Shown piece after piece: positions 1 through 64,000 of a stretch of DNA of 64,000 nucleotides. The DNA is taken from NCBI GenBank assembly GCA_035906255.1, contig JAMIFM010000022.1, positions 6,856 through 70,855 on the forward strand, in the 5' to 3' direction. This stretch comes from Bacteroidia bacterium. Its GTDB lineage: Bacteria; Bacteroidota; Bacteroidia; UBA8524. The translations under genes and the position numbers were made by a program. The notes under the pieces are model-generated. The model made no database searches. It was not told the DNA's origin and was given only the letters and a program-made list of their open reading frames with translations. How positions within the stretch are numbered: position 1 is the first letter of the stretch; every line of letters begins with the position of its first letter.

Positions 1-56
1 GGATACTACTTACTGCCCGTTTTTCTTTTCCATACATTGATAATGTAGGCGATACG

Positions 57-815
57 TTGAATAAAAATACCTGTGTGATTTTTCAATTAAACGATAGTTT
101 ACAAATAAAAGAGTACTGGGTAGCCTCTTTAAGTCATTTGCCAAAAGATTTTTATATTACCCATAATGCCGATGCAGCTAAGGTATTGCTGAAAGGGGAT
201 ACAGTTTTTTTACCTGTGGCGTATATTTATCATAATACTGAAGCTGCTGATAAAAAATACAATTACGGAAAGTTTATTTTAAACAATAACCACGAAATTG
301 TATTTTATTCTTTTTTACCCTTTGAGGTACCTGTTGAAAAGGCCGCAATTATGCCCGACTATAACTTCATCCACATGCACCTATTGCAACACGGTAATGA
401 TGTTGTGGGTAGTTACATAACGTTTCCGGGTATTTATAATCTTTCAACAAATACAAAAATTGCCCATATTGATTTTATCGGAAGTCCTAAACGAAAGTGG
501 GATGAAAACGATTCAATACTGTTTGCTAATGATATTGATAACTTAAAATATATAGTAACGTATTTTGATAAATACTTGGACAAATATTACCTGATGCAGG
601 CAAAAAATGCAACTTGGAATACCTACACATTGTTTGACGAAAATATGAAAGCAATTAAAGTGGTGTATTCATCACCAGCGTATCTTGATGCAGGAAATGC
701 GTTTTATGCAAAAGATGATACGTTGTACGTGCTAAAAGCCGGAACAAAAAGTAATAGTGATTTGTATGTCCATAAATACATGCTAAGTTCAATTTTCAGG
801 CAGGAAATTGATTAA
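57..815 (+). CDS. hypothetical protein (no recognisable motif)
   Basis: Complete 252-aa ORF with a coding-like composition. No signal peptide and no motif I can place. Confidence 0.4.
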   Translation: MNKNTCVIFQLNDSLQIKEYWVASLSHLPKDFYITHNADAAKVLLKGDTVFLPVAYIYHNTEAADKKYNYGKFILNNNHEIVFYSFLPFEVPVEKAAIMPDYNFIHMHLLQHGNDVVGSYITFPGIYNLSTNTKIAHIDFIGSPKRKWDENDSILFANDIDNLKYIVTYFDKYLDKYYLMQAKNATWNTYTLFDENMKAIKVVYSSPAYLDAGNAFYAKDDTLYVLKAGTKSNSDLYVHKYMLSSIFRQEID

Positions 816-910
816 TCGAAAAAGATACCGATATACTAACGAGTTGGCTAATCAACCAACCGTTTTCGTATAATTAAACTATCCAAATTATTTGTATTCG
901 CAGCATTCAT

Positions 911-984
911 CGGGGTGTAGCGCAGTCTGGTAGCGTGCTTCGTTCGGGACGAAGAGGTCGTAGGTTCGAATCCTGCCACCCCGA
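911..984 (+). tRNA. tRNA-Pro (anticodon CGG)
   Basis: The cloverleaf was folded by hand. The acceptor cggggtg/caccccg is perfect. The D arm is gcgc...agcg and the T arm is gtagg-ttcgaat-cctgc. The anticodon loop is ttCGGga. CCA is not encoded. Confidence 0.8.
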
Positions 985-1064
985 CTTACTTATAACCTCA
1001 AAATAATCTGTTTATAGTTACCCTCCTCGCATCACTTGTTAAAAGTTGCCGTATTTTTGATGCT

Positions 1065-1796
1065 GTGAGCATGAGTGAAATAATACATAGCAAAGCTGTT
1101 GCCGAGGCTCTATTACAAAATGCTATTGGCACGGCAGGGATTGAAAATATCTCCGCTCTTGCTGTGGCAGTTAACAAGGAAGTACTTAACCAAAAGATAA
1201 AATTTCCGGCACTTGAACATTGCGCAAAAGTGTTGTGTAATACACTGCCAAACGATTTACATTTTTTGTTTAATAAGGAGCTGATAAAGTACAAAGAAAT
1301 AGGAGGTTGGGTGGTTTCAGGTATGATACTGCAACAACACCTGAATAACCAGTTACTAAAGTGTGTTGATGAGGCAATACATTATATAATTGAAGGGAAT
1401 GAGTGGTATGTGTGTGATATAGTTGGCGAACGTGTGATAGGGCATGGATTACTGAAATACCCTGAAATGATGCTACCTATACTGCCTCAATTAGCAGCAC
1501 ATAACGATAAGTGGATAGTCCGTTCGGTAGGCGTAGCCGCACATTATGCCACAAAAAAAGGAATGCAGGCGTACCATGCCGAAGAAGTTTTCAAACTCTT
1601 ATTATCACAGGCAAATACAACAGATTTTCATACAAAAAAGGGGATAGGCTGGGGGGCAAAAACCATTGCCAAGTACCACCCGCAGATTATTGATAAATAT
1701 AAAGCCCAAATATTTGATAACCCCGAAGTGAAACGTTGGTTTGTAACCAAAGTAAACATCGGCATCAACTGGCGTAAATACAAAGGAAAAGAGTAG
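1065..1796 (+). CDS. HEAT-repeat protein, probably DNA alkylation repair (AlkC/AlkD-like) family
   Basis: 243 aa. The helical-repeat composition and the WYVCD segment resemble the DNA_alkylation family. It looks paralogous in type to the ORF at 50387. This is a call from memory. Confidence 0.4.
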   Translation: MSMSEIIHSKAVAEALLQNAIGTAGIENISALAVAVNKEVLNQKIKFPALEHCAKVLCNTLPNDLHFLFNKELIKYKEIGGWVVSGMILQQHLNNQLLKCVDEAIHYIIEGNEWYVCDIVGERVIGHGLLKYPEMMLPILPQLAAHNDKWIVRSVGVAAHYATKKGMQAYHAEEVFKLLLSQANTTDFHTKKGIGWGAKTIAKYHPQIIDKYKAQIFDNPEVKRWFVTKVNIGINWRKYKGKE

Positions 1797-1848
1797 TTTT
1801 AGACAATAGAAAGGGCTTAGCGACTTAGTGCCTTTGTAGCAAATTAAT

Positions 1849-2733
1849 ATGCAAGAAATAACCGCCAAAACCATACTAAATAAAACCAAACGGCGCGACC
1901 CTTGGTTTTTGGATGATTATACGCTGAACCCATACAGTGGGTGTAGCTTTAATTGCAGGTATTGCTACATACGCGGCAGTAGATACGGTGAGCACTTGGA
2001 AATGAAAACAAGTGTTAAAACCAACGCTGAAGAATTACTGGACAAACAACTTGCTTTACGGGCTAAAAAAGGGCAATACGGAATAATAGTATTAGCCAGT
2101 GCTACCGACCCGTACTTGCATTTTGAGGCGGAGCAACAACTAACCCGACGTTTGTTGCACATTATTGCCAAACATCGTTTTCCGGTGCATATTATTACCA
2201 AATCACCAATGGTGGAACGTGATTTTGATATTCTGAAAGAGATTGACCAAACTGCAATACTTCCTGCTGATTTACAAGGGAAATTAACCAACGGGGCTGT
2301 TATTACCTTTTCGTTTTCAACCGTTAGCGATGAAATCAACCGCATTTTTGAGCCCGGTGCACCCATTCCTTCGGAACGTATCAAAGGGTTAGAAAAAGCA
2401 GCTCAGGCGGGATTTAAAACAGGTGTAAGCATGATGCCTTTATTGCCCTACATTAGCGATACAGGTGAGCATTTACACCAAATGTTTGCTACATTTAAAG
2501 AAGCCGGAGCCCATTATATTTTCCCTGCCACTATCACCTTATTTGGGTCTGCACCATCCGATAGCAGAACGTTAATGTTTGAAGCTGTTAACAAGCATTA
2601 TCCGCATTTATTACTCAAATATCAAAAGCTGTTTAGCAACAGTGTGCAATTGCCAGCTTATTACAACAAGGCTTTTTATGCCAAAGCTCAAGAGCTTAGT
2701 TTGCAATACGGTATCAAAAACAGTATTATTTAA
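1849..2733 (+). CDS. radical SAM protein, spore-photoproduct-lyase / DNA photolyase-like (COG1533)
   Basis: A CxxxCxxC motif (CSFNCRYC) lies near the N-terminus. The ~290-aa size and overall layout are typical of the SPL-family radical SAM DNA repair enzymes. Confidence 0.7.
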   Translation: MQEITAKTILNKTKRRDPWFLDDYTLNPYSGCSFNCRYCYIRGSRYGEHLEMKTSVKTNAEELLDKQLALRAKKGQYGIIVLASATDPYLHFEAEQQLTRRLLHIIAKHRFPVHIITKSPMVERDFDILKEIDQTAILPADLQGKLTNGAVITFSFSTVSDEINRIFEPGAPIPSERIKGLEKAAQAGFKTGVSMMPLLPYISDTGEHLHQMFATFKEAGAHYIFPATITLFGSAPSDSRTLMFEAVNKHYPHLLLKYQKLFSNSVQLPAYYNKAFYAKAQELSLQYGIKNSII

Positions 2734-2810
2734 CAGATATTGTCAAACTTCTATCATCATTTCTAAAGAACGTTTAAGCAATATTTCAATTACTTAAATT
2801 TGATATACAA

Positions 2811-2884
2811 GCCTTCTTAGCTCAGTTTGGTAGAGCATCTCATTCGTAATGAGAGGGTCGCGGGTTCAAGTCCCGTGGGGGGCT
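2811..2884 (+). tRNA. tRNA-Thr (anticodon CGT)
   Basis: Canonical D arm (gctc-agtttggta-gagc), T arm (gcggg-ttcaagt-cccgt) and anticodon loop ttCGTaa. The acceptor stem gccttct/ggggggc closes only with three G-U wobbles, which is unusual. A TAAATTTG (-7-like) motif lies ~10 nt upstream. Confidence 0.7.
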
Positions 2885-2890
2885 CAAATG

Positions 2891-3448
2891 TTATTTCATC
2901 CCGTCGGTAAAGTGTTTTTGTTCTTTATCTTTTGCAAACTTTTCAGCATTAAACTCTTTTGATTTATTGCGGGGTATCGAGAGACTCGTCCATTGTTCGT
3001 CCCTCAACATCTTAGCTATATACACTATCTGCCCCACATGATAAGGGTAGTGCGCCAACTGCCTATTAATGGCATCTTGGGCTGTATGCCCCTCATTTCG
3101 TATAAAAACTATTTTATCTAAATCGTTTTCAGTCAAACTGTTTAATGCGTCAAACAGGCATTTCCATCCCGCTTCCCATTTTTCAAGCATTTCGGCTTTT
3201 GTGGTAATATCGTTCTCAAATTCTGCATCTCTTTCCCGCCAAGGTTTTTCCCCATCAGTAGTTAAAAAGTCAGTCCAGCGGCTTAGCATATTGCCCCAAA
3301 TGTGTTTCACAACCATCGCAATACTATTGCTTTCGGCATTGTATTGCCATTGTATATCATCGTCGCTAAGTTGGATAAATGTTTTATCGCCAAGGCTTTT
3401 ATAGTAACCAAATAATTTAATTACGCCTTCTAAGTATGTAGGTTGCAT
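2891..3448 (-). CDS. DinB-like / DUF1572 family protein
   Basis: 185 aa. Segments such as NSIAMVVKHIWGNMLSRWTDFL...GEKPWRERDAEF match my memory of the DUF1572 (DinB_2-like) family. Confidence 0.6.
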   Translation of the reverse strand: MQPTYLEGVIKLFGYYKSLGDKTFIQLSDDDIQWQYNAESNSIAMVVKHIWGNMLSRWTDFLTTDGEKPWRERDAEFENDITTKAEMLEKWEAGWKCLFDALNSLTENDLDKIVFIRNEGHTAQDAINRQLAHYPYHVGQIVYIAKMLRDEQWTSLSIPRNKSKEFNAEKFAKDKEQKHFTDGMK

Positions 3449-3647
3449 TAATATCAGGGGTTAAGGTGTTTGATGTAAACTAAGTCCAAAATTCATCAAT
3501 CAGTCACATTTGAAGGATGGACAAAACGTGAATTTGACTGGAAGAATGAGAATATGGGGTTGTGCGTTTCATTTTGCGTATTTATAAAGTTTCAAAACAA
3601 AAAACCTTATATATTCGCAGCCGTAACCAAAAAAACTGCCTGATAGC

Positions 3648-3884
3648 ATGAAGAAATTTGCTGTTATTTTAGCTGCCGTAACCGTAGCCGTTAGTGCCTG
3701 CCATTATGGTAAACCCGAAGCTCACTCGTCTTTAGAGCGCAATAAAGAATATAAAGAAAAGGCTGCCGACCAAGGCCCTGAAATTAATCCTGATTATGTT
3801 AAGGGTGGTGCAAAACCTGCTGCAACCGATTCAGCTAAAACTGATTCTGTTGCCCCTGTAGCTGCTACTCCTGCGGCACACTAA
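3648..3884 (+). CDS. small secreted/lipoprotein, hypothetical
   Basis: 78 aa. N-terminal signal peptide with a lipobox-like AVSAC. The rest is low complexity and Ala/Pro/Lys-rich. Confidence 0.4.
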   Translation: MKKFAVILAAVTVAVSACHYGKPEAHSSLERNKEYKEKAADQGPEINPDYVKGGAKPAATDSAKTDSVAPVAATPAAH

Positions 3885-3886
3885 AT

Positions 3887-4369
3887 ATGGAAGAACTGGT
3901 AATACACTCTTCGGCAACAAAAGAAGAGAAGTATAAATCCCTTTTACCGCAAATTGATGCGTTGATTGAGCCTGAGGACGACCTTACAGCCAATTTAGCC
4001 AATATTACAGCAGCCCTTCACCAAACCTTCGGGTTTTGGTGGACGGGCTTTTATCTTGTTAAGGATAACCAACTGGTGCTGGGGCCGTTTCAAGGCCCTG
4101 TGGCCTGTACACGCATAGCCCTTGGAAAAGGGGTGTGCGGTACCGCTTGGCAACAAGCACAAACTATCGTAGTGCCTGATGTGGATGAATTTCCGGGACA
4201 TATTGCGTGCAGTTCGGCTTCAAAATCTGAAATTGTAGTACCTGTGTTTGCTAATGGAAAAGTGGTGGCAGTGCTGGATGTGGATAGCGAGCACCTTGCT
4301 TTTTTTGACGAAACCGATAAAATTTATTTAGAGCAAGTGGTTCAACTTGCAGGAAAAAAGTTTATTTAG
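3887..4369 (+). CDS. GAF domain protein (free methionine-(R)-sulfoxide reductase-like, COG1956)
   Basis: 160 aa. The GKGVCG...VVPD...E(I)VVPV pattern is typical of the fRMsr/GAF family. Confidence 0.65.
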   Translation: MEELVIHSSATKEEKYKSLLPQIDALIEPEDDLTANLANITAALHQTFGFWWTGFYLVKDNQLVLGPFQGPVACTRIALGKGVCGTAWQQAQTIVVPDVDEFPGHIACSSASKSEIVVPVFANGKVVAVLDVDSEHLAFFDETDKIYLEQVVQLAGKKFI

Positions 4370-4395
4370 CAGTTCATAACTAACTGTGAACCTGA

Positions 4396-5670
4396 ATGCA
4401 GAAAACAAAAAACGTTTCGCTGTTGATAACAGTGGCCGCTTTGGGCTACTTTGTAGATATATACGACCTTATTCTTTTTAATGTAATTAAACTCAAAAGC
4501 CTTGAGGCGTTAGGCATTACCGGTCAGCAGCAATTTGAATACGAAAAACTGTTGTTTAACTGCCAAATGGGCGGTATGCTTATAGGCGGTATTTTATGGG
4601 GCATTTTGGGAGATAAAAAAGGCCGTGTTTCGGTGCTTTTCGGCTCAATTCTTTTATATTCATTAGCAAACATTGTAAATGCCTTTGCCACAGGTATTGT
4701 TGATTATTCGATATACCGTTTTATAGCAGGGGTGGGGCTTGCGGGCGAATTGGGTGCAGGGATTACCCTTGTTGCCGAAACCATGCACCGCGAAAAACGC
4801 GGATACGGAACGATGATAATTGTAACGTTTGGCGCATTAGGAGCTGTTTTAGCGGCTACAATAGGAAAAGAGGGAGAGAACATTGCCCGATGGTTAAACG
4901 GGCTGCTATCAGTTAATTTAATGGGTTGGCAAATAGCGTATCTGTTAGGTGGTATTTTGGGTATGTTGCTGTTGCTGATGAGGGCAGGTGCATACGAATC
5001 GGGAATGTTTGAAAGTTTACACAAAACTTCTACTGTACCTAAAGGGGCATTTTTATCACTGTTTACTGAGCGTAAACGCTTTGTAAAATACCTGAACTGT
5101 ATATTAATTGGTTTGCCGATATGGTTTGTGGTGGGGGTACTTATTAATTTTTCGCACAAGTTTTATGCAGAAACCTTTGCGGGACTTGAAAAACAGCAAC
5201 TGGTGGCTGATGCTATTATGTACACCTACTTGGGGCTATCTTTCGGTGATTTGATAAGCGGTTTATTAAGCCAATGGTTTAGAAACCGTAAGAAAATAGT
5301 GTTGGGGTATATCATCGGTATTATTGTGCTGGTGGTGGTATATTTACTGCGTTTTGATATATCGTACCGTCAGTTTAATCTGCTGTGCTTCTTATTGGGC
5401 TCTGCAACGGGTTATTGGGCGTTGTTTGTAACCATAGCCGCCGAGCAGTTTGGTACCAATTTGCGCAGCACGGTTACTTCAACTGTTCCCAACTTTGTAC
5501 GCGGGGCAGTAGTGCCTATTACTTTCTTTTTCGGGATGATACTTAACAGTGCAGGTGCTGTTACAGCAGCTATTGTAGTAGGTTCGGTTTGTTTGGGTTT
5601 GGCCTTTATTGCCACCCTTGCCGTTCCCGAAACCTTCGATAAAGATTTGGATTATTTGGAAACTATATAA
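4396..5670 (+). CDS. MFS transporter
   Basis: 424 aa with ~12 predicted TM helices and the GDKKGR MFS loop motif. A TAACTAACT..AACCT motif lies immediately upstream (see findings). Confidence 0.75.
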   Translation: MQKTKNVSLLITVAALGYFVDIYDLILFNVIKLKSLEALGITGQQQFEYEKLLFNCQMGGMLIGGILWGILGDKKGRVSVLFGSILLYSLANIVNAFATGIVDYSIYRFIAGVGLAGELGAGITLVAETMHREKRGYGTMIIVTFGALGAVLAATIGKEGENIARWLNGLLSVNLMGWQIAYLLGGILGMLLLLMRAGAYESGMFESLHKTSTVPKGAFLSLFTERKRFVKYLNCILIGLPIWFVVGVLINFSHKFYAETFAGLEKQQLVADAIMYTYLGLSFGDLISGLLSQWFRNRKKIVLGYIIGIIVLVVVYLLRFDISYRQFNLLCFLLGSATGYWALFVTIAAEQFGTNLRSTVTSTVPNFVRGAVVPITFFFGMILNSAGAVTAAIVVGSVCLGLAFIATLAVPETFDKDLDYLETI

Positions 5671-5694
5671 GGGTTAAACGTGAACTTTGTTAAT

Positions 5695-6612
5695 TTAATC
5701 ATTAATGTGCTGCTCATAAATAGCTCCAGAACTAGAATGTATAAAGGGGTCTAACTCAGTCCTTAGATTACTTAAATCATCTAATTGATTGATAAATAAC
5801 TTAACAAATAGCATTTCTTCTTTTGTTAAATGGTTGTTTATAGCAAATCTTAAATAATCAAGTTTATCAGATGGTATATTACTATGTAAAATACACTTAT
5901 ATACTGCAATAAATTTATAAATAAGCGATTGAATATCATTATAGTACTTTTCTTTTTTTAAGGTGTTAAACATTGCATTAATAAGTTTATCAACTAATTT
6001 GTCACGTTCTTTAACACTTTTAAGTTCTAAGTTAGAATAATGTTGTTCAGCTATAGCATTTGTAAAACAAAGAGTAAGAAGAGTATTTTTAACTGTCTTA
6101 AAAGCATTTATTCCTTTATTATTATCAATAACAAAATTATCTCTACTATTCTCATACTTCTCAAGCAATTTGAATACGATACTCTCCAGCCGTTCTAATT
6201 TTGCGTTTTGTTCAGTGCGCTCCATGATAGCAGCACTGTTTTTCATTTCTTCAACAGATTGTTTTAGTGCATCCGATGCAGTTTTAAGTTCTTCTTTCTG
6301 CACTAAAAAGGAATTGTAAAGTAGTATAATAGTAATGAGGGATAATACAGGGGCAGCTATCCCATTAAAGAAATTACCTATTTTATCGAACTCTTTAATA
6401 CAAAGCAATTGGTTGATTACAATAAATAAAACAATCAATACGATGGTAATACCTATCACCCAACCAGTAAAGTTTCGACTCTTTTTATATTTAAATAAGG
6501 ACTTAAAATCATCTATTTTAGTAGCGTCTTCAATATGACTTGACAATTTTCTATACGAAAATAGAAACTCATAATTGGAATTTATTAACAAAAGGTAATA
6601 GCTTCTTGTCAT
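5695..6612 (-). CDS. low-GC membrane-anchored protein, possible abortive-infection (putAbiC-like) family; paralog of 51087..51836
   Basis: 305 aa. An N-terminal TM segment is followed by a conserved G-IAAPVLSLI-LLY-FL-Q block that is shared with the ORF at 51087, then a long coiled-coil-like region. Codon usage is very AT-rich relative to its neighbours. Confidence 0.45.
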   Translation of the reverse strand: MTRSYYLLLINSNYEFLFSYRKLSSHIEDATKIDDFKSLFKYKKSRNFTGWVIGITIVLIVLFIVINQLLCIKEFDKIGNFFNGIAAPVLSLITIILLYNSFLVQKEELKTASDALKQSVEEMKNSAAIMERTEQNAKLERLESIVFKLLEKYENSRDNFVIDNNKGINAFKTVKNTLLTLCFTNAIAEQHYSNLELKSVKERDKLVDKLINAMFNTLKKEKYYNDIQSLIYKFIAVYKCILHSNIPSDKLDYLRFAINNHLTKEEMLFVKLFINQLDDLSNLRTELDPFIHSSSGAIYEQHIND

Positions 6613-6845
6613 TCTGACCGAAGGGAAGAATCCTATTATAATTGTGTTAACAAAGCGATATAAGATGCTTCACTACCGTTCAGCAGGACAGGTAGTGAAC
6701 AATATTTGCTCCCTATGAACAGGTTGTCTCGTCAGCAGAAGACGAATTCCTCACAATGGTGCAAAGGATTAACCAATTTTTAAATTTTAAAATCTCCAAA
6801 TCAGTTAATTAAAGCAAATCGTCCTTCGGCAAGCTCAGGAGGGAT
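6605..6845. repeat. copy A of a mosaic intergenic repeat family
   Basis: It contains the modules gtcattctgaccgaagggaagaatcc and tccttcggcaagctcaggaggg. These recur at 11090-11610, 13030-13095, 41972-42180 and 49985-50345. Confidence 0.6.
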
Positions 6846-9800
6846 CACATATTCCGCCTATATTGGCCGCCAACTTCAAACAAAGCGTTGGTTATTTGTC
6901 CCAATGAGCAGTATTTAACCGCTTCCATCAGTTGTTCAAACAAGTTGCGGTTTTCTATGGCTGCTTTTTGCAGTTCGGCAAGCAGTTGGGGGGCTTTGTC
7001 GGCGTGTACCTTGTGCAACGCTTCCATAGCGGTAATTTGGTAATCTTTTTCCTCCTTGGTACTACGTATTACCTCTTGGGGAACAACGGTAGGCGAACCT
7101 TTTGACGATAAGAAAGTATTTACCCCAATTATCGGGAACTCTCCGGTATGTTTTAACGTTTCGTAATACAGGCTTTCCTCTTGTATTTTGTTACGTTGGT
7201 ACATGGTTTCCATTGCACCCAGTACACCTCCGCGCTCGTTAATACGATCAAACTCAGCCAATACAGCCTCTTCTACCAAGTCGGTAAGCTCTTCAATGAT
7301 AAACGCCCCTTGTATTGGGTTTTCGTTCTTAGCCAATCCCAACTCTTTGTTAATAATCAATTGGATGGCCATTGCACGGCGTACACTTTCTTCGGTAGGT
7401 GTAGTAATAGCCTCGTCATAGGCGTTGGTATGCAAACTTTGGCAGTTATCATAAATAGCATACAATGCCTGCAAAGTGGTGCGTATATCGTTAAAATCAA
7501 TCTCTTGTGCGTGCAATGAGCGTCCGCTGGTTTGAATGTGGTATTTCAACATTTGGCTGCGCTCGTTGGCTCCGTATTTGTTTTTCATGGCTTTTGCCCA
7601 AATACGGCGGCTTACACGGCCTATCACGCTGTACTCAGGGTCGATACCGTTGCTAAAGAAAAACGATAGGTTAGGAGCGAAGTCGTTAATGTCCATACCC
7701 CTGCTCAAATAATACTCTACATACGTGAAACCATTTGATAATGTGAGTGCTAACTGCGTAATAGGATTGGCTCCGGCTTCGGCAATGTGATACCCGCTAA
7801 TTGACACCGAATAGAAGTTACGCACGTTCTTATCAATAAAATATTGTTGAACGTCGCCCATTACCCTCAAACTGAACTCTGTGCTAAAAATACAAGTGTT
7901 TTGGGCTTGGTCTTCTTTCAATATATCAGCCTGCACAGTACCGCGTACTGAAGCAAGGGTTTTTATTTTTATAGGCTCATACACTTCGGCAGGTAATACT
8001 TGGTCGCCTGTAACGCCCAACAGCATCAACCCTAAACCGTCATTCCCTTGTGGCAGATCGCCTTGGTATTTAGGTTCGGGCAAACCTTTAGCGGCAAAAA
8101 TAGCGTGCACCTTTTGGCGCACTTCTTCTTCTAAGCCGTTTTGTTTGATGTATAGCTCGCACTGCTGGTCGATTGCGGCATTCATAAAGAATGCGCAGAT
8201 AATGGCCGCAGGGCCGTTTATCGTCATAGATACCGAAGTAGTAGGGTCGGCAAGGTTAAAGCCTGAATACAATTTTTTAGCAGCATCCAAACTCCATACC
8301 GATACACCCGAGTTACCTACTTTACCATAAATATCGGGGCGGTAATCAGGGTCTTGGCCATATAGGGTTACTGAATCAAATGCAGTAGAAAGGCGTTTGG
8401 CAGGCATACCCAAACTTACGTAGTGAAAACGGCGGTTGGTACGCTCAGGGCCACCTTCGCCCGCAAACATACGGGTAGGGTCTTCGTTCTCACGTTTAAA
8501 GGGGAACACGCCCGAAGTGTATGGGAACTCACCGGGTACGTTTTCTTGCAACATCCAGCGCAATAAGTCGCCCCACGCTTGGTATTTGGGCAATGAAACT
8601 TTAGGAATACGGGTATGGGATAATGACTCACTAAACGTTTTGATTTTCAGTTCTTTATCACGTACTTTAAAGATGAAATAATCGGCTTTATAGCTCGCTA
8701 CTTTGGCTTCCCACTCCTCTAACAACTTCTTGTTTTTAGGGTCGAGGTTTAATTCAACCTCTTTGTAAGCAGCTTCTAAAGCGGCTATCAAATTATCTTT
8801 GTCAGCCGTTTTGGTTTCTTTAATCGTTGCAATGCTTTGGTGCAGGCTATACAGCTTTTGTGCAGTAGCTACCTGTTGATCCACCCAACGGTCATACGAA
8901 CGGTTACTTTCGGTAATCTCGCTCAAATAGCGGGTACGTTCGGGGGGAATGATGTATATCTTTTTCGACATTTCTGCCGATACTTCAAACGTTGATTGTA
9001 ATGGAGCACCTGTTTTAGCCACCAACATATCAATAATGTTGCGGTACAGGCGGTTCATGCCCGGGTCGTTAAACTGCGAAGCAATCGTTCCAAATACAGG
9101 TATTTGCTCATCGGGCGTGTCCCATAACTGATGATTGCGTTTGTATTGCTTTTTCACATCGCGGATAGCATCCAATGCACCACGCTTGTCAAACTTGTTC
9201 AAAGCAATAATGTCCGCAAAATCCAGCATATCAATTTTCTCTAACTGTGTGGCCGCACCGTATTCGGGGGTCATCACATACAGGCTCATATTGCTATGCT
9301 CAATAATTTCAGTATCGCTTTGCCCTATCCCCGAAGTTTCAAGGATAATAAGGTCAAATTTTGCAGCCTTTACAATATCTACCGCTTCTTTCACATACTT
9401 GCTAAGGGCAAGGTTACTTTGGCGGGTAGCCAACGAACGCATATACACACGCGGGTTGCGGATGGCGTTCATGCGGATACGGTCGCCCAGCAATGCACCA
9501 CCTGTTTTACGTTTAGAAGGGTCAACCGATATAATGGCGATGGTTTTGTCTTTAAAATCAATTAGGAAACGGCGCACCAACTCATCCACCAATGACGATT
9601 TACCTGCACCACCCGTACCCGTAATACCCAACACAGGGGTTTTAACGTCGTTGCTCAGTTGCTGTATTTCAGTCAGCATGGGGGCAGCTTCGGCATAGTC
9701 GTTTTCGGCTGCTGAAATAAGGCGAGCAATGGCTTTTACATCGCGCTCGGCAAGGTGTTTCACTTGACCGTTCAGGTTTTTACCCGTAGGGAAGTCGCTT

Positions 9801-10234
9801 TGGGTTAGCAAGTCGTTTATCATGCCTTGTAAGCCCAATTCACGCCCGTCGTCGGGAGAATATATACGGGCAATGCCGTACTCGTGCAGTTCTTTAATTT
9901 CTTCGGGAAGTATTACCCCGCCGCCGCCGCCAAAAACGCGTATATGACCGCAACCGCGCTCGTTCAGCAGGTCGTACATGTACTTAAAGTACTCCATGTG
10001 TCCGCCTTGGTAGCTGGTAATGGCAATGGCCTGCGCATCTTCCTGTATGGCGCAATCCACAATCTCGGCCACGCTACGGTCGTGCCCCAAGTGTATCACC
10101 TCGGCACCGCTACTTTGCAGTATGCGTCGCATGATGTTGATAGCAGCGTCGTGCCCATCAAACAAGGCAGCAGCAGTAACAATACGGATTTTGTTCTTTG
10201 GTTGGTATATCTCTACGGCGGTAGCTGTACTCAT
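6845..10234 (-). CDS. icmF: fused isobutyryl-CoA mutase (IcmF: B12-binding + MeaB-like GTPase + mutase)
   Basis: 1129 aa. The N-terminal B12-binding domain has the DxHxxG pattern (DGHDAAIN). The central P-loop GTPase has [12 protein letters not shown]. The C-terminal region is a methylmalonyl/isobutyryl-CoA mutase TIM-barrel. Confidence 0.9.
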
Positions 10235-10341
10235 GGTTTACAGTTTAAGAAACCGCAAAGGTAAGGAATTTTGGGGGATGTGGGAATTTGAACGTTTATT
10301 GGATATTCTTCTATCTTTGTTTAGGAATATAACACTGAAGA

Positions 10342-11073
10342 ATGAGTAAGGTAAGAATAAAAATTGCATTCTTAGGACATGTGCAACACAATATTAGTAA
10401 GGAAAAAATTTTGCGATGGAAATCCTCGTTATTTCTAATAAATGCTCCAATAGATACTTACACAATAAATAACAATTCAGATATAGATGATTGGAGTTAC
10501 TCGGATGTAACAATCCAAAATGAATTACCCACTAATTTCGACGGGGATATTCTAATAGCTATAACAAATGTACCGATAGAAGATAATTATTTTGCACGAA
10601 GGTTAACGAATAATAGACTTTGCCTCAGTTTACATGAAATGAGTGATATTTTAAAGTTAGATAATATACCACTTGAAAATTTGATTTTCAGAGTATGTTA
10701 TGCTTTATCTTTAATTTTCAAGGAATGCAATAAACTCCCCACAATAGCTGAATATTCTAAATTTACTCATGATGAAACCAAAGGATGTATCTTTGATATG
10801 AATGGTATAAAAACAGATATTATTTATTCTACGAATAAGCCAATATTATGTGATTCATGCAAAGAACGATTGAAAAAAGTGAAAATAGAAAGTAATCTTA
10901 TTGATGATATTCAGAGTGAACTAAACAAAATTAATAAAACATTATATTATAGAATTACTGACTTTGTGAAAAAAGAACCTGTTTGGTCTATACTTATCTC
11001 ATCTTTAGCTGCTATTGTATTAGGGACTATTGGTTCTTTAGTTGCGTCAGTTATTTTCGAAAAAATAAAATAA
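10342..11073 (+). CDS. hypothetical protein, soluble N-domain with single C-terminal TM anchor
   Basis: 243 aa and very AT-rich. The C-terminal hydrophobic helix is SILISSLAAIVLGTIGSLVASVIF. Cys pairs are present (CDSC). I recognise no family. Confidence 0.4.
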   Translation: MSKVRIKIAFLGHVQHNISKEKILRWKSSLFLINAPIDTYTINNNSDIDDWSYSDVTIQNELPTNFDGDILIAITNVPIEDNYFARRLTNNRLCLSLHEMSDILKLDNIPLENLIFRVCYALSLIFKECNKLPTIAEYSKFTHDETKGCIFDMNGIKTDIIYSTNKPILCDSCKERLKKVKIESNLIDDIQSELNKINKTLYYRITDFVKKEPVWSILISSLAAIVLGTIGSLVASVIFEKIK

Positions 11074-11089
11074 TTTTATATTTTAATTC

Positions 11090-11610
11090 TCCCGATTGGA
11101 GAATGTCGAAGTGGAGCAGAGGTGATGGTTGTTGCGGATAGAGAGAAAAAAGCAGAAACAATTTTCGTCATTGCGATAAAACCGTCTTCGGGTTTAGAAG
11201 CAATCCGTTTGCATAGTTTCAACGGGATTGCTTCAACCAAGCTGCGCAAGGCATTGCAATGACGGGGTGGTGTGTTTCTTAACTCACCCCAGCTATTGGC
11301 AAGACTTCGATTACTCAATTTCTCCCTCTCTATGCAAAAGAGAGGGACGACGTGGTGAACGTCGGGCTTTGTAATTATTCGGGGGTGAGTTAAAAGGCAC
11401 ACCTCCCTCAATCCCTCTTTATTCAAGGAGGGGAGCCACCCTGCAAGCCATTTACAGACGTACGAATATTTTGTCTAACCTGATAACTTTTAACAGATAA
11501 CCAATCTGTGAGCCAGTGCCGTTGCCAAGTTCCCCTCCTTGGTTGAGTTTGCGGGAAAGGCAAGGAGGGGTTAGGGGAGGGTCTTTTAAATCAACCTGCT
11601 TAGGCAATAC
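11090..11610. repeat. copy B (largest) of the mosaic intergenic repeat family
   Basis: GC-rich palindromic modules gtcattgcgataaaaccgtcttcgggtttagaagcaatccg, ggaggggag/ctcccctcc and agagggacgacgtgg. Its reverse complement is found at 50240-50290. Confidence 0.6.
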
Positions 11611-11613
11611 CGT

Positions 11614-12870
11614 TTATGTTCCCGGGGCTTGTAACTCAGCGTAAAAACCCTGAGGGTCTTCGCCAATATAGGTTATTGTACCTTTAAGCGTTTGCCCGTG
11701 ATTAAATGATGAAATATTAATGGCTTTAAGGTATCTACGAGGATTAAGTCCCATAAGCCATGTGCCGCTCGGCTTCCATATCGATCCCGCCGAGGGGTAA
11801 TACGCCTCTTTTACCATATAGCTATATTTATTGACAAGTGTAGCAATAACTTCCATTTCAGGCATGCTATCGTATTGTAAAGTACCTTTTAGCGTTTCTC
11901 CGTGATCATCACTAAATATATTCAGCTTTATTACGTGTTGTTTTAGGTAGCCGAATGTCCATCTGTTGATGGGGTTTTCCGGTAATTCTCCCAAGTCGAT
12001 TTGAACTTTATAATTGTTATGTATCAGTGCGTAAAGTACCTGCTGCTGGGTTTGCTCAAACATAAAGTTTCGCGTATTAAGACACCAGTTAATATAGTTT
12101 TTGAGTTGGAAATTCTCGGTGTTTGCTATATATGCATCTAATGCGGTTTGCGGCCCATCATCAAACTTAGACTTAACAATATAGGGAGCTTCAAACTCAG
12201 CCCCGTAAGTAAATAGTTGCTTGATTACCCCCCTAAAGAGATTTAATACATGATCGTGTCTACCTAATCTAAGGTTTACAAAATCAATATAGTTATTTAT
12301 GGTTGCTGTATCGGTATTACGATTGGTGGCGGGCGAAAGGGATAAGTAATAGGTGCCGTTCCAATTCCTAAAGTTTTCACTAATTATACTAAAAAAATAT
12401 TTAAAGTGATCTATACCGGTAGCTTCGCTAATGGGATTGTCCCAGAATACATCCAGTGCGTTTAATTTGTGATAAGACATAAATCCATAAAGATTGCTTG
12501 CAAATCGGTTTATATCTCTTTTAGGGTCGTCGGATACAAATAACTGGTTAATCATGTTTTTATCATTAGAAGCTAATGTAATTCCCAGTTTAATATTAGA
12601 GTTGTTTTCTTTGGCATCGCGTGTGAGGTTCTTCATATATATCGGACTGTCTGTTTGCAAGGTATATGAAGAACCATCCCCTTGGGGTATGGTGTATGCA
12701 CTTGTGGGAACAATCTTTACTGAGTACATATATAAAATATCTATACTTTGGTAAACATCATATTTGATAAGGTTTTGATAGCTGCTGTCAGGGTCGTCGT
12801 ACTTGGTTCCAAAAATGTCGTGCTCTAAATAAATCCAAGCGTTGGAAAGGTTTTGCGGGGTTGTTTGCAT
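11614..12870 (-). CDS. two-domain protein: GH18 (chitinase-like) TIM-barrel lacking the catalytic Glu, plus a C-terminal OAA-family lectin
   Basis: 418 aa. The N-terminal ~280 aa follow the GH18 strand pattern: AWIYLEH, IDILYMYSVKI, KLGITLAS and LNALDVFWDNP. The last is in place of DGxDxDWE. The C-terminal ~135 aa hold two internal repeats, SDDHGETLKGTLQY and NHGQTLKGTITYIGEDPQGF, that align with OAA repeats (GDDGQTLNGTMTYAGEGPIGF). No signal peptide. Confidence 0.6.
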   Translation of the reverse strand: MQTTPQNLSNAWIYLEHDIFGTKYDDPDSSYQNLIKYDVYQSIDILYMYSVKIVPTSAYTIPQGDGSSYTLQTDSPIYMKNLTRDAKENNSNIKLGITLASNDKNMINQLFVSDDPKRDINRFASNLYGFMSYHKLNALDVFWDNPISEATGIDHFKYFFSIISENFRNWNGTYYLSLSPATNRNTDTATINNYIDFVNLRLGRHDHVLNLFRGVIKQLFTYGAEFEAPYIVKSKFDDGPQTALDAYIANTENFQLKNYINWCLNTRNFMFEQTQQQVLYALIHNNYKVQIDLGELPENPINRWTFGYLKQHVIKLNIFSDDHGETLKGTLQYDSMPEMEVIATLVNKYSYMVKEAYYPSAGSIWKPSGTWLMGLNPRRYLKAINISSFNHGQTLKGTITYIGEDPQGFYAELQAPGT

Positions 12871-13382
12871 AATGATAAGGTTTAGTTAGTTAGCTGTATA
12901 ATTAATAGTTTATCAAATATATTAAAACATTAGATGTTTTTAAGTGTTTATTTTTTTTAAATAATATTCTTAATAACTATTAGGTAGAGCTTAAAGCGTG
13001 AGGTATTAGTGTATGGACATAGTATATATTTGCCCGAAGTTTCCTCGCTACGCGTCGGAATGACAGGATGGGTGATGACGTTTTTGGGAGGTGTTTATCT
13101 CAAATGCAAAAAATGCATCAGAAAATTTTTAAATGCTGTGTTTGTTCTTTAGCATTTCCAATTATATGGGAGTGAATGTTCTTTGATTTGAAACCCGACC
13201 GGAAGAAACCCTTGGTAATAGCGTAACAAAAATAACAATGTAACCGAGTAACATCGTAACACGGTTGTTTTTACGAGGTTAATACACCGTAAATCAAAAT
13301 CGCGTATACTTTAAAATTTGAGGGGCAGGTGAGGCTTAGTGTTGTATATTGTAGTATTTGCTATTTGGAAATGAGCTATAAA

Positions 13383-13415
13383 CAAAAACTCCCGACGAAC
13401 AAAGTTCATCGGGAG
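13383..13415 (-). terminator. rho-independent terminator downstream of nrdA
   Basis: A 12-bp stem (ctcccgacgaac/gttcatcgggag, one mismatch) is followed on the minus strand by a T-run. Confidence 0.6.
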
Positions 13416-13486
13416 CGGAGATTTATATCAGACAATTTGAAACAGTGACTTGGAGCAAGATTCCGAAACAAGTTCGGGATGACTTT

Positions 13487-15985
13487 TTAGCTTCCGCACA
13501 TTTCGCAGCCCTCAGGATTATCCAGCGAGCAGGCAATAATGGCCATCGCTTCATAATCGGGGGTAGCATCTTGTGCGTTGTGCATTTTTTCTATCTCTGC
13601 CTTATCAATGGTAGGGGCAGATGTAGTAGTAGTAGGTATTGTAGCCGTTGCGGTAACTTTTTCGTTTGCAAGATCAAAAGCGGCATTTTCAGCAGTGGTA
13701 ACATCCATCACTTGTGGGTTTTCTTTTACCACAGTAAACTTAATCGCATCAGTAGCAGCCTTGGTGCGCAAGTAGTACATACCTGTTTTCAAGCCTTTTT
13801 CCCATGCGTAGAAGTGCATACTGGTTAGTTTACCAAAGTTGGGGTTTTCCATAAACAGGTTCAGCGATTGTGATTGGTCGATAAATGCACCACGGTCGGC
13901 AGCCATATCAATAATCACTTTTTGCTTAATCTCCCAAACGGTTTTGTAAATCTCTTTTATGTGTTGTGGAATTTCATCAATGTTTTGGATTGAACCATTG
14001 CTCATGATGATTTTTTGCTTCATACTGTCGTTCCACAAGCCCAAATCCACAAGGTCGTGCATCAGGTGTTTGTTCACAATCACAAACTCACCCGATAGTA
14101 CGCGGCGAGTGTAAATGTTGCTGGTGTATGGTTCAAAACACTCGTTGTTACCCAATATTTGTGCAGTACTTGCTGTAGGCATAGGTGCTAATAGCAAGCT
14201 GTTGCGCACACCGTATTGTTTAATTTCTTCGCGCAATACATCCCAGTTCCAGCGGCTGCTTGGAGTTACTCCCCACATATCAAACTGGAAGATACCTTGT
14301 GATATGGGCGAACCTTCGTACGATGCGTAGTGACCTTCTGCTTTTGCCAAATCTTTTGAAGCTACTAACGCAGCGTGGTAAATGGTTTCAAAAATCTCAG
14401 CGTTTAGTGTTGCCGCTTCGGGCGAATCGAAGGGCATACGCAACATAATAAAGGTATCGGCCAAGCCTTGCACACCAAGCCCGATAGGACGGTGGCGCAT
14501 ATTGCTGTTGCGGGCTTCTTCAACAGGGTAGTAGTTACCGTCGATGATGCGGTTTAGGTTGATGGTTACTTCGTAAGTAGCATCAAACAAGGCATCATGG
14601 TCAAACTTACCGTTGATAATGTATTTAGGCAACGCCATTGATGCAAGGTTACATACGGCAACTTCATCAGGGGCGGTGTATTCTATAATCTCGGTGCACA
14701 GGTTGCTGCTTTTAATGGTACCCAAGTTCTTTTGGTTGCTTTTGCTGTTGGCAGCATCTTTATACAACATATAAGGGGTACCGGTTTCAATCTGTGATTC
14801 AAGTATTTTGTTCCACAGTTCGCGGGCTTTAATGGTTTTGCGTGCGCGGCCTGCTTCTTCGTAGGTGTGATAAAGGTCTTCAAACACTTCGCCGTAGCAA
14901 TCGGCCAAACCTTTTGCTTCGTTCGGGCAGAACAGGCTCCATTCACCGTCTTCTTTCACACGCTTCATAAACAAATCAGGTATCCACAAAGCGTAGAATA
15001 AGTCACGTGCACGCAATTCTTCTTTACCGTGATTTTTCTTCAAATCCAAGAAATCGAAGATGTCAGCGTGCCAAGGTTCAAGGTAAATAGCAAATGAACC
15101 TTTACGCTTGCCGCCACCTTGGTCAACATAGCGGGCAGTATCGTTAAATACGCGCAGCATAGGTACAATACCGTTGCTGGCACCGTTTGTACCGCGTATG
15201 TATGAACCGGTAGCACGTATATTGTGTATGCTAAGCCCTATACCGCCTGCGGTTTGTGATATTTTAGCACATTGTTGCAGGGTATCAAAAATACCTTCAA
15301 TGCTATCGTCTTTAGTGGTTAGCAAAAAGCAGCTGCTCATTTGCGGGTTGGGTGTACCGGCATTGAAAAGGGTAGGTGTTGCGTGAGTAAACCAACCTTC
15401 GCTAAGGCGATTGTAGGTTTTTATCACGTTTTCAATATCGCCTTTGTGTATACCGATGGCCACACGCATATACATGTGCTGAGGGCGCTCGGCTACTTTA
15501 CCGTCAAGCTTTAGCAAATAGCTGCGCTCAAGGGTTTTAAAACCAAAGTAGTCAAAATTATAATCGCGGTCATATATAATAGTACTGTCAAGCAATTCTG
15601 CATTGTCAACAATTACCTCATATACATCATCGGCAATAAGCGGAGCTTTTTCACTCGTTTTTGGGTTCACGTAGTTAAACAACCTGTCCATAATCACACT
15701 AAAATGCTTATCAGTGTTTTTGTGCAGGTTACTTACCGCAATACGGCTGGCAAGGATTGCATAATCAGGGTGTACCGGAGTCATACTTGCAGCAGTTTCG
15801 GCAGCAAGGTTATCTAACTCAGTGGTAGTAACACCGTCATATACTCCTTCAATTACTTTCTTCGATATTTTTATAGGGTCAACAAAATTAGTATCAAGCG
15901 CATACGACAGTTTGTTGATACGCGCGGTAATTTTGTCAAACATAACGCTCTCGCGTTTTCCGTCTCTTTTAATTACATACATCAT
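13487..15985 (-). CDS. nrdA: ribonucleoside-diphosphate reductase alpha subunit (class I)
   Basis: 832 aa. N-terminal ATP-cone ([16 protein letters not shown]), the catalytic core and a C-terminal CxxC tail (CEMCGS). Confidence 0.95.
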
Positions 15986-16039
15986 AGTAAGGTCCTCCGG
16001 TAAAGGTTGTATTTATTGGCAAATATTTTCAGGGTTGTA

Positions 16040-17086
16040 TTAAAAATCTTCGTCGGTGCTAAAAGTGTCGGCAGTATCCCCACCTGTTTTTCGGTTGGCT
16101 ACAGCGGCTTTTTGATATTCGCCCACCCGTTTTTCAAAGAAGTTGGTTTTGCCTTGCAGCGAAATCATCTCCATAAAATCAAACGGATTGCTTGCATTAT
16201 AGATGCGTGGGCAGCCTAATTCTACAAGTAAGCGGTCGGCTACAAACTCAATGTATTGGTTCATCAAATCTGCATTCATACCTATTAACCTCACGGGCAA
16301 GGCATCAGTAACAAACTCTTTTTCAATTTCAACAGCATTGCTTATTATCTCAATAATACGTTGCTGAGGCAGTTTGTTCACAATGTGCTTATTGTATATG
16401 TGACAGGCAAAATCACAGTGCATGCCTTCATCGCGGCTTATTAATTCGTTGCTGAAGCTAAGGCCGGGCATAAGACCGCGTTTTTTCAACCAAAAGATTG
16501 AACAAAAACTACCCGAGAAGAAAATACCTTCAACGGCAGCAAAAGCTATCAAACGTTCGGTGAAACTTGCATTGCTAATCCAACGCAATGCCCACTGGGC
16601 TTTTTTCTGCACGCAATCAAGGGTATCAAGGGCGTGGAAAAGGCCGTCTTTTTCAGCAGGGTCTTTAATATAAGTATCTATCAACAACGAGTATGTTTCG
16701 CTGTGGATATTCTCCATCATAATCTGGAAACCGTAAAAGAATTTTGCCTCGGGGTATTGTACCTCAGCCACAAAGTTCTCTGCAAGGTTTTCATTCACAA
16801 TACCATCGCTGGCAGCAAAAAAAGCCAGTACGTGTTTAATAAAGTGACGCTCGTTGTCGTTAAGTTTATTTTGCCAATCAGACAAGTCTTGTTGCAGGTC
16901 TATCTCTTCAGCAGTCCAAAAGCTGGCTTCCGACTTCTTATAGAATTGCCATATATCATCGTGCTTAATAGGGAAAATAACAAAGCGGTCTTTGTTTTCT
17001 TTTAATATGGGTTCTTCGTTCACATTCATAATCGTTGCTGCGGGCACCGCTTGGCTTAGGGAAACTACTTCGGGGCGTTCATCCAT
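16040..17086 (-). CDS. nrdB: ribonucleoside-diphosphate reductase beta subunit (class I R2)
   Basis: 348 aa. It has the ferritin-like diiron ligand pattern (E..H / E..H) and the R2 C-terminal tail. Confidence 0.95.
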
Positions 17087-17788
17087 GGCTTTAGCTGTGT
17101 TTTGGTTACTACTTCCTAAAGGGTAATTTTGTGCTTCTTTCTTCTAAATCAATTAGGTACCGATAAAAATTGCCCTGTCGTTTCCAACAGGACATACTGG
17201 CCTAATTGCCTATACAAATCTTCGTTTATTAAATAGTTTTACCAACCCTGAGATTTTCACATTTCCACAAAAACAGAGTGTATAACTAATTATCAACACG
17301 ACGGCCTTAGAAGCAGTGGTAACAGAGGGCTACAAAGGGAGTTTATCTACACGTAATGTTTGCTTAATATTTTTATAATGTGAAAAGAGTGTGTTAAAGA
17401 TGTACTACAACCATTGAAAACAGTAGGTTTTTATAGCTAAAAATGACTGAGTGGTATTAAATACACTGCTTTAGCCCTTATTTTTATAGACAATCGGCTG
17501 TATGCCTTTATTTATAAAGGATTGAGGGAAACGAACGTTTAACCAATGGTTATGGGCTTACGTAGCAGGGATTTACGGGTAAATGACTAAGTGGTCTTTT
17601 ACTAAAAAGTTAAAAGTTTTAGAAGAAAAGCAATGTGGATAGAGTTTTTTAGAAATATTACCCTGTGTTTTAGAAAAGAAACAATTGTTGCTTTATAGTA
17701 CCGTTTTACCGTTTCATTCACATTTTGTAAAAAGTGTTTCAAGGTAAATTAGTACGTTTGCCAAACAAATAAACTAAACGCAACCACT

Positions 17789-18229
17789 ATGTACGAGTTT
17801 TTGAGAGGTACGCACTCTGTTCTTCGCTATGTTATTCTGCTGGGCGGTATTGGTGCTGTAGCAACCATACTTATGAATGCTAAAAGCAGGGTACGCTTGT
17901 TTTCAACCATTTTTATGGTTTCGTGCCACATACAGTTTGTAATCGGATTTGTATTATACTTTATTGTAACCGATTGGTTTAAACTGCTAAAAGAAAATGC
18001 AGGAGAGGTAATGAAAAACAGCACGTACCGCTTTTTTGCTGTTGAACATTGGTTAATGATGCTGATAGCTATTGTTATGATTACAATCGGGCACGGTAAG
18101 GCAAAAAGGGCATTGGTAAACAATACTCCGTTGCGCCCAACACTTATACTTTATGTAATAGCCCTATTGGTGATTTTTGCGGCAATTCCTTGGCCGTTTA
18201 GAGAAGCACTTGGTCGCGGCTGGTTATAA
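17789..18229 (+). CDS. hypothetical membrane protein
   Basis: 146 aa with four predicted TM helices and no catalytic motif. Confidence 0.45.
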   Translation: MYEFLRGTHSVLRYVILLGGIGAVATILMNAKSRVRLFSTIFMVSCHIQFVIGFVLYFIVTDWFKLLKENAGEVMKNSTYRFFAVEHWLMMLIAIVMITIGHGKAKRALVNNTPLRPTLILYVIALLVIFAAIPWPFREALGRGWL

Positions 18230-18237
18230 TAGTTACA

Positions 18238-18723
18238 ATGGAAACCTTTGAGGTTTTGTTATTGTTGGTTGCGGGTCTGCTAATATTGGCGGGCATTGCA
18301 GGCTCGGTTTTGCCTGTGTTGCCGGGACCTCCCATAGCCTACGCAGGATTGTTGATAACCCACTTATTTACTCCCGTTTCGTTCTCAGTAGTATCGTTGG
18401 TGATTTACGGCATTTTTACTTTGTTAATTGTGGCCGTTGATTACTGGCTACCCGCGTATTGGGTAAAGAAAACAGGAGGGACAAAATGGGGTAGTTACGG
18501 AAGCATTACAGGTATGTTGGCAGGGATATGGTTTTTTCCGCCGCTGGGTATGCTTGTAGGAACGTTTATAGGAGCTGTGGTAGGAGAGTTGATGGCAGGA
18601 AAAGATAACGACGCTGCGCTAAAATCAGGTATCGCTACATTTTTTGGCTTTTTAGCAGGCACTTTATTAAAAGTGGCATTTTGTTTGGTGATGTTGATAC
18701 ATTTTGTAATAGCACTTTTTTAA
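18238..18723 (+). CDS. DUF456 family membrane protein
   Basis: 161 aa. The VLPVLPGPP motif and TM topology are typical of DUF456. Confidence 0.6.
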   Translation: METFEVLLLLVAGLLILAGIAGSVLPVLPGPPIAYAGLLITHLFTPVSFSVVSLVIYGIFTLLIVAVDYWLPAYWVKKTGGTKWGSYGSITGMLAGIWFFPPLGMLVGTFIGAVVGELMAGKDNDAALKSGIATFFGFLAGTLLKVAFCLVMLIHFVIALF

Positions 18724-18749
18724 TTCTTGCCCTATAGGGCGCATTCATT

Positions 18750-19613
18750 TTGAATATAGGTATCAGATATATGCTCATAGCAACGTTTTGCTTTGCCATT
18801 ATGAACGTTACTGTGAAAATGCTGCCCAACATCCCCATTTTCGAGATTATTTTCTTTCGTAGCGTTATCACGCTGGGTATGGCCATGTTGGCTCTTAAGC
18901 AAAAAGGCATCCCAATGTTTGGCACCAATAAAAAGCTGTTGCTGTTACGCGGCTTGTTCGGCTCAATAAGTTTGCTGCTTTATTTTATCACTCTTCAAGA
19001 AGTGCCGCTGGCATCAGCAGTTACCATACAATACCTGTCGCCCATTTTTAGCACCTTAATAGCCATCTTTATATTAGGGCAGCCCATGAAACCTATTAAG
19101 TGGCTGTTTTATGCCATAGCTTTTGCAGGTGTATTTGTAGTAAAAGGGTTTGACGACCGTATATCGTTGTTAATGTTCCTTTGCGGGGTTGGTTCTGCAA
19201 TACTCTCCGGCTTTTCGTACAATACCATTGCCAAGTTGAAAAATGAAGACGACCCTTTGGTAGTAGTGATGTACTTTCCGTTAGTTACATTACCCTTATC
19301 AATAATACCAACAGCAATGACATGGGTGACACCTACATGGACAGAATTATTTTGGCTGTTGATTATGGGCGTATCTACTCAATTAGGTCAATTGTATATG
19401 ACAAGGTCGTATCAGGTTGAAAACATAGGCAAAGTTGCCATATTTCAATACATAGGGCTGGTATTTGCCTTAATGTTCGGATACTTTTTGTTTGATGAAA
19501 CGTTTAATACCCAAAGCATATCAGGTATGGTGTTGTTAGCAGGCGGGGTTATTATGAGTGCTATTTATGGTACTATCGAAACCAAAAAACTAAGTGCTGT
19601 GTCTAAAAACTAA
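18750..19613 (+). CDS. DMT (EamA-like) family transporter
   Basis: 287 aa with 10 TM helices and a duplicated EamA-like pattern. Confidence 0.7.
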   Translation: MNIGIRYMLIATFCFAIMNVTVKMLPNIPIFEIIFFRSVITLGMAMLALKQKGIPMFGTNKKLLLLRGLFGSISLLLYFITLQEVPLASAVTIQYLSPIFSTLIAIFILGQPMKPIKWLFYAIAFAGVFVVKGFDDRISLLMFLCGVGSAILSGFSYNTIAKLKNEDDPLVVVMYFPLVTLPLSIIPTAMTWVTPTWTELFWLLIMGVSTQLGQLYMTRSYQVENIGKVAIFQYIGLVFALMFGYFLFDETFNTQSISGMVLLAGGVIMSAIYGTIETKKLSAVSKN

Positions 19614-19617
19614 AGGG

Positions 19618-20514
19618 CTATTTAACTGCAATAAATTTCCACGATTCTATCAACTCCTTAGGGCCTTCTTTAAGGTAGCGAAGGTAAATAGCGGTTTGGT
19701 GTGTGCCCGTTGTTGTATTGTGTAAATACACATAGTAGTCTTGCAACTCAAAAATATCCGCATTGGTGTATAGCTCAGGATTATCCACCTGCTGTTTAAT
19801 CATTTGGCGTATCCCTGTAAGTTCCTGAGCACCGTTAGTTTCATCGGGCAGGGTAAACAATTTAACTTCAATTAAACCGTTTTCGTCCTTGGTTTCTAAT
19901 GTAGTAGTTGCGGGTAAATACTCAGTATTGTAGGGGTTCTTCATCTCATCCGCATAGTCAAAAGTACTTTTGCGTTTAAGCTGGCTGCCATACAGCATAA
20001 AAAAGAATTCAATCTCTTCGGCAAAGTACTTTTCAATTTCTTCCTTGCTGTCCAGCTTCTGTTTCCAATAGTCAAGCTCCGCAACATCTTCACCTTTTGA
20101 GAATTTCTTTTTTTGGTCGGCAACTTCAAAGCACTTGTTTTTTAACTGTTCCCAATTCTTTACCCCATAGTATTTTCCTGAACTATCAAGCAATAAAACA
20201 ATGGGTTGTGTTTTTTTTACGTCTTTCACAAAAGCAGCAATGCCCATTGTTGCATAAAGAGGTTCAATGCTTTTGGTGTAGTTGTACTTTAGTTCAATTT
20301 CAGTACCTTTTTTGCTGATAGATAGCACTTTAAATGTGGCAATAACAGTATCCTTATCTTGTATATAGGTTGAGTCTTTGGGAGTGTACTTATTCTTAAA
20401 AAAGTAATAGCTATACACATCGTTTGCCTTCCAATTGGGTAAAAAATGATGAGTTTGGGCATTGCCGGCCAACGTACAGGCAGCAAGTGTGAAAAATAAG
20501 GCTAATTGCTTCAT
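19618..20514 (-). CDS. secreted hypothetical protein
   Basis: 298 aa. Signal peptide MKQLALFFTLAACTLAGNAQ. The mature part is Lys/Glu-rich. Confidence 0.45.
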   Translation of the reverse strand: MKQLALFFTLAACTLAGNAQTHHFLPNWKANDVYSYYFFKNKYTPKDSTYIQDKDTVIATFKVLSISKKGTEIELKYNYTKSIEPLYATMGIAAFVKDVKKTQPIVLLLDSSGKYYGVKNWEQLKNKCFEVADQKKKFSKGEDVAELDYWKQKLDSKEEIEKYFAEEIEFFFMLYGSQLKRKSTFDYADEMKNPYNTEYLPATTTLETKDENGLIEVKLFTLPDETNGAQELTGIRQMIKQQVDNPELYTNADIFELQDYYVYLHNTTTGTHQTAIYLRYLKEGPKELIESWKFIAVK

Positions 20515-21143
20515 ATAAGAGTGCTAATAAGTTTGGCCGCATCTATTAAGGCCAGCAGCAAAAATAATCCGCCGATTATTTTATTAAAACTTTTCCCCGC
20601 TTTTTTCAAAATCCACTCTTTATAGCGTCCGGCAACCATAATAAAGGTAAGCTGTAACAAAAAAGCCCCGGCAGCACTTCCGGCAATAAAAGCCCCTTTT
20701 TCAAGCCACGATGTATCAATCAAAAGATTTTTGGTTCTTAAAAAGGCTATTATCAGCAGCCAAAAGGTAATTAACTGCGGATTAAGTGAGGCTAACACAA
20801 AGCCTTCCCAAAAGCCTTTATGGTGCGGGGGCGGCACATTGCTAATATCTGCGGGCGTGTTCTTTTTACGCAGATTATGGATGGCTAAAAACAAAAACAC
20901 GGGCAGTGTGATAAAGTGCATCCACTTTTGTCCAAACTGTTCTGGGTTAATTAATTCAATAATAAAAAAGGCAAGGGCAGTGTAAAACAGTTCGGGCAGG
21001 CAGCCTCCCAAACCCACCCGCAAGGCATAGGCTTTATTAAACTGCACGGTACATTGTATTACCCTTAAGTTCACAGGGCCTAACTGTACTGAAGCAATGT
21101 AGCTTATTACCGTAGCAAGTATGAAGTATAAAAGGGCTTCCAC
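20511..21143 (-). CDS. LysE/RhtB family amino-acid exporter
   Basis: 210 aa with six TM helices and LysE-type N-terminal LGPVN-like motifs. Confidence 0.7.
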   Translation of the reverse strand: MEALLYFILATVISYIASVQLGPVNLRVIQCTVQFNKAYALRVGLGGCLPELFYTALAFFIIELINPEQFGQKWMHFITLPVFLFLAIHNLRKKNTPADISNVPPPHHKGFWEGFVLASLNPQLITFWLLIIAFLRTKNLLIDTSWLEKGAFIAGSAAGAFLLQLTFIMVAGRYKEWILKKAGKSFNKIIGGLFLLLALIDAAKLISTLI

Positions 21144-21149
21144 TGTGTT

Positions 21150-22184
21150 TTAGCGGCGGTTTTTGAAAAAATGACCGTATAAGGTACTTAAAAATTCTTT
21201 TTTGCTTGAATAAGGTACACCAAACTGCCGGTGGTTCATAACGGCAATGGTGCATATTGTACTCATGTTTTGGTATATATCTCGGTATGCTTTCCATAAA
21301 TTCATGGTTTGCATATCGTATATATGGCCGGGTTCGCTGGTGGTGCCGTTCACCTCCATCACTGTTATACCTTGTCCTTTTTGCAAGGCTTCATCACTTG
21401 GGGCTTTTATATCAAACCTGCCAAAATAAAAACCGGGCATAGCATCTGCTATTTTTTCAAATTCCGCAATCAATTCATTGGTTATCAGTTTATTTCCGTT
21501 TATAAAGGCCGTGCCTTTGCAGTGGTTTCCAATAGGCTCAACCAGTTTTTTTTCACCTTCAGGCAGTACTTCGTTTAAATTGATAGTTGGCTTTTGTGCA
21601 AGCGACGGCAACTGAAACCTTGCTCTGTCGTTCTTTTGCAATAGTTCAAGAAGTGTGCTTTTTCCGTCACCCGTTGCGGTTAAAAAACCTTTTTTTACAA
21701 TAGAGGTAATTCCGCTTTTGCTGCCATCGGGAAGTTTATAAAACATCACCCCGTACTCTTCGGGGTGGGCAATAAATTCTTGTATGATTATATCGCCCGC
21801 ATATCGCTCTAATTGTTTTACCAACTGCGCTTCATTTTCAATTTTAGCCACATCGTTTCCCCGTTCACCCACATTGGGTTTTACTATCAGTGGATAAGTA
21901 AAACCTTGTTCAGCTATCAGTGTTGCAGCATCTGATAGCTGAGAGTGTACTATAAGCAGGGTTTGGGGTAAGTATTGTTTGGGTATACTTTTTATAATAT
22001 CAAACTTCTTTTCACCGAAAAAACCTCCTAACGGAATACCGGGATTGGCTGCCGTAAAGTATAACAACGCCCTTGCCCGTATAGCCAATATAGGCCAAAA
22101 CAATAGCGTAGGCGGTAAAAAAAAGAACCACACCGGCCAATATTCATATCGAGTCCATTTTATCCACCAAAGCGGCTTTTGCAT
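21150..22184 (-). CDS. ATP-grasp domain protein with N-terminal TM segment
   Basis: 344 aa. ATP-grasp signatures are present: PLIVKPNVGERGNDV and a Mg-binding region MEVNGTTSEPGH. The N-terminus is hydrophobic. Confidence 0.55.
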   Translation of the reverse strand: MQKPLWWIKWTRYEYWPVWFFFLPPTLLFWPILAIRARALLYFTAANPGIPLGGFFGEKKFDIIKSIPKQYLPQTLLIVHSQLSDAATLIAEQGFTYPLIVKPNVGERGNDVAKIENEAQLVKQLERYAGDIIIQEFIAHPEEYGVMFYKLPDGSKSGITSIVKKGFLTATGDGKSTLLELLQKNDRARFQLPSLAQKPTINLNEVLPEGEKKLVEPIGNHCKGTAFINGNKLITNELIAEFEKIADAMPGFYFGRFDIKAPSDEALQKGQGITVMEVNGTTSEPGHIYDMQTMNLWKAYRDIYQNMSTICTIAVMNHRQFGVPYSSKKEFLSTLYGHFFKNRR

Positions 22185-22190
22185 ACGGTT

Positions 22191-22895
22191 TTATAGCGTT
22201 ATTGTGTGGCGTTTGCTTTCTATCAGGTCTTCGTAACAAAAGGTGTTAACGTTTTGGCGTTTTTCAAAGCTGCTAATGCTCACAGTTTGCACCCTGTTGT
22301 TGCGGTTCATTACCAAATCAGTTTCAATATTACCTGTACCTCCAAAGTGATGGAAACGCAAAATGTTATCAACGGTATATTCATTGCCTTCGTTTTTCCA
22401 TTGCTCAAACCAAATTTCGCGGCGTTTCCGGGTTTCAGAATCGTACAAGGTTGCTGATGACCATATATGACTGTCTTCAAAGTCTTTTTCTATCAACTCA
22501 GGCATTTTTTCATCCCACCTGAATTGGTGTAGTGTTTTTAAAACAGGGTTGATAATTACCAATGTAAAAGGCTCTATTCCTTCAAAATTATACTTGTAGG
22601 CATATTCAGCAGGGTTTGCGTAGCTATAAAAATCAAGCATTACCAAGCCTCTGCTTTTTCTGTAAGGAGGGGTGTGATGGTGTTTGTGAGCTGCTCCGTT
22701 TAGTAATACAAGGGTGTATGTTTTTGATGCTGCAAACCAAGTGCCTCCTGCCTCAGCGTCTTTTGGAAAATAAACCTCGCTTCCAAAAATGTTGTAAGGT
22801 GCAGGGGGAATGGTGTTTCGGGTTTTTCGCTCATCGCGGTTCGATGTGATAATAAAATCACCTTGCCCCAGAGGCAGAAATGTTACTGTGCACAT
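22191..22895 (-). CDS. NRDE family protein (DUF833/TANGO2-like)
   Basis: A literal NRDE motif (SNRDE) is present. The family begins Met-Cys, so I take the start as MCTVTF, which is the ORF-track ORF 22191..22937 trimmed by 14 codons. Confidence 0.65.
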   Translation of the reverse strand: MCTVTFLPLGQGDFIITSNRDERKTRNTIPPAPYNIFGSEVYFPKDAEAGGTWFAASKTYTLVLLNGAAHKHHHTPPYRKSRGLVMLDFYSYANPAEYAYKYNFEGIEPFTLVIINPVLKTLHQFRWDEKMPELIEKDFEDSHIWSSATLYDSETRKRREIWFEQWKNEGNEYTVDNILRFHHFGGTGNIETDLVMNRNNRVQTVSISSFEKRQNVNTFCYEDLIESKRHTITL

Positions 22896-23412
22896 GGTTT
22901 TGTTGCTGGTAGCGGAGGGTTGATGCCGCAACGCCAAATCCTTCTTCTAATTCAATGTCTTTAAAGTAGTTTTTTACTACCATTTGTAATATAGCCATGT
23001 GGTGCACGGCGTGCTCAATATTATAAGCCAATTCACGACCAAAGCTGGTAGTTACACAAATGGCTTCAGTTCCTGTTTCCGAAAAATCTGCGTTGTAATA
23101 CAATTGCCTGTCGGCTATTTTTTCAGCGTTAAGTTGTGTTACTATTTCCTCAATGATTGAGTTAGCTATCACAGGGCTGTTTTCTATATCTGTATTGCGC
23201 AACCGTTTGTCATAATTTACCACTTCGGCATCTCTCATCAGGCATTGGTAAAACTCAATAATATGCCTGTAATGTTTGCCTATTGTATTACCCCCAAGTA
23301 AATCAAGCGGCATAGTATATTGTGTAGTGGAAAGTGAGAGTGCTAAACGGTGTAGTTGCGTTAATACACCATGACTGGCAGATAAAAGCGTTTGCAGGGC
23401 GTTGTTTTGCAT
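22858..23412 (-). CDS. DinB-family (DinB_2-like) protein
   Basis: 184 aa. It has the His-containing helices (HHMAILQ) typical of the DinB/YfiT four-helix bundle. Confidence 0.5.
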   Translation of the reverse strand: MQNNALQTLLSASHGVLTQLHRLALSLSTTQYTMPLDLLGGNTIGKHYRHIIEFYQCLMRDAEVVNYDKRLRNTDIENSPVIANSIIEEIVTQLNAEKIADRQLYYNADFSETGTEAICVTTSFGRELAYNIEHAVHHMAILQMVVKNYFKDIELEEGFGVAASTLRYQQQNHVHSNISASGAR

Positions 23413-23612
23413 ATAGAGTTTTCAGAAGTAATATACGACTTAATAGTGCCGTTTAGTTTTATTATTGTTGGTTTAATGTTACGTTTTAGCGTATCAAATT
23501 TTCACCCAAAAATCCCACTTGTTCACTTTCAGGGATAAATGTACAATAAAAATCACTTTTTGTGTGTTTTTTTGCAGTTTAGCATCGGATTAGTTTAAAC
23601 ACCTGTTAAAAA

Positions 23613-24062
23613 ATGAAGATAGAGCAGGAAATAAGGCAGAAAAAATTTAGGAATGATTGGCAAAAGGCTGTAATCAACCTTCTATTCACCAGTAGTTGGT
23701 TGCAGTTGAAGATGAAAGATTTTATGAAGGGGTATGGTATTACCCCGCAGCAATACAATGTATTAAAGATACTGAAAGGGCAACATCCTAATCCGGTATC
23801 TACCAATTTGGTGCGCGACCGTATGCTGGATAAAATGAGTGATGTGAGCCGCATTGTAGCAAGGCTGCAAGAAAAGGGGCTGGTGGATGTGTGCAGAGCC
23901 TGCCATGATAAGCGCCTTGTGGATATTGTGATAAGCGATAAAGGACTTGCTTTGGTTGCTGAGGTTGATAGCAGGGATAATGAAATGGATGGATTTTTAA
24001 AGCAGATAACTAAAGAAGAAGCTGCTGAACTAAGCCATTTGCTGGATAAGCTGCGCGGATAA
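23613..24062 (+). CDS. MarR family transcriptional regulator
   Basis: 149 aa. The winged-helix segment ITPQQYNVLKIL...DRRLV is diagnostic of MarR. Confidence 0.8.
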   Translation: MKIEQEIRQKKFRNDWQKAVINLLFTSSWLQLKMKDFMKGYGITPQQYNVLKILKGQHPNPVSTNLVRDRMLDKMSDVSRIVARLQEKGLVDVCRACHDKRLVDIVISDKGLALVAEVDSRDNEMDGFLKQITKEEAAELSHLLDKLRG

Positions 24063-24069
24063 TTACATA

Positions 24070-24600
24070 TTATTTTACTAACACAGCTTTTTGATACCCT
24101 GTTATTGGGTAAACAATAACAGCCGGTATATCATTTTCGGGCAGGTTGCCTGTTTCTTTTGTGTTGTTTGCCGAACCGGTGGTAACTTCAAACACAATAC
24201 TATCGCCCTCTAACTTATAGGTAATAAGTAACAACGTTTCTCCTACGGCAAAGCGGGTTGCCAACACATTACCTATCATACGCCCATCAATCAAAATCCC
24301 GTTTTTTTCATCAATGGTGTATTTCCCTTTGGCTGAATCAACAACAACTAATTCGTAATTACGTTGGTCGGGAGTTTTGCCCTCAGGTAAGTAGCTAATT
24401 ACCCAAGCCCATTTATTAGCACTGTCGGTTGTTTTAATACTTAAACTCATGGGTATTTTGCCCACGTTTTTCACACCCGCACTATAAATATATAAGTCAC
24501 CTTTCCAAGTTCCTTCATATCCTGCGGGGAAGTTTTTTTGAGCTAAGGATAACTTATAACCGGCTAACAAACAAAGTAGTATAAGCGATATGCGTTTCAT
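24070..24600 (-). CDS. secreted hypothetical protein
   Basis: 176 aa with a signal peptide and a beta-rich composition. Confidence 0.4.
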   Translation of the reverse strand: MKRISLILLCLLAGYKLSLAQKNFPAGYEGTWKGDLYIYSAGVKNVGKIPMSLSIKTTDSANKWAWVISYLPEGKTPDQRNYELVVVDSAKGKYTIDEKNGILIDGRMIGNVLATRFAVGETLLLITYKLEGDSIVFEVTTGSANNTKETGNLPENDIPAVIVYPITGYQKAVLVK

Positions 24601-25265
24601 TACACAAAGTTAGAAATCAGCAGCAACGATATATTATACAGGCAAAAAACTACCTGTATTATCAGCACTTTTTGTTCACCTTTGGTAAGTATGTTGCTAT
24701 AAGTTGGGTTTAACAATATATGTGCAATAAGCCCGGTGGTAAAATAGTTTGCAAACCCTGAAACAGAAACGGCTTCCATAGCTTGTTCAGAAGTTTGCAC
24801 AGTTTGAGTAACGGCTTGCATAAGCAAGAGAATTACCAACCCGATAAACACTGTACTTGAGTTTTCAAGCGATTCACGATTTCTATACAAGCGTATTGCA
24901 AGGGCGGCTGCAAATACGGTAATAGCAATTTTGCCCAATAGCAATGCCGCCTCCGCTTTACTCACCTCAGCCATTAGGTTAAAATATAAACCTGCTGCAC
25001 CACCGGAAAGTCCTAATAGTATTAGCGAATAGTAATTACGTAAGACAGCCATGTGGAAGATGAACAATAAAGCCCAAGAGATAAAAAATGAATACGCTAA
25101 ATAGTGCGTGTATTGCCAGCCTGAAATGGCTCCAATAGTAAGAGCGGTTAGGCAAATTATAGGCAACGATGTTAAAATAATTTCAATACGTTTCATACAG
25201 TATGCGGCAAAATAAACAAAAGCATCGTGATAAACCGACTGTATAAAAACCAAAAGTCCCATCAC
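24600..25265 (-). CDS. hypothetical integral membrane protein
   Basis: 221 aa with at least six TM helices. The start is uncertain; an alternative is the Met at 25196. Confidence 0.4.
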   Translation of the reverse strand: MMGLLVFIQSVYHDAFVYFAAYCMKRIEIILTSLPIICLTALTIGAISGWQYTHYLAYSFFISWALLFIFHMAVLRNYYSLILLGLSGGAAGLYFNLMAEVSKAEAALLLGKIAITVFAAALAIRLYRNRESLENSSTVFIGLVILLLMQAVTQTVQTSEQAMEAVSVSGFANYFTTGLIAHILLNPTYSNILTKGEQKVLIIQVVFCLYNISLLLISNFV

Positions 25266-25487
25266 GTCGGACGGGACTTATTGGCTCAAACCTACCTTAT
25301 CGCTTTTTACCAACCTGACTTACAACGGATTAACCGTTAAAGTCACGTGCAATGGGTGTTATCCCAACTCCGACCGCACTTTAGCATACGGAAAAAACTA
25401 TTTACATAGACCCACTTTTGATGTAAAAAGTTGGATGCTATTTGAAAAAAAATCAAAAAAAGTTAATTGTAGATAAAATGTTAACTC

Positions 25488-25501
25488 TGACTAATCAGTC
25501 A
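25488..25501. promoter_or_regulatory. 14-bp perfect palindrome TGACTAATCAGTCA upstream of the TetR gene (operator candidate)
   Basis: It was read directly from the sequence, about 60 bp before the start at 25560. Confidence 0.45.
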
Positions 25502-25559
25502 TTAGTACTTTTGTTATAGCTGTAGTAGCTATGTTGAATACACACGAAACAATAACGGA

Positions 25560-26216
25560 ATGCCTAAACCCACATTTATAAACTTAACAAAGGCCAAACG
25601 TGAGCATTTTTTGGCGGTAGCCCTTGAAGAGTTTGCAATGAATGATTATGACCATGCGTCCATAACACACATTGTGAAAGTGTTGGGGATAGCTAAGGGC
25701 AGTGTGTATCAGTATTTTGAGAACAAAAAAGACCTGTATGGTTATTTGCTTGAGCAGGCCACACAACGCAGGCTTGAGTATGTAAAAAACCTGCTGCGCA
25801 CACCGCCACAAAACATATACGATTTGTTCTCGTCGTTGTTTGTACAAACAATACAATTTGATATTGAAAATCCTTTGTACAGCAGATTGCTGGCAAACGC
25901 AAACAACGAAAAGTTTAGTAAAGACCTTGGAAATGCTATGATAGAGCAGCGTAAAAAATCAATGGATTTTATGCGCGGCTTATTAGAAAGGGAAGTATTG
26001 ATGGGTGGAATACGGTTTGATTTGAATATTGACCTCACGAGCTACCTTTTGGCACAGATAAACACAAACATTCTTGATTTTTTGGTAATACAAAATAAGA
26101 TAGAAAGCGATACACTGCTAAATCCGAAGAAGCTAAAAAAGGCAATTACCGAAACGGATATTCAAAGCACTGCCCGGCAAATTGCTGATTTTATGCGAAT
26201 AGGAATGAAGGCTTAA
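25560..26216 (+). CDS. TetR/AcrR family transcriptional regulator
   Basis: 218 aa with an N-terminal HTH (HASITHIVKVLGIAKGSVYQYFENKKDLY). Confidence 0.8.
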   Translation: MPKPTFINLTKAKREHFLAVALEEFAMNDYDHASITHIVKVLGIAKGSVYQYFENKKDLYGYLLEQATQRRLEYVKNLLRTPPQNIYDLFSSLFVQTIQFDIENPLYSRLLANANNEKFSKDLGNAMIEQRKKSMDFMRGLLEREVLMGGIRFDLNIDLTSYLLAQINTNILDFLVIQNKIESDTLLNPKKLKKAITETDIQSTARQIADFMRIGMKA

Positions 26217-26220
26217 TGTG

Positions 26221-26565
26221 CTATCCCAGCTTTTGCTTTACTTCTGCCATTAGTTCAACAGCAACTTTTAAATCAAGCATTGCGTTTTGCAGTCGGTTTT
26301 CGGCCAGTTGAAGGGTGTTTTTTAAAGCTGTTGTATCGGCAACTATCTCTTTTTCCATTTCACCTTTTCCCATCAGTAACCATTCAGCCCGTATAGTAGG
26401 ATAGGTTTGTAGTATTTTTTGCAGCAATTCAACCCCCGGCTTATTTCTACCTGTGCTTATATGAGTAAGCACCCCTTGTGATATATCTAACTCCGCAGCA
26501 AAAGAAGTTTTATTCACAGCCATCTTAGTTACCACCTCCATAAACCGAATATTCAATGCATCCAT
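26221..26565 (-). CDS. HTH DNA-binding protein (XRE-like)
   Basis: 114 aa with an N-terminal HTH and a C-terminal coiled coil. Confidence 0.55.
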   Translation of the reverse strand: MDALNIRFMEVVTKMAVNKTSFAAELDISQGVLTHISTGRNKPGVELLQKILQTYPTIRAEWLLMGKGEMEKEIVADTTALKNTLQLAENRLQNAMLDLKVAVELMAEVKQKLG

Positions 26566-26582
26566 ACCTGCAATTTTACGAA

Positions 26583-26622
26583 TGTAAAATTGGTTTTACA
26601 AGTGTAAAATTAAGGTTTTACA
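26583..26622. promoter_or_regulatory. two tandem palindromes TGTAAAA-N4/6-TTTTACA at the HTH gene promoter (operator candidate)
   Basis: The two sites are tgtaaaattggttttaca and tgtaaaattaaggttttaca. A third half-site, attttac, lies at 26573-26579. Confidence 0.5.
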
Positions 26623-26965
26623 GATGTGTATTTCTGTGTATTTGTGGGTTTTAGTGTAGTGGGTTTTTTATTACATTTATACTTTAAGTATATGTAATTT
26701 AATATTGATTTTTAATACGTTAAGTGTTAAATTAAACAGACTTATGGGTAACACGAAATGTGTTGTCAAAATGGCAGAAAAACACAGCGTATCGTTTTAC
26801 AGTACTGTATTTTTAGGAGCTAATAGCTGTTAAAAAGTGCTGTTTTAAGGCAGTTTTTGGCAGAACATGAGTTGATGAGTGTATGCGGAAAGAAAGTTTG
26901 TTAAAAGGGCTTAAATTGATTTTCGCTCTGCTGAATGCTTAAATTTGAAACTTAAGAAAACAAAA

Positions 26966-27000
26966 AAGCGGACAATGAACTTAATCATTGTCCGCTTTTG
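26966..27000 (-). terminator. bidirectional rho-independent terminator
   Basis: A 13-bp stem (aagcggacaatga/tcattgtccgctt) is flanked by A-runs and T-runs. Confidence 0.65.
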
Positions 27001-27021
27001 AAAATTTGTAATTGGTAAAGT

Positions 27022-27522
27022 TTATATCCTCTTGTATGTTAATGTAACATTTGGTATGCCGTCAAACTGTTTAACAAACTCATTAAACACCTCTTTAGAA
27101 GTAGATGCAATTTTAGTATAGAGTACTTGCCCGCTAATATCAGGTCCTTGGCGAGCGTCTTGATAAAATGTACCTGAAAGTATTACCTTGCTGGTTACAC
27201 CATCTTTTATACTTACAACATTAAGGTTCATGGTTATGTTATCGTAATTTTTGTATTGACGGGGTTTTGCGCTGGCAAAACCGTTCACGCGGTCAATTTC
27301 TTCAAAAGTATAACCATTAACTTTTAGATTATTGATAACCTTATCAAATAGCAAGCTGTCTTCAGATGTGCCGATAATTTGGTTTGCACCGCTAAAAGGG
27401 GTTGTCCCTGTGGTTCCAATCGGTTCATACACTGCGCAAGACGATAACAGACTTACAGTGCAAATAGTTAAAATTAGTAGTTTGGGTAATTTCATAGTGC
27501 AAAGAAGTAAATATTGCGCCAA
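27022..27522 (-). CDS. lipoprotein, hypothetical
   Basis: The signal peptide plus lipobox (LLSSC) begins at the internal Met (MKLPKLL, about 27492). Confidence 0.45.
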   Translation of the reverse strand: MAQYLLLCTMKLPKLLILTICTVSLLSSCAVYEPIGTTGTTPFSGANQIIGTSEDSLLFDKVINNLKVNGYTFEEIDRVNGFASAKPRQYKNYDNITMNLNVVSIKDGVTSKVILSGTFYQDARQGPDISGQVLYTKIASTSKEVFNEFVKQFDGIPNVTLTYKRI

Positions 27523-27734
27523 TACATTACCATGCTGCCGCCATCTTTGGTCGAAAAGCCAAGGGAAACGCCGTTATCCACACCCTTTGCAAAACTTCTT
27601 AGTAAATACAGGGCTTTTAGCTATATTTTTACCAGTCGATTTTGTTTAAAATCTAAACAATAACCGGTTGTAAAGTATCGGTAGGCTTTATTCTTAGGCT
27701 GCTGATAACTTAGAAATCAATAACTAATAGCAAG

Positions 27735-29600
27735 ATGGCTGAACCTAATAATTCACAATATACCGAAAACGAGATACGCTCACTGGACTGGCGCGAGCAT
27801 ATCCGTTTACGTCCCGGTATGTATATCGGTAAATTGGGCGATGGAGCTTCGCCCGACGACGGTATTTATATTCTTATCAAAGAAATTATCGACAACTCTA
27901 TTGATGAGTTTGTAATGGGCAATGGTAAGAAGATAGAAATAAAAGTAAGCGACCATAAAGTGGTTGTGCGCGACTACGGTCGCGGTATTCCTTTGGGTAA
28001 AGTGATTGATTGTGTTTCTAAAATCAACACCGGAGGTAAATACGATAGCAAAGCATTTCAAAAATCAGTAGGATTGAACGGTGTGGGTACCAAGGCCGTA
28101 AACGCATTATCTTCATTCTTCCGTGTGCAGTCAATCCGTGACGGTCGCACTAAAATAGCTGAGTTTGAACGCGGCGTATTGGTAAACGATGCCCCCGAAG
28201 AAGCTACTAATGAGCGCAACGGTACAATAATGACCTTTGTGCCCGATGATACCATTTTCCGTAATTTCCATTTCAGGCCTGAGTTTCTTGAAGAACAGAT
28301 TTGGAACTACGCTTACTTAAATGCAGGGCTTAGTATTCATTTCAACGATACTATCTATATGTCGAAAAACGGCTTGTTGGATTTGCTACAACGCAAAACC
28401 AACGCCGAGGCAATTCGCTATCCGATTATCCACCTGAAAGGAGAGGATATTGAAATAGCTATGACGCACGAAAACCAGTACGGTGAAGAGTATTACAGCT
28501 TTGTGAACGGACAACATACCACGCAAGGCGGTACACACTTGCAAGCTTTTCGTGAGGCGGTTGTTAAAACCGTGCGTGATTTCTACAAGAAAGATTTTGA
28601 TGTAGCGGATATACGGGCATCAATTATTGCAGCCATTAGTGTGCGTGTGCAAGAGCCTGTATTTGAAAGCCAAACCAAAACCAAGTTAGGTTCATTGGTG
28701 ATGTATGAGGGTGGACCGAGTTTAAAGAGCTTTATCGGGGATTTTGTATCCAACGAGTTTAATAACTTTTTACATAAACACCCTGAAACTTCTGATGCGC
28801 TTTTAAAACGCATCCAACAATCGGAACGCGAGCGAAAGGATATGGCAGGTATTAAGAAACTGGCCAACGAAAGAGCTAAGAAAGCAAACCTGCACAACAA
28901 AAAGCTACGGGATTGCCGCTTGCACTTAGACGAATCGAAGAGCGAAAAGAAATACGATACCACTATTTTTATCACAGAAGGAGACTCGGCCAGCGGTTCA
29001 ATCACCAAATCGCGCGATGTGGAAACACAAGCCGTTTTCAGTCTTCGCGGAAAGCCCCTAAACTGCTTTGGCTTAACCAAAAAGGTGGTATATGAAAACG
29101 AAGAGTTTAACCTGTTGCAACACGCGTTGAACATTGAAGAAGGGATTGAAGGCTTACGATACAACCGCGTAGTAATAGCTACCGATGCCGATGTTGACGG
29201 TATGCACATCCGTTTGCTGATACTTACCTTCTTTTTGCAGTTTTTCCCTGATTTAGTGAAAAACGGCCACGTTTACATATTAGATACTCCGCTGTTCCGT
29301 GTACGTAACAAGCATAAAACCATTTACTGTTACAGCGAAGAAGAGAAACAAAAAGCCATACAAAAACTGGGTGGCAAACCTGAGATTACACGTTTTAAAG
29401 GATTGGGGGAAATATCGCCCGAAGAATTCGGAATGTTTATAGGAGAGGATATGCGTTTAGATCCGATTATCCTTAAACCCGATATGTCAATCCGTAAACT
29501 GCTTGAATACTACATGGGTAAAAACACTATGGAACGCCAGCAGTTTATTATCAGCAACCTTAAAATAGAAAAGGATGCGGTGTATGAAGATGTTGCTTAA
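27735..29600 (+). CDS. parE: DNA topoisomerase IV subunit B
   Basis: 621 aa. GHKL ATPase plus Toprim domains. It is short, with no GyrB-specific insert, and is adjacent to parC. Confidence 0.85.
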
Positions 29601-29641
29601 ATAATGGAAGTATAAATGCCGCTTAGGAGCAAACAGAAGAA

Positions 29642-30031
29642 ATGATGAGTGATAAAGTAATTATAACACCATTAACAGTATACGCCGAACATGAACGGGG
29701 CAAAACCCTATTGTTCGATAATCAACGTAAGGGTGAGTTTATTTTAGGGTACAGGATAAAGGACAGCATTAGCGGCAGGCATTACCACAAGGGGTTAGCA
29801 GATTACAAAAATCCTGAGATTTTGATACTTGTTTCAGGGAGTATTCAGTTAAAAACCATTGACTTAGAAACTAAAAATGAGCAGTTGGTCATAATAATGG
29901 AGCCGAGCCGTATTGAGATTTCAGCAATGATTTGGCATGAGGTGCTGGCACTAACTGATTGTGTATTTTTAGAAATGAACAGTATAGCCGATTGTGAGGC
30001 AGATACCCATAAATTGGAACAAACAGCATGA
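29642..30031 (+). CDS. WxcM-like (FdtA-type) cupin domain protein
   Basis: 129 aa. It has the cupin motif GRHYHK...ILVSGS...WHEV. Its stop overlaps the parC start (ATGA). Confidence 0.55.
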   Translation: MMSDKVIITPLTVYAEHERGKTLLFDNQRKGEFILGYRIKDSISGRHYHKGLADYKNPEILILVSGSIQLKTIDLETKNEQLVIIMEPSRIEISAMIWHEVLALTDCVFLEMNSIADCEADTHKLEQTA

Positions 30032-32712
30032 GTGACGAGCACATAAATAACGACGAATTACCCGAAAACGAGGAAAGTACAAGCCCTTCGGAAGAAAACG
30101 AGACCCTGCAAGGCGCATTACCCGTTAGCGGGATGTACGAAAACTGGTTTTTAGAGTACGCATCGTATGTAATCTTAGAGAGGGCAGTACCCCACGTAAA
30201 CGATGGCTTGAAACCCGTACAAAGGCGTATTCTGCATGCAATGTACGAGATGGATGATGGCCGCTACAACAAAGTGGCTAACATTATCGGGCAAACCATG
30301 CAGTACCATCCGCACGGTGATGCCTCTATCGGCGATGCACTGGTGGGGTTGGGACAAAAAGACCTTTTGATTGATACACAGGGTAATTGGGGAGATGTGC
30401 GCACCGGAGATGATGCCGCAGCCCCCCGTTATATTGAAGCAAGACTTTCTAAATTAGCGCAAGAGGTTGTATATAACCCAAAAACTACCGAATGGCAGTT
30501 AAGCTATGACGGCCGTAAACGTGAGCCTATAACGCTACCCGTAAAGTTTCCGTTACTGCTGGCACAAGGAGTTGAAGGTATTGCGGTAGGTTTGGCTACC
30601 AAAATTATGCCTCACAACTTTTGCGAGTTGTTACAAGCATCCATAAACCTGCTTAAACACAAACCTTTTGAGCTGTATCCCGACTTTCAAACAGGGGGTA
30701 TGGTAGATGTAAGTAACTACCAAAAAGGGGAGAGGGGGGGCAAAATACGTGTTAGAGCAAAGATTGAAGAAATAGATAATAAAACATTATCTATTAAGAA
30801 TATACCTTTTTCTACTACAACTAATAGTTTAATTGAAAGTATCATTAAAGCTAATGATAGCGGAAAGGTTAAAATTAAGAAAGTTATTGATAATACTGCT
30901 AAAGATGTTGAGATAGTAATTCATTTGGCTCCGGGTGTGTCGCCGGGTATAGCCATCGACGGATTGTATGCCTTTACTGATTGCGAAGTATCTATATCAC
31001 CTAACGCCTGTGTAATTGTTAACGATAAACCCGTTTTCCTTTCAGTAGATGAAATACTAAGGTTGTGCACAGAAAATACCAAGCAATTGCTGAAAAGCGA
31101 GCTTGATATACGCATGGGTGAATTGGAAGATAACTGGCATTATTCATCGCTTGAAAAGATATTCATCGAAAACCGCATCTACCGTGATATAGAAGAAGAG
31201 GAGACTTGGGAGGGGGTTTTAACCGCAATCGACAAAGGATTAAATCCTTATAAAAAGCTATTGCGCCGTGAAGTAACGCAGGAAGACATCATAAAGCTGA
31301 CCGAGATACGTATTAAGCGGATTTCTAAGTTTGATTCGTTCAAAGCCGATGAGCACATCAGAGGCTTAGAAGATGAAATGAAAGAAGTGCAGTTTAACTT
31401 AGACAACTTGGTGGATTATGCTGTGAAATACTATGAAAACTTGTTGAAGAAATTTGGCAAGGGTCGCGAACGCCAAACCGAAATACGCACTTTTGATACC
31501 ATACAGGCTAACTTGGTGGCCGTAAACAATCAAAAGCTATACGTGAACCGAGAAGAAGGCTTTGTGGGTTATGGTTTGAAGAAGGACGAATACGTGAGTG
31601 ACTGCTCAGACATTGATGATATAATTGTATTCCGCAGCGATGGTAAAATGCTGGTTACAAAAATCACCGAAAAGTCGTTTGTGGGCAAAGATATTATCCA
31701 TGTAGGCGTTTTTAGAAAAACTGATGACCGTATGGTTTTCAATATGATATATGCCGATGGTAAAACTGGAACTTCAAGGGTAAAACGGTTTAATGTGGGG
31801 GGGATTACTCGTGATAAAGAATACGATTTAACCACCGGAAAAAAGGACTCTAAAGTACTTTATTTTACTGCCAACCCTAATGGTGAAGCTGAAATTGTGA
31901 GTGTGCAGCTAAGTACGTTTTCAAAAGCTAAAAAGCTTGCCTTTGATTTTGATTTCAGCACACTGGCAGTAAAAGGACGTGGCTCACAGGGTAATATACT
32001 TAGCCGTCACTTGGTTAAAAACGTCAAGTTTAAACAAGCGGGTGTATCTACCCTCGGCGCGCAAAAAATATGGTATGATACCAGTATAGGCCGTTTGAAT
32101 ACAGACGAAAGAGGATTATATATAGGCAGTTTTGACGGAGAAGATAAGATATTAGTGGTGTTTAAAAACGGTGATTATGAGCTTACCAACTTTGAATTAA
32201 CCAACCACTACGAATCAGCCGACGTTATATTTATCCGCAAATACAATCCTAACAAGGCCGTTACGGTAGTATATTTTGACCACGAAGGGGGCAATTACTA
32301 TATCAAGCGGTTTATGATTGAAACACTAACCGTTGATAAGAAGTTTCGCTGTATTGCTGACGGGGACAAAAATTATATTGTGGCCGCTACCGATAATGCC
32401 GAGCCTGAACTGCAAATAACATACGGTAAAAAGAAAGAAGCTACCGAAGAAACACTGCAATTGGCAGAGTATGACGTGAAAGGCTGGAAAACTGTAGGCA
32501 CGAAGTTGAGCGGTAAGGACGTTACGGCCATGCAATTGATTGAAAAGGTTGAAGAAGAGGAAGAAGTTGAAGCCGAAGATGGTGACGACGGTGAGGAGGA
32601 TGGTTCTTTAACAGCCCCGACTGATGACCCTGTTTTGGATGAAATGCTTAAAAACCGCCCCAAACCACCTGCTGACGGTACTATAAAAATAGAACAAAGC
32701 AGTTTGTTTTAA
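30028..32712 (+). CDS. parC: DNA topoisomerase IV subunit A
   Basis: 894 aa. The catalytic region is GyrA/ParC-type (GLKPVQRRIL...HPHGD). The C-terminus is acidic. Confidence 0.85.
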   Translation: MSDEHINNDELPENEESTSPSEENETLQGALPVSGMYENWFLEYASYVILERAVPHVNDGLKPVQRRILHAMYEMDDGRYNKVANIIGQTMQYHPHGDASIGDALVGLGQKDLLIDTQGNWGDVRTGDDAAAPRYIEARLSKLAQEVVYNPKTTEWQLSYDGRKREPITLPVKFPLLLAQGVEGIAVGLATKIMPHNFCELLQASINLLKHKPFELYPDFQTGGMVDVSNYQKGERGGKIRVRAKIEEIDNKTLSIKNIPFSTTTNSLIESIIKANDSGKVKIKKVIDNTAKDVEIVIHLAPGVSPGIAIDGLYAFTDCEVSISPNACVIVNDKPVFLSVDEILRLCTENTKQLLKSELDIRMGELEDNWHYSSLEKIFIENRIYRDIEEEETWEGVLTAIDKGLNPYKKLLRREVTQEDIIKLTEIRIKRISKFDSFKADEHIRGLEDEMKEVQFNLDNLVDYAVKYYENLLKKFGKGRERQTEIRTFDTIQANLVAVNNQKLYVNREEGFVGYGLKKDEYVSDCSDIDDIIVFRSDGKMLVTKITEKSFVGKDIIHVGVFRKTDDRMVFNMIYADGKTGTSRVKRFNVGGITRDKEYDLTTGKKDSKVLYFTANPNGEAEIVSVQLSTFSKAKKLAFDFDFSTLAVKGRGSQGNILSRHLVKNVKFKQAGVSTLGAQKIWYDTSIGRLNTDERGLYIGSFDGEDKILVVFKNGDYELTNFELTNHYESADVIFIRKYNPNKAVTVVYFDHEGGNYYIKRFMIETLTVDKKFRCIADGDKNYIVAATDNAEPELQITYGKKKEATEETLQLAEYDVKGWKTVGTKLSGKDVTAMQLIEKVEEEEEVEAEDGDDGEEDGSLTAPTDDPVLDEMLKNRPKPPADGTIKIEQSSLF

Positions 32713-32826
32713 CAGAAAACACATACTTCCAGTGTTTTAAAACTGATTTTTTGTGATGGTTTCGTATGTATGGTTACAACCTTTATCCATAGTTTTTCGA
32801 TTAAAGGGTATAAACTAACCAATACA

Positions 32827-33519
32827 ATGAAAAAATTTTTTACTCTATCAGTAGGGCTGTGCTTTGCTATTTCAGCTTTTGCCCAAAAAGACGTTGAGAT
32901 AACGCTGATTAGCCCGAAAACAGGCGACAAAATCTATGTAATGGAGGCATTATCCCTTACTTACAGTGTTAAAAATGTAGGAGTTGATGTTCTTACAGCG
33001 ACCGACTCGATATTTGTGAATATGAAAATGGATGGTGATTATGTGCTCGGGGCGTTTTATCACAGATACGTTCCGCACAACACACTTGCTGTAGGTGATA
33101 GTGTTTTTTACACCATAAGTTTTGTGTTTACTCAGCAGGAAATTGATGATTTTCCTTTTTGTTTTGAATTGGAAACAAGCAACAACGGGCAGCCTTTTGA
33201 TTCACAATCAGCTAATAATGAAAGCTGCGCTATGATTACCGTTGATGAACGCACGGCTGCCGGTATTGAGGATGTCAAGCACAATGGAGTAAAATTATAT
33301 CCTAACCCAGCAACCAACACTATAACAATTGAAAGTTCGTTACTAAATGTATCTAAGGCAGTTATTACCGATGTTTTAGGGGCGGTGAAAACAGAAGTTG
33401 ATTATGTGACTGGCAGTAGCTTATCAGTTAACTACCTCAGCAACGGAATTTACTTTTGCCGATTGACTGACGATGCAAATAACATAGTTGGTATAATTAA
33501 ATTTATTGTAGCACGATAA
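32827..33519 (+). CDS. secreted protein with T9SS C-terminal sorting domain
   Basis: Signal peptide MKKFFTLSVGLCFAISAFAQ. The C-terminus is KLYPNPATNTITIE...IKFIVAR. The ORF-track start at 32770 is probably too far upstream. Confidence 0.6.
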   Translation: MKKFFTLSVGLCFAISAFAQKDVEITLISPKTGDKIYVMEALSLTYSVKNVGVDVLTATDSIFVNMKMDGDYVLGAFYHRYVPHNTLAVGDSVFYTISFVFTQQEIDDFPFCFELETSNNGQPFDSQSANNESCAMITVDERTAAGIEDVKHNGVKLYPNPATNTITIESSLLNVSKAVITDVLGAVKTEVDYVTGSSLSVNYLSNGIYFCRLTDDANNIVGIIKFIVAR

Positions 33520-33540
33520 AACACAACATATAGATACGAA

Positions 33541-33580
33541 AAAGCCCCATTCAAAAAAGGATGGGGCTTTTATTTTTTTG
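33541..33580. terminator. bidirectional rho-independent terminator
   Basis: A 9-bp stem (aagccccat/atggggctt) is followed by a T-run. Confidence 0.6.
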
Positions 33581-33591
33581 GCGATACTACC

Positions 33592-34815
33592 TTACAAACT
33601 TGAGCGCGAAGCAGTAGGATTAGTCATAGCATTATAATACACAAAAGGCCAATGTTGCCACCATTCCTGCATTAGCGAATTAGTGGGCACATTTGCGTCA
33701 TTGTTGCCGGGGAAAAGGCTGGCAGGTAAAGTGCTACCTTCATACACCACAGGAAATTCTCCTTGTACCACATAAGAATTACCAACGTGTACATAATTAA
33801 AGTTAGGGAAACCGTTGGGGAACAATTCTTTCAGTTTTTCGGCCAAGTCTGCTATAAATGCGGGAGGTTTTATAGGTAACAGGGCTTTAATCATACTTGG
33901 ATTGTTCAAATCGTTTATCCACTCAATGGTTGGTGGTATTTGGGGCACGGTATCCAAGTTGTTTACCACACGGTAAATCATGTTGCTTTTAGTTAAGCCG
34001 TTGTCAAAGTTATTAGCAAGCGCATCATTAGCCCATTTGGGTGAGGCAAATGTATATGTTTTAAGGTTCACGGTAGTGATACCCGCAGCTTGCAATCCTC
34101 CGGCCTGTACCCAAGCCGAGAAAACGCCTGCCATTGCAGCACCCAAACTGTGTCCTGTTACAAACAAGTTAATACTGCTTTTGCCCAACGCTTGGAAAGA
34201 CTCAATAAGGTTATGTAATGACCCGTTTGGAGCCTTCACTGTATATTCTTCAACAGCAACACGGAAACCGAAGTGCATGCAAGGCTCAATCACAGGAGGT
34301 TGTTTAGGGTCGGCAGGTTGGTTGTAATAGTCAGGGTTTACAATATAGGTGGCCGAACTGTTATAAAATGAGTAATCAAGCGGCCCAGCAGGTACAGGAA
34401 CAAACGAAACGTCTTCTAAAACGCCTGTTAGATTTTCGGTTCCGGCAAAGGCAACTGCATACGCATCTAACGATTCGTTGTAGGTAACAATCACATTGTT
34501 AGAACCAAATTTAAGATTGGCAATAATAGGAGGGATGTTAGCTGGGGCAGCTTGCAAAATTGAGCGGTGCCAAACATTATATAACAAAGTATCCCAAACG
34601 GGGAAACCGGGAGTCCAGCCTGATGGCCAAATAGGGTCAACGGGATAGGGGTGAACGGTTCCATTGTCATCCGGAATAGGATTGTTACGGTTGTTTGCAG
34701 GTTTTGTTACAATAAAACCTTTTCCGTCAGGGTTTTTGTGCGAGCCAAGTATATCGGCTGCATACGATAGCGCCAGCATTTGCTGTGCTTCCGTTAAATT
34801 AAAATTCGGTTGCAT
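33592..34815 (-). CDS. lipase class 3 (alpha/beta-hydrolase) family protein
   Basis: 407 aa. It has a GHSLGAA nucleophile elbow. No signal peptide. Confidence 0.65.
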   Translation of the reverse strand: MQPNFNLTEAQQMLALSYAADILGSHKNPDGKGFIVTKPANNRNNPIPDDNGTVHPYPVDPIWPSGWTPGFPVWDTLLYNVWHRSILQAAPANIPPIIANLKFGSNNVIVTYNESLDAYAVAFAGTENLTGVLEDVSFVPVPAGPLDYSFYNSSATYIVNPDYYNQPADPKQPPVIEPCMHFGFRVAVEEYTVKAPNGSLHNLIESFQALGKSSINLFVTGHSLGAAMAGVFSAWVQAGGLQAAGITTVNLKTYTFASPKWANDALANNFDNGLTKSNMIYRVVNNLDTVPQIPPTIEWINDLNNPSMIKALLPIKPPAFIADLAEKLKELFPNGFPNFNYVHVGNSYVVQGEFPVVYEGSTLPASLFPGNNDANVPTNSLMQEWWQHWPFVYYNAMTNPTASRSSL

Positions 34816-34928
34816 TTGAATGTGTGAGGTTTAGTTAGTTAAATATGTGCAATTTGACATTACGCAATCGCTGTAGTCAGTTGCTAAATTATAACAAAAC
34901 CCTCTACGCACAATAACCTTATTGTAAA

Positions 34929-36032
34929 TTATTTATATTGCTCATTCACACGGTTTTGGTCGTAAATTCTACCGTCAAGCAATGCTGAATATTTCTTTGC
35001 TTTTTTGCTGCCATATTCTACGTAGGCTTTATTTGCCCACAGTTTAGCATCGTCAAGATTTCCTAATACCTCATTGGCTACTGCAATGTTATAACATATA
35101 CGGGCGGCGTCTTTATCGCCAATGCTTTGTAATAGCGAACCTTTCCATGTCTCAAGTGCCGCAGCCCAATCGTTTACTTCTGCCTGTTTGCTTCCTGTTG
35201 CTACTGAGGCCACGTGCTTACTCTTTTTATAATACTTTCGAGTAAGTGTAATTGGCATCGGTGCAATTTTGTATGCGTATGAGTTTCCTGCCAACTGGCT
35301 TACATACCTTGCCGCATCAGATTTAGCGATTAGTTTTGTTAAAGCATCCTGTACGCTGTTACCTGTGGTTTCCCAAGTATTGCTTTGGGTAATCAATTGT
35401 TGGTCTAATATGGCTTTTTCAACAGGGTCATATATTCTAAATCCTATGGTAACATTGCCTACACCTTTGGCATAAAACTCATTGGTTTCAACGGTCTTTT
35501 TCACACCATTTTCTGTAATTTCTTTCTTCACCAATCGCTTACCATCGGTAACAATAAAATCGGTATCATAAATCTCAATCGCCATCACAGCGTTTGTATG
35601 GTATTTGCTGCAAAGGTTTTCAATATCACCCCAACTGATAGGTTCAGGAAAAGCCCTGCTGATACTGTTTCCCGGGAAAATCTCAGCAGCATTTTTCACT
35701 ACATACCTGTTTGAGAAATTGATGGTGCTTTGAAAAGCGTTGATAGCAGCTTGGGTTCCTGCGCGGTCTTCCCCGGGCAATTCACCTGTTAAAAGACCTT
35801 CAATAATACCTACTGCCTGAGAATTAAAATAAGTGCGGTTGAGGATGAGCAGCGTATCAACGTGTGAGGGTAGGGTTACATCAGCGGGACGTGTAGCTTT
35901 GATGCTAACGGTACGCATACTGCATGATGATAGGGTAATTGCAACGACAATGGATGCAGTTACTAAAAAGCGGTAAATGTTTAAGCTATACATAGTTTGT
36001 GTTTTGTATAGCTTAAACATTATTGATGCCAA
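34929..36032 (-). CDS. lipoprotein with C-terminal TPR-like helices
   Basis: The lipobox LSSC follows the internal Met (MYSLNIYRF..., about 35993). A TPR-like region lies at the C-terminus. Confidence 0.45.
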   Translation of the reverse strand: MASIMFKLYKTQTMYSLNIYRFLVTASIVVAITLSSCSMRTVSIKATRPADVTLPSHVDTLLILNRTYFNSQAVGIIEGLLTGELPGEDRAGTQAAINAFQSTINFSNRYVVKNAAEIFPGNSISRAFPEPISWGDIENLCSKYHTNAVMAIEIYDTDFIVTDGKRLVKKEITENGVKKTVETNEFYAKGVGNVTIGFRIYDPVEKAILDQQLITQSNTWETTGNSVQDALTKLIAKSDAARYVSQLAGNSYAYKIAPMPITLTRKYYKKSKHVASVATGSKQAEVNDWAAALETWKGSLLQSIGDKDAARICYNIAVANEVLGNLDDAKLWANKAYVEYGSKKAKKYSALLDGRIYDQNRVNEQYK

Positions 36033-36033
36033 A

Positions 36034-37284
36034 TTATTCTTTGGGTGCAGAGGTAGCGTATTTACGCAAAGGCCTTATTAATAATGCGGTACTTATAAAA
36101 GTTAATACGGCACCTACAATAAATGCAGCTCCCGGAAAAACAAACGGAGTATCTTTTCCTGTGAAGTAATTAAAAACACCGTTCATTAATACAGGGCCGA
36201 TAATGGCTGATAAACTCATCAACGAAGTTAGAGTACCTTGCAATTCTCCTTGCTCATTAAGCGGTACTTGGGCACTTACCACACTTTGCAGCGCAGGACC
36301 GGCAATGCCACCTAAACAATACGGTGCTAAAAAGGCAAACATCATCCAGCCTGCATTGGCAAAGCCAAAGCCTACCAATCCTACACCGTACAATATAAAA
36401 CCAATAAATATGCTGGTTTTAAGCCCCCATTTGGGTAGTATAATTCGTATTAACCCACCCTGAACAATAGCAACTAAAATACCTACTACAGCCAACGACC
36501 AACCTATATCAGCTTTAGACCAATCAAAACGGTACTTGGTGTAAAACGTCCAGTTAGATTGTACGGCATGAGCAGCCACATAAATACACAAAAAGGCAAA
36601 TAGCATACTTTGCAGTACAGGAAATTTTTTAAGGTTAAAAAGTGTGCTAAAAGGGTTTGATTGCGCAATGCTAAACGTTCTGCGTTTTTCTTTAGGTAAT
36701 GATTCGGGAAGGATAAAATATCCGTACAATACGTTTAATAAGCTAAGCACCGCAGCGGCATAAAAAGGCATACGGGTTCCGAAATGGTCGCCCAACCAAC
36801 CGCCCAGCGCAGGCCCGATAATAAACCCTACACCAAAAGCAACGCCTACCATACCAAAGTTTTGGGCACGGTTTTCATTCGTGCTAATATCAGCAATATA
36901 GGCATTTGCTGTTGTAAAACTCGCTCCAAAAACACCTGCCAAAATACGGCCTGCAAACAGCCAAGCTATAGTAGGGGCAAAGGCACTTAACAAATAATCG
37001 ATGCCGAGACCTAATAAAGAAAGTAGTAACACAGGCCTACGTCCATATTTATCGCTAAGTGCTCCCAAGATGGGTGAGCATAAAAATTGCATCAAAGCAA
37101 AAGAAGCCATTAGTAAGCCCCCGATACCCGATGCTTCATTCACTTCTTTTCCGGTCAGTTCTTTTAATAAATCAGGAATAATTGGAATGATAATGCCAAA
37201 ACCGATTACATCAATTAATACGGTGGCAAAAATGAACCCCATCGACGCAGCGCGTTTGGAGTTGTTGTTTTGGGTTGTTTCCAT
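36034..37284 (-). CDS. MFS efflux transporter, TCR/Tet family
   Basis: TetA-like motifs GxLSDRxGRRPVLL are present. The start is taken at METTQNN. Confidence 0.7.
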   Translation of the reverse strand: METTQNNNSKRAASMGFIFATVLIDVIGFGIIIPIIPDLLKELTGKEVNEASGIGGLLMASFALMQFLCSPILGALSDKYGRRPVLLLSLLGLGIDYLLSAFAPTIAWLFAGRILAGVFGASFTTANAYIADISTNENRAQNFGMVGVAFGVGFIIGPALGGWLGDHFGTRMPFYAAAVLSLLNVLYGYFILPESLPKEKRRTFSIAQSNPFSTLFNLKKFPVLQSMLFAFLCIYVAAHAVQSNWTFYTKYRFDWSKADIGWSLAVVGILVAIVQGGLIRIILPKWGLKTSIFIGFILYGVGLVGFGFANAGWMMFAFLAPYCLGGIAGPALQSVVSAQVPLNEQGELQGTLTSLMSLSAIIGPVLMNGVFNYFTGKDTPFVFPGAAFIVGAVLTFISTALLIRPLRKYATSAPKE

Positions 37285-37413
37285 AGTTTGGTAGTTGACG
37301 TGCGAAAATAGGAAAGCCCGCCTACATAGCAACTCTTACAATGTGATATTTTTAAAAAAATTGCGGCACAAGAAAACATCCTGTGCCGCATATAAGTAAT
37401 TAATAAACAATAC

Positions 37414-39057
37414 CTATTGTGTCTGTTTTGATTGTTGCGTAGCGTTGATTTTGGGCAATGTGTTTGGCCAAAAAATGCTGTTTGGCATGGTTCCCAACTC
37501 ATCCATCACTAGGGTTAGCTTTTTGTGCAAACGCTCCCATTCAATATTTGATGCAGGGGTAGCGTATGCGGGGTTGGCTAAGTTATATACTTCTTCAGGG
37601 TCGGCATCAGGCGCAATATTGTATAACTCGTATTCTGTGGGTTTGCCTTTGTTCGGGTCAAAATACACCGCGTACTTCCAGTCTTTTTCTACAATAGCCC
37701 GTATATGTCCTGCGGCCGGCACAGGGAAGTACATATCATCGTATGTATAATGTATATAATCCTGCACCGTAGCATTGGGGTTTTTAATAATAGGAGTGAG
37801 GTCTTTACCTTTAAAATACCACTTCTTACGATTTTCGCCTTCAATCCCCACAATAGAGGCAAGTGTGGGCATTATATCAATTAAACTCGCAAGCGATTCA
37901 GTTTCCTGAGGTTCAGGAAAAAGTTTAGGGTTTGAGATAATAAAAGGCACTTGCAGCGTCTCTTTGTACATATTGTACATTTTTTGGCGTTGATACCCGT
38001 GCGATACTTTCATATCGCCGTGGTCGCTAATCCTTATTATTACCGTATCATCTGTTAACCCTTTTTTATCCAACGCTTCCAACACTGCATTCAATTGCTT
38101 ATCCACCATGCTGTTCAGGTATGAATAGAATTGCAGGTATTCTGTTTGCGCCTGTTCATGGGCAAGGCTGCCGTTGGTAATGTTGCAAAAATCCCTCCAC
38201 TGCCTTTGAGCCTGTGGTTTGGTAGATAAATCTTCATCAACGGTAGAGGGCAATACTACCGGAATGGTATTAAAATCCTCAAGTTTATAGCCACCCCGCA
38301 CATAATTAGGTTCCTCGCCTTGTGCCTTCATTTTGGCATTAGTACCCGGATAGGATAACACATCGTGCGGGTTTACCAATGAAACAATAAGGCAAAAGGG
38401 CTTATCCGTTTCAGGATTGTATTTTTCAAAGAAAGACAACACGCTTTCTTCGTATAACTTCTCTTTGGGTTGGGGACCGTATAAAGCAGCTTCCCCGTTT
38501 CCGCTCACAAAACGGCCGTCGTTGTTTACCGTGCCGCCACCAAAGTTAGCAATGTTCATATTGTCGCCCGCATCAGGAGCATTCCAAGCATTAAAACCCC
38601 AGCGTTCACTAATATGCTTCACATCTTCGGCTGTCCAATACAATTGATTAATCCCCAATTCTTCATCAACAATATAGTTAACGGGCTTTGTTAAGTGCCA
38701 TTTGCCTTTAAAAACAACATCATAGCCTGCTGATGCCATCATTTTACCCATATTCGGCAAATTGCTCGACATCATTACCTGCATTTGTTGTTTCACTGCG
38801 TTACTTCCATCGGGGTCATCAAATTCCAATACCTGTATTACTCCGTGTTGAGCAGGGTATAATCCTGTAAATAAGGTAACACGACTGGGTGAACATGTGC
38901 AAGAATTGATAGTACCGCGTTTAAAGGTAAGGCCGTTCTTTTTAAGCCTGTGCATTGCAGGGAAGTTGGCAGCACCCCATTCTTCAGTCCACGAGGGGAC
39001 AGCACTTTGCTGGTCGGTAATTAAGAACAGGATGTTTGGTTTTTTTGATAGTGTCAT
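37414..39057 (-). CDS. sulfatase (formylglycine-dependent)
   Basis: 547 aa. The signature is CTCSPSR with downstream GLYP. No N-terminal signal peptide is apparent. Confidence 0.75.
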   Translation of the reverse strand: MTLSKKPNILFLITDQQSAVPSWTEEWGAANFPAMHRLKKNGLTFKRGTINSCTCSPSRVTLFTGLYPAQHGVIQVLEFDDPDGSNAVKQQMQVMMSSNLPNMGKMMASAGYDVVFKGKWHLTKPVNYIVDEELGINQLYWTAEDVKHISERWGFNAWNAPDAGDNMNIANFGGGTVNNDGRFVSGNGEAALYGPQPKEKLYEESVLSFFEKYNPETDKPFCLIVSLVNPHDVLSYPGTNAKMKAQGEEPNYVRGGYKLEDFNTIPVVLPSTVDEDLSTKPQAQRQWRDFCNITNGSLAHEQAQTEYLQFYSYLNSMVDKQLNAVLEALDKKGLTDDTVIIRISDHGDMKVSHGYQRQKMYNMYKETLQVPFIISNPKLFPEPQETESLASLIDIMPTLASIVGIEGENRKKWYFKGKDLTPIIKNPNATVQDYIHYTYDDMYFPVPAAGHIRAIVEKDWKYAVYFDPNKGKPTEYELYNIAPDADPEEVYNLANPAYATPASNIEWERLHKKLTLVMDELGTMPNSIFWPNTLPKINATQQSKQTQ

Positions 39058-39225
39058 AATTGATAGTATTAAGAAACATACAATATATAACGATGCTTAG
39101 CAAAACAGATTACCTCTTTGTAAAATCAATTGCAATAAATAAAAATAAAGTGTGTTAAATAATTGTATTACAAGTGTTTAAATGAACCATAAATTAATAT
39201 GTGCTGAAATATTCTTTAAAATGTT

Positions 39226-39270
39226 TTGTAGCTAAATAGCTACACTTATATTTGTAGTCATTTAGCTACG
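39226..39270. promoter_or_regulatory. triple GTAGCTAAAT inverted-repeat operator candidate upstream of the first ArsR
   Basis: The palindrome is gtagctaaatagctac, followed by gtagtcatttagctac. It abuts the start codon. Confidence 0.45.
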
Positions 39271-39272
39271 CA

Positions 39273-39599
39273 ATGAACCTAAGAAGAGATGTTTTTCAGG
39301 CTATAGCCGACCCTACAAGGCGGTCGATATTAATATTACTTGCTTCTCAAACAATGACAGCAGGGGCAATTGCCGAAAAATTTAATACTGCCCGGCCAAC
39401 CATATCAAAACATATACAAATTCTCACGCAATGCGGGTTGGTTGATTCGAACCAGCAAGGTAGGGAAATACATTACCACCTTAGATTGGATAAACTTAAC
39501 GAAGTTGATATATGGGTTGAACAAATAAAAAAGATTTGGGAACAGAGGTTTGATGACCTTGATAAGTACTTAGAGCAAATCCAGTCAAAAGCAAAATAA
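39273..39599 (+). CDS. ArsR/SmtB family transcriptional regulator
   Basis: 108 aa. Wing-helix signature [13 protein letters not shown]...ISKHIQIL. Confidence 0.8.
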   Translation: MNLRRDVFQAIADPTRRSILILLASQTMTAGAIAEKFNTARPTISKHIQILTQCGLVDSNQQGREIHYHLRLDKLNEVDIWVEQIKKIWEQRFDDLDKYLEQIQSKAK

Positions 39600-39605
39600 T
39601 ACACT

Positions 39606-40049
39606 ATGGAAAACAGAGAAATTAGAATTACACGGGTGTTTAAAGCACCAATTGAACTTATGTGGGATGTGTGGTCAAAACCTGAGCATATTGCTAATTG
39701 GTGGGGGCCCAACGGTTTTACAAACACAATACACAAAATGGAGTTTAAAGAAGAAGGGGAGTGGACACTAACTATGCATGGGCCTGACGGAACTAACTAT
39801 CCAAACAGGATTGTGTACAAAGAAATTGTACAGCATAAGAAGATTGTGTTTGAACATTTTTACCCGTACTTTTTTACAACGGTTATTTTTGAAGCAAGGG
39901 GTGAAGAAACCTACATTGACTGGACAATGGAGTTTAATACTGCTGAAATGAAAGAGATAATTATTAAAGCACACAAAGCAGATGAGGGTCAAAAACAAAA
40001 CCTCGACAAGCTGGGTGAGTATCTTAACGGCGTAGCTATAGATAGCTAA
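39606..40049 (+). CDS. SRPBCC (AHSA1-like) domain protein
   Basis: 147 aa. It begins ITRVFKAPIELMWDVWSKPEH..WWGP. Confidence 0.7.
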   Translation: MENREIRITRVFKAPIELMWDVWSKPEHIANWWGPNGFTNTIHKMEFKEEGEWTLTMHGPDGTNYPNRIVYKEIVQHKKIVFEHFYPYFFTTVIFEARGEETYIDWTMEFNTAEMKEIIIKAHKADEGQKQNLDKLGEYLNGVAIDS

Positions 40050-40160
40050 TAGGTTATTGTTATATAAATTTAAAAGGGTTTGAGGGATTGCCTTCAAACC
40101 CTTTTTATTTATGCTACTCATTATCAATGGAGTTAGACAAATAATATGAGATTTTCTTGC

Positions 40161-40204
40161 GCAGTTAAGTGACTGCATTTATATTTGCAGTCAAATAACT
40201 GCAT
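40161..40204. promoter_or_regulatory. overlapping GCAGT-N-ACTGC palindromes upstream of the second ArsR
   Basis: tgactgcatttatatttgcagtca plus flanking gcagt/actgc arms. It shares TTATATTTG with the first ArsR operator region. Confidence 0.45.
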
Positions 40205-40529
40205 GATGGAATTACGTAGAGATGTTTTTCAAGCAATAGCCGATCCTACAAGAAGGGCAATTATTGCATTGGTAGCTATAAACGCGATGACACCGGGAGC
40301 TATAGCCGAAAATTTCGACTCGTCAAGACAAACAATATCTAAGCACATACAAATTCTTACCGAATGCGAATTGCTTAAGCAGGAGCAAAACGGCAGGGAA
40401 ATTTATTATCACTTTAATCCCATTAAAATGAAAGAGATAGCAGATTTTATTGAACCTTTCCGCAATATGTGGGACGACAGGTTTAATACACTGGAAAGCA
40501 TAATGAAGAATTATACCCCTAAGAATTAA
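40203..40529 (+). CDS. ArsR/SmtB family transcriptional regulator (paralog)
   Basis: The start is placed at [18 protein letters not shown] by alignment with the paralog at 39273. The ORF-track start at 40185 falls inside the operator palindrome. Confidence 0.75.
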
Positions 40530-40534
40530 AAAAT

Positions 40535-40999
40535 ATGGAACGTAAGACCAAAGTAGCCGCTGAAAGCGGCAAGCAAGAACTTATTGTAACAAGAGAATTT
40601 GATTTACCTGTTAACTTACTGTTTAAGGCATACGTAGTGCCTGAAATTGTAGAACAATGGATGGGTACAAAAGTGCTGAAACTTGAAACTAAGAGACACG
40701 GAAGTTACCAGTACATTACTACCGACCCTATGGGCAACCAACACGGATTTAACGGCACAATACATGAGTTTGTACAAGACGAAAAAATTACCCGCACGTT
40801 TGAGATGGAAAACACCCCGTTTCCTGTGCAGATTGAATACTTAGCGTTTGAGCCTTTAACCGAAAACACCAGTAAACTAACCATGCAAATAGTGTATAAA
40901 TCAGTTGAGCACAGAGATCAAATGCTAAAAATGCCTTTTGCACAAGGTATTAATATGGCGCATAACCGATTGCAGGAAATAGTAAACCAACTAAAATAA
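40535..40999 (+). CDS. SRPBCC (AHSA1-like) domain protein (paralog)
   Basis: 154 aa with the same fold signature as the ORF at 39606. Confidence 0.7.
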   Translation: MERKTKVAAESGKQELIVTREFDLPVNLLFKAYVVPEIVEQWMGTKVLKLETKRHGSYQYITTDPMGNQHGFNGTIHEFVQDEKITRTFEMENTPFPVQIEYLAFEPLTENTSKLTMQIVYKSVEHRDQMLKMPFAQGINMAHNRLQEIVNQLK

Positions 41000-41005
41000 A
41001 CCGAT

Positions 41006-41389
41006 ATGAAAAAATCACACAAAATAATTTATTGGATTGCCACTGTTTGGCTATCCTTGGGTATGGTAGCTACGGGAGTAGTACAATTAATGGGCATGAA
41101 AGAAGAAGCAGATAACTTTGCAAGTTTAGGCTACCCTTTATACCTGATGACCATAATAGGTGCATGGAAAATAGCAGGCGTTGTTGCAGTGCTTATACCA
41201 AAGTTTCCATTGCTGAAAGAATGGGCATATGCGGGCTTCTTTTTTGCAATGTCGGGGGCAATAATTTCACACGTTGCTGTAGGGCATGGTGTAGCTCAAA
41301 TTTTCGGCCCTGCGTTATTGTTAGTTCTTACCGTTGTATCTTGGTATTTCAGACCTGTTGAAAGAAAAACCGTTTCAGTTAATCAATAA
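41006..41389 (+). CDS. DoxX family membrane protein
   Basis: 127 aa with four TM helices and a DoxX-like layout. Confidence 0.7.
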   Translation: MKKSHKIIYWIATVWLSLGMVATGVVQLMGMKEEADNFASLGYPLYLMTIIGAWKIAGVVAVLIPKFPLLKEWAYAGFFFAMSGAIISHVAVGHGVAQIFGPALLLVLTVVSWYFRPVERKTVSVNQ

Positions 41390-41392
41390 ACC

Positions 41393-41971
41393 ATGAATCC
41401 TAAAGTTAACTTCTTTTTTGATAAGGCCAAACAATGGAAAGAGGAGTATGCCCTATTGCGTTCGCTTATACTTAAATGGGGTCTTACTGAGGAACTTAAA
41501 TGGGGCACGCCTTGCTATACATATAAAGGTAATAACATTGTATTGATACATGGGTTTAAAGAATATTGTGCGTTGTTGTTTTTTAAAGGAGCTTTATTAA
41601 AAGATACTGAAAACATCCTTATTCAACAAACTGAAAACGTACAGGCGCAAAGACAGGCACGGTTTACCAACTTGCAACAAATTATTGAACTTGAACCTGT
41701 GTTGAAAGCATACGTGTATGAAACTATTGAAGTAGAGAAAGCAGGCTTAAAAGTTGAGTTTAAGAAAACCAAAGAGTTTACAATGGTGGACGAGTTTAGG
41801 GAAAAATTAGAGGAACTACCCGGACTGAAAACCGCTTTTGAAGCCCTTACACCCGGACGGCAACGGGGCTACCTCTTGTATTTTTCTTCAGCCAAACAAT
41901 CAAAAACCCGTGAAGCGAGGATTGAAAAGCATATTCCGCAAATTATGATAGGAAAGGGGTTGGATGATTAG
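41393..41971 (+). CDS. YdeI/OmpD-associated family protein
   Basis: 192 aa. The N-terminal region is DUF1801-like and the C-terminal segment GRQRGYLLYFSSAKQSKTREARIEK is typical of the family. Confidence 0.6.
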   Translation: MNPKVNFFFDKAKQWKEEYALLRSLILKWGLTEELKWGTPCYTYKGNNIVLIHGFKEYCALLFFKGALLKDTENILIQQTENVQAQRQARFTNLQQIIELEPVLKAYVYETIEVEKAGLKVEFKKTKEFTMVDEFREKLEELPGLKTAFEALTPGRQRGYLLYFSSAKQSKTREARIEKHIPQIMIGKGLDD

Positions 41972-42180
41972 TGCCTTGGATTTCCTGAGTTTGCCGAAGG
42001 AGCCCTTCGACAAGCTCAGGAACCCGATTATCGTCATTGCGAGGAGGAGGCACGACGACGTGGCAATCTGTTTATATAGTTTGGACTGGATTGCTTCGGG
42101 AAGACCCTCGCTATGACGATAAAACACTGTCATGCTGACGTAGGAAGCACCTTATCCCGTTTTGTTAATAACAGTTGTAA
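41972..42180. repeat. copy D of the mosaic intergenic repeat family
   Basis: Modules ccttcgacaagctcagga, tcgtcattgcgaggagg, cctcgctatgacg and gtcatgctgacgtaggaagcacc. The last is the reverse complement of 50085-50110. Confidence 0.6.
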
Positions 42181-42262
42181 TAAGGTTCTTTCCTGTAGTC
42201 AGAAAGACAGGGGTATTTAGGGGTTAATTACAAATTGCTTATCTTTGCAAACTTTATAAAAA

Positions 42263-43573
42263 ATGCAGAAATCGGTAGCCTTTTATACACTTGGGTGTAA
42301 GCTGAATTTTAGCGAAAGTAGTGCCATCGCCCGCCAAATGGAGGGTGAAGGTTTTGACCGCAAAGAGTTTACGCAAGGAGCTGATTTGTATGTGATAAAT
42401 ACCTGCTCGGTAACTGATAATGCGGATAAAAAATGCCGCAAGGTGGTTAAAGAGGCGTTAAAATATAATCCTGCCGCCAATGTGGTGATTATTGGATGTT
42501 ATGCCCAGCTGAAACCGCAGGAAATTGCCGAAATACCCGGTGTGGATATGGTATTGGGTGCTGCTGAGAAGTTTAACCTTGCCCACCACTTAAAGGAGTT
42601 GGGCAATGCTGAAAAAGCCATTGTACACAATAGTCCGATTAAAGAGACCAATGTGTTTGTGCCCGGCTTTTCGTTTGGTGACCGCACCCGTACTTTCTTA
42701 AAAGTGCAAGACGGTTGTAACTATTTCTGCTCGTTTTGTACTATTCCTTTGGCGCGTGGTTTTAGCCGTAGCGATACCATTGAAAAAACGGCAGAACAAG
42801 CCCGAAACGTAGCCCAAACAGGAGTGAAAGAAGTGGTACTTACGGGGGTGAATATCGGGGATTTTGGTCGCCAAAACGGGGAGACTTTTTTTGACTTAGT
42901 GAAAGCATTGGATGCTGTGGAGGGGATTGACCGCTTCCGCATCTCGTCGATAGAGCCTAATTTGTTGAACGAGGAGATTATTGATTTTGTGGTCAACTCG
43001 CAAAAGTTTGTGCCCCATTTTCATATTCCGCTACAAAGCGGAAACAATAAGATTTTGAAGCTGATGCGTCGCCGTTATGTGCGCGAGTTGTATGCCGACC
43101 GTGTGGCACGCATTAAGGCTGCTATGCCCAATTGCTGTATTGGTGTGGATGTGATTGTCGGGTTTCCGGGCGAGACAGAGGAAGACTTTTTAGATACCTA
43201 TCGTTTTATTAACGAGTTGGATATATCGTATTTACACGTGTTTCCATACAGCGAGCGTGAAAATACCACTGCGGTGCGCATGGAAGGGGTTGTGCCCCAA
43301 AAAGAACGTGCCCGCAGGGCAGAGATGCTGCGTATTTTATCAGAGAAGAAACGCCGTAGCTTTTACGAACAGCATATTGGCGGCACATTTACCGTTTTGT
43401 TTGAGGCCGAAGAAAACGGCGGTATGATGAACGGTTTTACCGAAAATTATATCAAAGTGAAAACTCCTTATGACCCTTTGCTGGTGAATGAACTGGTGGA
43501 GGTGAAACTAACAGGTATTGATGCTGACGGTGAGGTCACAGTTGAAGAAACGGCCATACCTGTGGCTCATTAA
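42263..43573 (+). CDS. mtaB: tRNA (t6A37) methylthiotransferase MtaB
   Basis: 436 aa. N-terminal MTTase domain, radical SAM CxxxCxxC (CNYFCSFC) and a TRAM domain. The length and composition fit MtaB rather than MiaB. Confidence 0.8.
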   Translation: MQKSVAFYTLGCKLNFSESSAIARQMEGEGFDRKEFTQGADLYVINTCSVTDNADKKCRKVVKEALKYNPAANVVIIGCYAQLKPQEIAEIPGVDMVLGAAEKFNLAHHLKELGNAEKAIVHNSPIKETNVFVPGFSFGDRTRTFLKVQDGCNYFCSFCTIPLARGFSRSDTIEKTAEQARNVAQTGVKEVVLTGVNIGDFGRQNGETFFDLVKALDAVEGIDRFRISSIEPNLLNEEIIDFVVNSQKFVPHFHIPLQSGNNKILKLMRRRYVRELYADRVARIKAAMPNCCIGVDVIVGFPGETEEDFLDTYRFINELDISYLHVFPYSERENTTAVRMEGVVPQKERARRAEMLRILSEKKRRSFYEQHIGGTFTVLFEAEENGGMMNGFTENYIKVKTPYDPLLVNELVEVKLTGIDADGEVTVEETAIPVAH

Positions 43574-43591
43574 TCAAAATACATCTTTATT

Positions 43592-44764
43592 TTATCGACT
43601 GATAATCATTTTTGATACGGTAGTGTTTCCATTAACAGTTATAGCTACGGTATACATTCCGTTGGGTAATTCACTTATGTTTATTGCGTTTTGTGAATGC
43701 TTTACCGTAAGGCAAGGTTGCCCTAATAAGGAGTAAACCGTTACCTCGTCCACAGCTCCTTCAATGTAAATAGTTTCATTAGCGGGATTAGGATAAACAC
43801 CCACTTTTGTTGATGTTTGAGGCTCATTAATTCCTACTGATGGGGGTGGTTTGGGGTTGGTAGTAAGTCGCTTCCAATCAAAAAAAGCATATACAGGATA
43901 ATGGTCTGATGTATTGTTGCTAAAATTGGCAATGTAACTGCCGGCATTGTCAAAAATCTGCGAAGAAGCTGGTATGTATAAACTATCCAAGCTTTTTGCC
44001 ATCATAATATGGTCAATCATTTTATCGCCAAAAGCCCACGAGTTTTTGCCTGCATCCGTCAGTTGTTTAGTTGCAAACAGGTAACCGTCGTTCAAAAACT
44101 GCGCATAAGGCGTAGGCATATTATTATACAGCGATGTATTTAAGTCGTCGTTCCAATCGCCCAGTATAATGTATTTCTTTCCGGCAAGGTATTGCTCCAC
44201 ATACGTTTTCAAATAGCCTGCCGCTTCCTTACGTTTATTGTACGAATCCTGTTTTTCAGTGGCTGTACCTGTATGTGCCTTCATGTGCACTACAATACAA
44301 TATAAAGTGTCTATTCGGTCATTTTGTTTAGTTCTCAGAGCCACCTGCAATGGTGGGCGTGTGGCAAAAGCACTGTTTGCATACTGGTTCAGTATGTTTT
44401 TGCTTAAATCGGGTATCAATTCAAACATACTTTTCTTATACAGCAAACACATTTTTTGGGTAGCCTGAAAAGTAGAGTTTATACTACCGTAGGTACTAAA
44501 CAAGGCATCGCTAAGGTTAAAAAAGGTGTTGGTATTTGCCATTTCCTGTAAGGCAATGATATCAAACCCTGCTTGACTGATTACGGTTTTTATGTTGTTA
44601 AATTGCAGGTTCTCGTCAGTGGGACCATAACCGCTTTCGCCTAACCACTCCACGTTCCAAGTGGCTACATCCAGCAAGGTATCGTTGCCCAATCTGGGTA
44701 TTTGTGCAAACACCGAAGCCGAAACTGTAATCATCGCCAACGCAAAGCAAAACCGTTTTATCAT
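43592..44764 (-). CDS. endonuclease/exonuclease/phosphatase-family protein with T9SS C-terminal sorting domain
   Basis: The signal peptide begins at MIKRFCFALAMITVSASVFAQ. The EEP catalytic pattern is WNVEW...DHYPV and the C-terminus is VGVYPNPANETIYIE...KMIISR. Confidence 0.65.
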   Translation of the reverse strand: MIKRFCFALAMITVSASVFAQIPRLGNDTLLDVATWNVEWLGESGYGPTDENLQFNNIKTVISQAGFDIIALQEMANTNTFFNLSDALFSTYGSINSTFQATQKMCLLYKKSMFELIPDLSKNILNQYANSAFATRPPLQVALRTKQNDRIDTLYCIVVHMKAHTGTATEKQDSYNKRKEAAGYLKTYVEQYLAGKKYIILGDWNDDLNTSLYNNMPTPYAQFLNDGYLFATKQLTDAGKNSWAFGDKMIDHIMMAKSLDSLYIPASSQIFDNAGSYIANFSNNTSDHYPVYAFFDWKRLTTNPKPPPSVGINEPQTSTKVGVYPNPANETIYIEGAVDEVTVYSLLGQPCLTVKHSQNAINISELPNGMYTVAITVNGNTTVSKMIISR

Positions 44765-44900
44765 ACTGCAAAGGTAGTAGATTGATGGCTGTTGATTACA
44801 CAACGCTTTCTCAACAGCGCCGGGTTTTACACCCGACGCATGGAGCAGAAACAAAAAAGGCCGCCTTTAGGGCAGTCTTTAATTATACGTTTTAAAGATA

Positions 44901-45464
44901 TTACTTCTTCACACGTTCCATGTACTCGCTGGTGCGAGTATCAATACGGATAATTTCACCGGTATCCACAAACAAAGGCACGTTTACAATTGCGCCTGTT
45001 TCCAACGTAGCGGGTTTCAATGTGTTGGTAGCAGTATCACCCCTCACACCGGGTTCAGTGTATGTAATTTCAAGTTCAACAAATGTTGGGGCTTCAGCAG
45101 CAATAGGAGCATCTTCTTCAAAAGAAATCTTCACGGTCATGCCCTCTTTCATAAACTTAGCACCGTCGCCAAACATAATCTCGTCCACATATATCTGCTC
45201 AAAAGTATCATTGTCCATACAAACAATGCTATTGCCGTCTTTATACAAGTATTGCAGTTCGCGTACTTCCACACGTACAATTTCAACTTCTTCGCCGCTA
45301 CGGTAGCGGTATTCTACTAATTTCCCTGTTTTTACGTTGCGCATTTTTGCCTGATAGAAAGCACGCAAGTTGCCGGGTGTGCGGTGCATATATTCTATAA
45401 GTTGCACCAACTCGCCGTTGTGGCGCAAAAACATTCCTACTGAAACATCTGATGTATTTGCCAT
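44901..45464 (-). CDS. efp: elongation factor P
   Basis: Three OB/KOW-like domains with the EF-P consensus. The start is taken at MANTSD. Confidence 0.9.
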   Translation of the reverse strand: MANTSDVSVGMFLRHNGELVQLIEYMHRTPGNLRAFYQAKMRNVKTGKLVEYRYRSGEEVEIVRVEVRELQYLYKDGNSIVCMDNDTFEQIYVDEIMFGDGAKFMKEGMTVKISFEEDAPIAAEAPTFVELEITYTEPGVRGDTATNTLKPATLETGAIVNVPLFVDTGEIIRIDTRTSEYMERVKK

Positions 45465-45536
45465 TGTGTAAATTTTGGAGGCAAAAATAGGTTTTACCAT
45501 CTAATTGGCAAAACACTGCCTTTTATTAAACCTTGC

Positions 45537-46004
45537 CTATTTTAAAATCGAAGCCAAATCAGCAGGGCTGTAATTAACCGATTTCATGGTTTTATTATCG
45601 CTGGTACGATATACTAGATATAAGCCTTCTACTTCTTTATAATAACAGTCTTCGCCCTTTTTCTCTTTAAAATGCAAAACAGTTGCTTGGGCTTCTTCTT
45701 CGGTTTGGCAGGCTTTGCTCATATTACTGCGCTGCACCTCATCAAACAGTTCTTTAAATTTGTTACCTAAGCCAAATTCAAGTATAGCACCGCTTAGTAC
45801 ATATTGTATATCACACAGCGCATCGGCAATTTCTACAATATTGTTATCGGCAATGGCTTGGCGCAACTCGTCCAGTTCTTCGGCTATCAGGCTCACCCTT
45901 AGTTCGCTGCGGGCAGCACTGGGTATAGCGGGTTGTTCAATTATAGGATGGCGGAAAGTGCGGTGAAATTCTGCTACTTGTTTAAGGCTTTGTGGTTGTT
46001 CCAT
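45537..46004 (-). CDS. MazG-like nucleotide pyrophosphohydrolase family protein
   Basis: 155 aa. The EExxE/D helix pattern is ELDELRQAI...IADALCDIQYVL. Confidence 0.6.
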   Translation of the reverse strand: MEQPQSLKQVAEFHRTFRHPIIEQPAIPSAARSELRVSLIAEELDELRQAIADNNIVEIADALCDIQYVLSGAILEFGLGNKFKELFDEVQRSNMSKACQTEEEAQATVLHFKEKKGEDCYYKEVEGLYLVYRTSDNKTMKSVNYSPADLASILK

Positions 46005-46089
46005 GCCTCAAAAATAGCAAGCAGCAAGGCTTACGTTTTTTACATTTTATTAACAAAACAGGATGTGTGAGGCAGAAAAGAAAGCAGAA

Positions 46090-46620
46090 TTAATCCAATA
46101 CCCTGCGGATACCCATGTAACGTTTTTTGTAGTAAGGGGTTTGGTTGGTAGAGTATGAGATACCCAAGTTTACCGAGGCATGGATAAAATAAATGGTGCC
46201 GTCTTTTATTTCGGTAATGATGCCTACATGGCCGGGACGTTTTGAACGTGAGTTGCGGCCTGTGAAATAAATAATATCACCGGGGCGGGCGTCTTCTTTA
46301 TCTACTTCTGAGCCTATAGTGCGAACTGCTGAAGAGGATGGAGAAGTTTTGTACCCGAATTTACCAAATACGTAATAAACAAAACCTGAACAGTCAAAAC
46401 CTTTTGGAGTTTTGCCGCCGCTGCGGTAGCGGGTGCCTAAATAATTATCTGCGTAATCTAAAAGAGAATCAGTAAGAGAGCATTCTACATATACAAGACT
46501 ATCCACTGCCTCAGAACTATCGGCAGGAGTGTTGCCTGTGCGCCCGAATGCCGATACCGACATTATCATGGCCACAAGCATAGCTAGTGCGTATATGTAT
46601 AACTTACTGTACAAGAACAT
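46090..46620 (-). CDS. NlpC/P60 (C40) family peptidase
   Basis: It has a Cys-His core (FDCSGFVYYVF ... GHVGII) and a signal peptide. Confidence 0.8.
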   Translation of the reverse strand: MFLYSKLYIYALAMLVAMIMSVSAFGRTGNTPADSSEAVDSLVYVECSLTDSLLDYADNYLGTRYRSGGKTPKGFDCSGFVYYVFGKFGYKTSPSSSAVRTIGSEVDKEDARPGDIIYFTGRNSRSKRPGHVGIITEIKDGTIYFIHASVNLGISYSTNQTPYYKKRYMGIRRVLD

Positions 46621-46954
46621 AACCGTGCGTAGTTCGGTTGTTTAAAAGTCGAGGGCAAATATAAGGCCAAAAGTCAAAAGTGGTGAAACAAGCAGGTGAA
46701 ATCACCCCCTATAGTTGTCCATTTGTTTTCCACAATCACCTTAAACAGAGTGGCTTCAGCGATGTTAGATTTTTTGTGTGAATAAAGATGCGATGCAGTA
46801 CTGCTAAAGGTTGTATAACGGTGCAAAAGTCTCAAAATGGCTACGGATAATCTAATAATGAGAGATTAAAAGCATCATCGCTCAACTATTTTTCGCATTA
46901 TTAATGCAAAACCTTATTTTTGCCGTCCTGTAAAAAATCGTATTTATAGACTAT

Positions 46955-49381
46955 ATGGAAAACCTTATCTACTTAATACCCGCACTTGGCGTGGTTGGAT
47001 TGCTGGTGATGGCCATCAAATCAGCATGGGTGAGCAAGCAAGACGCGGGCGACGAAAACATGAAAGAATTGGCGGGTTACATTGCCAAAGGTGCAATGGC
47101 CTTTTTGAAAGCCGAATGGAAAGTACTATCGTATTTTGCTGTTATTGCCGCAGTATTGTTGGCATGGAGCGGTACCATTCCTTCTGCCAACTCGCATTGG
47201 ATTATCGCCGTAGCATTTTTAATTGGAGCTGTTTTCTCGGCAGTAGCCGGATACATAGGTATGAATATAGCTACCAAAGCCAACGTGCGTACTACACAAG
47301 CAGCACGTACCAGTCTTGCACAAGCACTTAAAGTATCGTTTACCGGTGGTTCGGTAATGGGCTTGGGTGTTGCAGGTTTGGCAGTTTTGGGTCTTGGCTC
47401 ATTGTTTATCTTATTCTACGTAATGTTTGTAGGCGAAAACGGTAACGTGAACGGTGCTGAAATGGCAAAAGCCCTTGAAGTATTGGCAGGTTTTTCGTTG
47501 GGTGCTGAAAGTATAGCCCTGTTTGCACGTGTGGGCGGTGGTATTTATACCAAAGCTGCCGACGTAGGTGCTGACCTTGTGGGTAAAGTAGAGGCTGGTA
47601 TCCCTGAGGACGACGTTCGTAACCCTGCTACTATTGCCGATAACGTAGGCGATAACGTGGGTGACGTTGCCGGTATGGGTGCTGACCTTTTCGGTTCTTA
47701 TGTTGCAACCATCCTTGCTACCATGGTATTAGGCCGCGAAATTGTATCTGCGGATAACTTCGGAGGTATGGCTCCTGTATTACTGCCAATGTTGATGGCA
47801 GGTTTGGGTATCATATTCTCTATCATCGGTATGTGGTTTGTGAAAGTGAAAGATGATAAAGGTAACGTACAAAATGCTCTTAATATGGGTAACTGGTCAT
47901 CAATTATTCTCACAGCAATAGCCTCTTATTTCATAGTTGATTGGATGCTTCCACAAGATTTAAATTGGATTGATGAGGCGAGAGGAGAAGGATTTACTAA
48001 AATGGGAGTTTTTTGGTCTATAGTAGTTGGATTGGTTGTTGGGGCATTGATGAGTATTGTAACTGAATACTATACCGCAATGGGTAAACGTCCTGTGCTT
48101 TCAATTGTTAAACAATCAGGTACAGGCCATGCAACTAATATCATTGGTGGACTTTCAGTAGGTATGGAGAGTACAGTACTACCAACACTTATTTTGGCCG
48201 CAGGTATAATAGCTTCGTATTCTTTTGCTGGTATATACGGTGTGGCAATTGCTGCCGCAGGTATGATGGCGACTACTGCTATGCAGTTGGCAATTGACGC
48301 TTTTGGCCCTATTGCTGACAATGCAGGCGGTATTGCTGAAATGAGCCAATTGCCCGAAGAAGTTCGCGGACGTACTGATAATTTGGATGCTGTAGGTAAT
48401 ACTACTGCTGCCACAGGTAAAGGTTTTGCCATTGCTTCAGCAGCACTAACTTCGTTAGCTCTTTTTGCCGCATTTATAGGTGTTGCAGGCATTAGTGCCA
48501 TTGATATATTCAAAGCTCCTGTTTTAGCAGCGTTGTTTGTAGGCGGTATGATACCTTTCATATTCTCATCATTGGCAATTGCTGCGGTAGGCCGCGCTGC
48601 TATGGATATGGTAAACGAAGTTCGTCGCCAGTTCCGCGAAATACCCGGTATTATGGAATACAAAGCCAAACCTGAGTATGAGAAATGCGTTGAAATTTCA
48701 ACCAAAGCTTCTATCCGTGAAATGATTATGCCCGGAGCAATTGCTCTTATTGTACCTGTATTAGTTGGTTTTGGGTTTAAAGGAGTTTTTAAAGATGTAA
48801 GTTCTGCTGAAATATTGGGCGGGTTATTAGCCGGTGTTACCGTTAGCGGTGTATTGATGGGTATGTTCCAAAGCAACGCAGGAGGTGCATGGGATAACGC
48901 TAAAAAATCGTTTGAAAAAGGCGTAGTTATTAACGGCGAAACCTTCTATAAAAAATCTGAGCCACACAAAGCATCAGTAACCGGTGATACCGTAGGTGAC
49001 CCATTTAAAGATACATCAGGTCCTTCAATGAACATTTTGATTAAATTAATGTCAATCGTTTCATTGATTATTGCTCCACACATCGCTGTTAACGGCGGTC
49101 ACGGTGCAAGTGCTGCTGATTGCTGCACTGACGGTGGCAAAGCTAAAACTGAGGCTTGCTGCTCGATGGGCGGTGACCATCATGCAAGTGCCAACGCTAA
49201 ATGCGACATGGACAAGTGCATGAACATGACCCCCGAAGAGTGTGCTGCTTATTGCGATAGCGTAGGTTGTACCCCTGAACAAAAAGCTGAATGTGTGAAG
49301 CACGCTAAAGGCAAAAAAGACGGTGCTGCTGAACCTCATCAGCACGATGGACATGGACATGATGGCCACAAACACGAATAA
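46955..49381 (+). CDS. hppA: membrane pyrophosphate-energised H+/Na+ pump (K+-dependent subtype) with a Cys/His-rich C-terminal extension
   Basis: 808 aa with the canonical 16-TM M-PPase motifs. The GNTTAA motif indicates the K+-stimulated class. The last ~100 aa, after ...SLIIAPHIA, are Cys/His-rich and not part of the normal fold. Confidence 0.85.
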   Translation: MENLIYLIPALGVVGLLVMAIKSAWVSKQDAGDENMKELAGYIAKGAMAFLKAEWKVLSYFAVIAAVLLAWSGTIPSANSHWIIAVAFLIGAVFSAVAGYIGMNIATKANVRTTQAARTSLAQALKVSFTGGSVMGLGVAGLAVLGLGSLFILFYVMFVGENGNVNGAEMAKALEVLAGFSLGAESIALFARVGGGIYTKAADVGADLVGKVEAGIPEDDVRNPATIADNVGDNVGDVAGMGADLFGSYVATILATMVLGREIVSADNFGGMAPVLLPMLMAGLGIIFSIIGMWFVKVKDDKGNVQNALNMGNWSSIILTAIASYFIVDWMLPQDLNWIDEARGEGFTKMGVFWSIVVGLVVGALMSIVTEYYTAMGKRPVLSIVKQSGTGHATNIIGGLSVGMESTVLPTLILAAGIIASYSFAGIYGVAIAAAGMMATTAMQLAIDAFGPIADNAGGIAEMSQLPEEVRGRTDNLDAVGNTTAATGKGFAIASAALTSLALFAAFIGVAGISAIDIFKAPVLAALFVGGMIPFIFSSLAIAAVGRAAMDMVNEVRRQFREIPGIMEYKAKPEYEKCVEISTKASIREMIMPGAIALIVPVLVGFGFKGVFKDVSSAEILGGLLAGVTVSGVLMGMFQSNAGGAWDNAKKSFEKGVVINGETFYKKSEPHKASVTGDTVGDPFKDTSGPSMNILIKLMSIVSLIIAPHIAVNGGHGASAADCCTDGGKAKTEACCSMGGDHHASANAKCDMDKCMNMTPEECAAYCDSVGCTPEQKAECVKHAKGKKDGAAEPHQHDGHGHDGHKHE

Positions 49382-49402
49382 TAACTCACGTTAAAACTAT
49401 AC

Positions 49403-49430
49403 AAGCCCCGCCCAACCGCGGGGCTTTTTT
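49403..49430 (+). terminator. rho-independent terminator after hppA
   Basis: agccccg...cggggct stem followed by TTTTTT. Confidence 0.7.
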
Positions 49431-49445
49431 GTTATATTAGCTACA

Positions 49446-49970
49446 ATGAAATATGTATTGCTATTTTTATTTGTGAGTGTGGTGAGTTTTATAGATGCTC
49501 AATCGCAATCAAACAATGTCGATAGTGTGAGAATACATGCTAAACGGATTTTAGACGGCGAAATAACCCCAATAGATGATAACTTAACTATTTCTTGCTT
49601 AGATAGTTTATTATCTACCAACCCATCAACAAGAGAGTATTACAGTGTTGTTTTTAGTGTTATTATCAGTAAATCCGACGGAGCACTTTCTGAAATAATT
49701 GGCCAGTACTGCATTAACTACCTTGATATGTTTCCCAAAGAATTTATAACACACTATCAAGTTCAATCTGCAAACAATAAGGAGTTGTATGCAAATGTTA
49801 TTGCATTTGAGTTTTATGCTGAAGCAGCCGACTTTAATCAGGCGTACTTATCTCTTAAAAAGTTCATTTGTGCTATAAAAAGTCGTGAGGAAATGGATAA
49901 AAAAGACATCGCTAACATTGGTATCATCGAGGATGCTGTTATGGTCAATCTACAATCATACAACGATTGA
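49446..49970 (+). CDS. secreted hypothetical protein
   Basis: 174 aa with a signal peptide. AT-rich. Confidence 0.4.
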   Translation: MKYVLLFLFVSVVSFIDAQSQSNNVDSVRIHAKRILDGEITPIDDNLTISCLDSLLSTNPSTREYYSVVFSVIISKSDGALSEIIGQYCINYLDMFPKEFITHYQVQSANNKELYANVIAFEFYAEAADFNQAYLSLKKFICAIKSREEMDKKDIANIGIIEDAVMVNLQSYND

Positions 49971-49984
49971 TAAAAGTCCTCTCA

Positions 49985-50345
49985 TTACTTTGCGTTGGTT
50001 TATGTGTTGATTTGCTTATCTCATCCCTGTCCTTCTGAGCGATAGCAAAGAATCCTACACCAACTGTGTTTACAAAGCGGGATAAGGTGTTTCCTTCGTC
50101 AGCATGACAATACCCCCTAAATCCCCTGTGGGGACTTTACCAACGACGTACCAGCGCGGTTGCCATCCTGAGAATGCCGAAGGGTGCGGCTGTTTCCCTC
50201 CTTGGGTGGTTAGTGGGTTGGTAAGAAGGGACTAAGGGAGGTGTCAAACGGATTGTTTCTAAACCCGAAGACGGTTTTTCGCAATGACGATAGTTGAGCG
50301 AGTGCGGGGCAGTTCTCCTGAGTTTATCGAAGGAGCGCGTATAGT
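49985..50345. repeat. copy E of the mosaic intergenic repeat family
   Basis: It contains the reverse complements of modules in copies B and D, and ends with the ctcctgagtttatcgaaggagc module that begins copy D. Confidence 0.6.
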
Positions 50346-50386
50346 TATAAAAACAAAATAGTAAATTTGACAGAACAGGATTAATA

Positions 50387-51052
50387 ATGAATGTACAAGA
50401 AGTTCTTGCCCAACTGGAAGCCCTTGGCAATGCTAAACTGCGCGAGCAAAACAAAAAACGCGGTGCCGGTGAAAACCAATTTGGGGTAAAAATGGGTGAT
50501 ATACGCACCGTGGCTAAAAAGATAAAGACCAACCATGACCTTGCGCTGGAGCTATGGGAAACGGGAAACGTTGAGGCACGGCAAGTGGCAATATTAGTCG
50601 CAAACCCTAAAAAGCTGTCGTACGACGAAATAAGTCACTGGGTAAAATCAGAGAAATATACGTGGGTGGCTGACTGGCTATATTCATATATACTGAAAGA
50701 CAGGGCTGATAAAGAAACCCTGCGCCAAGAATGGATGCAAACCGACGATGTGATGGCTGCCCGCGCAGGCTGGAGTTTTACCAGCGGTTGTGTGGCACGC
50801 CAGCCTGAATTGGTGGATATACCCGCCCTGCTTGACCGTATTGAAAAAGAAATGCCCACCGCTACACCCGAAGTGCAATGGACAATGAACAGCACGCTGG
50901 CTAATATTGGCATACACCACCCGCAATACCGCGAACGTGCCTTGGCAATAGGGGAGAAGCTGGGCATTTACAGGGATTATCCCGTTTCGAAAGGCTGCAC
51001 TTCTCCCTTTGCCCCGATATGGATTGGGGAGATGGTTAAGAGGCAGGAGTGA
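50387..51052 (+). CDS. DNA alkylation repair (AlkC/AlkD-like HEAT-repeat) protein
   Basis: 221 aa. The segment DLALELWETGNVEARQVAILV...WVADW fits the DNA_alkylation family. Confidence 0.65.
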   Translation: MNVQEVLAQLEALGNAKLREQNKKRGAGENQFGVKMGDIRTVAKKIKTNHDLALELWETGNVEARQVAILVANPKKLSYDEISHWVKSEKYTWVADWLYSYILKDRADKETLRQEWMQTDDVMAARAGWSFTSGCVARQPELVDIPALLDRIEKEMPTATPEVQWTMNSTLANIGIHHPQYRERALAIGEKLGIYRDYPVSKGCTSPFAPIWIGEMVKRQE

Positions 51053-51086
51053 GGGAAGCTAAAAAATTTGATATTAACATTTTATA

Positions 51087-51836
51087 ATGAAAGAAAATCT
51101 TGATTATGCAATTTGGCTTTTGATAACAGGAATACTTGTTATTGTCCTTATGCCTATACTTTTGACTTCAAATTCATTTTGTGAGAGTCTAAATTTTACT
51201 AATACAGGACAAATTGGAGACACAATTGGGGGTATCACAGCTCCATTTTTGAGCTTAATTGGTTCTTTCCTAGTATATTTTGCTCTAAGAGCGCAAGTAA
51301 AAGCTAATGAATTAATTCAAACACAAATTGATGATACAAAAAAAGAAAAAACTAATGAAAGTGAAGGTGAAAACTTAAATCAGCTATACTTATATCTTAC
51401 AGAAAGTATTGATAATTTTCGTTTCAAATTCCTATCAATAGGCCATGTAGATAATACTAATGATAAGGAAACAGGTATAGAATACAAGGGGAGTGAGGCT
51501 ATTTATTATCTTTTTTCAAATATTTTTTGTGATTATCACGGTTCAGATGAGGATTTAAATTGTAATCCATCAGTTTCTGAACTATTAAGTACTTTGAAGA
51601 TTATGGATATATTGCTTGATAAATTGGAAAAAGCGGAAAGTAAGAATAAAGAAATTTTAATGATACTAGTAAGACATCAATTTAACTATAAAATTGAAAC
51701 TAGAATAAAGGAAGAGGATGAGGATGGGTTAAATCGCAAACAGTGTTCAATATGCAATTTTGAGCACGGGATTCCCAAAGAATTAAAAGACTTGATTATA
51801 AGTATAAGGAAAAAATTAACACATAATCTACGTTAA
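51087..51836 (+). CDS. low-GC membrane-anchored protein, paralog of 5695..6612 (possible abortive-infection family)
   Basis: 249 aa. An N-terminal TM segment is followed by the shared block IGDTIGGITAPFLSLIGSFLVYFALRAQ, which matches GIAAPVLSLITIILLYNSFLVQ in the ORF at 5695. Very AT-rich. Confidence 0.45.
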   Translation: MKENLDYAIWLLITGILVIVLMPILLTSNSFCESLNFTNTGQIGDTIGGITAPFLSLIGSFLVYFALRAQVKANELIQTQIDDTKKEKTNESEGENLNQLYLYLTESIDNFRFKFLSIGHVDNTNDKETGIEYKGSEAIYYLFSNIFCDYHGSDEDLNCNPSVSELLSTLKIMDILLDKLEKAESKNKEILMILVRHQFNYKIETRIKEEDEDGLNRKQCSICNFEHGIPKELKDLIISIRKKLTHNLR

Positions 51837-51841
51837 GCACA

Positions 51842-52270
51842 ATGCCAATGCCCACCCCTAAATCAAAACTTGTAGAAATTAAGACCAAGCCCACAGTCAT
51901 GAGCGTTGCGGAGTTTATTAGCAACATCAGCGAAGAGCAAAAGCGTAAAGACTGCCTTGTGATTTTAGAACTGATGAAAAAAGCTACAGGCGAAGAGCCT
52001 GTGCTGTGGGGTAACGGGACAATCGGGTTTGGAAATCTGCGGTATAAAAGCCCCGCAACGGGTAGGGAAGTGGATTGGTTTAAGATTGGGTTTGCTGCCC
52101 GCAAGGCCAATTTATCGCTGCACCTTACTATGGATATACAAAAACAAGCTGCAATGCTTGAACGGTTGGGCAAGCACAAAACAGGGGTGGGGTGTTTGTA
52201 TATCAACAAGTTAAGCGACGTTGATATAAACGTTTTGAATGAAATGATAGTACTTTCGGTAACAAAGTGA
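51842..52270 (+). CDS. DUF1801 (YdhG-like) domain protein
   Basis: 142 aa. The pattern VAEFI...KRKDCLVILELMKKATGEEPVLWG is typical of the family. Confidence 0.65.
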   Translation: MPMPTPKSKLVEIKTKPTVMSVAEFISNISEEQKRKDCLVILELMKKATGEEPVLWGNGTIGFGNLRYKSPATGREVDWFKIGFAARKANLSLHLTMDIQKQAAMLERLGKHKTGVGCLYINKLSDVDINVLNEMIVLSVTK

Positions 52271-52334
52271 GAGCAAACTACTTGTCAATTACCTATCTTT
52301 ATTTTTAAAATAGTAAGGGCAAGAAGATTGTAGT

Positions 52335-53174
52335 ATGCTAAAAGCGCTTTTTTTAAACAGGAATGAAACAACTGATGCTCTTCGTAAAAAGTCAGTTTTG
52401 ATAAACATAATTTTTTGCATAAGTGCTATGCAAACAGTTGCGCTAACCATCAATATGTTTGTTCAGCCTACATACATCGAACGGTATTTTCTTATTATCT
52501 TTTTGATTTATTCGTCAGGTTTTTTAGCCTATCTGCCTGCAAAAAGAGGTTATATATTTCTTAGCTCGTTTATTTATGTTGTGTTTTTGCTACTTCTGAT
52601 TTTTGTGTTTGCTTGGACGGGGGGAGGTATCCGCGCGCACGGAATGATTATATTGCCCGTTGTTGTAATGGTTGCCGGATTAACATTGGGACGCAAAGCC
52701 GTATGGGTTTTCGGGATATTTTCAACGCTGGGTGGGTTGGGTTTGGTGATTGCTGAATATTATTCATTACTACCATTAACACAGCCAATTGGCAAAACAC
52801 CATTGATTTATTGGATTTTTAACACTGCAAACGTTATCCTTATTTGTTTCCTACAATATTTGGGGGTTAAGGAATTAGTTGCGGCACTTAACGAAGCTAA
52901 AAAAGAACTTAAGCTGCGGAAAAAATCAGAAGAGGAGTTACGTATTAAGAATGAGCAGCTTACTGAGATTGCTTTCCTACAGTCGCACATCGTAAGAAAA
53001 CCCATTGCAAACGTACTTGGGGTTGTTAATTTAATAAACAAAGAGAACCCGCAAGACCCTGAAAATATTGAATTGATTTTGCAACTTGAGTTTGTTGTGG
53101 GAGAATTAGATGCAGCTGTTTGCGAGATTGTAAAAAATACATCAACAATAACACAAAAAGAAAACAAGCAATGA
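52335..53174 (+). CDS. polytopic membrane protein with a C-terminal HisKA-like segment but no ATPase domain
   Basis: 279 aa with six to seven TM helices, then a coiled coil, then FLQSHIVRKPIANVLG, which is an H-box-like phosphoacceptor. The ORF ends with no HATPase_c domain. Confidence 0.45.
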   Translation: MLKALFLNRNETTDALRKKSVLINIIFCISAMQTVALTINMFVQPTYIERYFLIIFLIYSSGFLAYLPAKRGYIFLSSFIYVVFLLLLIFVFAWTGGGIRAHGMIILPVVVMVAGLTLGRKAVWVFGIFSTLGGLGLVIAEYYSLLPLTQPIGKTPLIYWIFNTANVILICFLQYLGVKELVAALNEAKKELKLRKKSEEELRIKNEQLTEIAFLQSHIVRKPIANVLGVVNLINKENPQDPENIELILQLEFVVGELDAAVCEIVKNTSTITQKENKQ

Positions 53175-53731
53175 TAAAGAAAGATATATCCGTAATTCAA
53201 TTTACTGATTTACTGGAGGTTTTAAAAGTTAGATTCAATAAAAACATGAATCGTCATAAAGATATAGAATGGGCTAAAGTTCATGCAAAGCTGGAGGCTA
53301 ATATTGAGAAACTATGGAGTTTGAGTGAAATGGAAAACACCGGAGGAGAACCTGACGTTGTAGATTATGTTAAACAGATAGATGAATATATCTTTATGGA
53401 CTGTTCACCCGAAAGTCCTAAGGGGCGTAGAAGTATTTGCTATGACCATGAGGCACTGAATGCCCGCAAGGAGCATAAGCCGGCCAACAGTGCTATGAAT
53501 ATGGCAGCCGAGATGGGTATTGAAGTGCTGAACGAAGAACAATACAAACAATTGCAACAGTTGGGTAAATTTGATTTGAAAACATCAAGCTGGGTACAAA
53601 CGCCCACAGAAATCCGTAAGCTTGGCGGGGCCATTTTTTGCGATTGCAGATATAACCACGTATTTACGTACCACAACGGTGCAGAATCGTATTATGCAGC
53701 CAGAGGTTTTCGCGGGATGTTAAAAGTGTAA
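53171..53731 (+). CDS. DUF4256 family protein
   Basis: The start is taken at MIKKDIS, giving a 4-nt overlap with the upstream gene. The motif IEWAKVHAKLEAN...MENTGGEPDVV matches my memory of DUF4256. Confidence 0.55.
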   Translation: MIKKDISVIQFTDLLEVLKVRFNKNMNRHKDIEWAKVHAKLEANIEKLWSLSEMENTGGEPDVVDYVKQIDEYIFMDCSPESPKGRRSICYDHEALNARKEHKPANSAMNMAAEMGIEVLNEEQYKQLQQLGKFDLKTSSWVQTPTEIRKLGGAIFCDCRYNHVFTYHNGAESYYAARGFRGMLKV

Positions 53732-53920
53732 ATCTATTCGTTCAAATTTTTAATCATTCGCCCTAACTCAAGTTTGTTCTCAAATATTGAAGTATATGTC
53801 GTTATACTTTATGTCTCATTGCTGTAATAATCAAATTACATAATATACCAACCTGTAACCTGTAATAGTTATTCTTAAATTGTTTCATAATTTATATTAT
53901 GTTAAATATAAACCTGAAAT

Positions 53921-53945
53921 AAAAAGGGCACTTGGCCCTTTTCAA
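53921..53945 (-). terminator. rho-independent terminator after the TPR gene
   Basis: aagggc-acttg-gccctt hairpin with a minus-strand T-run. Confidence 0.55.
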
Positions 53946-53956
53946 TATTTTTAGCA

Positions 53957-55306
53957 TTACTCTCCTGTTCTTAGCTTACGGAACTCTTCTGATCTCTCCT
54001 TGTTACCCAACTGTGAATAGGTTTGTTGCAACGCAAGTAACACTCCTTGATCTTCGCTTTGAATTTCGTATGCCTTTAGCAATTGCTCCAACGCTTTTTC
54101 ATATCCGGCTTTCATTGAATCTTCAAGTTTCTTTGATTCTTCAGTTGCTCCGGGCGCGTTTAAATCCAAGTAATTGTATTTGTCTACTAATATCTTGTTT
54201 TTGTTAAAGTGCAATACACCCAAGTTAAACAGCGCATCAAAATAATTAGGGTCAATCAACAACGCTTCAGTAAAATCCTTTTCTGATATATTAAACTTAT
54301 CCAAAGCTAAAGTATAAATGCTGTCTCGGGTTTTTACAAAAGCATCTGTTTCTGCCTGAAACTTTTTCTTATCCGCAGGTGTTTTTGCTGAACGCAGCTT
54401 GCGACGCACACTGCTGGCCGAATCTGAAAACGAAGGTCCGTTCTCCATAATTTTAGAAGCCATATCGCTAACGATTGTACCCCTGTAATAACGATACAAT
54501 ATGTTATTTGGTTCAGCTTCAATTACTTCGCTCAGCTTTTCAACCAATATATTGGTCTTACCTAATTGTGAGTAGATGGCTATCTCTTGGTTAAACAAGT
54601 CTTTGTTATCAGGTACTTTTTTACGGCCTTTGTCAACAATGTTCAACGCTCCTGTGGTATCCCCCTCTTCCATCATCATGCTCGACATTTGAAGGTATGC
54701 GTTAGCACTAAGATACTTAGGGTCGTCAATCATCATGTTCAAAAACTTCTTGGCTTGAGCCTTATCATTCAATTTGATTGCAAGGTTAGCGCAATACTGA
54801 ACAATATCATTTTTTGCTTGCTGCAATGTTTTTGCCACACCACCCTCAGCATCGGTATCGTATGCTTTTAGTAATAGCTCATAATACTCAAGAGCTTTGG
54901 TAAAATTACTTTCTTGGTAGTGCGCATAAGCCCTGTAATATGCAGAAACACTTGCTTGACGAAGCCCTTTAAGAGCATCTTCGGTATATTTTTGTTTCTT
55001 CTCTAATTTATCAGTTTCAACACTGCTGATATAGCTTTGAAGTGAAACCGAAGCTGCTTCGGGAGCCAAGTGCGTATATAAAGAATCTACGGATATGCTG
55101 TAATAAACATCTCCCCTAACTTTCCACATCCAAGGGCTGTTAGCCGTTTTGGGATTAGTGGCTGCTACGTCAATATCTTCCTTAGCGGTTTCAAGATTTC
55201 CGTTGGTAAGAGATATTTCAGCATCTGTAATTTTATAATTCTGAGCAAAAGCCCCTACTGTAAACAGCGCGGTTACAAGTGTTAGAACTATTCTTTTTTT
55301 CATCAT
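53957..55306 (-). CDS. tetratricopeptide-repeat protein, secreted
   Basis: 449 aa with a signal peptide and multiple TPR-like helical pairs. Confidence 0.65.
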   Translation of the reverse strand: MMKKRIVLTLVTALFTVGAFAQNYKITDAEISLTNGNLETAKEDIDVAATNPKTANSPWMWKVRGDVYYSISVDSLYTHLAPEAASVSLQSYISSVETDKLEKKQKYTEDALKGLRQASVSAYYRAYAHYQESNFTKALEYYELLLKAYDTDAEGGVAKTLQQAKNDIVQYCANLAIKLNDKAQAKKFLNMMIDDPKYLSANAYLQMSSMMMEEGDTTGALNIVDKGRKKVPDNKDLFNQEIAIYSQLGKTNILVEKLSEVIEAEPNNILYRYYRGTIVSDMASKIMENGPSFSDSASSVRRKLRSAKTPADKKKFQAETDAFVKTRDSIYTLALDKFNISEKDFTEALLIDPNYFDALFNLGVLHFNKNKILVDKYNYLDLNAPGATEESKKLEDSMKAGYEKALEQLLKAYEIQSEDQGVLLALQQTYSQLGNKERSEEFRKLRTGE

Positions 55307-55353
55307 AAATTATTTGTGTGTTGAAACTATTTCAAAAAACTGGCCGCAATATA

Positions 55354-57900
55354 CTATTCGGCAGTATTATCAGTTGGTGTAATATTTTCTCCGTTCACTC
55401 CCTCTTCGCCATTGGTTTCCTCTTCATCTTCGGCACGTTCTACTTTGGCTATCGAGGCAATTTCATCCCTGTCGCTCATCTTAATCAGTCTTACACCTTG
55501 AGTTGCACGACCCATTACCCTTAAATCAGCTACGTGCATACGGATTGCCATGCCCGATTTTAGAATAATCATCAAGTCGTTTTCATCAGTAACGTCTTTT
55601 ATACCGATAAGGTTGCCGGTTTTTTCGGTAATGCTAAGAGTTTTTACTCCTTTTCCTCCCCTTCCGGTGATACGGTAATCTTCTAAATCGGTACGTTTAC
55701 CATAACCTTTTTCAGATACCACCATTATAGTAGTGTCTGTATTAGTAGGATTTACACTTATCATGCCAATCACTTCATCGTTGGCGTTCTCAAGTTTAAC
55801 ACCTGTAACACCGCTGGCAGTACGACCCATAGGGCGAACAAGGCTCTCGTTGAAACGGATTGCCTTACCGCTATGCTTGGCCATGATAATTTCTGACTTA
55901 CCATCGGTTAGCAGTGCTTCTAATAGAGTATCACCTTCCCTAACCGTGATGGCGTTAATACCGTTCTGACGTGGACGAGAGTATGCTTCAAGAGTTGTTT
56001 TCTTGATAATACCTTTTTTGGTACACATGATAATCACGTTGTTTTGCAAATACTCTTCATCTTTCAGGTTTTCTACCGTAATGAAAGCTTTTACCTTATC
56101 GTCAGGTTCAATATTAATAAGGTTTTGTATGGCGCGGCCTTTTGCTGCACGGCCTGCTTCGGGTATTTCATACACCTTTAGCCAGTAGCACTTACCTTTT
56201 TCGGTAAAGAACAGCATATAGTTGTGGGTGGTTGCCACAAACAAATGTTCAATAAAGTCCTCGTCGCGGTTAGCAGCACCTTTATTACCGCGTCCTCCCC
56301 TGTTTTGTACCCTAAATTCGGTAAGTACGGTACGTTTAATGTATCCCATGTGGCTGATGGTTAGCACCACCTGCTCATTAGGAATCATATCTTCTATGCT
56401 TATATCGTCAGATGCGGGAACAATATCAGTACGGCGTTCATCGCCATACTTATCACGCATCTCAATTAACTCATCTTTAATAATTTGCATTCGCAAACCT
56501 TCATCGGCCAATATGCTGTTCAAATAATCAATCAACTTCATTATCTCAGCATATTCATCGCGTATTTTATCACGCTCAAGGCCTGTTAAACGCTGCAAAC
56601 GCATATCCAAAATGGCGCGTGCCTGTATTTCGCTTAACTGGAATTTTTCAATCAATCCTTCGCGGGCTTCATCAGGTGTTTTTGAACCGCGTATCAGCGC
56701 AATTACCTCGTCCAAATGGTCAAGGGCAATCAATAAGCCCTCTAAAATGTGGGCACGCTTTTTAGCCTCATCCAGTTCAAACTGGGTACGACGAACAACC
56801 ACCTCGTGGCGGTGTTCAACGTAATGTTTGATAAGGTCTTTCAGGTTCAGCAACATAGGGCGGCCTTTTACAAGGGCAATGTTGTTTACGCTGAATGAAC
56901 TTTGGAGTTGAGTGTATTTATATAGTTGATTAAGGATGATGTTTGGTATGGCATCTTTTTTCAAATCGAAAACAATGCGTAAACCGTCACGGTCACTCTC
57001 ATCCCTCACATCAGATATGCCTTCAATTACCTTTTCGTTCACCAAATCCACCGCTTTTACAATCAGCTGGTTGGGTTGGGTCATAAAAGGTATTTCAGTA
57101 ATTACAATTTGGTCTTTACCGGTTCTGGTAGTATCAAAGTGAGCTTTACCACGAATAACAATACGTCCGCGGCCTGTTTCAAAAGCATCTTTAATACCGT
57201 TCATACCATATATTGTACCCCCTGTTGGAAAATCAGGGCCTTTAATATGGGTCATCAACTCACTAATCTCAATGTCGCGGTTATCTATGTATGCTACAGT
57301 AGCATTGATAGCTTCAGTAAGGTTGTGAGGGGCCATGTTTGTGGCCATACCTACCGCAATACCGCTTGCACCGTTTACTAAAAGGTTGGGTATTTTAGCA
57401 GGCATTACCGACGGTTCTTCCAGCGAATCGTCAAAGTTGGGAGTAAAGTCAACGGTATTTTTATCAATATCCGTCATCATTTCCTCGGCCAATCTTCTTA
57501 AACGTGCTTCGGTATAACGCATCGCTGCCGGAGGGTCACCGTCAATCGAACCAAAGTTACCCTGCCCGTCAACCAGCATATAACGCATACTCCAAGGTTG
57601 AGCCATACGCACCATTGCATCGTAAACGCTACCGTCGCCGTGCGGGTGATACTTACCCAACACCTCTCCTACTATACGTGCTGATTTTTTATACGGACGG
57701 CCACTACCTAAGCCAAGCTCGGTCATACCATACAATACCCTGCGGTGTACGGGCTTTAAACCGTCGCGCACATCAGGAAGTGCACGTGAAACAATTACCG
57801 ACATCGAATAATCGATGTAGGCGGTCTTCATTTCATCTTCAATGTTAATGGGGATTATTTTTTCTCCCAACTCGTCGTTCAGGTTGTTCTCCTCTGCCAT
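55354..57900 (-). CDS. gyrA: DNA gyrase subunit A
   Basis: 848 aa. N-terminal catalytic Tyr region ([11 protein letters not shown]...HPHGD) and C-terminal beta-pinwheel repeats. Confidence 0.95.
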
Positions 57901-58049
57901 AGTACTTTAACGAAGCCGCTAAAATAGTTCATTTTACCTTTTGTTAACGCAAAAGAATGCCCACACCAATTGTGGAAAACACATTAAACAGAAATAGGAT
58001 TGTTTTATTGGCAGCTAAGTATATTTACCTAAAAGTAAATCAATTAAAT

Positions 58050-58721
58050 ATGTTATCAAAATACATTAACGCAGGGGGATTGGGTTTCATTCTTATTTGT
58101 TTTTTGTTTCCCTTTATCTCAATAAAATGTAACGAGCAAACGCTTGCAACTGTTAAAGGGTACGAAATGATTACCGGAAAAAGCAACTTGCTGGGTGATA
58201 ACTCAAAACTTGACAACTTGTTTGGCGATAACAAGAAGGAAAAACAAGAAAATGATGATACCGATAACCCAATTGACGGGCATAGTGAAGAAGAAACAAA
58301 TACTAATGTTGAGGAGGATACAAATAGCCCAACCGATACCGACGGAAATGACAAAAAAGGATTAAAACCAAGTATGGTAATGATAGTATTGGCGGGACTT
58401 GCATTGATAGGTATTCTGATAATGCTTGTGGCTAAAGATAAAATACACCCGCTTGGTTTAGGATTATCAATTGCTATGCTACTTTGTTTATTGGTACAGG
58501 TGATACTGTTTGAAATTGAGCTTAGCCAAATGGGCAAGAGCAGCAACGGAATGTTTAGTATGGTGATTAAGATTGGTTATGAAACAGGTTTTTGGTTAAT
58601 GCTGATTTGTTTATTAGCACTAATGGCGTACAACATCTATTCAATGAAAAAGACCCCAAAGACTTTTGCGGGTTCTTTACCTGTTGAGCCTGATAATACT
58701 ACTGAGGCTACCGAAGGATAA
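58050..58721 (+). CDS. hypothetical membrane protein with acidic loop
   Basis: TM helices flank an Asp/Glu/Asn-rich loop. The start was chosen at MLSKYINAGG; the ORF-track ORF begins at 57957. Confidence 0.4.
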   Translation: MLSKYINAGGLGFILICFLFPFISIKCNEQTLATVKGYEMITGKSNLLGDNSKLDNLFGDNKKEKQENDDTDNPIDGHSEEETNTNVEEDTNSPTDTDGNDKKGLKPSMVMIVLAGLALIGILIMLVAKDKIHPLGLGLSIAMLLCLLVQVILFEIELSQMGKSSNGMFSMVIKIGYETGFWLMLICLLALMAYNIYSMKKTPKTFAGSLPVEPDNTTEATEG

Positions 58722-58882
58722 CATATCTTAACCAAGTATCGCGCATTGTTGGTTATAGATAACAACAAAAGGAACGTTTGGTGCTGTTATAGCAATATGT
58801 GGTTAATTTGCTATAAAGGTACAATTGCCACCATTTAAAAAAGTGGTAGTTTTGCGCAAAATCATCATACTATATTATATAC

Positions 58883-59791
58883 ATGAAAAATATTACCGTA
58901 ATAGGTTCAGGTACTATGGGCAATGGCATTGCACACGTTTTTGCCCAAAACAACTTTAATGTATCGCTTGTGGATGTAAATGAAGCAGCTTTGCAACGCG
59001 CATTGGCTACTATCGGAAAAAATCTTGACAGGCAGGTTGCCAAAGGCTTGATAACTGAAGAACAAAAAACAGCTACTTTAGCCAATATAACTACCTATAC
59101 ACAACTATCATCAGGTGCAGCAAATGCTGATTTGGTTGTTGAAGCCGCATCGGAAAATTTTGACATCAAAACGTCTATTTTTAAAGAGCTTGATAAGGTA
59201 GCCCCTGCAAATGCTATTCTTGCCAGCAATACTTCTTCTATTTCAATTACACGCATTGCTGCGGTAACCAACCGCCCCGGTAAAGTAATAGGTATGCACT
59301 TTATGAACCCTGTACCGGTAATGAAACTGGTGGAGGTAATAGCAGGGTATGATACTGAAAAGGAAGTAACGGATTCCATTATGTCATTATCAAAAGAGAT
59401 TGGTAAAATACCTACGCTGGTAAACGACTATCCCGGGTTTATTGCCAACCGCATTTTGATGCCGATGATTAATGAAGCTATTTATTCATTATACGAAGGT
59501 GTGGCCGGAGTTGAAGAAATTGATACGGTGATGAAACTGGGTATGGCACACCCGATGGGGCCTTTGCAACTGGCCGATTTTATCGGGTTAGATGTTTGCA
59601 AAGCAATACTTGAAGTAATGTATGAAGGCTTTGGAAATCCTAAATACGCCCCTTGCCCCTTATTGGTGAATATGGTAACCGCTAAAAACTTAGGAGTAAA
59701 ATCAGGTCGCGGTTTTTATGATTACAGTCATGGCGGTAAAGAGTTGGTGGTAGCACCCCGCTTTGCAGTAAACCAATCACAAACAGCATAA
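58883..59791 (+). CDS. 3-hydroxyacyl-CoA / 3-hydroxybutyryl-CoA dehydrogenase
   Basis: 302 aa. Rossmann fold VIGSGTMGNGIA and the C-terminal 3HCDH domain. Confidence 0.85.
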   Translation: MKNITVIGSGTMGNGIAHVFAQNNFNVSLVDVNEAALQRALATIGKNLDRQVAKGLITEEQKTATLANITTYTQLSSGAANADLVVEAASENFDIKTSIFKELDKVAPANAILASNTSSISITRIAAVTNRPGKVIGMHFMNPVPVMKLVEVIAGYDTEKEVTDSIMSLSKEIGKIPTLVNDYPGFIANRILMPMINEAIYSLYEGVAGVEEIDTVMKLGMAHPMGPLQLADFIGLDVCKAILEVMYEGFGNPKYAPCPLLVNMVTAKNLGVKSGRGFYDYSHGGKELVVAPRFAVNQSQTA

Positions 59792-59811
59792 ACATATTTT
59801 CTTTAGTATAT

Positions 59812-59846
59812 GAAGCCGCTTTGTTAAGTCAAAGCGGCTTTTTTGT
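59812..59846 (+). terminator. rho-independent terminator
   Basis: 11-bp stem gaagccgctttg/caaagcggctt plus TTTTT. Confidence 0.75.
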
Positions 59847-60565
59847 TTAAACCAAACTAATAGGGTTCTTTCTAACTCGTTGTTGCGTTTTTACATGGTA
59901 ATCAATCGCTATAAACAATTGATATGCCATTGATTAGTTGTTATGCCAAAAGAGCAAACGGGCACTTTTGTTATAAATATAGCTTAAATAACAGTAGTTT
60001 TTTTGAATAGGTGCATCTTTAAGCATCTTTTTTTGTTGTTTAGAAAGATTTTATATTTTGTATTATATAATCTGTAAATCAATAAGTTAGTGTTTTTAAA
60101 AAAATAAATGTCGTTTTATTGTATGCAATGTTGATTTTTTTTGTAATTTAGCTGTAAGAAAAAGGAAAGAGAGTTTAATATCCCATCAATCCTACCTTAA
60201 GCCTATAGCCGCTCCAATTACTCCGGGAGCGGCTTATTTGTTTACTATCAATTACTTATATGTAAACCATGCTATGTAATATAGTTTACAATTGAGACGG
60301 CAATCATGCGTTTTATTGCACTATAAAAAATTGAACTGGGGTTGGAAGTTTAGAACCATTTTGACATATTTTAAAGGTATAAATGATACTATTTTCACCT
60401 ATTATGAAGTGTTTTTTATTGTTTTAATAAAGTACTGGTATGGATAAGACACCCGTAAATACTGTATAAAAGGTTATAAACCCTGTATTTATTGAACGTG
60501 ATGAGGAGAAGAGCTATTGACAGGTATTTAAAATTTGTGTAGGCGTGCGCTGTGGGAATGCCGCA

Positions 60566-61396
60566 TCAGTCCAAAATCCCTTCCGTTTGTAGTATCGCTA
60601 TGCTGATTTCAATTCTTGAAGCGACAAGACTATCCTTATCAAAGGCAATGTTATTAGCAAAAAAGTAAGGTTTTCCAGCCTTTTCAACCCAGCCTACATA
60701 CCATCCGGTGCTTTTGTTTACCCGTATTCCCCAACCGGTTTTTGCCCGCATTACATAAGGCACGTCTTGCACCAGCATTACTTCTTTAACGGTATTCATT
60801 GTTTTGGCGCTAAAAGGCAAGGCGTTGTTGTATAGTCGTTCTAAAAAAGTAATTTGCTCGTACGGACTTATTTCTAACCCCTCTTCTAACCAAAAATCAT
60901 CAATATGCGGAGTGGTTACTTTGTTGCCGTAACTTACTGTATCCAACCAATGTTGCATACGGGTCTTCCCTGCTCTTCTTGCCAGTTCTTGATAACAAGG
61001 CACACATGAAACCCTAAAGGCTTCTTTTAAATTCATGTCCTTGTTCCAGTTTTCGTTTCTTTGCTTCTCCCCGTCCCATTTAATCATCTCATTTTCATTT
61101 CTTAACACTCCAGTTTCAAGTGCTACTAATGAGTTAAATATTTTAAAAGTAGATGCGGGAGTGAACCGTGTAACAGCCCTTTGCGGGTTAAAAACCCTAA
61201 CTACACTATCGGTTGGGCTGTACAAAACAAAGCACCCCGTTATCCCAACGCTGTCGTAAAACTTTTTCCAATCGGCAACTTCTATTGTATCAATATTCTT
61301 GGATTTAGTTGATGCTGTGACATTAGAAGGTGTTTCAGGCCGACAAGAAACAATGCTCAGTATTAATAGGAAATAAAATGCTACAGAGTGTTTCAT
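60566..61396 (-). CDS. class D (OXA-type) beta-lactamase lipoprotein
   Basis: Class D motifs are present: PASTFK, SCV (the SxV element), YGN, KTG and GWYVGWVE. The lipobox LSIVSC follows the internal Met. The ORF-track start at 61456 adds 20 aa. Confidence 0.75.
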   Translation of the reverse strand: MKHSVAFYFLLILSIVSCRPETPSNVTASTKSKNIDTIEVADWKKFYDSVGITGCFVLYSPTDSVVRVFNPQRAVTRFTPASTFKIFNSLVALETGVLRNENEMIKWDGEKQRNENWNKDMNLKEAFRVSCVPCYQELARRAGKTRMQHWLDTVSYGNKVTTPHIDDFWLEEGLEISPYEQITFLERLYNNALPFSAKTMNTVKEVMLVQDVPYVMRAKTGWGIRVNKSTGWYVGWVEKAGKPYFFANNIAFDKDSLVASRIEISIAILQTEGILD

Positions 61397-61489
61397 GGTT
61401 TGGGTATTTAGCGGTATTTCAAATCTATTTAAAAAATGGCTACCTTGTTTGTTCAATTTGGTGCGATTTATGTTGCATAAAGACGACCT

Positions 61490-64000
61490 ATGAAAAAAAT
61501 TATTTCTGCATTTATTTTACTCTTTTCTACTGCGGTACTTACCGCGCAACCTTCGCCGCCAACATTAATAGCTCCGTCTAATAATGCTACAAAACAAAAA
61601 GCCAACGCACGGCTATTGTGGACTACCCCTGTTGGGGCTGTTCGTTTCCACTATCAGGTAGATACGGTAAATACGTTTAACAGTGCTGCGCTGCTTGAAG
61701 ACACCATTACTGCGTCACAAATGTATATGAACGACCAACTTTTCGGCAAAAAGTATTTTTGGCGGGTAAGGGCGGGCAATGCCACTGTATTTGGTAATTG
61801 GAGCAGTACATACAGCTATACGGTGTATGAAAAACCGGAGGTATATTCAACAGGAAGTAACTTACTTACATCAAGCATCCGTGTGCACCAAATTATCGGA
61901 GCATTTGTAGAATATCAGATGGATACGGTAAATACGTTTAACAGCGGGGCTTTCCGTTCGTTTTCTTCGCTGTATAAAGACAGTGCGTCTGCACGTTATC
62001 AAAACCTGCACTACAATACCAAGTATTATATAAGGGCAAGAGCATACCACGCAAAAGACACCTCTCCTTATACTGCTACAACCAGTCACACCACATTTGG
62101 GCCTTTAACCGTTAAGCCCTCAATTGGTTCAACGGTAAATAATTTCAATTTCGATTTTCAATTCGGCAGGACTACCGCTACTAAAGATACCGTTGAGCGG
62201 GTTGAATTTGAATTAGACAGCAGCAGTAACTTTAACAGCCCCTTGTTGTTTACTACTGTTATAGATACAACTGATATTTTAAAAAGCCCTGCGTCTTTTC
62301 CGTTTTTATACGGCAAAACCTACCATTGGAGGGTACGTTGCCTTCACGCAGAAGACACCAGTAAATGGGTGCAATCAAGGTTTACTATGTTTTCATTCCC
62401 TATGTATAACCTTTCGCAAGTAATCGGCGGACGCTTAAATCCTTCGCGACCCACTATAACAGTAACTTCGGGCAATGGTGCCGATTATTTTATTGTAATG
62501 GTTGATACAGTAAACACATTTGCTAACCCTATATATACCGATACGTTTAGCGGCGTACTAAATCCGGCTAAACAATTACCCTATTTGCGATACAACCGCA
62601 CGCATTTTTTCAGGGTTCATGCGGTAAGAGGTACCGACACTTCGGCTTCAATAATTCAACAGTCAACTACAATACAGTCAAACGCACTTGTTACCCCCTA
62701 TAACTGGTCGGTATTATCAGGTGTGAACGAAACATTTTGGTGGCAAGAGATAGCAGGCAATAATTATGAAGTAGAGTTTGATACCACTCTTGCGTTTAAC
62801 AGTTGGCGAAAAATAACCCGAAGCGGTTTAACAACGGACTCTACGTTTATTGAAGGCTTGGCTTACGGCCAAAAGTTTTATTGGAGGGTGAGAATGACCA
62901 ACCCTGTGGATGTTAGTCTTTGGTCAGCAGTACGTGAGTTTACAACCAAATCATATCCAGCTCAATTGTGGCCAAGTGATAACCAAAAGGATTTTATTGT
63001 AAAAGAATCGCTTTCGTGTGAGGTTATTGATGGTACAAGGTTGTATGAGTTTTATTTTTCAGAAGATTCGTTGTTTAACATTTATGCGGTTGATACATCT
63101 ACAAAGGTGGATATGTTTGGTGATATTGAATTGCCAATGGGTCGCAACAATTTAAAGTACGAAACCAAGTATTTCTGGAAAGTTCGCGCCATACACAGCA
63201 ACGATACCTCAAAATGGTCGCCTGTATGGCGTTTCACCACCCGCAAATATTTACCTCCACCTGTAAAACCTGTGTTAACCAGTCCTGCAAATAATGTTAC
63301 CGGAGTTCCGCACACGCCTTATATTGTTAAACTGATTTGGCAATTGCAGGCTGATGTTGAGTTTGAAATACATGTAGCTAAAAACACCAATTTTAACAAT
63401 CTGGTACTGCACGGTTTCACTGTGGGCAACACTAACAATGAAATGGAAATTGATAGCTTGGAACCCCGCACAACCTATTACTGGCGTGTAAGAGCAACTA
63501 ACGGCGATGATACCAGTGCGTGGTCGGATGTGTGGAAATTTACCACACTGCCCGCTATCCGTTTTCCGCAATTGCTATCACCCGATGGTGTTACCAACGT
63601 AAGCACAAATGTTACCCTTGATTGGGAAGATATTGACGGTGCAAAAGGCTATCGCTACCGTTTATCCACTACCCCATCGTTTATTGGTATTCCTGAGGTT
63701 TCGGTTACCCAATCCGAAGCGCAGGTTAATCTGTTGCCAAATACCAATTACTATTGGATTGTACTTACCTATAACGACTACTTCTTTACCAATTACGGAT
63801 TTACAGCGGCATTCAGAACAGGAAATTCAACCGGAATTGAAGGCACATCAGAGGTTACTACTTATAGTTATCCTAACCCCTTTTCTACAGAGGTTGTAAT
63901 AAGTAGCCCCGATAATACAGTGCAATCGATTGAGTTTTACAATCTGCAAGGGCAACTTTGTTATAGCTACACTCCTGCAAACCCTGCTTTGCAAAACCAC
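61490..64000 (+). CDS. large T9SS-sorted surface protein made of tandem ~95-aa repeats (5' partial; runs off the window)
   Basis: It is not in the ORF track because it runs to the window end without a stop. I translated it by hand. The signal peptide is MKKIISAFILLFSTAVLTAQ. There are eight or more repeats, each carrying Y-x-W-R-V-R-A...(D)TS-x-WS. The final residues (YPNPFSTEVVISS...) look like the start of a T9SS CTD. Confidence 0.65.
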   Translation, partial: MKKIISAFILLFSTAVLTAQPSPPTLIAPSNNATKQKANARLLWTTPVGAVRFHYQVDTVNTFNSAALLEDTITASQMYMNDQLFGKKYFWRVRAGNATVFGNWSSTYSYTVYEKPEVYSTGSNLLTSSIRVHQIIGAFVEYQMDTVNTFNSGAFRSFSSLYKDSASARYQNLHYNTKYYIRARAYHAKDTSPYTATTSHTTFGPLTVKPSIGSTVNNFNFDFQFGRTTATKDTVERVEFELDSSSNFNSPLLFTTVIDTTDILKSPASFPFLYGKTYHWRVRCLHAEDTSKWVQSRFTMFSFPMYNLSQVIGGRLNPSRPTITVTSGNGADYFIVMVDTVNTFANPIYTDTFSGVLNPAKQLPYLRYNRTHFFRVHAVRGTDTSASIIQQSTTIQSNALVTPYNWSVLSGVNETFWWQEIAGNNYEVEFDTTLAFNSWRKITRSGLTTDSTFIEGLAYGQKFYWRVRMTNPVDVSLWSAVREFTTKSYPAQLWPSDNQKDFIVKESLSCEVIDGTRLYEFYFSEDSLFNIYAVDTSTKVDMFGDIELPMGRNNLKYETKYFWKVRAIHSNDTSKWSPVWRFTTRKYLPPPVKPVLTSPANNVTGVPHTPYIVKLIWQLQADVEFEIHVAKNTNFNNLVLHGFTVGNTNNEMEIDSLEPRTTYYWRVRATNGDDTSAWSDVWKFTTLPAIRFPQLLSPDGVTNVSTNVTLDWEDIDGAKGYRYRLSTTPSFIGIPEVSVTQSEAQVNLLPNTNYYWIVLTYNDYFFTNYGFTAAFRTGNSTGIEGTSEVTTYSYPNPFSTEVVISSPDNTVQSIEFYNLQGQLCYSYTPANPALQNH

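What the first reader, a model, noticed from the sequence alone, without database searches (positions are those of the whole stretch)
5695..6612. Low-GC membrane-anchored protein with a paralog 45 kb away: candidate abortive-infection/defense gene
The 305-aa protein has an N-terminal TM helix, a conserved glycine/proline block (NGIAAPVLSLITIILLYNSFLVQ) and a long coiled-coil-like C-terminal region. The ORF at 51087..51836 shares the same N-terminal architecture and block (IGGITAPFLSLIGSFLVYFALRAQ). Both are conspicuously AT-rich compared with their neighbours, and both lie next to a copy of the mosaic repeat. From memory, the architecture matches the Pfam family annotated as putative phage abortive infection protein (putAbiC). 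I treat that as a hypothesis only. Dispersed, divergent paralogs with foreign composition are typical of defense cargo.
Basis: partly seen in the sequence, partly recalled or inferred. Interest (0 to 1): 0.55.

Follow-up and report, generated by a model that had tools for sequence, protein, structure and literature searches.

The report
Two divergent putAbiC-like membrane cargo genes
Two AT-rich genes 45 kb apart encode distantly related two-helix membrane proteins that share only their membrane-embedded front end with the 'putative phage abortive infection' family PF16872; they sit in variable cargo slots and look like untested single-gene phage-defence candidates, not recognised members of that family.

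Summary
Both ORFs exist and are extreme low-GC outliers (0.280 and 0.291; window ORF mean 0.400, sd 0.043). They are real but very distant relatives: 21% identity, and independently significant similarity is confined to a 2-TM module with the motif G-Q-[IL]-G-D-x-x-[GN]-G-I-[TA]-A-P...Q. AlphaFold models of both show the same element order.

Neither ORF, nor about 180 relatives, nor six sub-cluster consensus sequences hit PF16872 or the PADLOC AbiC/AbiP models. A positive control (viral proteins with the same module) returned 120 of 120 PF16872-labelled hits. Profile-profile comparison shows that both families share the N-terminal 90-125 residues with true PF16872 proteins (B: 99.6%, E 2e-24; A: 94%, E 1e-7). 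Both lack the PF16872 C-terminal signature domain. I conclude they are Pfam-less sister families of putAbiC.

The cargo idea has circumstantial support. ORF A orthologs are 51-62% identical between flanks that are 92-99% identical, and most of the divergence lies in a 70-residue hypervariable cassette. ORF B interrupts a widespread AlkD-DUF4256 gene pair, and the closest relative carries different AT-rich genes in that slot. Some homologs lie in R-M/Kiwa/PLD or toxin-antitoxin islands, and some on viral contigs. A defence function is inferred, not shown. The annotated ATG of ORF A lies inside a REP-like repeat and is probably spurious.

The parts
5695..6612 (-). ORF A as annotated (305 aa). 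The probable real CDS is 5695..6546 (TTG start, 283 aa) or 5695..6534 (ATT start, 279 aa).
   Evidence: ORF listed. All 11 homologs start at the position of residue 27. The ATG at 6612-6610 lies inside REP-like unit 6633-6607. GC 0.280, GC3 0.232.
6397..6471 (-). ORF A TM1 (residues 48-72). Poorly conserved, anchor-like.
   Evidence: Hydropathy and conservation (mean pairwise identity 0.43). Helix 17-43 of the trimmed model.
6298..6390 (-). ORF A signature loop and TM2 (residues 75-105: FDKIGNFFNGIAAPVLSLITIILLYNSFLVQ). This is the superfamily core. The otherwise near-invariant Asp is Asn here.
   Evidence: Identity among orthologs is 0.80 (loop) and 0.97 (TM2). hhalign to family B TM module 95.8% E 7.7e-9. 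hhalign to the PF16872 TM module 94% E 1.5e-7. The D-to-N change is shared with P0002.
6142..6297 (-). ORF A stalk and membrane-proximal helices (residues 106-157), including AKLERLESIVFKLLEKY, which matches the 'LERFE' helix of PF16872 proteins.
   Evidence: TM2 continues as one 83-residue helix. Collinear hhalign match to PF16872 members. Mean identity 0.72.
5926..6141 (-). ORF A hypervariable cassette (residues 158-229).
   Evidence: Mean pairwise identity is 0.25, falling to 0.15-0.22 for residues 162-206, with indels. The rest of the protein is at 0.66-0.97.
5698..5925 (-). ORF A conserved C-terminal helical domain (residues 230-305).
   Evidence: Identity 0.66-0.79. Helices at pLDDT about 90. 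No match to the PF16872 C-terminal signature.
6613..6844 (.). Cluster of REP-like 'mosaic' repeat units filling the IcmF-ORF A intergenic region. It overlaps the annotated start codon.
   Evidence: Sequence read. Pattern matches at 6613-6629 and 6823-6839. Related units at 50034-50333 and 41984-42203.
51087..51836 (+). ORF B (249 aa), tightly packed between the AlkD-like gene (35-bp gap) and the DUF1801 gene (6-bp gap).
   Evidence: GC 0.291, GC3 0.200. 213 homologs, none with a Pfam label. AlphaFold pLDDT 91.7.
51111..51167 (+). ORF B TM1 (residues 9-27).
   Evidence: Helix 2-27 in the model. Hydropathy.
51204..51296 (+). ORF B signature loop and TM2 (residues 40-70: TGQIGDTIGGITAPFLSLIGSFLVYFALRAQ).
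   Evidence: G44, D45, G48, G49, P53 and Q70 are invariant in 41 of 41 sequences and 96-100% conserved in 127 diverse relatives. hhalign to the PF16872 TM module 99.5% E 2e-22.
51297..51695 (+). ORF B cytoplasmic stalk helix (continuous with TM2 to residue 109), beta-hairpin (110-134) and helical bundle (135-203) with invariant G135.
   Evidence: Model. G135 is invariant. The collinear match to PF16872 members ends at about residue 145.
51744..51776 (+). ORF B CxxCxxxHG-P knuckle (residues 220-230). A candidate metal site. Absent from family A and from PF16872 proteins.
   Evidence: C220 39/41, C223 39/41, H227 40/41, H151 33/41. Short beta elements in the model. Metal binding is inferred only.
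50034..50333 (.). REP-like repeat cluster upstream of the AlkD-like gene that precedes ORF B.
   Evidence: (I1, I3).

Best explanation
ORF A and ORF B are two anciently diverged members of a large, mostly unannotated superfamily of inner-membrane proteins. The defining part is an N-in/C-in two-helix hairpin. Its outer loop and second helix carry the motif G-Q-[IL]-G-D-x-x-G-G-I-T-A-P...Q, and TM2 runs without a break into a long cytoplasmic stalk helix, a small beta-hairpin and a helical bundle. Pfam PF16872 ('putative phage abortive infection protein', putAbiC) is one branch of this superfamily. ORF A and ORF B belong to two other branches that keep the membrane module and stalk but carry different C-terminal domains: a hypervariable cassette plus helical domain in A, and a Cys2-His knuckle in B.

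Both are accessory genes sitting in bounded variable slots between conserved core genes. I consider it most likely (not shown) that each is a stand-alone phage-resistance protein of the AbiC/AbiP/PdpSau type. In this model the variable cytoplasmic domain recognises a phage product. The signal passes along the rigid TM2-stalk helix, and the strongly constrained GDxxGG-TM2 element acts on the membrane by oligomerisation, leak or depolarisation, or by blocking genome entry, so that infection fails.

Shown here: homology of the N-terminal module, the shared architecture, the accessory/variable-slot status, the mosaic hypervariability, and viral carriage of relatives. Inferred: the topology, the sensor/effector division of labour, and any anti-phage activity.
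For: Superfamily and PF16872 relationship. Both ORFs hit phrog_8999. The exhaustive profile search gives 4,457 representative clusters at E<=1e-3. hhalign against 120 genuine PF16872 proteins gives B 99.6% E 1.9e-24 over 125 columns and A 94.3% E 1e-7 over 92 columns. The positive control shows that those proteins are PF16872 and are named 'putative phage abortive infection protein'.

Shared architecture. Both AlphaFold models run TM1, loop, TM2 plus stalk helix, beta-hairpin, helical bundle (pLDDT 91.7 and 83.2).

TM2 is more than an anchor. In family A, TM2 is 97% and the motif 80% identical, against 43% for TM1. G, D, G, G, P and Q are invariant across 127 diverse relatives.

Accessory and hypervariable behaviour. 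ORF A orthologs are syntenic but 51-62% identical, while IcmF, MFS and GAF are 92-99% identical. Nucleotide identity drops from 86-93% to 68-70% exactly at the gene borders. Divergence is concentrated in residues 158-229. Different extra genes share the slot.

ORF B as an insertion. AlkD-like and DUF4256 genes are adjacent in 36 of 80 genomes. None of the 80 has ORF B there. The closest relative has other AT-rich cargo in the same place.

Defence association. Homologs lie beside type I R-M with embedded Kiwa and PLDc_2/DUF4407 (L015), in a ParDE/HigB/RadC/transposase island (L012), and after a kinase-vWA-PP2C cassette (L016). 29 IMG/VR viral contigs carry the module, including four distinct full-length B-type proteins.

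Literature analogues. AbiC has 2 TM helices, AbiP has 1 TM helix, and they are grouped as AbiC/P. AbiP needs its TM helix and is triggered by a phage tail protein (PMC13064643). PdpSau is membrane-anchored and depolarises the membrane on infection (PMC10127798).
Against: No anti-phage activity has been measured for these proteins, and as far as I could find none for any PF16872 member. The family name itself says 'putative'.

No hit to the PADLOC AbiC or AbiP models for the ORFs or for consensus sequences. The 2-4 of 127 marginal hits did not generalise. I could not verify with these tools that PF16872 is related to lactococcal AbiC; no Lactococcus record was hit.

About half of the sampled contexts are ordinary housekeeping neighbourhoods (L010/11, L013, L018). 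The only plasmid context is an msrA/msrB oxidative-stress island, where the homolog follows an AraC regulator by 3 bp.

ORF A is retained at one chromosomal site across a lineage, which also fits a host function. ORF A has lost the conserved ATG and carries Asn in place of the near-invariant Asp.

Structure searches gave only generic helical-bundle matches.
Confidence: 0.5

Rival explanations
1. They are accessory membrane proteins with a function unrelated to phage, such as an envelope or stress-response sensor or regulator. The conserved hairpin would mediate signalling or assembly, and the fast evolution would reflect relaxed constraint or niche adaptation.
For: The plasmid homolog is translationally coupled (3-bp gap) to an AraC regulator inside a conserved msrA/msrB/glutaredoxin island. 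An AraC-type gene also follows the ORF A ortholog in L007. Several homologs sit among housekeeping genes. ORF A is kept at the same locus in all four related genomes found. No defence HMM matches.
Against: Relaxed constraint does not explain 97% identity in TM2 beside 15-22% in the cassette. It also does not explain carriage on viral contigs, the homology to PF16872 proteins, or the defence and TA-island contexts. No partner gene is conserved across contexts.
Confidence: 0.25
2. They are prophage- or mobile-element-derived superinfection-exclusion proteins. They would block phage genome entry at the inner membrane through the periplasmic loop and TM2, rather than killing or arresting the infected cell.
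For: Both ORFs match a PHROG family. Relatives occur on 29 IMG/VR contigs. A PF16872-type protein is annotated as a 'putative lysogenic conversion protein' in the cargo region of a P2-like phage. The most conserved residues lie at the outer-leaflet end of TM2. The architecture is that of a small 2-TM inner-membrane protein.
Against: No phage genes or integrase flank either ORF in the window. The neighbours are IcmF, MFS, AlkD-like and DUF1801. The large, conserved, partly hypervariable cytoplasmic domain suggests intracellular sensing. The characterised analogues AbiP and PdpSau act after DNA entry (PMC13064643, PMC10127798).
Confidence: 0.15
3. ORF A is an inactivated remnant: an open frame preserved by chance after loss of its start codon and of a key motif residue.
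For: Where all 11 homologs have Met, ORF A has ATT (Ile). The only upstream ATG lies inside a REP-like repeat. The near-invariant Asp of the motif is Asn.
Against: The frame is open for 279-305 codons with no frameshift. All conserved blocks are intact (TM2 is identical to the family consensus). An in-frame TTG lies four codons upstream of the expected start. The closest homolog P0002 also has Asn and keeps a normal ATG. 2 of 127 diverse relatives also have Asn there.
Confidence: 0.12
4. The two ORFs are unrelated, and their similarity is the generic resemblance of hydrophobic TM segments.
For: The soluble domains alone give hhalign probability 0.2%. Overall identity is only 21%.
Against: The shared block is a specific polar/Gly/Pro motif with invariant G, D, G, G, P and Q, not generic hydrophobicity. 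Other evidence: TM-module hhalign E 7.7e-9; both hit the same PHROG; a collinear 171-column alignment with the diverse profile, E 3e-10; the same element order in both models.
Confidence: 0.02

Closest known systems
Pfam PF16872 (putAbiC, 'putative phage abortive infection protein')
   Same: Homologous N-terminal 90-125 residues: TM1, the G-x-I-G-D-T-I-G-G motif, TM2 with invariant Pro and Gln, the 'LERFE' stalk helix, a beta-hairpin and a G..A helix. Similar size (250-400 aa). Found in Bacteroidota and on viral contigs and plasmids.
   Different: Neither ORF nor any of about 180 relatives scores against the PF16872 HMM. The PF16872 C-terminal signature (LGHYFRHLY ... LRAQLSxxEQxLLFYN) is absent. 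Family A has its own C-terminal helical domain and a hypervariable cassette. Family B has a CxxCxxxHG knuckle.
Lactococcal AbiC/AbiP group (AbiC/P; PMC13064643)
   Same: Single-gene systems. N-terminal membrane anchor (two TM helices in AbiC, as here) plus a cytoplasmic helical domain of about 250-340 aa. AT-rich accessory genes. Proposed logic: a membrane-anchored protein activated by a phage structural protein.
   Different: No significant match of the ORFs or family consensus sequences to the PADLOC AbiC or AbiP models. Only 2-4 of 127 relatives gave marginal hits. No nucleic-acid-binding domain was identified. Different phylum. The homology of PF16872 to lactococcal AbiC rests on the Pfam name and was not verified here.
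PdpSau of Staphylococcus aureus prophages (PMC10127798)
   Same: A small membrane-anchored protein carried as accessory or prophage cargo. It causes membrane depolarisation and abortive infection, which is the effector mode proposed here.
   Different: PdpSau has a single TM helix and an OB-fold-like positively charged C-terminal domain. No sequence or fold match was detected.
PHROG phrog_8999 (unknown function)
   Same: Both ORFs match it (A E 3e-10 over residues 53-266; B E 1.2e-11 over residues 11-91). This gives an independent grouping of the two proteins with phage- or prophage-encoded relatives.
   Different: The PHROG has no annotated function. ORF B matches only through the membrane module.

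Membership tests
Pfam PF16872 (putAbiC) | Score against the PF16872 HMM at or above the gathering threshold | tested here: not met
   No PF16872 hit at E<=1 to 10 for ORF A, ORF B, 53 close relatives, 127 distant relatives, the plasmid homolog or 6 consensus sequences. None of the 132 listed homologs carries a precomputed PF16872 label. In the positive control, 120 of 120 hits to the viral-type profile carry PF16872.11.
Pfam PF16872 (putAbiC) | N-terminal two-TM hairpin with the G-x-I-G-D-T-I-G-G motif and invariant Pro/Gln in TM2 (observed in the members retrieved here) | tested here: met
   hhalign TM module against 120 true members: B 99.5% E 2e-22, A 94% E 1.5e-7. ORF A deviates at two positions (GNFFNG).
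Pfam PF16872 (putAbiC) | C-terminal domain with the conserved LGHYFRHLY and LRAQLSxxEQxLLFYN motifs (invariant in alignment A5) | tested here: not met
   Profile-profile alignments to true members stop at about residue 145 (B) and 180 (A). Soluble-only comparisons match only the stalk/beta/G..A element (P = 0.01 and 5e-4), not the C-terminal motifs.
Lactococcal AbiC / AbiP (PADLOC models PDLC02343, PDLC02351) | Significant match to the AbiC or AbiP HMM | tested here: not met
   No hit at E<=1 for either ORF or for 6 family consensus sequences and the plasmid homolog. Among 127 relatives, AbiP matched 4 (best 4.2e-5) and AbiC matched 2 (best 5.5e-4). These are marginal hits that did not generalise.
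Lactococcal AbiC / AbiP (AbiC/P group) | N-terminal transmembrane anchor (1-2 helices) with a cytoplasmic soluble domain, encoded as a single gene | tested here: met
   Two TM helices and a helical cytoplasmic domain appear in both models. No conserved partner gene was found across 12 contexts.
Lactococcal AbiC / AbiP (AbiC/P group) | Experimentally shown abortive-infection phenotype; for AbiP, nucleic-acid binding and activation by a phage tail protein | not testable with these tools
   This requires phage challenge and biochemistry. The literature basis is PMC13064643.
Defence-island cargo (guilt by association) | Recurrent location next to known defence systems or within variable hot spots | tested here: inconclusive
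   Variable-slot status is shown for both window loci. Defence or TA neighbours appear in 3 of about 9 independent family B contexts (L012, L015, L016). Ordinary neighbours appear in the others. No background control could be run.
PHROG phrog_8999 | Significant match to the PHROG profile | tested here: met
   A E 3e-10 (residues 53-266) and B E 1.2e-11 (residues 11-91).

The most novel reading that the evidence does not exclude
The GDxxGG two-helix hairpin is a portable membrane effector module that evolution has fused to at least three unrelated or unrecognisably diverged cytoplasmic sensor domains: the PF16872 type, the A type with a hypervariable cassette, and the B type with a Cys2-His knuckle. 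This would form a large (more than 4,000 clusters), almost entirely unannotated superfamily of single-protein phage sensors. In ORF A's lineage, the 70-residue cassette would be the phage-specificity determinant, diversifying or being swapped at a fixed chromosomal hot spot while TM2 stays 97% identical.
Probability: 0.3. Interest if true: 0.65.

Novelty: new variant of a known kind. Interest (0 to 1): 0.45.

Why it matters
If these proteins are anti-phage, two sizeable families (plus thousands of related clusters) that Pfam, PADLOC and NCBIfam all miss would be added to the single-gene membrane Abi repertoire, especially in Bacteroidota, where defence is under-studied. The conservation pattern gives an unusually clean, testable dissection of effector and sensor: an almost invariant TM2 and motif, a rigid stalk helix, and one hypervariable cassette. 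That could help explain how the poorly understood AbiC/AbiP/PdpSau-type proteins couple phage recognition to membrane damage. If they are not anti-phage, the result still matters. It shows that the 'putative phage abortive infection' label spreads by resemblance of a membrane module alone, and that low GC in this family is intrinsic rather than a marker of recent transfer.

Tried and rejected
(1) Direct Pfam, NCBIfam and PADLOC scans of the ORFs, of every family member and of consensus sequences gave no Abi or PF16872 hit. The weak EII-GUT, FtsK_4TM and holin hits are TM-composition noise below threshold.

(2) tblastn of ORF B and of the superfamily consensus against phage records found nothing. 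Against plasmids it found only one msr island carried on many plasmids.

(4) I tested the third AT-rich ORF (10342..11073) as a possible third paralog and rejected it (hhalign 3.9%; no Pfam or PADLOC hit).

(5) I tried to obtain real lactococcal AbiC or AbiP sequences for a direct profile test. The papers held do not give sequences or held supplements, and the PF16872 consensus hit no Lactococcus record. The PF16872-to-AbiC link therefore stays unverified.

(6) The literature search for 'putAbiC' or 'PF16872' returned zero papers. The 'AbiC' mention in the integron preprint refers to a different Pfam family, Abi_C/AbiJ.

(7) The exact-sequence contig look-up for ORF B found nothing on record.

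(8) I rejected recent horizontal arrival as the explanation for low GC. The gene is 7-12 GC points below its surroundings in every host examined, including syntenic orthologs.
Full report
OBSERVATION. Both ORFs are present as described: 5695..6612 (-) encodes 305 aa and 51087..51836 (+) encodes 249 aa. Their composition is extreme. GC is 0.280 and 0.291, and GC3 is 0.23 and 0.20, against a mean of 0.400 (sd 0.043) for 47 long ORFs in the window. They rank first and third lowest. The second lowest is an unrelated ORF at 10342..11073.

The 'mosaic repeat' is real. Short REP-like units of the type TGTCAT[TG]CTGAC(C)GAAGG... cluster at 6613-6839, 41984-42203 and 50034-50333, with a further arm at 11178. 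The pattern count was 10 against 2.3 +/- 1.5 in shuffles. One cluster abuts ORF A. Another lies one gene upstream of ORF B.

ORF A START. The ATG at 6612-6610 lies inside a repeat unit (6633-6607, ggattcttcccttcggtcagaATGaca). A nearly identical unit ending in ATGACA occurs at 50089-50109 without any ORF. All eleven homologs start 26 codons further in, at MEEA. At that position ORF A reads ATT-GAA-GAC-GCT, and an in-frame TTG lies four codons upstream at 6546. The 305-aa product is therefore probably an annotation artefact. The likely product is 279-283 aa.

ARE THE TWO PROTEINS RELATED? BLASTP gives 21% identity over 196 residues, E 3e-6. Both hit the same PHROG, phrog_8999 (E 3e-10 and 1.2e-11). 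Alignment of 50 sequences shows a shared core: TM1, a short loop, G-Q-[IL]-G-D-x-x-[GN]-G-I-[TA]-A-P opening TM2, and an invariant Gln at its end.

Profile-profile tests localise the signal. For family A against family B the full-length result is 93.7%, E 1.9e-7, but over only 53 columns. The TM module alone gives 95.8%, E 7.7e-9. The soluble domains alone give 0.2%, E 0.28. Against a profile of 127 diverse superfamily representatives, family A aligns collinearly over 171 columns (96.8%, E 3e-10). Its soluble part alone reaches only P = 0.007.

AlphaFold models of ORF B (pLDDT 91.7) and ORF A (pLDDT 83.2) have the same order of elements. These are TM1, loop, TM2 continuing as one very long helix (67 and 83 residues), a short beta-hairpin and a helical bundle. 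So the two ORFs are ancient relatives with a common architecture, not recent paralogs. At sequence level, only the membrane module is demonstrably homologous between them.

THE PF16872 / Abi CLAIM. Neither ORF hits PF16872 or any other Abi family in Pfam, NCBIfam or PADLOC. The same holds for 53 close homologs, 127 distant representatives, a plasmid homolog and six sub-cluster consensus sequences at E<=10. In PADLOC, 4 of 127 relatives touched AbiP (best 4.2e-5) and 2 touched AbiC (best 5.5e-4).

The positive control came from viral contigs. A scan with the superfamily alignment found 29 IMG/VR loci encoding the [IV]GDTIGG module. Many of these proteins continue into a domain with the motifs LGHYFRHLY and LRAQLSxxEQxLLFYN. 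A profile of them retrieved 2,370 proteins. All 120 listed carry PF16872.11, and NCBI names them 'putative phage abortive infection protein' (PGAP uses the same name on plasmids).

hhalign against those 120 genuine members gives 99.6%, E 1.9e-24 over 125 columns for family B, and 94.3%, E 1e-7 over 92 columns for family A. Both alignments end after the stalk/beta/G..A element, and neither reaches the PF16872 C-terminal signature. A visible shared piece beyond the membrane is AKLERLESIVFKLLEKY (A) against IALERFESNLFQLIQIQ (PF16872).

The conclusion is that ORF A and ORF B belong to two Pfam-less sister families of putAbiC. They share the N-terminal 90-125 residues and differ in the rest. This also explains why one homolog, P0085 (A0A1N7QPJ4), carries the UniRef name 'Phage abortive infection protein' although RefSeq calls it hypothetical.

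The superfamily is large. There are 4,457 representative clusters at E<=1e-3 and 1,979 at E<=1e-10. No member has a solved structure, and fold searches return only generic helical bundles.

CONTEXT AND EVOLUTION OF ORF A. Four homologs from related Bacteroidota assemblies (L006, L007, L009, L020) lie in the same position, between the fused IcmF-like mutase and the MFS/GAF genes, or beside one of these flanks where only one was recovered. IcmF, MFS and GAF are 92-99% identical to the window proteins. The ORF A orthologs are only 51-62% identical. For L006 against L009 the figures are 98.9% and 51.7%.

At nucleotide level the flanks are 86-93% identical. Identity falls to 68-70% exactly at the IcmF stop codon and at the MFS gene end, and different extra genes share the slot. 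These include 376-, 293- and 195-aa proteins without Pfam matches and a Por_Secre_tail protein. L009 has a DndB-domain gene on the other side of IcmF.

Divergence within the protein is mosaic. Mean pairwise identity is 0.43 in TM1, 0.80 in the motif loop, 0.97 in TM2, 0.72 in the stalk, 0.15-0.22 in residues 162-206 (with indels), and 0.66-0.79 in the C-terminal domain. A TM helix twice as conserved as its neighbour is not a passive anchor. A 70-residue hypervariable cassette inside a constrained scaffold is what one expects of a specificity determinant under diversifying selection or cassette exchange.

CONTEXT OF ORF B. ORF B is wedged between an AlkD-like DNA_alkylation gene (35-bp gap) and a DUF1801 gene (6-bp gap). 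Among 80 genomes carrying the AlkD-like gene, 36 have DUF4256 immediately downstream of it. In the window, ORF B, DUF1801 and a 279-aa membrane protein separate that pair. None of the 80 has an ORF B homolog there.

The closest relative (L050, AlkD 92% identical) has three different genes in the ORF B slot. Two look DUF488-like by eye, and one is a 205-aa unknown. They are also AT-rich (GC 0.32-0.37, against 0.41-0.50 for the flanking genes).

Elsewhere family B is a solo gene in varied settings:
- after ClpB (L013);
- beside peptidase M20 in Chryseobacterium (L010, L011);
- in a ParDE/HigB/RadC/Y1-transposase island (L012);
- between type I R-M with embedded KwaA/KwaB and PLDc_2/DUF4407 (L015);
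- after a kinase-vWA-PP2C cassette (L016);
- next to DUF4062 (L019);
- on proteobacterial plasmids, 3 bp after an AraC regulator in an msrA/msrB/glutaredoxin island.

The gene is 7-12 GC points below its surroundings in every host examined. Low GC is therefore a family trait and not a time stamp.

MECHANISM (INFERRED). The positive-inside rule places the N-terminus and the C-terminal domain in the cytoplasm, and the motif loop at the outer face. The N-flank has 2.6-3.3 Lys+Arg, against about 1 in the loop. TM2 and the stalk form one continuous helix, which is a plausible rigid transmitter. Family B has conserved C220, C223 and H227 (39-40 of 41) and H151 (33 of 41). This suggests a metal site that clamps the C-terminal knuckle to the bundle.

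The AbiC/P group offers an analogy: AbiC has two TM helices, and AbiP needs its TM helix and is activated by a phage major tail protein (PMC13064643). So does PdpSau, which is membrane-anchored and depolarises the membrane on Kayvirus infection (PMC10127798). By analogy I propose that the cytoplasmic domain senses a phage product and the GDxxGG-TM2 element then compromises the membrane or blocks entry. None of this has been tested. I put the defence reading at about 0.5. The main rival is a non-phage accessory membrane function, suggested by the AraC/msr context and the housekeeping neighbourhoods.

VERDICT. The ORFs are not members of PF16872, AbiC or AbiP by any HMM, but they are demonstrably sister families that share the putAbiC membrane module and behave as hypervariable cargo in bounded slots. 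Novelty: a new variant of a known (and itself only putative) kind. Interest is moderate, at 0.45.

Noticed in passing
window 10342..11073 (+): A third extreme low-GC ORF (243 aa, GC 0.281, GC3 0.209), the second lowest of 47. It has a C-terminal TM helix and a CDSC motif. It lies between the IcmF-like gene and a REP-like repeat arm (11178-11211). It is not related to ORF A or B (hhalign 3.9%) and has no Pfam or PADLOC hit. It may be another piece of foreign cargo on the other side of IcmF.
   Followed up: partly
window 6613-6839, 11178-11211, 41984-42203, 50034-50333: REP-like 'mosaic' repeat units (core TGTCAT[TG]CTGAC(C)GAAGG / CCTGAG-N5-CGAAGG) cluster in a few intergenic regions. Three of the four sites lie next to, or one gene from, the three most AT-rich ORFs. 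One unit supplies the spurious ATG of ORF A. No Rfam family matches.
   Followed up: partly
window 50387..53731; loci L051-L129: The AlkD-like DNA_alkylation gene and the DUF4256 gene are immediate neighbours in 36 of 80 genomes from several phyla (Bacteroidota, Acidobacteriota, Planctomycetota). This suggests a conserved functional pair. In the window the pair is split by three inserted genes.
   Followed up: partly
L050 2295..4012: In the closest relative, the slot occupied by ORF B holds two tandem ORFs that look DUF488-like (201 and 178 aa; judged by eye, not scanned) and a 205-aa unknown, all AT-rich (GC 0.32-0.37). The contig is labelled 'Agrobacterium sp.' MAG, but its genes are Bacteroidota-like (AlkD 92% identical to the window). 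It is probably mis-binned.
   Followed up: no
L015 1..9372: A compact defence island: type I R-M (HsdS, HsdR) with KwaA/KwaB (Kiwa) inserted between the S and R genes, then a family B homolog, then PLDc_2 (427 aa) and DUF4407 (384 aa).
   Followed up: no
L001-L005 (IncC/IncA and Acinetobacter plasmids): A family member (246 aa, 22-26% identical to ORF B) is conserved 3 bp downstream of an AraC regulator in a mobile msrA/msrB/glutaredoxin oxidative-stress island. The island is spread across Acinetobacter, Shewanella, Klebsiella, Citrobacter and Raoultella plasmids. This association points away from phage defence and remains unexplained.
   Followed up: partly
window 11614..12870 (-): A 418-aa protein that combines a glycoside hydrolase family 18 domain with a C-terminal OAA-family lectin sugar-binding domain (Pfam E 5.9e-9 and 1.7e-7). 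This is an unusual chitinase-lectin fusion, in a low-GC stretch.
   Followed up: no
P0191 (540 aa): A representative in which the whole family B-type module occupies residues 248-518, behind an N-terminal ~250-residue extension with no Pfam or PADLOC match. This looks like a natural fusion that might hint at a partner function.
   Followed up: no
window 52335..53174 and 53120..53731: The 279-aa multi-TM protein with a coiled-coil C-terminus overlaps the listed TTG start of the DUF4256 ORF by 55 bp. The L050 ortholog starts near residue 17, so the DUF4256 start is probably further downstream than listed.
   Followed up: no
phage record AJ512679.1 (P2-EC45): A protein matching only the C-terminal PF16872 signature domain is annotated as a 'putative lysogenic conversion protein' in the variable cargo region of a P2-like coliphage. 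This suggests that the PF16872 C-terminal domain also travels as phage cargo.
   Followed up: no

What the first reader, a model, noticed from the sequence alone, without database searches (positions are those of the whole stretch)
10264..13486. AT-rich accessory island between icmF and nrdA
The stretch between the conserved genes icmF and nrdA holds three things: a strongly AT-rich 243-aa orphan protein (10342..11073) with a soluble domain and a single C-terminal membrane anchor; a 520-bp GC-rich mosaic repeat (11090..11610) that generates a spurious ORF; the lectin-fusion gene; and about 600 bp of AT-rich non-coding DNA (12871..13486) that contains another repeat fragment (13030..13095). Its composition and codon usage contrast with the flanking genes, which suggests horizontal acquisition. 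The orphan protein has the architecture of a membrane-tethered effector (N-terminal globular domain, C-terminal TM), but I cannot place its family.
Basis: seen in the sequence. Interest (0 to 1): 0.5.

Follow-up and report, generated by a model that had tools for sequence, protein, structure and literature searches.

The report
Swappable gene slot beside icmF
The stretch is not one foreign island: only a 0.8-kb AT-rich single-gene cassette next to icmF looks imported, and it encodes a membrane-anchored, catalytically stripped relative of archaemetzincin proteases from a widespread unannotated family that sits where sister genomes carry anti-phage genes.

Summary
The coordinates and features are mostly right, but the single-island reading is not. 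Window 10264-13486 is a junction of two synteny blocks with four unrelated parts.

1. An ~830-bp AT-rich cassette (10265-11097) carries orf243 (GC 28%, z -2.9).
2. A 0.5-kb cluster of GC-rich nested palindromic repeats lies at 11085-11613.
3. A GH18+OAA-lectin gene is native. Its GC3 z is 0.0, and it follows nrdB-nrdA in two relatives.
4. A 616-bp spacer holds the nrdA terminator and a strain-variable indel site.

orf243 is not an orphan. It has 471 homologues and 620 representatives at 50% clustering, across Bacteroidota, Proteobacteria, Chlorobi and plasmids. All are named "hypothetical", and Pfam, NCBIfam, PHROGs and PADLOC give no match.

In the closest icmF relatives only icmF is shared. 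The same slot holds a PDC-S35 TIR gene, a PycC-like cyclase, or unknown ORFs, and the same repeats bound it. Homologues elsewhere abut Hachiman, Gabija and PDC-M36.

Best reading: a swappable accessory slot, and a candidate stand-alone defence or exclusion membrane protein. The function is inferred, not shown.

The parts
6845..10234 (-). icmF (fused isobutyryl-CoA mutase). This is the conserved anchor gene on the left and is not part of the variable DNA.
   Evidence: Pfam B12-binding, MeaB and MM_CoA_mutase. Homology to relatives L089, L090 and L091 covers only window 6847-10264/10271.
10235..10341 (.). Divergent intergenic region between icmF and orf243. A Bacteroidetes-type -7 box TAccTTTG for icmF lies at 10256-10263 (- strand). 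The synteny breakpoint is at 10264-10271.
   Evidence: Alignment of four icmF upstream regions: 'TA(C/T)CTTTGC' is conserved and similarity is lost just upstream. blastn end points are. The -7 consensus is from established knowledge of Bacteroidetes promoters.
10342..11073 (+). orf243: a tail-anchored membrane protein with a catalytically stripped archaemetzincin-like domain. It is the cargo of the variable slot.
10768..10860 (+). Codons for H143-D144-x4-C149-x3-M153-x16-C170-x2-C173. This is the putative His/Cys3 zinc knuckle plus Met-turn, the remnant of the archaemetzincin fingerprint.
   Evidence: Among 97 diverse members: H143 97/97, C149 96/97, C170 96/97, C173 95/97, D152 96/97. The M-x16-CxxC spacing is the same as in 2x7m, 3zvs and 3lmc. 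The Zn ligands of AfAmzA are given in PMC3427221.
10978..11067 (+). Codons for the C-terminal transmembrane helix (residues 213-242). It carries a conserved small/polar stripe: S/T220, A/S/T/G224, G/N/S228, S/N232.
   Evidence: Hydropathy maximum 2.27 at residue 226. Model helix 213-242.
11086..11105 (.). Short hairpin ATTCTCC-N5-GGAGAAT, 12 nt after the orf243 stop codon. It lies at the cargo-proximal edge of the repeat cluster. A similar hairpin (CTTCTCC-TTAA-GGAGAAG) occurs inside the L089 repeat cluster (L089 8558-8576), about 155 nt downstream of the stop of the last cargo ORF.
   Evidence: Fold. Alignment and sequence of L089.
11085..11613 (.). Cluster of GC-rich nested palindromic (REP/MITE-like) repeats between the convergent genes orf243 and the lectin gene. 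Unit A is 11166-11264. Unit B is 11265-11407, with terminal inverted repeats TTAACTCACCCC / GGGGTGAGTTAA. Unit C is 11424-11541.
   Evidence: MFE -193 kcal/mol, z -6.9. Inverted repeat I5 and match I3 to 50245-50278. k-mer matches. Unit A occurs in L089 8388-8564 (78%) and at the end of L085. Unit B occurs in L091-93 53-128. Rfam gives no match.
11076..11426 (-). 116-aa ORF lying within the repeat cluster. It is most likely spurious, as is the 51-aa ORF at 11452-11607 (-).
   Evidence: No Pfam match. It lies wholly in palindromic repeat DNA that is only 78% identical between strains whose flanking genes are 94-97% identical.
11614..12870 (-). GH18-like (EndoS-type TIM barrel) plus OAA-family lectin fusion, 418 aa. 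It has no signal peptide or TM segment. It is a native gene, syntenic with nrdB-nrdA, and its catalytic motif is degenerate.
   Evidence: Pfam GH18 5.9e-9 and SBD 1.7e-7. NCBIfam OAA 7e-19. GC3 z 0.0. The order nrdB-nrdA-lectin is kept in L085 and L086. DxDxE reads D-V-F-W-D. Only 8 homologues exist. No hydrophobic segment.
12871..13486 (.). AT-rich spacer. It contains the upstream region of the lectin gene, a 10-nt repeat core at 13055, an indel site at 13360-13381, and the nrdA terminator at 13388-13416 (-).
   Evidence: GC 34.1%. Terminator with 13-bp stem plus T-run. The sister strain L086 has an extra ~620 bp with a 185-aa multi-TM ORF exactly here.
13487..15985 (-). nrdA (class Ia ribonucleotide reductase, large subunit). 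This is the conserved anchor on the right.
   Evidence: Pfam ATP-cone, Ribonuc_red_lgN and lgC. 86% nt identity to L085 and 97% to L086.

Best explanation
The region is a junction between two conserved blocks, icmF on the left and lectin-nrdA-nrdB on the right. A cluster of palindromic repeats joins them. Only the ~0.83 kb between the icmF promoter and the repeats (10265-11097) is foreign cargo.

This slot is a replacement hotspot. Each close relative carries a different gene there, transcribed divergently from icmF and ending at the same repeat cluster.

In this genome the cargo is orf243, a member of a widespread, unannotated, solitary accessory gene family. The protein has three parts:
- a cytoplasmic N-terminal domain derived from the archaemetzincin (metzincin) fold, which has lost the HExxH catalytic motif but keeps a His/Cys3 zinc knuckle and the Met-turn;
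- a short helical stalk;
- a single C-terminal transmembrane helix with a conserved small/polar face.

Inferred mechanism (not shown): the pseudo-protease domain acts as a zinc-stabilised binding or sensor module for a protein or peptide cue, possibly from a phage. The tail-anchor helices associate through their polar stripe to perturb the membrane. This would make it a stand-alone defence, abortive-infection or exclusion protein.

The repeats probably act as terminators between convergent genes and as recombination-prone boundaries. The lectin gene and the nrdA terminator are resident features.
For: Shown:
- Composition outlier status applies to orf243 only, not to the lectin gene.
- Homology to the three closest icmF relatives (94, 90 and 89% aa) stops at window 6847 and at 10264/10271.
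- The slot holds a PDC-S35 TIR gene in L089 (PADLOC 9.3e-59, Pfam CAP12-PCTIR_TIR 1.4e-35), a PycC-like cyclase in L091-93 (8.2e-16), and three unknown ORFs in L090.
- Repeat units A and B lie distal to the cargo in L089 and L091-93, and next to the lectin gene in L085 and L086.
- nrdB-nrdA-lectin synteny is kept in L085 and L086.
- The family has 471 homologues and 620 representatives at 50% clustering, all about 245 aa and 'hypothetical'.
- It occurs on two mobilizable plasmids and next to ICE tra genes.
- No neighbour is conserved across 88 loci.
- Motif: H143 is invariant, C149, C170 and C173 are at least 98% conserved, and M-x16-CxxC has the same spacing as in solved AmzA chains. HExxH is absent from the active-site helix.
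- The TM stripe is conserved.

Suggestive for defence: homologues lie directly beside Hachiman plus an AAA_21 pair (L083), PDC-M36A/B (L115, 1.8e-253), GajB (L128, 2.1e-107), a Ppl/mad3-like ATPase (L127), and an Argonaute-associated REase-like protein (L117).
Against: - No experiment or known defence model supports a defence role. PADLOC 2.0 has no hit for orf243 or two homologues.
- The neighbourhood enrichment test was inconclusive, because control icmF neighbourhoods also contain AbiLi, AriA and LmuA hits.
- Several homologues sit among ordinary metabolic genes (L180).
- The gene is almost absent from phage data: 0 of 50,697 phage genomes and 3 IMG/VR contigs.
- Zinc binding and oligomerisation are inferred from sequence and a monomer model only.
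- HMM-level homology to Peptidase_M54 was not detected, so the link to archaemetzincins rests on fold and motif spacing.
- No contig of a close relative spans icmF-repeat-lectin, so cargo replacement within an otherwise identical frame has not been seen directly.
Confidence: 0.55

Rival explanations
1. The whole 10264-13486 stretch is a single horizontally acquired accessory island inserted between icmF and nrdA.
For: The mean GC of the stretch is 36.2% against 40.3% for the window. The stretch holds unusual genes: an unannotated family and a lectin fusion with only 8 homologues. None of 80 icmF loci has these genes nearby.
Against: The lectin gene has native GC and GC3 (z -0.5 and 0.0). It follows nrdB-nrdA in a relative with 86% nt identity and in a sister strain. 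The repeat cluster is shared with relatives on both sides. icmF and nrdA are not neighbours in any relative examined, so there is no conserved 'empty site'. No integrase, tRNA or flanking direct repeats were found.
Confidence: 0.07
2. orf243 is an active membrane-tethered zinc metalloprotease, a divergent archaemetzincin. It would cleave a cytoplasmic or membrane-proximal substrate using a non-canonical active site built from H143, D/H144, E/D145 and D152.
For: The fold is metzincin. H143 is invariant, D152 is 96/97, and positions 144/145 are mostly acidic or His. The third zinc-ligand His of the AmzA fingerprint aligns with H143.
Against: There is no HExxH and no conserved Glu or His on the active-site helix 111-129; only Y120 is conserved there. 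The conserved H/C/C/C set matches the structural Cys4 finger of AmzA rather than the catalytic site. Positions 144/145 are not invariant. Even canonical AmzA enzymes were inactive on tested substrates, and homologues lacking catalytic residues (CarG, AMZ1 variants) are discussed as doubtful proteases (PMC3427221).
Confidence: 0.12
3. orf243 is a non-defence accessory membrane protein. Examples would be a CarG-like zinc-dependent protein-interaction or regulatory factor, an anti-sigma-like tether, or a plasmid/ICE maintenance or exclusion factor. On this view its location in defence-rich regions only reflects that all cargo accumulates in the same hotspots.
For: There is a precedent for archaemetzincin-like proteins used as non-proteolytic partners: CarG, mentioned in PMC3427221, with further detail from my own knowledge. 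Copies occur on plasmids and beside ICE tra genes. Some copies lie next to AraC regulators or metabolic genes. Some long variants have extracytoplasmic Sel1/TPR/WG-like extensions after the TM helix. The PADLOC control shows that hotspots are generally defence-rich.
Against: No partner gene is conserved, whether a sigma factor, a regulator or a transfer gene. The TM helix sequence is conserved beyond what an anchor needs. Occupancy of exactly the slot that holds PDC-S35 or PycC in sister taxa, and adjacency to Hachiman, Gabija and PDC-M36, fit defence better.
Confidence: 0.25

Closest known systems
Archaemetzincins (AmzA/AMZ1/AMZ2; MEROPS M54, Pfam Peptidase_M54)
   Different: orf243 has no HExxHxxG on the active-site helix. 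The first Cys of the Cys4 finger is replaced by Asp or His, and there is a 2-residue insertion before the Met. HMM-level similarity is absent. orf243 has an added helical stalk and a C-terminal TM anchor. Its distribution is bacterial, sporadic and on mobile DNA, rather than archaeal or vertebrate.
CarG of Myxococcus xanthus (archaemetzincin-like zinc protein without protease function)
   Same: It is a bacterial archaemetzincin relative in which a catalytic residue is lost and the domain serves as a protein partner. It is mentioned in PMC3427221; its role with CarD is from my own knowledge.
   Different: CarG keeps most of the H/C fingerprint, is soluble, and works in transcription with a dedicated partner. 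orf243 lacks the whole HExxH, is membrane-anchored and has no conserved partner. The relationship was not tested by sequence here.
Single-gene or small anti-phage systems that occupy the same slot in sister genomes (PDC-S35 TIR protein; Pycsar cyclase PycC)
   Same: They have the same chromosomal position, divergent from icmF and bounded by the same repeat cluster. They are small cargo without mobility genes.
   Different: There is no sequence or fold relationship. orf243 matches no PADLOC model. This is positional analogy only.
Membrane-disrupting TM effectors of abortive-infection systems (for example the TM effectors of Pycsar and CBASS)
   Same: A cytoplasmic sensing or binding domain is linked to TM helix(es), and a polar or small-residue stripe is suited to oligomerisation. 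This is a 'works-like' comparison from general knowledge.
   Different: Those effectors bind cyclic nucleotides made by a partner cyclase. orf243 is solitary, has a single tail-anchor helix and has a pseudo-protease domain. Nothing about activity was tested.
REP/BIME-type and MITE-like intergenic palindromic repeats
   Same: They are short GC-rich nested palindromes that occur in several copies per genome and lie in intergenic regions between convergent or tandem genes. They diverge fast and break assemblies.
   Different: No RAYT (Y1 transposase) occurs in the window, and no Rfam family matches. The genome-wide copy number is unknown, because only 64 kb was seen.
OAA-family lectins and GH18 EndoS-like enzymes (for the neighbouring 418-aa gene)
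   Same: The C-terminal two-repeat OAA barrel matches NCBIfam at 7e-19. The N-terminal part is a GH18/EndoS-type TIM barrel.
   Different: The catalytic DxDxE motif is degenerate (D-V-F-W-D), and OAA repeat 1 lacks the GEGPIGF loop. The fusion itself is very rare, with 8 proteins in 5.8 billion.

Membership tests
Archaemetzincin / Peptidase M54 | Metzincin catalytic-domain fold (beta-sheet N-subdomain, active-site helix, Met-turn C-subdomain) | tested here: met
Archaemetzincin / Peptidase M54 | Catalytic zinc motif HEXXHXXGXXH (PMC3427221) | tested here: not met
   The active-site helix 111-129 has no His or Glu pair. HExxH is found in only 1/50 and 2/97 members, at non-homologous loop positions. 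Only the last His (H143) is retained.
Archaemetzincin / Peptidase M54 | Cys4 zinc finger CX4CXMX17CXXC with Met-turn | tested here: inconclusive
   Three Cys are retained (C149, C170, C173 at >=98%). The first Cys position is Asp or His. M153 is 50/50 in close members and 65/97 in diverse members (otherwise F or L). The M-x16-CxxC spacing equals that of the solved AmzA chains. Metal binding was not measured.
Archaemetzincin / Peptidase M54 | Significant sequence-profile match to the family | tested here: not met
   No Pfam hit for orf243 (E<=0.1). No Peptidase_M54 hit appears among the 25 families listed of the 63 matched by 97 members at E<=10; the other 38, each matched by at most one member, were not shown. 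Profile searches of PDB sequences do not retrieve AmzA.
Genomic island (single horizontally acquired block) for 10264-13486 | Atypical composition across the whole block | tested here: not met
   orf243 has z -2.9, but the lectin gene has z -0.5 (GC) and 0.0 (GC3), and the repeat cluster is GC-rich.
Genomic island (single horizontally acquired block) for 10264-13486 | Presence/absence polymorphism of the block among close relatives | tested here: not met
   Only the orf243 slot varies. The lectin gene and the repeats are conserved next to nrdA in L085 and L086.
Genomic island (single horizontally acquired block) for 10264-13486 | Mobility signatures (integrase, tRNA target, flanking direct repeats) | tested here: not met
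   The ORF list shows no integrase or transposase ORF. The nearest tRNAs are at 911 and 2811. No flanking direct repeats were found.
Known anti-phage defence systems (PADLOC-DB 2.0) | Match of the protein to a defence-system model | tested here: not met
   No hit for orf243 (E<=0.1) or for homologues P0013 and P0046 (E<=0.01).
Defence-island-associated gene family (guilt by association) | Family members enriched next to known defence genes relative to background | tested here: inconclusive
   Adjacent to Hachiman plus AAA_21, PDC-M36, GajB, a Ppl-like ATPase and an Aga-REase-like protein in 5 of about 33 long loci. The same slot holds PDC-S35 or PycC in sister taxa. However, the control neighbourhoods also contain defence hits, and the tool output does not allow a proper rate comparison.
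REP/BIME or MITE-like palindromic repeats | Short imperfect palindromes, multi-copy, intergenic | tested here: met
   Nested hairpins with z -6.9. Copies of unit A or parts of it occur at 42031-42120 and 50245-50296 and in L085 and L089. Unit B occurs in L091-93.
REP/BIME or MITE-like palindromic repeats | Cognate RAYT/transposase in the genome | not testable with these tools
   None in the 64-kb window (tblastn with a Y1_Tnp query, best E 0.14). The rest of the genome is not available.
OAA-family lectin / GH18 (418-aa neighbour) | GH18 catalytic DxxDxDxE and OAA sugar-binding loops | tested here: not met
   Domain matches are significant. But the motif reads D-V-F-W-D, with the catalytic Glu changed to Asp and the middle Asp to Phe. 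Repeat 1 lacks GEGPIGF. Both are intact in the deltaproteobacterial homologues.

The most novel reading that the evidence does not exclude
The orf243 family would be a previously unrecognised single-gene anti-phage (abortive-infection or exclusion) system. A catalytically dead archaemetzincin domain, held together by a His/Cys3 zinc knuckle, would recognise a phage protein or peptide. It would then drive oligomerisation of its tail-anchor helix, through the conserved Ser/Ala/Gly-Asn/Ser stripe, into a membrane lesion. The icmF-proximal slot bounded by palindromic repeats would be a dedicated defence-cassette exchange site in this Bacteroidota lineage.
Probability: 0.3. Interest if true: 0.7.

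Novelty: new variant of a known kind. Interest (0 to 1): 0.45.

Why it matters
At the level of the genome region the finding is ordinary. It is a variable slot next to a housekeeping gene, plus intergenic repeats.

The value lies in the cargo. It belongs to a compact, well-conserved family of about 245 aa, with 620 clusters at 50% identity across several phyla. That family has no name in Pfam, NCBIfam, PHROGs or PADLOC. It can now be described as a membrane-anchored pseudo-archaemetzincin.

Archaemetzincins themselves have no established biological role. A bacterial offshoot that kept the zinc knuckle and discarded catalysis would show what the scaffold is good for.

If the defence reading holds, it adds a new sensor-effector design to the anti-phage repertoire. 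It also adds a defined, marker-flanked hotspot (icmF promoter / repeat cluster) for mining further systems in Bacteroidota. Both are directly testable with standard phage-challenge assays.

Tried and rejected
- Sequence-level family placement of orf243 failed. Pfam, PADLOC, NCBIfam and PHROGs gave nothing. Profile searches of PDB sequences with 50- and 97-member alignments found only noise. A Pfam scan of 97 members at E<=10 showed no Peptidase_M54 among the listed families.
- The afdb50 fold library was unavailable.
- Rfam on 10000-13700 found no RNA family.
- A search for a conserved partner gene, by clustering 542 neighbour ORFs from 88 loci, found none.
- A defence-enrichment test with PADLOC on 150 neighbours against 144 control ORFs was not interpretable. 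The output is aggregated by model, reverse transcriptases inflate the counts, and the controls (icmF neighbourhoods) also carry AbiLi, AriA and LmuA hits.
- The phage-origin idea was rejected: no tblastn hit in 50,697 phage genomes and only 3 IMG/VR contigs.
- Classical island signatures (tRNA, integrase, direct repeats) are absent.
- A RAYT for the repeats is not present in the window.
- A presence/absence test of an 'icmF-nrdA insert' is impossible as framed, because no relative has the two genes adjacent.
- Literature searches for metzincin plus anti-phage, and for Peptidase_M54, returned nothing.
- I considered an integron attC-like role for the repeats. I did not pursue it, because no integrase or cassette array is present.

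Full report
**What is at the coordinates**

The layout of the window is as follows:
- icmF at 6845-10234 (-)
- a 243-aa ORF at 10342-11073 (+)
- a non-coding stretch at 11074-11613
- a 418-aa ORF at 11614-12870 (-)
- a 616-bp spacer
- nrdA at 13487-15985 (-) and nrdB at 16040-17086 (-)

Pfam confirms IcmF (B12-binding, MeaB, MM_CoA_mutase) and NrdA. It labels the 418-aa protein Glyco_hydro_18 plus OAA-family lectin SBD. NCBIfam LectinOAAFamily matches residues 302-412 at 7e-19.

**Composition**

Across 54 plausible ORFs of the window, mean GC is 40.1% (sd 4.1) and mean GC3 is 38.8% (sd 6.2).
- orf243 has GC 28.1% and GC3 20.9%, both z = -2.9. It is one of three extreme outliers. The others are 5695-6612 and 51087-51836.
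- The lectin gene is typical, with GC 38.0% (z -0.5) and GC3 38.9% (z 0.0).
- The 11074-11613 stretch is GC-rich (45.9%).
- The two spacers are AT-rich (34-35%), as intergenic DNA usually is.

The compositional contrast is real, but among the two protein-coding genes of the stretch it applies only to orf243.

**Comparison with relatives**

A scan of one genome per GTDB species with IcmF returned 80 loci with up to 10 kb of flank. None encodes NrdA, NrdB, orf243, the lectin or orf305 near icmF.

A protein search then found much closer IcmF proteins, at 94%, 90%, 89%, 89% and 89% identity. Their contigs L089, L091-93 and L090 share with the window only icmF itself. blastn homology runs from window 6847 to 10264 or 10271 and stops.

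An alignment of the four upstream regions shows a conserved TA(C/T)CTTTG box, 22 nt upstream of the icmF start codon. This fits the Bacteroidetes -7 promoter consensus, which I cite from established knowledge. Similarity is lost immediately beyond it.

On the right side the picture is the opposite.
- L085 has 86% nt identity to window 13380-23029 and carries nrdB-nrdA-lectin in the same order. The lectin is 60% identical at the amino-acid level.
- L086 is a sister strain, 97% identical over nrdA and 94% over the lectin gene with its upstream spacer. It has nrdA-lectin as well.

The lectin gene is thus resident and belongs to the nrdAB block.

**The slot next to icmF**

In each close relative a different gene occupies the position directly upstream of icmF and divergent from it.
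- L089 has a 286-aa TIR protein plus an 85-aa ORF. The TIR protein matches the PADLOC candidate system PDC-S35 at 9.3e-59 and Pfam CAP12-PCTIR_TIR at 1.4e-35.
- L091-93 have a 410-aa NOV_C plus class III cyclase protein. It matches Pycsar PycC models at 8.2e-16.
- L090 has three small unknown ORFs.

In the window the occupant is orf243.

The GC-rich repeats mark the far end of the slot in these relatives too.
- L089 8388-8564 aligns to window 11098-11270 at 78%.
- L091-93 53-128 align to window 11320-11397. They carry the same terminal inverted repeats, TTAACTCACCCC and GGGGTGAGTTA.

The same repeat family also follows the lectin gene in two relatives.
- The L085 contig ends inside '...CGTCATTGCGAGG...GAAGCAATCC', about 85 bp after the lectin stop.
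- The L086 contig ends within the repeat at 78% identity, although its flanking genes are 94-97% identical.

The conserved frame is therefore: icmF promoter | cargo | palindromic repeat cluster. The repeat cluster is also the seam to the lectin-nrdAB block. No contig of a relative spans the whole seam. Replacement of cargo inside an otherwise collinear frame is therefore inferred, not directly seen.

**The repeat cluster**

Region 11085-11613 folds into nested hairpins. The MFE is -193 kcal/mol against -156 ± 5 for shuffles (z -6.9). I distinguish three units:
- Unit A, 11166-11264. The outer stem is CGTCATTGC...GCAATGACG and the inner stem is GAAGCAATCC...GGATTGCTTC.
- Unit B, 11265-11407. 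It has 26-nt inverted arms (I5).
- Unit C, 11424-11541.

Parts of unit A recur at window 42031-42120 and 50245-50296. Rfam has no match.

The cluster sits between two convergent genes. REP/BIME-like elements typically lie in such positions and can act as terminators; this is an inference. No Y1 (RAYT) transposase is encoded in the window.

**The spacer 12871-13486**

- It contains a strong intrinsic terminator for nrdA at 13388-13416 (- strand), with a 13-bp stem and a T-run.
- It contains the region upstream of the lectin gene.
- The claimed repeat fragment at 13030-13095 shares only the 10-nt core TCGGAATGAC (13055) with the other repeat sites.
- The sister strain L086 carries an extra ~620 bp at window 13360/13381, directly after the terminator. 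This insert is AT-rich and has a 185-aa ORF with several hydrophobic segments. It is a second, smaller variable site.

**orf243 is not an orphan**

- The 5.8-billion-protein search gave 471 hits at E<=1e-3. The 120 best hits listed are 47-60% identical over the full length, and nearly all are 240-250 aa.
- The few hits that carry an organism name come from Pseudomonas, Chryseobacterium, Flavobacterium, Chlorobaculum, and delta- and gammaproteobacterial MAGs.
- An exhaustive profile search of 1.84 billion representatives found 620 clusters at E<=1e-3 and 204 at E<=1e-30.
- All named members are 'hypothetical protein'.
- Two copies are on mobilizable plasmids (Ca. Tenderia electrophaga and Vibrio campbellii), among integrase, transposase and group II intron genes.
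- One copy lies about 9 kb from Bacteroidetes conjugative-transposon tra genes.
- No hit occurs in 50,697 phage genomes, and only 3 occur in IMG/VR.
- I clustered 542 neighbour ORFs from 88 loci and found no conserved partner. The gene travels alone.

**Fold of orf243**

With a 50-sequence alignment, AlphaFold2 gave pLDDT 91.2 and pTM 0.84.
- Foldseek agrees, with 2x7m at E 6.8e-4 and prob 1.00.

The archaemetzincin fingerprint is HEXXHXXGXXHCX4CXMX17CXXC. In AfAmzA, His117, His121 and His127 bind the catalytic zinc, and Cys128, Cys132, Cys151 and Cys154 form a Cys4 finger next to the Met-turn (PMC3427221).

I recovered the motif sequences of the solved chains from the PDB. An example is MkAmzA: HELGHTFGLGHCPDRNCVMSFSSSLLEVDRKSPNFCRRC.

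The family reads ...F-T-H143-D144-E-T-R/K-G-C149-L/I-F-D152-M153-(16 residues, with P167)-C170-x-x-C173. The following elements are retained:
- the last His
- the second Cys
- the Met
- the 16-residue spacer, including the Pro
- the CxxC

The first Cys is Asp, or His in some branches. The HExxHxxG part is gone. The corresponding helix (residues 111-129) carries only one strongly conserved residue, Y120.

Among 97 diverse members, conservation is H143 97/97, C149 96, D152 96, C170 96, C173 95 and Y120 93. HExxH occurs in only 2 of 97 and 1 of 50 sequences, at non-homologous loop positions.

Sequence-profile methods do not connect the family to Peptidase_M54.

I therefore describe it as a derived archaemetzincin-fold domain that most likely keeps a structural His/Cys3 (or Asp/His-Cys3) zinc site and has lost metalloprotease catalysis. 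It is not a member of M54 by the family's own definition.

**Membrane anchor**

There is no N-terminal hydrophobic segment (maximum 19-residue hydropathy 0.24), so the domain should be cytoplasmic. The only hydrophobic segment is residues 213-242, and only about one residue remains after it. This is a tail-anchor.

The helix is more conserved than an anchor needs to be. P213 is 91/97, and a stripe at i, i+4, i+8 and i+12 is small or polar throughout the family:
- position 220: S/T/A/G
- position 224: A/S/T/G
- position 228: G 37, N 42, S 12
- position 232: S 49, N 28

Small-xxx-small motifs and membrane-embedded Asn are known to drive helix-helix association (general knowledge). Homo-oligomerisation is therefore plausible but untested. 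A few longer members add Sel1/TPR or WG-like repeats after the helix.

**What orf243 might do**

The evidence is contextual.
- In sister genomes the very same slot holds a TIR-domain candidate defence gene or a Pycsar-type cyclase.
- In L083, a homologue's upstream neighbours within 7 kb are a HamA plus helicase pair (Hachiman) and an AAA_21 two-gene module.
- In L115, a homologue lies 25 bp upstream of PDC-M36A (1.8e-253), with M36B also present.
- In L128, GajB (2.1e-107) lies about 300 bp upstream of a homologue.
- In L127, a homologue lies next to a Ppl/mad3-like ATPase (6.1e-24).
- In L117, a homologue lies next to an Argonaute-associated REase-like protein (1e-8).

That is 5 of about 33 long loci.

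Against this:
- PADLOC has no model for the family.
- Other copies sit among ordinary genes.
- My control set of icmF neighbourhoods also contains AbiLi, AriA and LmuA hits, so I could not establish enrichment.

My best-supported mechanism has probability about 0.3-0.4. It is a stand-alone defence, abortive-infection or exclusion protein. Its pseudo-protease domain binds a trigger, and its tail-anchor helices assemble to damage or gate the membrane.

The main rival is a non-defence accessory membrane or regulatory protein, in the manner of CarG, an archaemetzincin-like non-protease. A non-canonical active protease is less likely.

**The lectin fusion**

It has only eight homologues in the 5.8-billion set. 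The deltaproteobacterial homologues keep the GH18 D-x-D-W-E motif and canonical OAA repeats. The window protein and its 60% relative P0122 read D-V-F-W-D, and OAA repeat 1 has lost the GEGPIGF loop. The protein has no signal peptide or hydrophobic segment. It is an unusual gene, but it is not part of an imported island.

**Verdict**

It is wrong on 'orphan' and on uniform atypical composition. The interpretation as a single horizontally acquired island is not supported.

A single-gene cassette in a replacement hotspot is supported. The cassette encodes an unannotated, widespread, membrane-anchored pseudo-archaemetzincin that is a reasonable candidate for a new stand-alone defence gene. This is a new variant of a known fold and of a known kind of genomic hotspot. 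Interest is moderate.

Noticed in passing
window 5695-6612 (-) and 51087-51836 (+): These are two further AT-rich outlier genes (GC 28.0% and 29.1%, z -2.9 and -2.7). They are distant paralogues of each other (BLASTP 21% identity over 196 aa, E 3e-6). Both have two N-terminal hydrophobic segments and a shared G..GGI.AP.LSLI motif. The first lies directly downstream of icmF, where homology to relatives also stops (window 6847), and it hits PHROG 8999 (3e-10, unknown function). From memory they resemble AbiC-type abortive-infection proteins, but no Pfam match was obtained.
   Followed up: partly
L086 2798-3355 (corresponds to an insertion at window 13360/13381): A sister strain (97% nt identity in nrdA) carries an extra ~620-bp AT-rich segment immediately after the nrdA terminator. 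It has a 185-aa ORF with several hydrophobic segments and is absent from the window. This is a second strain-variable micro-slot.
   Followed up: partly
window 11614-12870 (-): The GH18+OAA-lectin fusion is extremely rare, with 8 proteins in 5.8 billion. It has no signal peptide. In this lineage the catalytic motif is degenerate (D-V-F-W-D instead of D-x-D-W-E) and the first OAA repeat is degenerate. The deltaproteobacterial homologues keep both and sit beside a RES-Xre toxin-antitoxin pair and a SIR2 gene.
   Followed up: partly
window 41950-42230 and 50020-50340: Two more GC-rich intergenic mosaics are built from related palindromic units. Examples are CGTCATTGCGA...GGATTGCTTC, and TGTCATGCTGACGTAGGAAGCACC, whose inverted partner lies at 50069-50109 (41 nt, 90% complementary). 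The second mosaic lies about 0.75 kb upstream of the AT-rich gene 51087-51836, with a DNA_alkylation repair gene in between (GC 49.5%, the highest in the window).
   Followed up: partly
L020 13560-14627, and other icmF loci among L001-L080: In unrelated Bacteroidota, the genes next to icmF also include defence-type proteins: AbiLi at 1.6e-44 directly downstream of icmF in Flavobacterium sp. MFBS3-15, and AriAB and LmuA hits elsewhere. The flanks of icmF may therefore be a recurrent accessory or defence hotspot across the phylum.
   Followed up: no
L156 / L177 (human-gut metagenome contig and IMG/VR UViG): One homologue of orf243 lies within about 4 kb of inovirus-type replication genes (Phage_CRI / G2P, 3.1e-72). 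This suggests that at least one copy is carried by a filamentous prophage.
   Followed up: no
L181 11847-13625: In Flavobacterium sp. 2, the homologue is followed by an unknown 255-aa gene and then a DUF6119 protein (592 aa). Conjugative-transposon tra genes (DUF4134, DUF4133, TraG) lie about 9 kb away. DUF6119 had no PADLOC hit.
   Followed up: no

What the first reader, a model, noticed from the sequence alone, without database searches (positions are those of the whole stretch)
11090..11610. Mosaic GC-rich intergenic repeat family, at least five copies in both orientations
Short modules recur in intergenic DNA across the window: gtcatt[c/g]cga.., ccttcg[g/a]caagctcagga, cctcgcta[tc]g[ac]cg, gtcatgctgacgtaggaagcacc, and caaacggattg[ct]ttctaaacccgaagacggttt. 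The copies are at 6605-6845, 11090-11610, 13030-13095, 41972-42180 and 49985-50345. The module 11168-11210 is the reverse complement of 50240-50290. The module 42130-42152 is the reverse complement of 50085-50110. The end of copy E repeats the start of copy D. So the elements are shuffled combinations of palindromic sub-units, in the way REP/BIME or MITE-like elements are. They are GC-rich islands in otherwise AT-rich spacers, and they create false ORFs at 11076..11426 and 50137..50532. Two copies directly flank the paralogous Abi-like genes.
Basis: seen in the sequence. Interest (0 to 1): 0.55.

Follow-up and report, generated by a model that had tools for sequence, protein, structure and literature searches.

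The report
Hairpin repeat clusters between genes
The intergenic repeats are real: they are copies of a widespread, already described family of short hairpin-forming DNA repeats (CGTC/TGTC-tagged REPs, the motifs that small GIY-YIG "Ssn" single-strand nucleases recognise), here in an uncultured Bacteroidota genome without the nuclease gene nearby.

Summary
Five intergenic gaps (6606-6846, 11074-11613, 13040-13068, 41982-42212, 50025-50338) share three repeat modules far beyond chance (blastn E 1e-10 to 1e-16; the short module occurs 5 times against 0.05 expected).

- The unit is about 26-40 nt: a YGTC tag, a stem starting with AT, a hairpin and a CC tail.
- Units mostly occur as inverted pairs with the tags outside, forming 85-100 nt hairpins, with no target-site duplication.
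- This is the anatomy of the CGTC-tagged REP superfamily (Di Nocera 2013). Its Neisseria member, dRS3/NTS, is the target of the GIY-YIG ssDNA nuclease SsnA (Chenal 2025).
- In loci I fetched, 9 of 12 Ssn-like genes sit between such tagged units, against 4% of control ORFs. One window unit (6607-6632) is identical to a unit beside such a gene.
- The window has no ssn gene and no RAYT-like ORF. The units also fail the published SRM search pattern, so partnership with an Ssn nuclease here is inferred.
- The clusters also hold unrelated palindromic modules, and lie at or near places where gene content differs between related genomes.
- The "paralogous Abi-like genes" claim is not supported.

Verdict: a new member of a known kind, of modest interest.

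The parts
6606..6692 (-). M1: inverted doublet of two TGTC-tagged palindromic units with the tags outside and a conserved spacer with central GTTAAC. It is opposite in orientation to the copy at 42127.
   Evidence: blastn to 42127-42212 and 50025-50110. nhmmer E 8e-22. Sharp ends TGTC...GACA in alignment A2. 6607-6632 is identical to a unit beside an Ssn-like gene in L201. Its tag supplies the ATG of ORF 5695..6612.
6713..6765 (-). Decayed single M2-type unit.
   Evidence: Weak match to 11162-11216 (65%). The orthologous position in L132 holds an intact unit, CGTTATTGCGAGGAAACCGTCTTCGGCTGACGAAGCAATTG.
6822..6846 (-). M3 unit (CCTGAGCTTGCCGAAGG core) that overlaps the stop codon of the methylmalonyl-CoA mutase/MeaB gene.
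   Evidence: Pattern match. An orthologous M3 unit follows the same gene in L132 and L133.
11166..11265 (.). M2: inverted doublet of CGTC-tagged units: CGTCATTGCGA..GAAGCAATCC, loop, GGATTGCTTC..TGCAATGACG.
   Evidence: Inverted repeats. Fold -41.8 kcal/mol, z -5.5. The left unit is 98-100% identical over 47-50 nt to copies in L123, and 110 nt are 78% identical to L124. Same design as 138 copies from IMG/VR contigs.
11265..11407 (.). M4: long inverted repeat (arms 11265-11290 and 11382-11407) that encloses two small hairpins. Not of the CGTC type.
   Evidence: Fold -68.1 kcal/mol, z -7.1. Weak relative in L130 9747-9863.
11424..11590 (-). M5: composite CCCCTCC/GGAGGGG-type module. Not of the CGTC type.
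   Evidence: Matches L132 12701-12850 and 13274-13371, and L133 14700-14845 (70-85% identity, E 1e-16 to 2e-24).
13040..13068 (-). Single tagged unit TGTCATTCCGACGCGTAGCGAGGAAAC.
   Evidence: Tag motif hit.
13458..13486 (-). Short hairpin unit directly after the ribonucleotide reductase stop codon. It is AGTC-tagged here and a canonical TGTC unit with an 8-bp stem and 5-nt loop in L132.
   Evidence: The true T-run terminator lies further downstream at 13388-13416.
41982..42022 (.). M3 doublet: two inverted M3 units 3 nt apart, with degenerate tags.
   Evidence: 19-nt arms, 89% complementary. Fold -26.8 kcal/mol, z -7.1. Pattern hits.
42028..42124 (.). M2 doublet, diverged copy: TTATCGTCATTGCGAGG ... 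CCTCGCTATGACGATAA.
   Evidence: 17-nt arms, 94% complementary. Fold -38.7 kcal/mol, z -5.1.
42127..42212 (+). M1 doublet. It is absent from the same place in the congeneric loci L125 and L126.
   Evidence: Fold z -4.1. Nucleotide homology with L125 starts at 42216, right after it.
50025..50110 (-). M1 doublet, partly decayed.
50161..50186 (-). M3 unit.
50196..50241 (.). CCCTCC...GGGAGG hairpin module. Not of the CGTC type.
   Evidence: Part of a 151-nt stretch that is 78% identical to L123 5547-5694.
50245..50296 (-). Single M2 unit (one half of a doublet).
   Evidence: 92% identical to the reverse complement of 11159-11211. Tag hit.
50313..50338 (-). M3 unit.

Best explanation
The modules M1, M2 and M3 are non-coding hairpin repeats of the CGTC/TGTC-tagged REP superfamily. 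Recent work calls this kind Ssn-related motifs.

Anatomy of one unit:
- a 5' tag YGTC;
- a stem that starts with A-T and T-A;
- here, usually 5 base pairs, then GA opposite GA, then a small apical hairpin;
- a 3' CC tail.

Two units in inverted orientation with the tags outside give the 85-100 nt hairpins M1 and M2. Single units and tag-less remnants are also present, mixed with unrelated palindromic modules.

Most likely mode of action, inferred by analogy: when the DNA is single-stranded, a unit folds. A small single-domain GIY-YIG nuclease of the Ssn family, encoded elsewhere in the genome, binds it in one orientation and nicks a few bases 5' of the tag. This would shape recombination of DNA that carries the motifs. 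Doublets without a gene look like internal-deletion derivatives of a unit-ssn-unit arrangement, much as MITEs relate to insertion sequences.

Shown here: the repeat families, their tags, their pairing and their turnover between relatives, and the bracketing of Ssn-like genes by such units in other genomes.

Taken from the literature: ssDNA binding and cleavage by Ssn.

Inferred: that this genome encodes a cognate Ssn, and that Ssn spreads the repeats.
For: Repeat families are real.

Tags:
- Among 138 M2-type copies, the base before GTCAT is C or T in 94% and the base after ATGAC is G or A in 97%.
- M1 ends sharply at TGTC...GACA.

Other anatomy:
- Stems start with AT and tails are CC.
- Doublets have their tags outside, with spacers whose ends are complementary copy by copy (3.53 of 6 positions against 2.30 +/- 0.12).
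- There is no target-site duplication.
- These match the definition in PMC3733652.

Literature: PMC11893778 shows that SsnA binds and cuts the Neisseria member of this superfamily as ssDNA only, and that ssn genes are flanked by such motifs.

My own samples:
- All 7 GIY-YIG genes in 2.04 Mb of repeat-selected loci lie next to tagged units.
- All 8 genes in a protein-first sample do so as well.
- 9 of 12 have tags on both sides, against 4.0% of 4199 control ORFs.
- Window 6607-6632 is identical to a unit in the doublet about 50 nt upstream of the Ssn-like gene in L201.

Mobility or turnover:
- The same unit is 98-100% identical in other genomes. In one of these, the Bacteroidia MAG of L124/L130, 41 nt of the left unit are identical by eye and 71 nt are 89% identical, whereas its mtaB gene is 79% identical in DNA.
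- The site upstream of mtaB holds different module sets, or none, in four relatives.
- Short-read contigs break inside region B.
Against: - No Ssn-like ORF is present in the window or in about 150 kb of relatives' loci (HMM search). The rest of the source genome could not be searched.
- The published SRM search pattern gives 0 hits in the window. The pattern is correctly implemented, since it matches NTS and several other loci.
- The unit-level hairpins are weak by nearest-neighbour energies (-2 to -4 kcal/mol).
- The M3 units mostly lack the tag.
- No Ssn homologue flanked by these exact unit types has been tested biochemically.
- The one Ssn-like gene whose organism I could name is from Patescibacteria, not Bacteroidota.
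- A preprint links the Neisseria member of the family to a RAYT instead.
Confidence: 0.68

Rival explanations
1. The doublets are REPINs in the strict sense: non-autonomous elements copied by a single-copy REP-associated tyrosine transposase (RAYT, of the HuH-Y1 IS200 kind) encoded elsewhere. The enzyme would recognise the hairpin plus a 5' tetranucleotide in single-stranded DNA.
For: - Inverted doublets that form hairpins, a 5' tetranucleotide tag and no target duplication all fit the REP/RAYT model.
- In Neisseria, the repeat ATTCCCGCGCAGGCGGGAATC (CGTC-1/dRS3) decays in lineages whose Group-2 RAYT is frameshifted (10.1101/2021.07.10.451892).
Against: - The tag is YGTC, not GT[AG]G.
- No ORF with HuH...Y motifs was found in the window or in 2.04 Mb around several hundred units.
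- PMC3733652 found no tyrosine transposase gene flanked by CGTC units.
- The REPs of the Bacteroidetes RAYT subclass 2.6 are of the GCTAG-CGCGAGCG kind.
- GIY-YIG genes, not RAYTs, are the genes found bracketed by these units.
Confidence: 0.12
2. The hairpins act mainly as RNA or cis elements at the 3' ends of transcripts, as terminators or stabilisers against 3' exonucleases, and are kept for that reason.
For: - All five clusters lie between tandem or convergent genes, and none lies between divergent genes.
- Units sit directly on or just after the stop codons of the mutase gene (6822-6846) and the reductase gene (13458-13486). They are kept at the same places in relatives with 84-89% DNA identity.
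- The folds are strong (z -4 to -7).
Against: - None of M1-M5 is followed by a T run, and separate canonical terminators exist at 13388-13416 and 49403-49426.
- There is no Rfam match even at E <= 1.
- Copies occur in both orientations and as decaying fragments.
- The arms do not covary copy by copy (own partner -9.98 against permuted -10.30 kcal/mol).
- Such a role could exist alongside the main explanation rather than replace it.
Confidence: 0.12
3. They are classical MITEs: deletion derivatives of a DDE-transposase insertion sequence, moved through their terminal inverted repeats.
For: They have terminal inverted repeats, small size, dispersed copies and an intergenic location.
Against: - There is no target-site duplication in 7 M1 copies or in 137 M2-type copies. 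For repeats of 3 nt, 2 were observed against 1.8 expected.
- No transposase family is enriched among 150 neighbouring ORFs.
- The plasmid collection gave no match.
Confidence: 0.03

Closest known systems
CGTC-tagged REP superfamily (Di Nocera, De Gregorio and Rocco 2013, PMC3733652). It includes Neisseria dRS3 and Rickettsia RPE-4 and RPE-6.
   Same: - Terminal CGTC or TGTC tag.
- Stems that begin with AT, and a short CC(A) tail.
- Mostly 'head-head' dimers with tags outside and structured spacers of 20-100 nt.
- Location between unidirectional or convergent genes.
- Mosaic clusters with other repeats.
- No adjacent tyrosine transposase.
- Already reported in Bacteroidetes.
   Different: - The paper's four families have 8-9 bp stems and 4-5 nt loops.
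- Most units here have only 5 Watson-Crick pairs, then GA/GA, then a small or long apical hairpin (units up to about 40 nt).
- The figure with the family consensus sequences is not held, so I could not check assignment to CGTC-1 to CGTC-4.
Ssn-related motifs (SRM/NTS) and the Ssn GIY-YIG ssDNA nucleases (Chenal et al. 2025, PMC11893778).
   Same: - An oriented hairpin repeat with a conserved HGTC 5' flank and a C after the palindrome.
- Hundreds of intergenic copies clustered around genes.
- Units of the same types, one of them identical in sequence, bracket small single-domain GIY-YIG genes in other genomes.
   Different: - The window has no ssn gene.
- The published degenerate SRM pattern finds none of the window's units.
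- 10 of the 14 Ssn-like genes in my samples had no hit to the pattern anywhere in the locus I hold. The motif space therefore seems wider than the published pattern.
- No biochemical data exist for these unit types, and Bacteroidota are not mentioned in the main text.
REPIN/RAYT systems and E. coli BIMEs.
   Same: Inverted REP doublets that form long hairpins, singlets as remnants, mosaic clusters, vertical persistence at orthologous sites and no target duplication.
   Different: The tag differs (YGTC, not GTAG). No RAYT was found. The family sequence is shared across phyla rather than being lineage-specific.

Membership tests
CGTC-tagged REP superfamily (PMC3733652) | Unpaired terminal tetranucleotide CGTC, often TGTC | tested here: met
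   CGTC at 11166, 42032 and 50288(-). TGTC at 6607, 13064(-), 42128 and 50108(-). The base before GTCAT is C or T in 94% of 138 related copies. The M3 units mostly lack the tag.
CGTC-tagged REP superfamily (PMC3733652) | Stem begins with complementary A and T residues in positions 1 and 2; short tail fitting CCA | tested here: met
   ATTCT/AGAAT, ATGCT/AGCAT and ATTGC/GCAAT, followed by CC.
CGTC-tagged REP superfamily (PMC3733652) | Stem of 8-9 bp and loop of 4-5 nt | tested here: inconclusive
   Most units have 5 Watson-Crick pairs, then tandem G/A positions, then a 2-bp apical stem. This makes 9 positions only if G-A pairs are counted. The M2 units are longer (about 37 nt). The unit after the reductase gene is canonical (8-bp stem, 5-nt loop) in L132.
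CGTC-tagged REP superfamily (PMC3733652) | Predominantly head-head dimers (tags outside) with 20-100 nt spacers; intergenic between tandem or convergent genes | tested here: met
   M1 three times and M2 twice as such dimers. All clusters lie between tandem or convergent ORFs.
Ssn-related motif (SRM) / Ssn system (PMC11893778) | Match to the published search sequence HGTCWYN(0-2)YYVSBRHN(0-5)WNVSBRGN(0-2)RNCYNB | tested here: not met
   0 hits in the window (0.10 expected). The same regular expression matches NTS and the units in L260, L261, L197 and L256.
Ssn-related motif (SRM) / Ssn system (PMC11893778) | The same repeat type flanks a single-domain GIY-YIG (cd10448) gene | tested here: met
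   Met in other genomes only. L184, L194, L201 and L233 have M1- or M3-type units on both sides, and L259 has ATTGC...GCAATCC units. 9 of 12 genes against 4% of controls. The window unit 6607-6632 is identical to one in L201. The proteins match Pfam GIY-YIG only. Membership of cd10448 itself could not be tested.
Ssn-related motif (SRM) / Ssn system (PMC11893778) | An ssn gene present in the same genome | not testable with these tools
   None in the 64-kb window or in relatives' loci L122-L133. The source genome is not in the collections, apart from two short Logan contigs.
Ssn-related motif (SRM) / Ssn system (PMC11893778) | Orientation-specific binding and cleavage of the motif as ssDNA | not testable with these tools
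   Needs biochemistry.
REPIN/RAYT | 5' GT[AG]G guide tetranucleotide at the foot of the hairpin | tested here: not met
   The tag is YGTC.
REPIN/RAYT | A RAYT (HuH-Y1) gene flanked by the repeats | tested here: not met
   No HuH...Y motif ORF in the window plus 2.04 Mb of loci. This was a motif regular expression, not a profile search.
DDE-type MITE | Target-site duplication flanking terminal inverted repeats | tested here: not met
Intrinsic terminator | GC-rich stem followed by a T run | tested here: not met
   None of M1-M5 is flagged. Separate terminators lie at 13388-13416 and 49403-49426.

The most novel reading that the evidence does not exclude
The unit types seen here have a 5-bp AT-started stem, GA/GA and an apical mini-hairpin, with cores ATTCT, ATGCT, ATTGC and CCCT. 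They may be recognition sites of Ssn subfamilies that the published SRM pattern does not capture. The gene-less inverted doublets may be MITE-like deletion derivatives of unit-ssn-unit elements. On this reading, Ssn would act as the propagating enzyme of a very widespread class of single-strand mobile elements that uses a GIY-YIG nuclease. It would then be the 'missing' enzyme of the CGTC REPs. The clusters would mark the borders of strain-variable gene cassettes, as NTS-gene-NTS does in Neisseria.
Probability: 0.25. Interest if true: 0.75.

Novelty: new member of a known kind. Interest (0 to 1): 0.35.

Why it matters
For annotation:
- These repeats explain long GC-richer intergenic gaps, spurious ORFs (11076..11426 and 50137..50532), a doubtful start codon (6612) and contig breaks in short-read assemblies of this lineage.

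More broadly:
- The Ssn nucleases were described only in 2025 and are of interest as ssDNA tools.
- The window, together with the loci gathered here, suggests that their motif repertoire is wider than the published search pattern.
- The same repertoire appears to extend to uncultured Bacteroidota.
- As in Neisseria, the repeat clusters sit at the edges of gene cassettes that differ between close relatives.
- None of this changes the kind of element.

Tried and rejected
- Literature search for the repeat sequence itself returned only primer matches.
- The plasmid collection gave no match to regions B or D.
- Rfam gave nothing on the repeats, either at gathering scores or at E <= 1.
- A generic search for 'GTC + AT-stem hairpin' was not discriminating: 6 hits against 5.7 expected.
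- Exact-protein look-ups of window genes found only one 2.5-kb Logan contig. The source genome is not in the collections.
- The single genome-contig scan, with a 20-mer of M2, found 3 copies in two other MAGs and not the source genome. A whole-genome copy count was therefore impossible.
- Arm-to-arm covariation in M2-type doublets was absent. Selection on each copy's long hairpin is therefore not supported.
- Unit-level hairpins are only weakly predicted by DNA parameters.
- Pfam enrichment among 150 nearest ORFs of at least 90 aa was flat. The small GIY-YIG genes turned up only with a dedicated motif search.
- The last protein search showed that the L184 Ssn-like protein is from Patescibacteria. 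It therefore did not link Ssn to Bacteroidota.
- The 623-nt insertion in strain L131 is an unrelated small gene, not a repeat insertion.
- The precise empty site for M1 upstream of mtaB could not be fixed, because the spacers are too diverged.

Full report

The window is about 40% GC.

A sensitive self-comparison gives three recurring modules:
- M1, about 86 nt, lies at 6606-6692, 42127-42212 and 50025-50110. Identity is 76-81%, E 3e-10 to 9e-16.
- M2 is full at 11166-11265, diverged at 42028-42124, and present as one half at 50245-50296. That half is 92% identical over 53 nt to the reverse complement of 11159-11211.
- M3 has the core CCTTCGRCAAGCTCAGGA. It occurs five times with up to 3 mismatches, against 0.05 expected.

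The shared tag motif GTCATKSYGA occurs 7 times against 0.39 expected, and only in these gaps.

The modules are richer in GC (0.40-0.60) than the remaining spacer DNA (0.26-0.39).

The two 'false ORFs' exist, have no Pfam match and run through the palindromes.

The statement about paralogous Abi-like genes is not supported:
- The neighbours of the clusters are a mutase/MeaB fusion, a GH18-lectin protein, ribonucleotide reductase, a DUF1801 protein, MtaB and a DNA-alkylation repair protein.
- The two unannotated neighbours have no Pfam hit and are unrelated to each other.

**2. Anatomy**

Intact modules fold into strong hairpins as single strands:

| Module | Energy (kcal/mol) | z-score |
|---|---|---|
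| M2 | -41.8 and -38.7 | -5.5 and -5.1 |
| M3 doublet | -26.8 | -7.1 |
| M1 at 42127 | -30.7 | -4.1 |

Each long hairpin is a pair of inverted smaller units. One unit reads:
- tag YGTC;
- a stem that starts with AT (ATTCT, ATGCT or ATTGC);
- GA;
- a small apical hairpin;
- GA;
- the other stem half;
- CC.

Seven aligned M1 copies (three from the window, four from another genome) end sharply at TGTC...GACA. Their flanks are unrelated and there is no target duplication.

The left and right units of M1 are two different unit types. By inspection of that alignment, their apical stems differ between copies while staying self-complementary (C..G, AC..GT, TAC..GTA, GC..GC, CC..GG). Nearest-neighbour energies for single units are weak, at -2 to -4 kcal/mol.

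- a 143-nt inverted repeat, M4, at 11265-11407 (z -7.1);
- a CCCCTCC/GGAGGGG composite, M5, at 11424-11590.

Region E holds further CCCTCC-type pieces. The clusters are therefore true mosaics.

**3. The family is very widespread**

The M1-type unit pattern likewise hit more than 120 metagenome contigs.

In 138 distinct M2-type doublets:
- the conserved boxes are YGTCATTGCGAG, GAAGCAATCC and their complements;
- the base before the element is C or T in 94%, and the base after it is G or A in 97%;
- target duplications are absent;
- the spacer ends are complementary copy by copy (3.53 of 6 positions against 2.30 +/- 0.12);
- the variable arm segments show no copy-specific covariation.

This fits dimers built from a small set of unit types.

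**4. Relatives, and evidence of turnover**

The source genome is not in the collections. Only two short Logan contigs are close to it, and both break inside region B.

Protein neighbours place it among uncultured Bacteroidota:
- MtaB and reductase homologues at 97-98% identity come from MAGs labelled Bacteroidota.
- The nearest named genera, at about 69%, are Olivibacter and Sphingobacterium.
- Neighbouring genes carry Por_Secre_tail domains.

A 20-mer of M2 occurs in two other MAGs. There the left unit is 98-100% identical over 47-50 nt in L123. In L124, 71 nt are 89% identical, and by eye 41 nt of the left unit are identical. L124 comes from the same Bacteroidia MAG as L130, whose mtaB is only 79% identical in DNA. 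A non-orthologous repeat that is better conserved than coding DNA argues for recent copying from conserved masters, for transfer, or for constraint on the sequence.

The site upstream of mtaB differs among relatives:
- The window has M3, M2 and M1.
- L125 and L126 (85% DNA identity) have a decayed M3, one M2 arm and no M1.
- L127 has no repeats.
- L130 has other units.

Cluster A, in contrast, is orthologous in L132 and L133: an M3 unit on the stop codon, a spacer, and a single M2-type unit. L132 continues with its own M1 copy and carries one extra doublet, and the window's M2 unit has decayed.

Tag-motif hits are 1.25 per 10 kb in the window. In the relatives' loci fetched through the MtaB gene (L125-L130) they are 0-0.5 per 10 kb. 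In those fetched through the reductase gene they are 0.4-2.2 per 10 kb.

**5. What it is**

The anatomy matches the CGTC-tagged REP superfamily of Di Nocera et al. (PMC3733652). That paper describes:
- a CGTC or TGTC tag;
- AT at stem positions 1 and 2;
- a CCA-like tail;
- mostly head-head dimers with structured spacers;
- location between unidirectional or convergent genes;
- mosaic clusters;
- presence in Bacteroidetes;
- no dedicated transposase.

Its Neisseria member is dRS3.

Chenal et al. 2025 (PMC11893778) showed the following:
- The oriented form of dRS3, called NTS, is bound and cut as single-stranded DNA only. The enzyme is SsnA, a 94-aa single-domain GIY-YIG nuclease.
- ssn homologues across phyla are flanked by such 'Ssn-related motifs'.
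- The motif-ssn-motif arrangement looks like an insertion sequence.
- In Neisseria the pair restricts transformation by motif-bearing DNA.

**6. My own tests of that link**

I found the association with GIY-YIG genes before reading the Ssn paper.

- A motif search found 7 small GIY-YIG genes in 2.04 Mb of repeat-selected loci. All lie next to tagged units. Typically one unit sits 25-50 nt upstream in the gene's orientation, and an inverted unit sits on or after the stop codon. The gene thus occupies the spacer of a head-head dimer.
- A protein-first sample from viral contigs gave 8 more genes, all with tagged hairpins beside them.
- With a simple 6-nt tag test, 9 of 12 genes have tags on both sides, against 4.0% of 4199 control ORFs.
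- The units that flank several of these genes are of the window's M1 and M3 types. Window 6607-6632 is identical to a unit in the doublet upstream of the gene in L201.
- The proteins match Pfam GIY-YIG only. Their nearest solved structure is a UPF0213 protein.

**7. Limits**

- The window and the relatives' loci contain no Ssn-like ORF.
- The published SRM search pattern finds none of the window's units. It does work on NTS and on four of my fourteen Ssn-like loci.
- I therefore file the repeats under the CGTC/TGTC REP superfamily. I treat the Ssn partnership in this genome as an inference.
- No HuH-Y1 ORF was found anywhere in 2.04 Mb.
- The REPs of the Bacteroidetes RAYT subclass 2.6 are of another kind.
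- A preprint links the Neisseria repeat to a Group-2 RAYT, so that rival stays open.
- The repeats are not T-run terminators, and genuine terminators lie beside them.
- A role at transcript 3' ends is possible for the units that sit on stop codons.

**8. Context noticed along the way**

The interval between the reductase and mutase genes (window 10281-13327) carries different genes in the window, L132 and L133, with repeat clusters inside it. Clusters A, D and E also lie at or near points where gene order differs from congeners. This resembles the motif-gene-motif arrangement described in Neisseria. It rests on very few comparisons.

**9. Verdict**

It is a new member of a known and recently characterised kind of repeat. 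The mechanism is taken by analogy, and the cognate nuclease gene was not observed.

Noticed in passing
window 10281-13327; L132 12665-15866; L133 12613-16872: The stretch between the ribonucleotide reductase and mutase/MeaB genes is a variable cassette. The window has a 243-aa ORF plus a GH18-lectin gene. L132 has DUF559 plus a KAP NTPase. L133 has a cNMP-binding protein, DUF4386 and two unknown genes. Repeat clusters lie inside the cassette in all three.
   Followed up: partly
L132 12700-13460: A 117-aa DUF559/MTES_1575 endonuclease-like gene (12895-13248, minus strand) is flanked by two direct copies of the roughly 190-nt M5 module (ACCACCCCTAACCCCTCCTTG...GGGGTGGT).
   Followed up: no
L131 2777-3399 (between window 13381 and 13357): A near-identical strain (97% DNA identity) carries an extra 623 nt with a 177-aa AT-rich putative membrane-protein gene, just after the reductase terminator. 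It is unrelated to the repeats.
   Followed up: partly
window 6610-6612 (start of ORF 5695..6612): The ATG of this ORF is the complement of the repeat tag (GTCAT). The homologue in L132 aligns only from residue 45, so the real start is probably further downstream.
   Followed up: partly
L123 5100-6170: A MAG labelled 'Agrobacterium sp. 719_389' (GC 43%) holds a 1-kb tandem array with a period of about 300 nt, made of M1, an M3 unit and an M2 unit. It has three M1 copies and three M2-unit copies, and a fourth M1 copy lies outside it at L123 1546-1633. The label looks doubtful for a genome that shares these repeats with Bacteroidia MAGs.
   Followed up: no
L130 14100-21308: In the relative OZ252261.1, a phage-like block lies a few kb downstream of mtaB. 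It includes a CI-like repressor, a 695-aa protein, an AAA_22 protein, a Bac_DnaA_C protein and DUF3164. It is absent from the otherwise similar L129.
   Followed up: no
window 30577-30621 and 57319-57363: A 45-nt inverted match (80%) joins two long ORFs, 30028-32712 on the plus strand and 55354-57900 on the minus strand. From the sequence these are probably paralogous type II topoisomerase A subunits. Not tested.
   Followed up: no
window 42216-42262: The 47 nt upstream of mtaB are conserved with L125 and L126 and contain TAtcTTTG. From my own knowledge this fits the Bacteroidetes -7 promoter consensus TAnnTTTG. The repeat cluster ends exactly where this conserved stretch begins.
   Followed up: no
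L027 10486-10889: An Ssn-like GIY-YIG gene is split into two frames, probably a pseudogene. It is still flanked by CGTC-tagged GC-rich hairpins.
   Followed up: no
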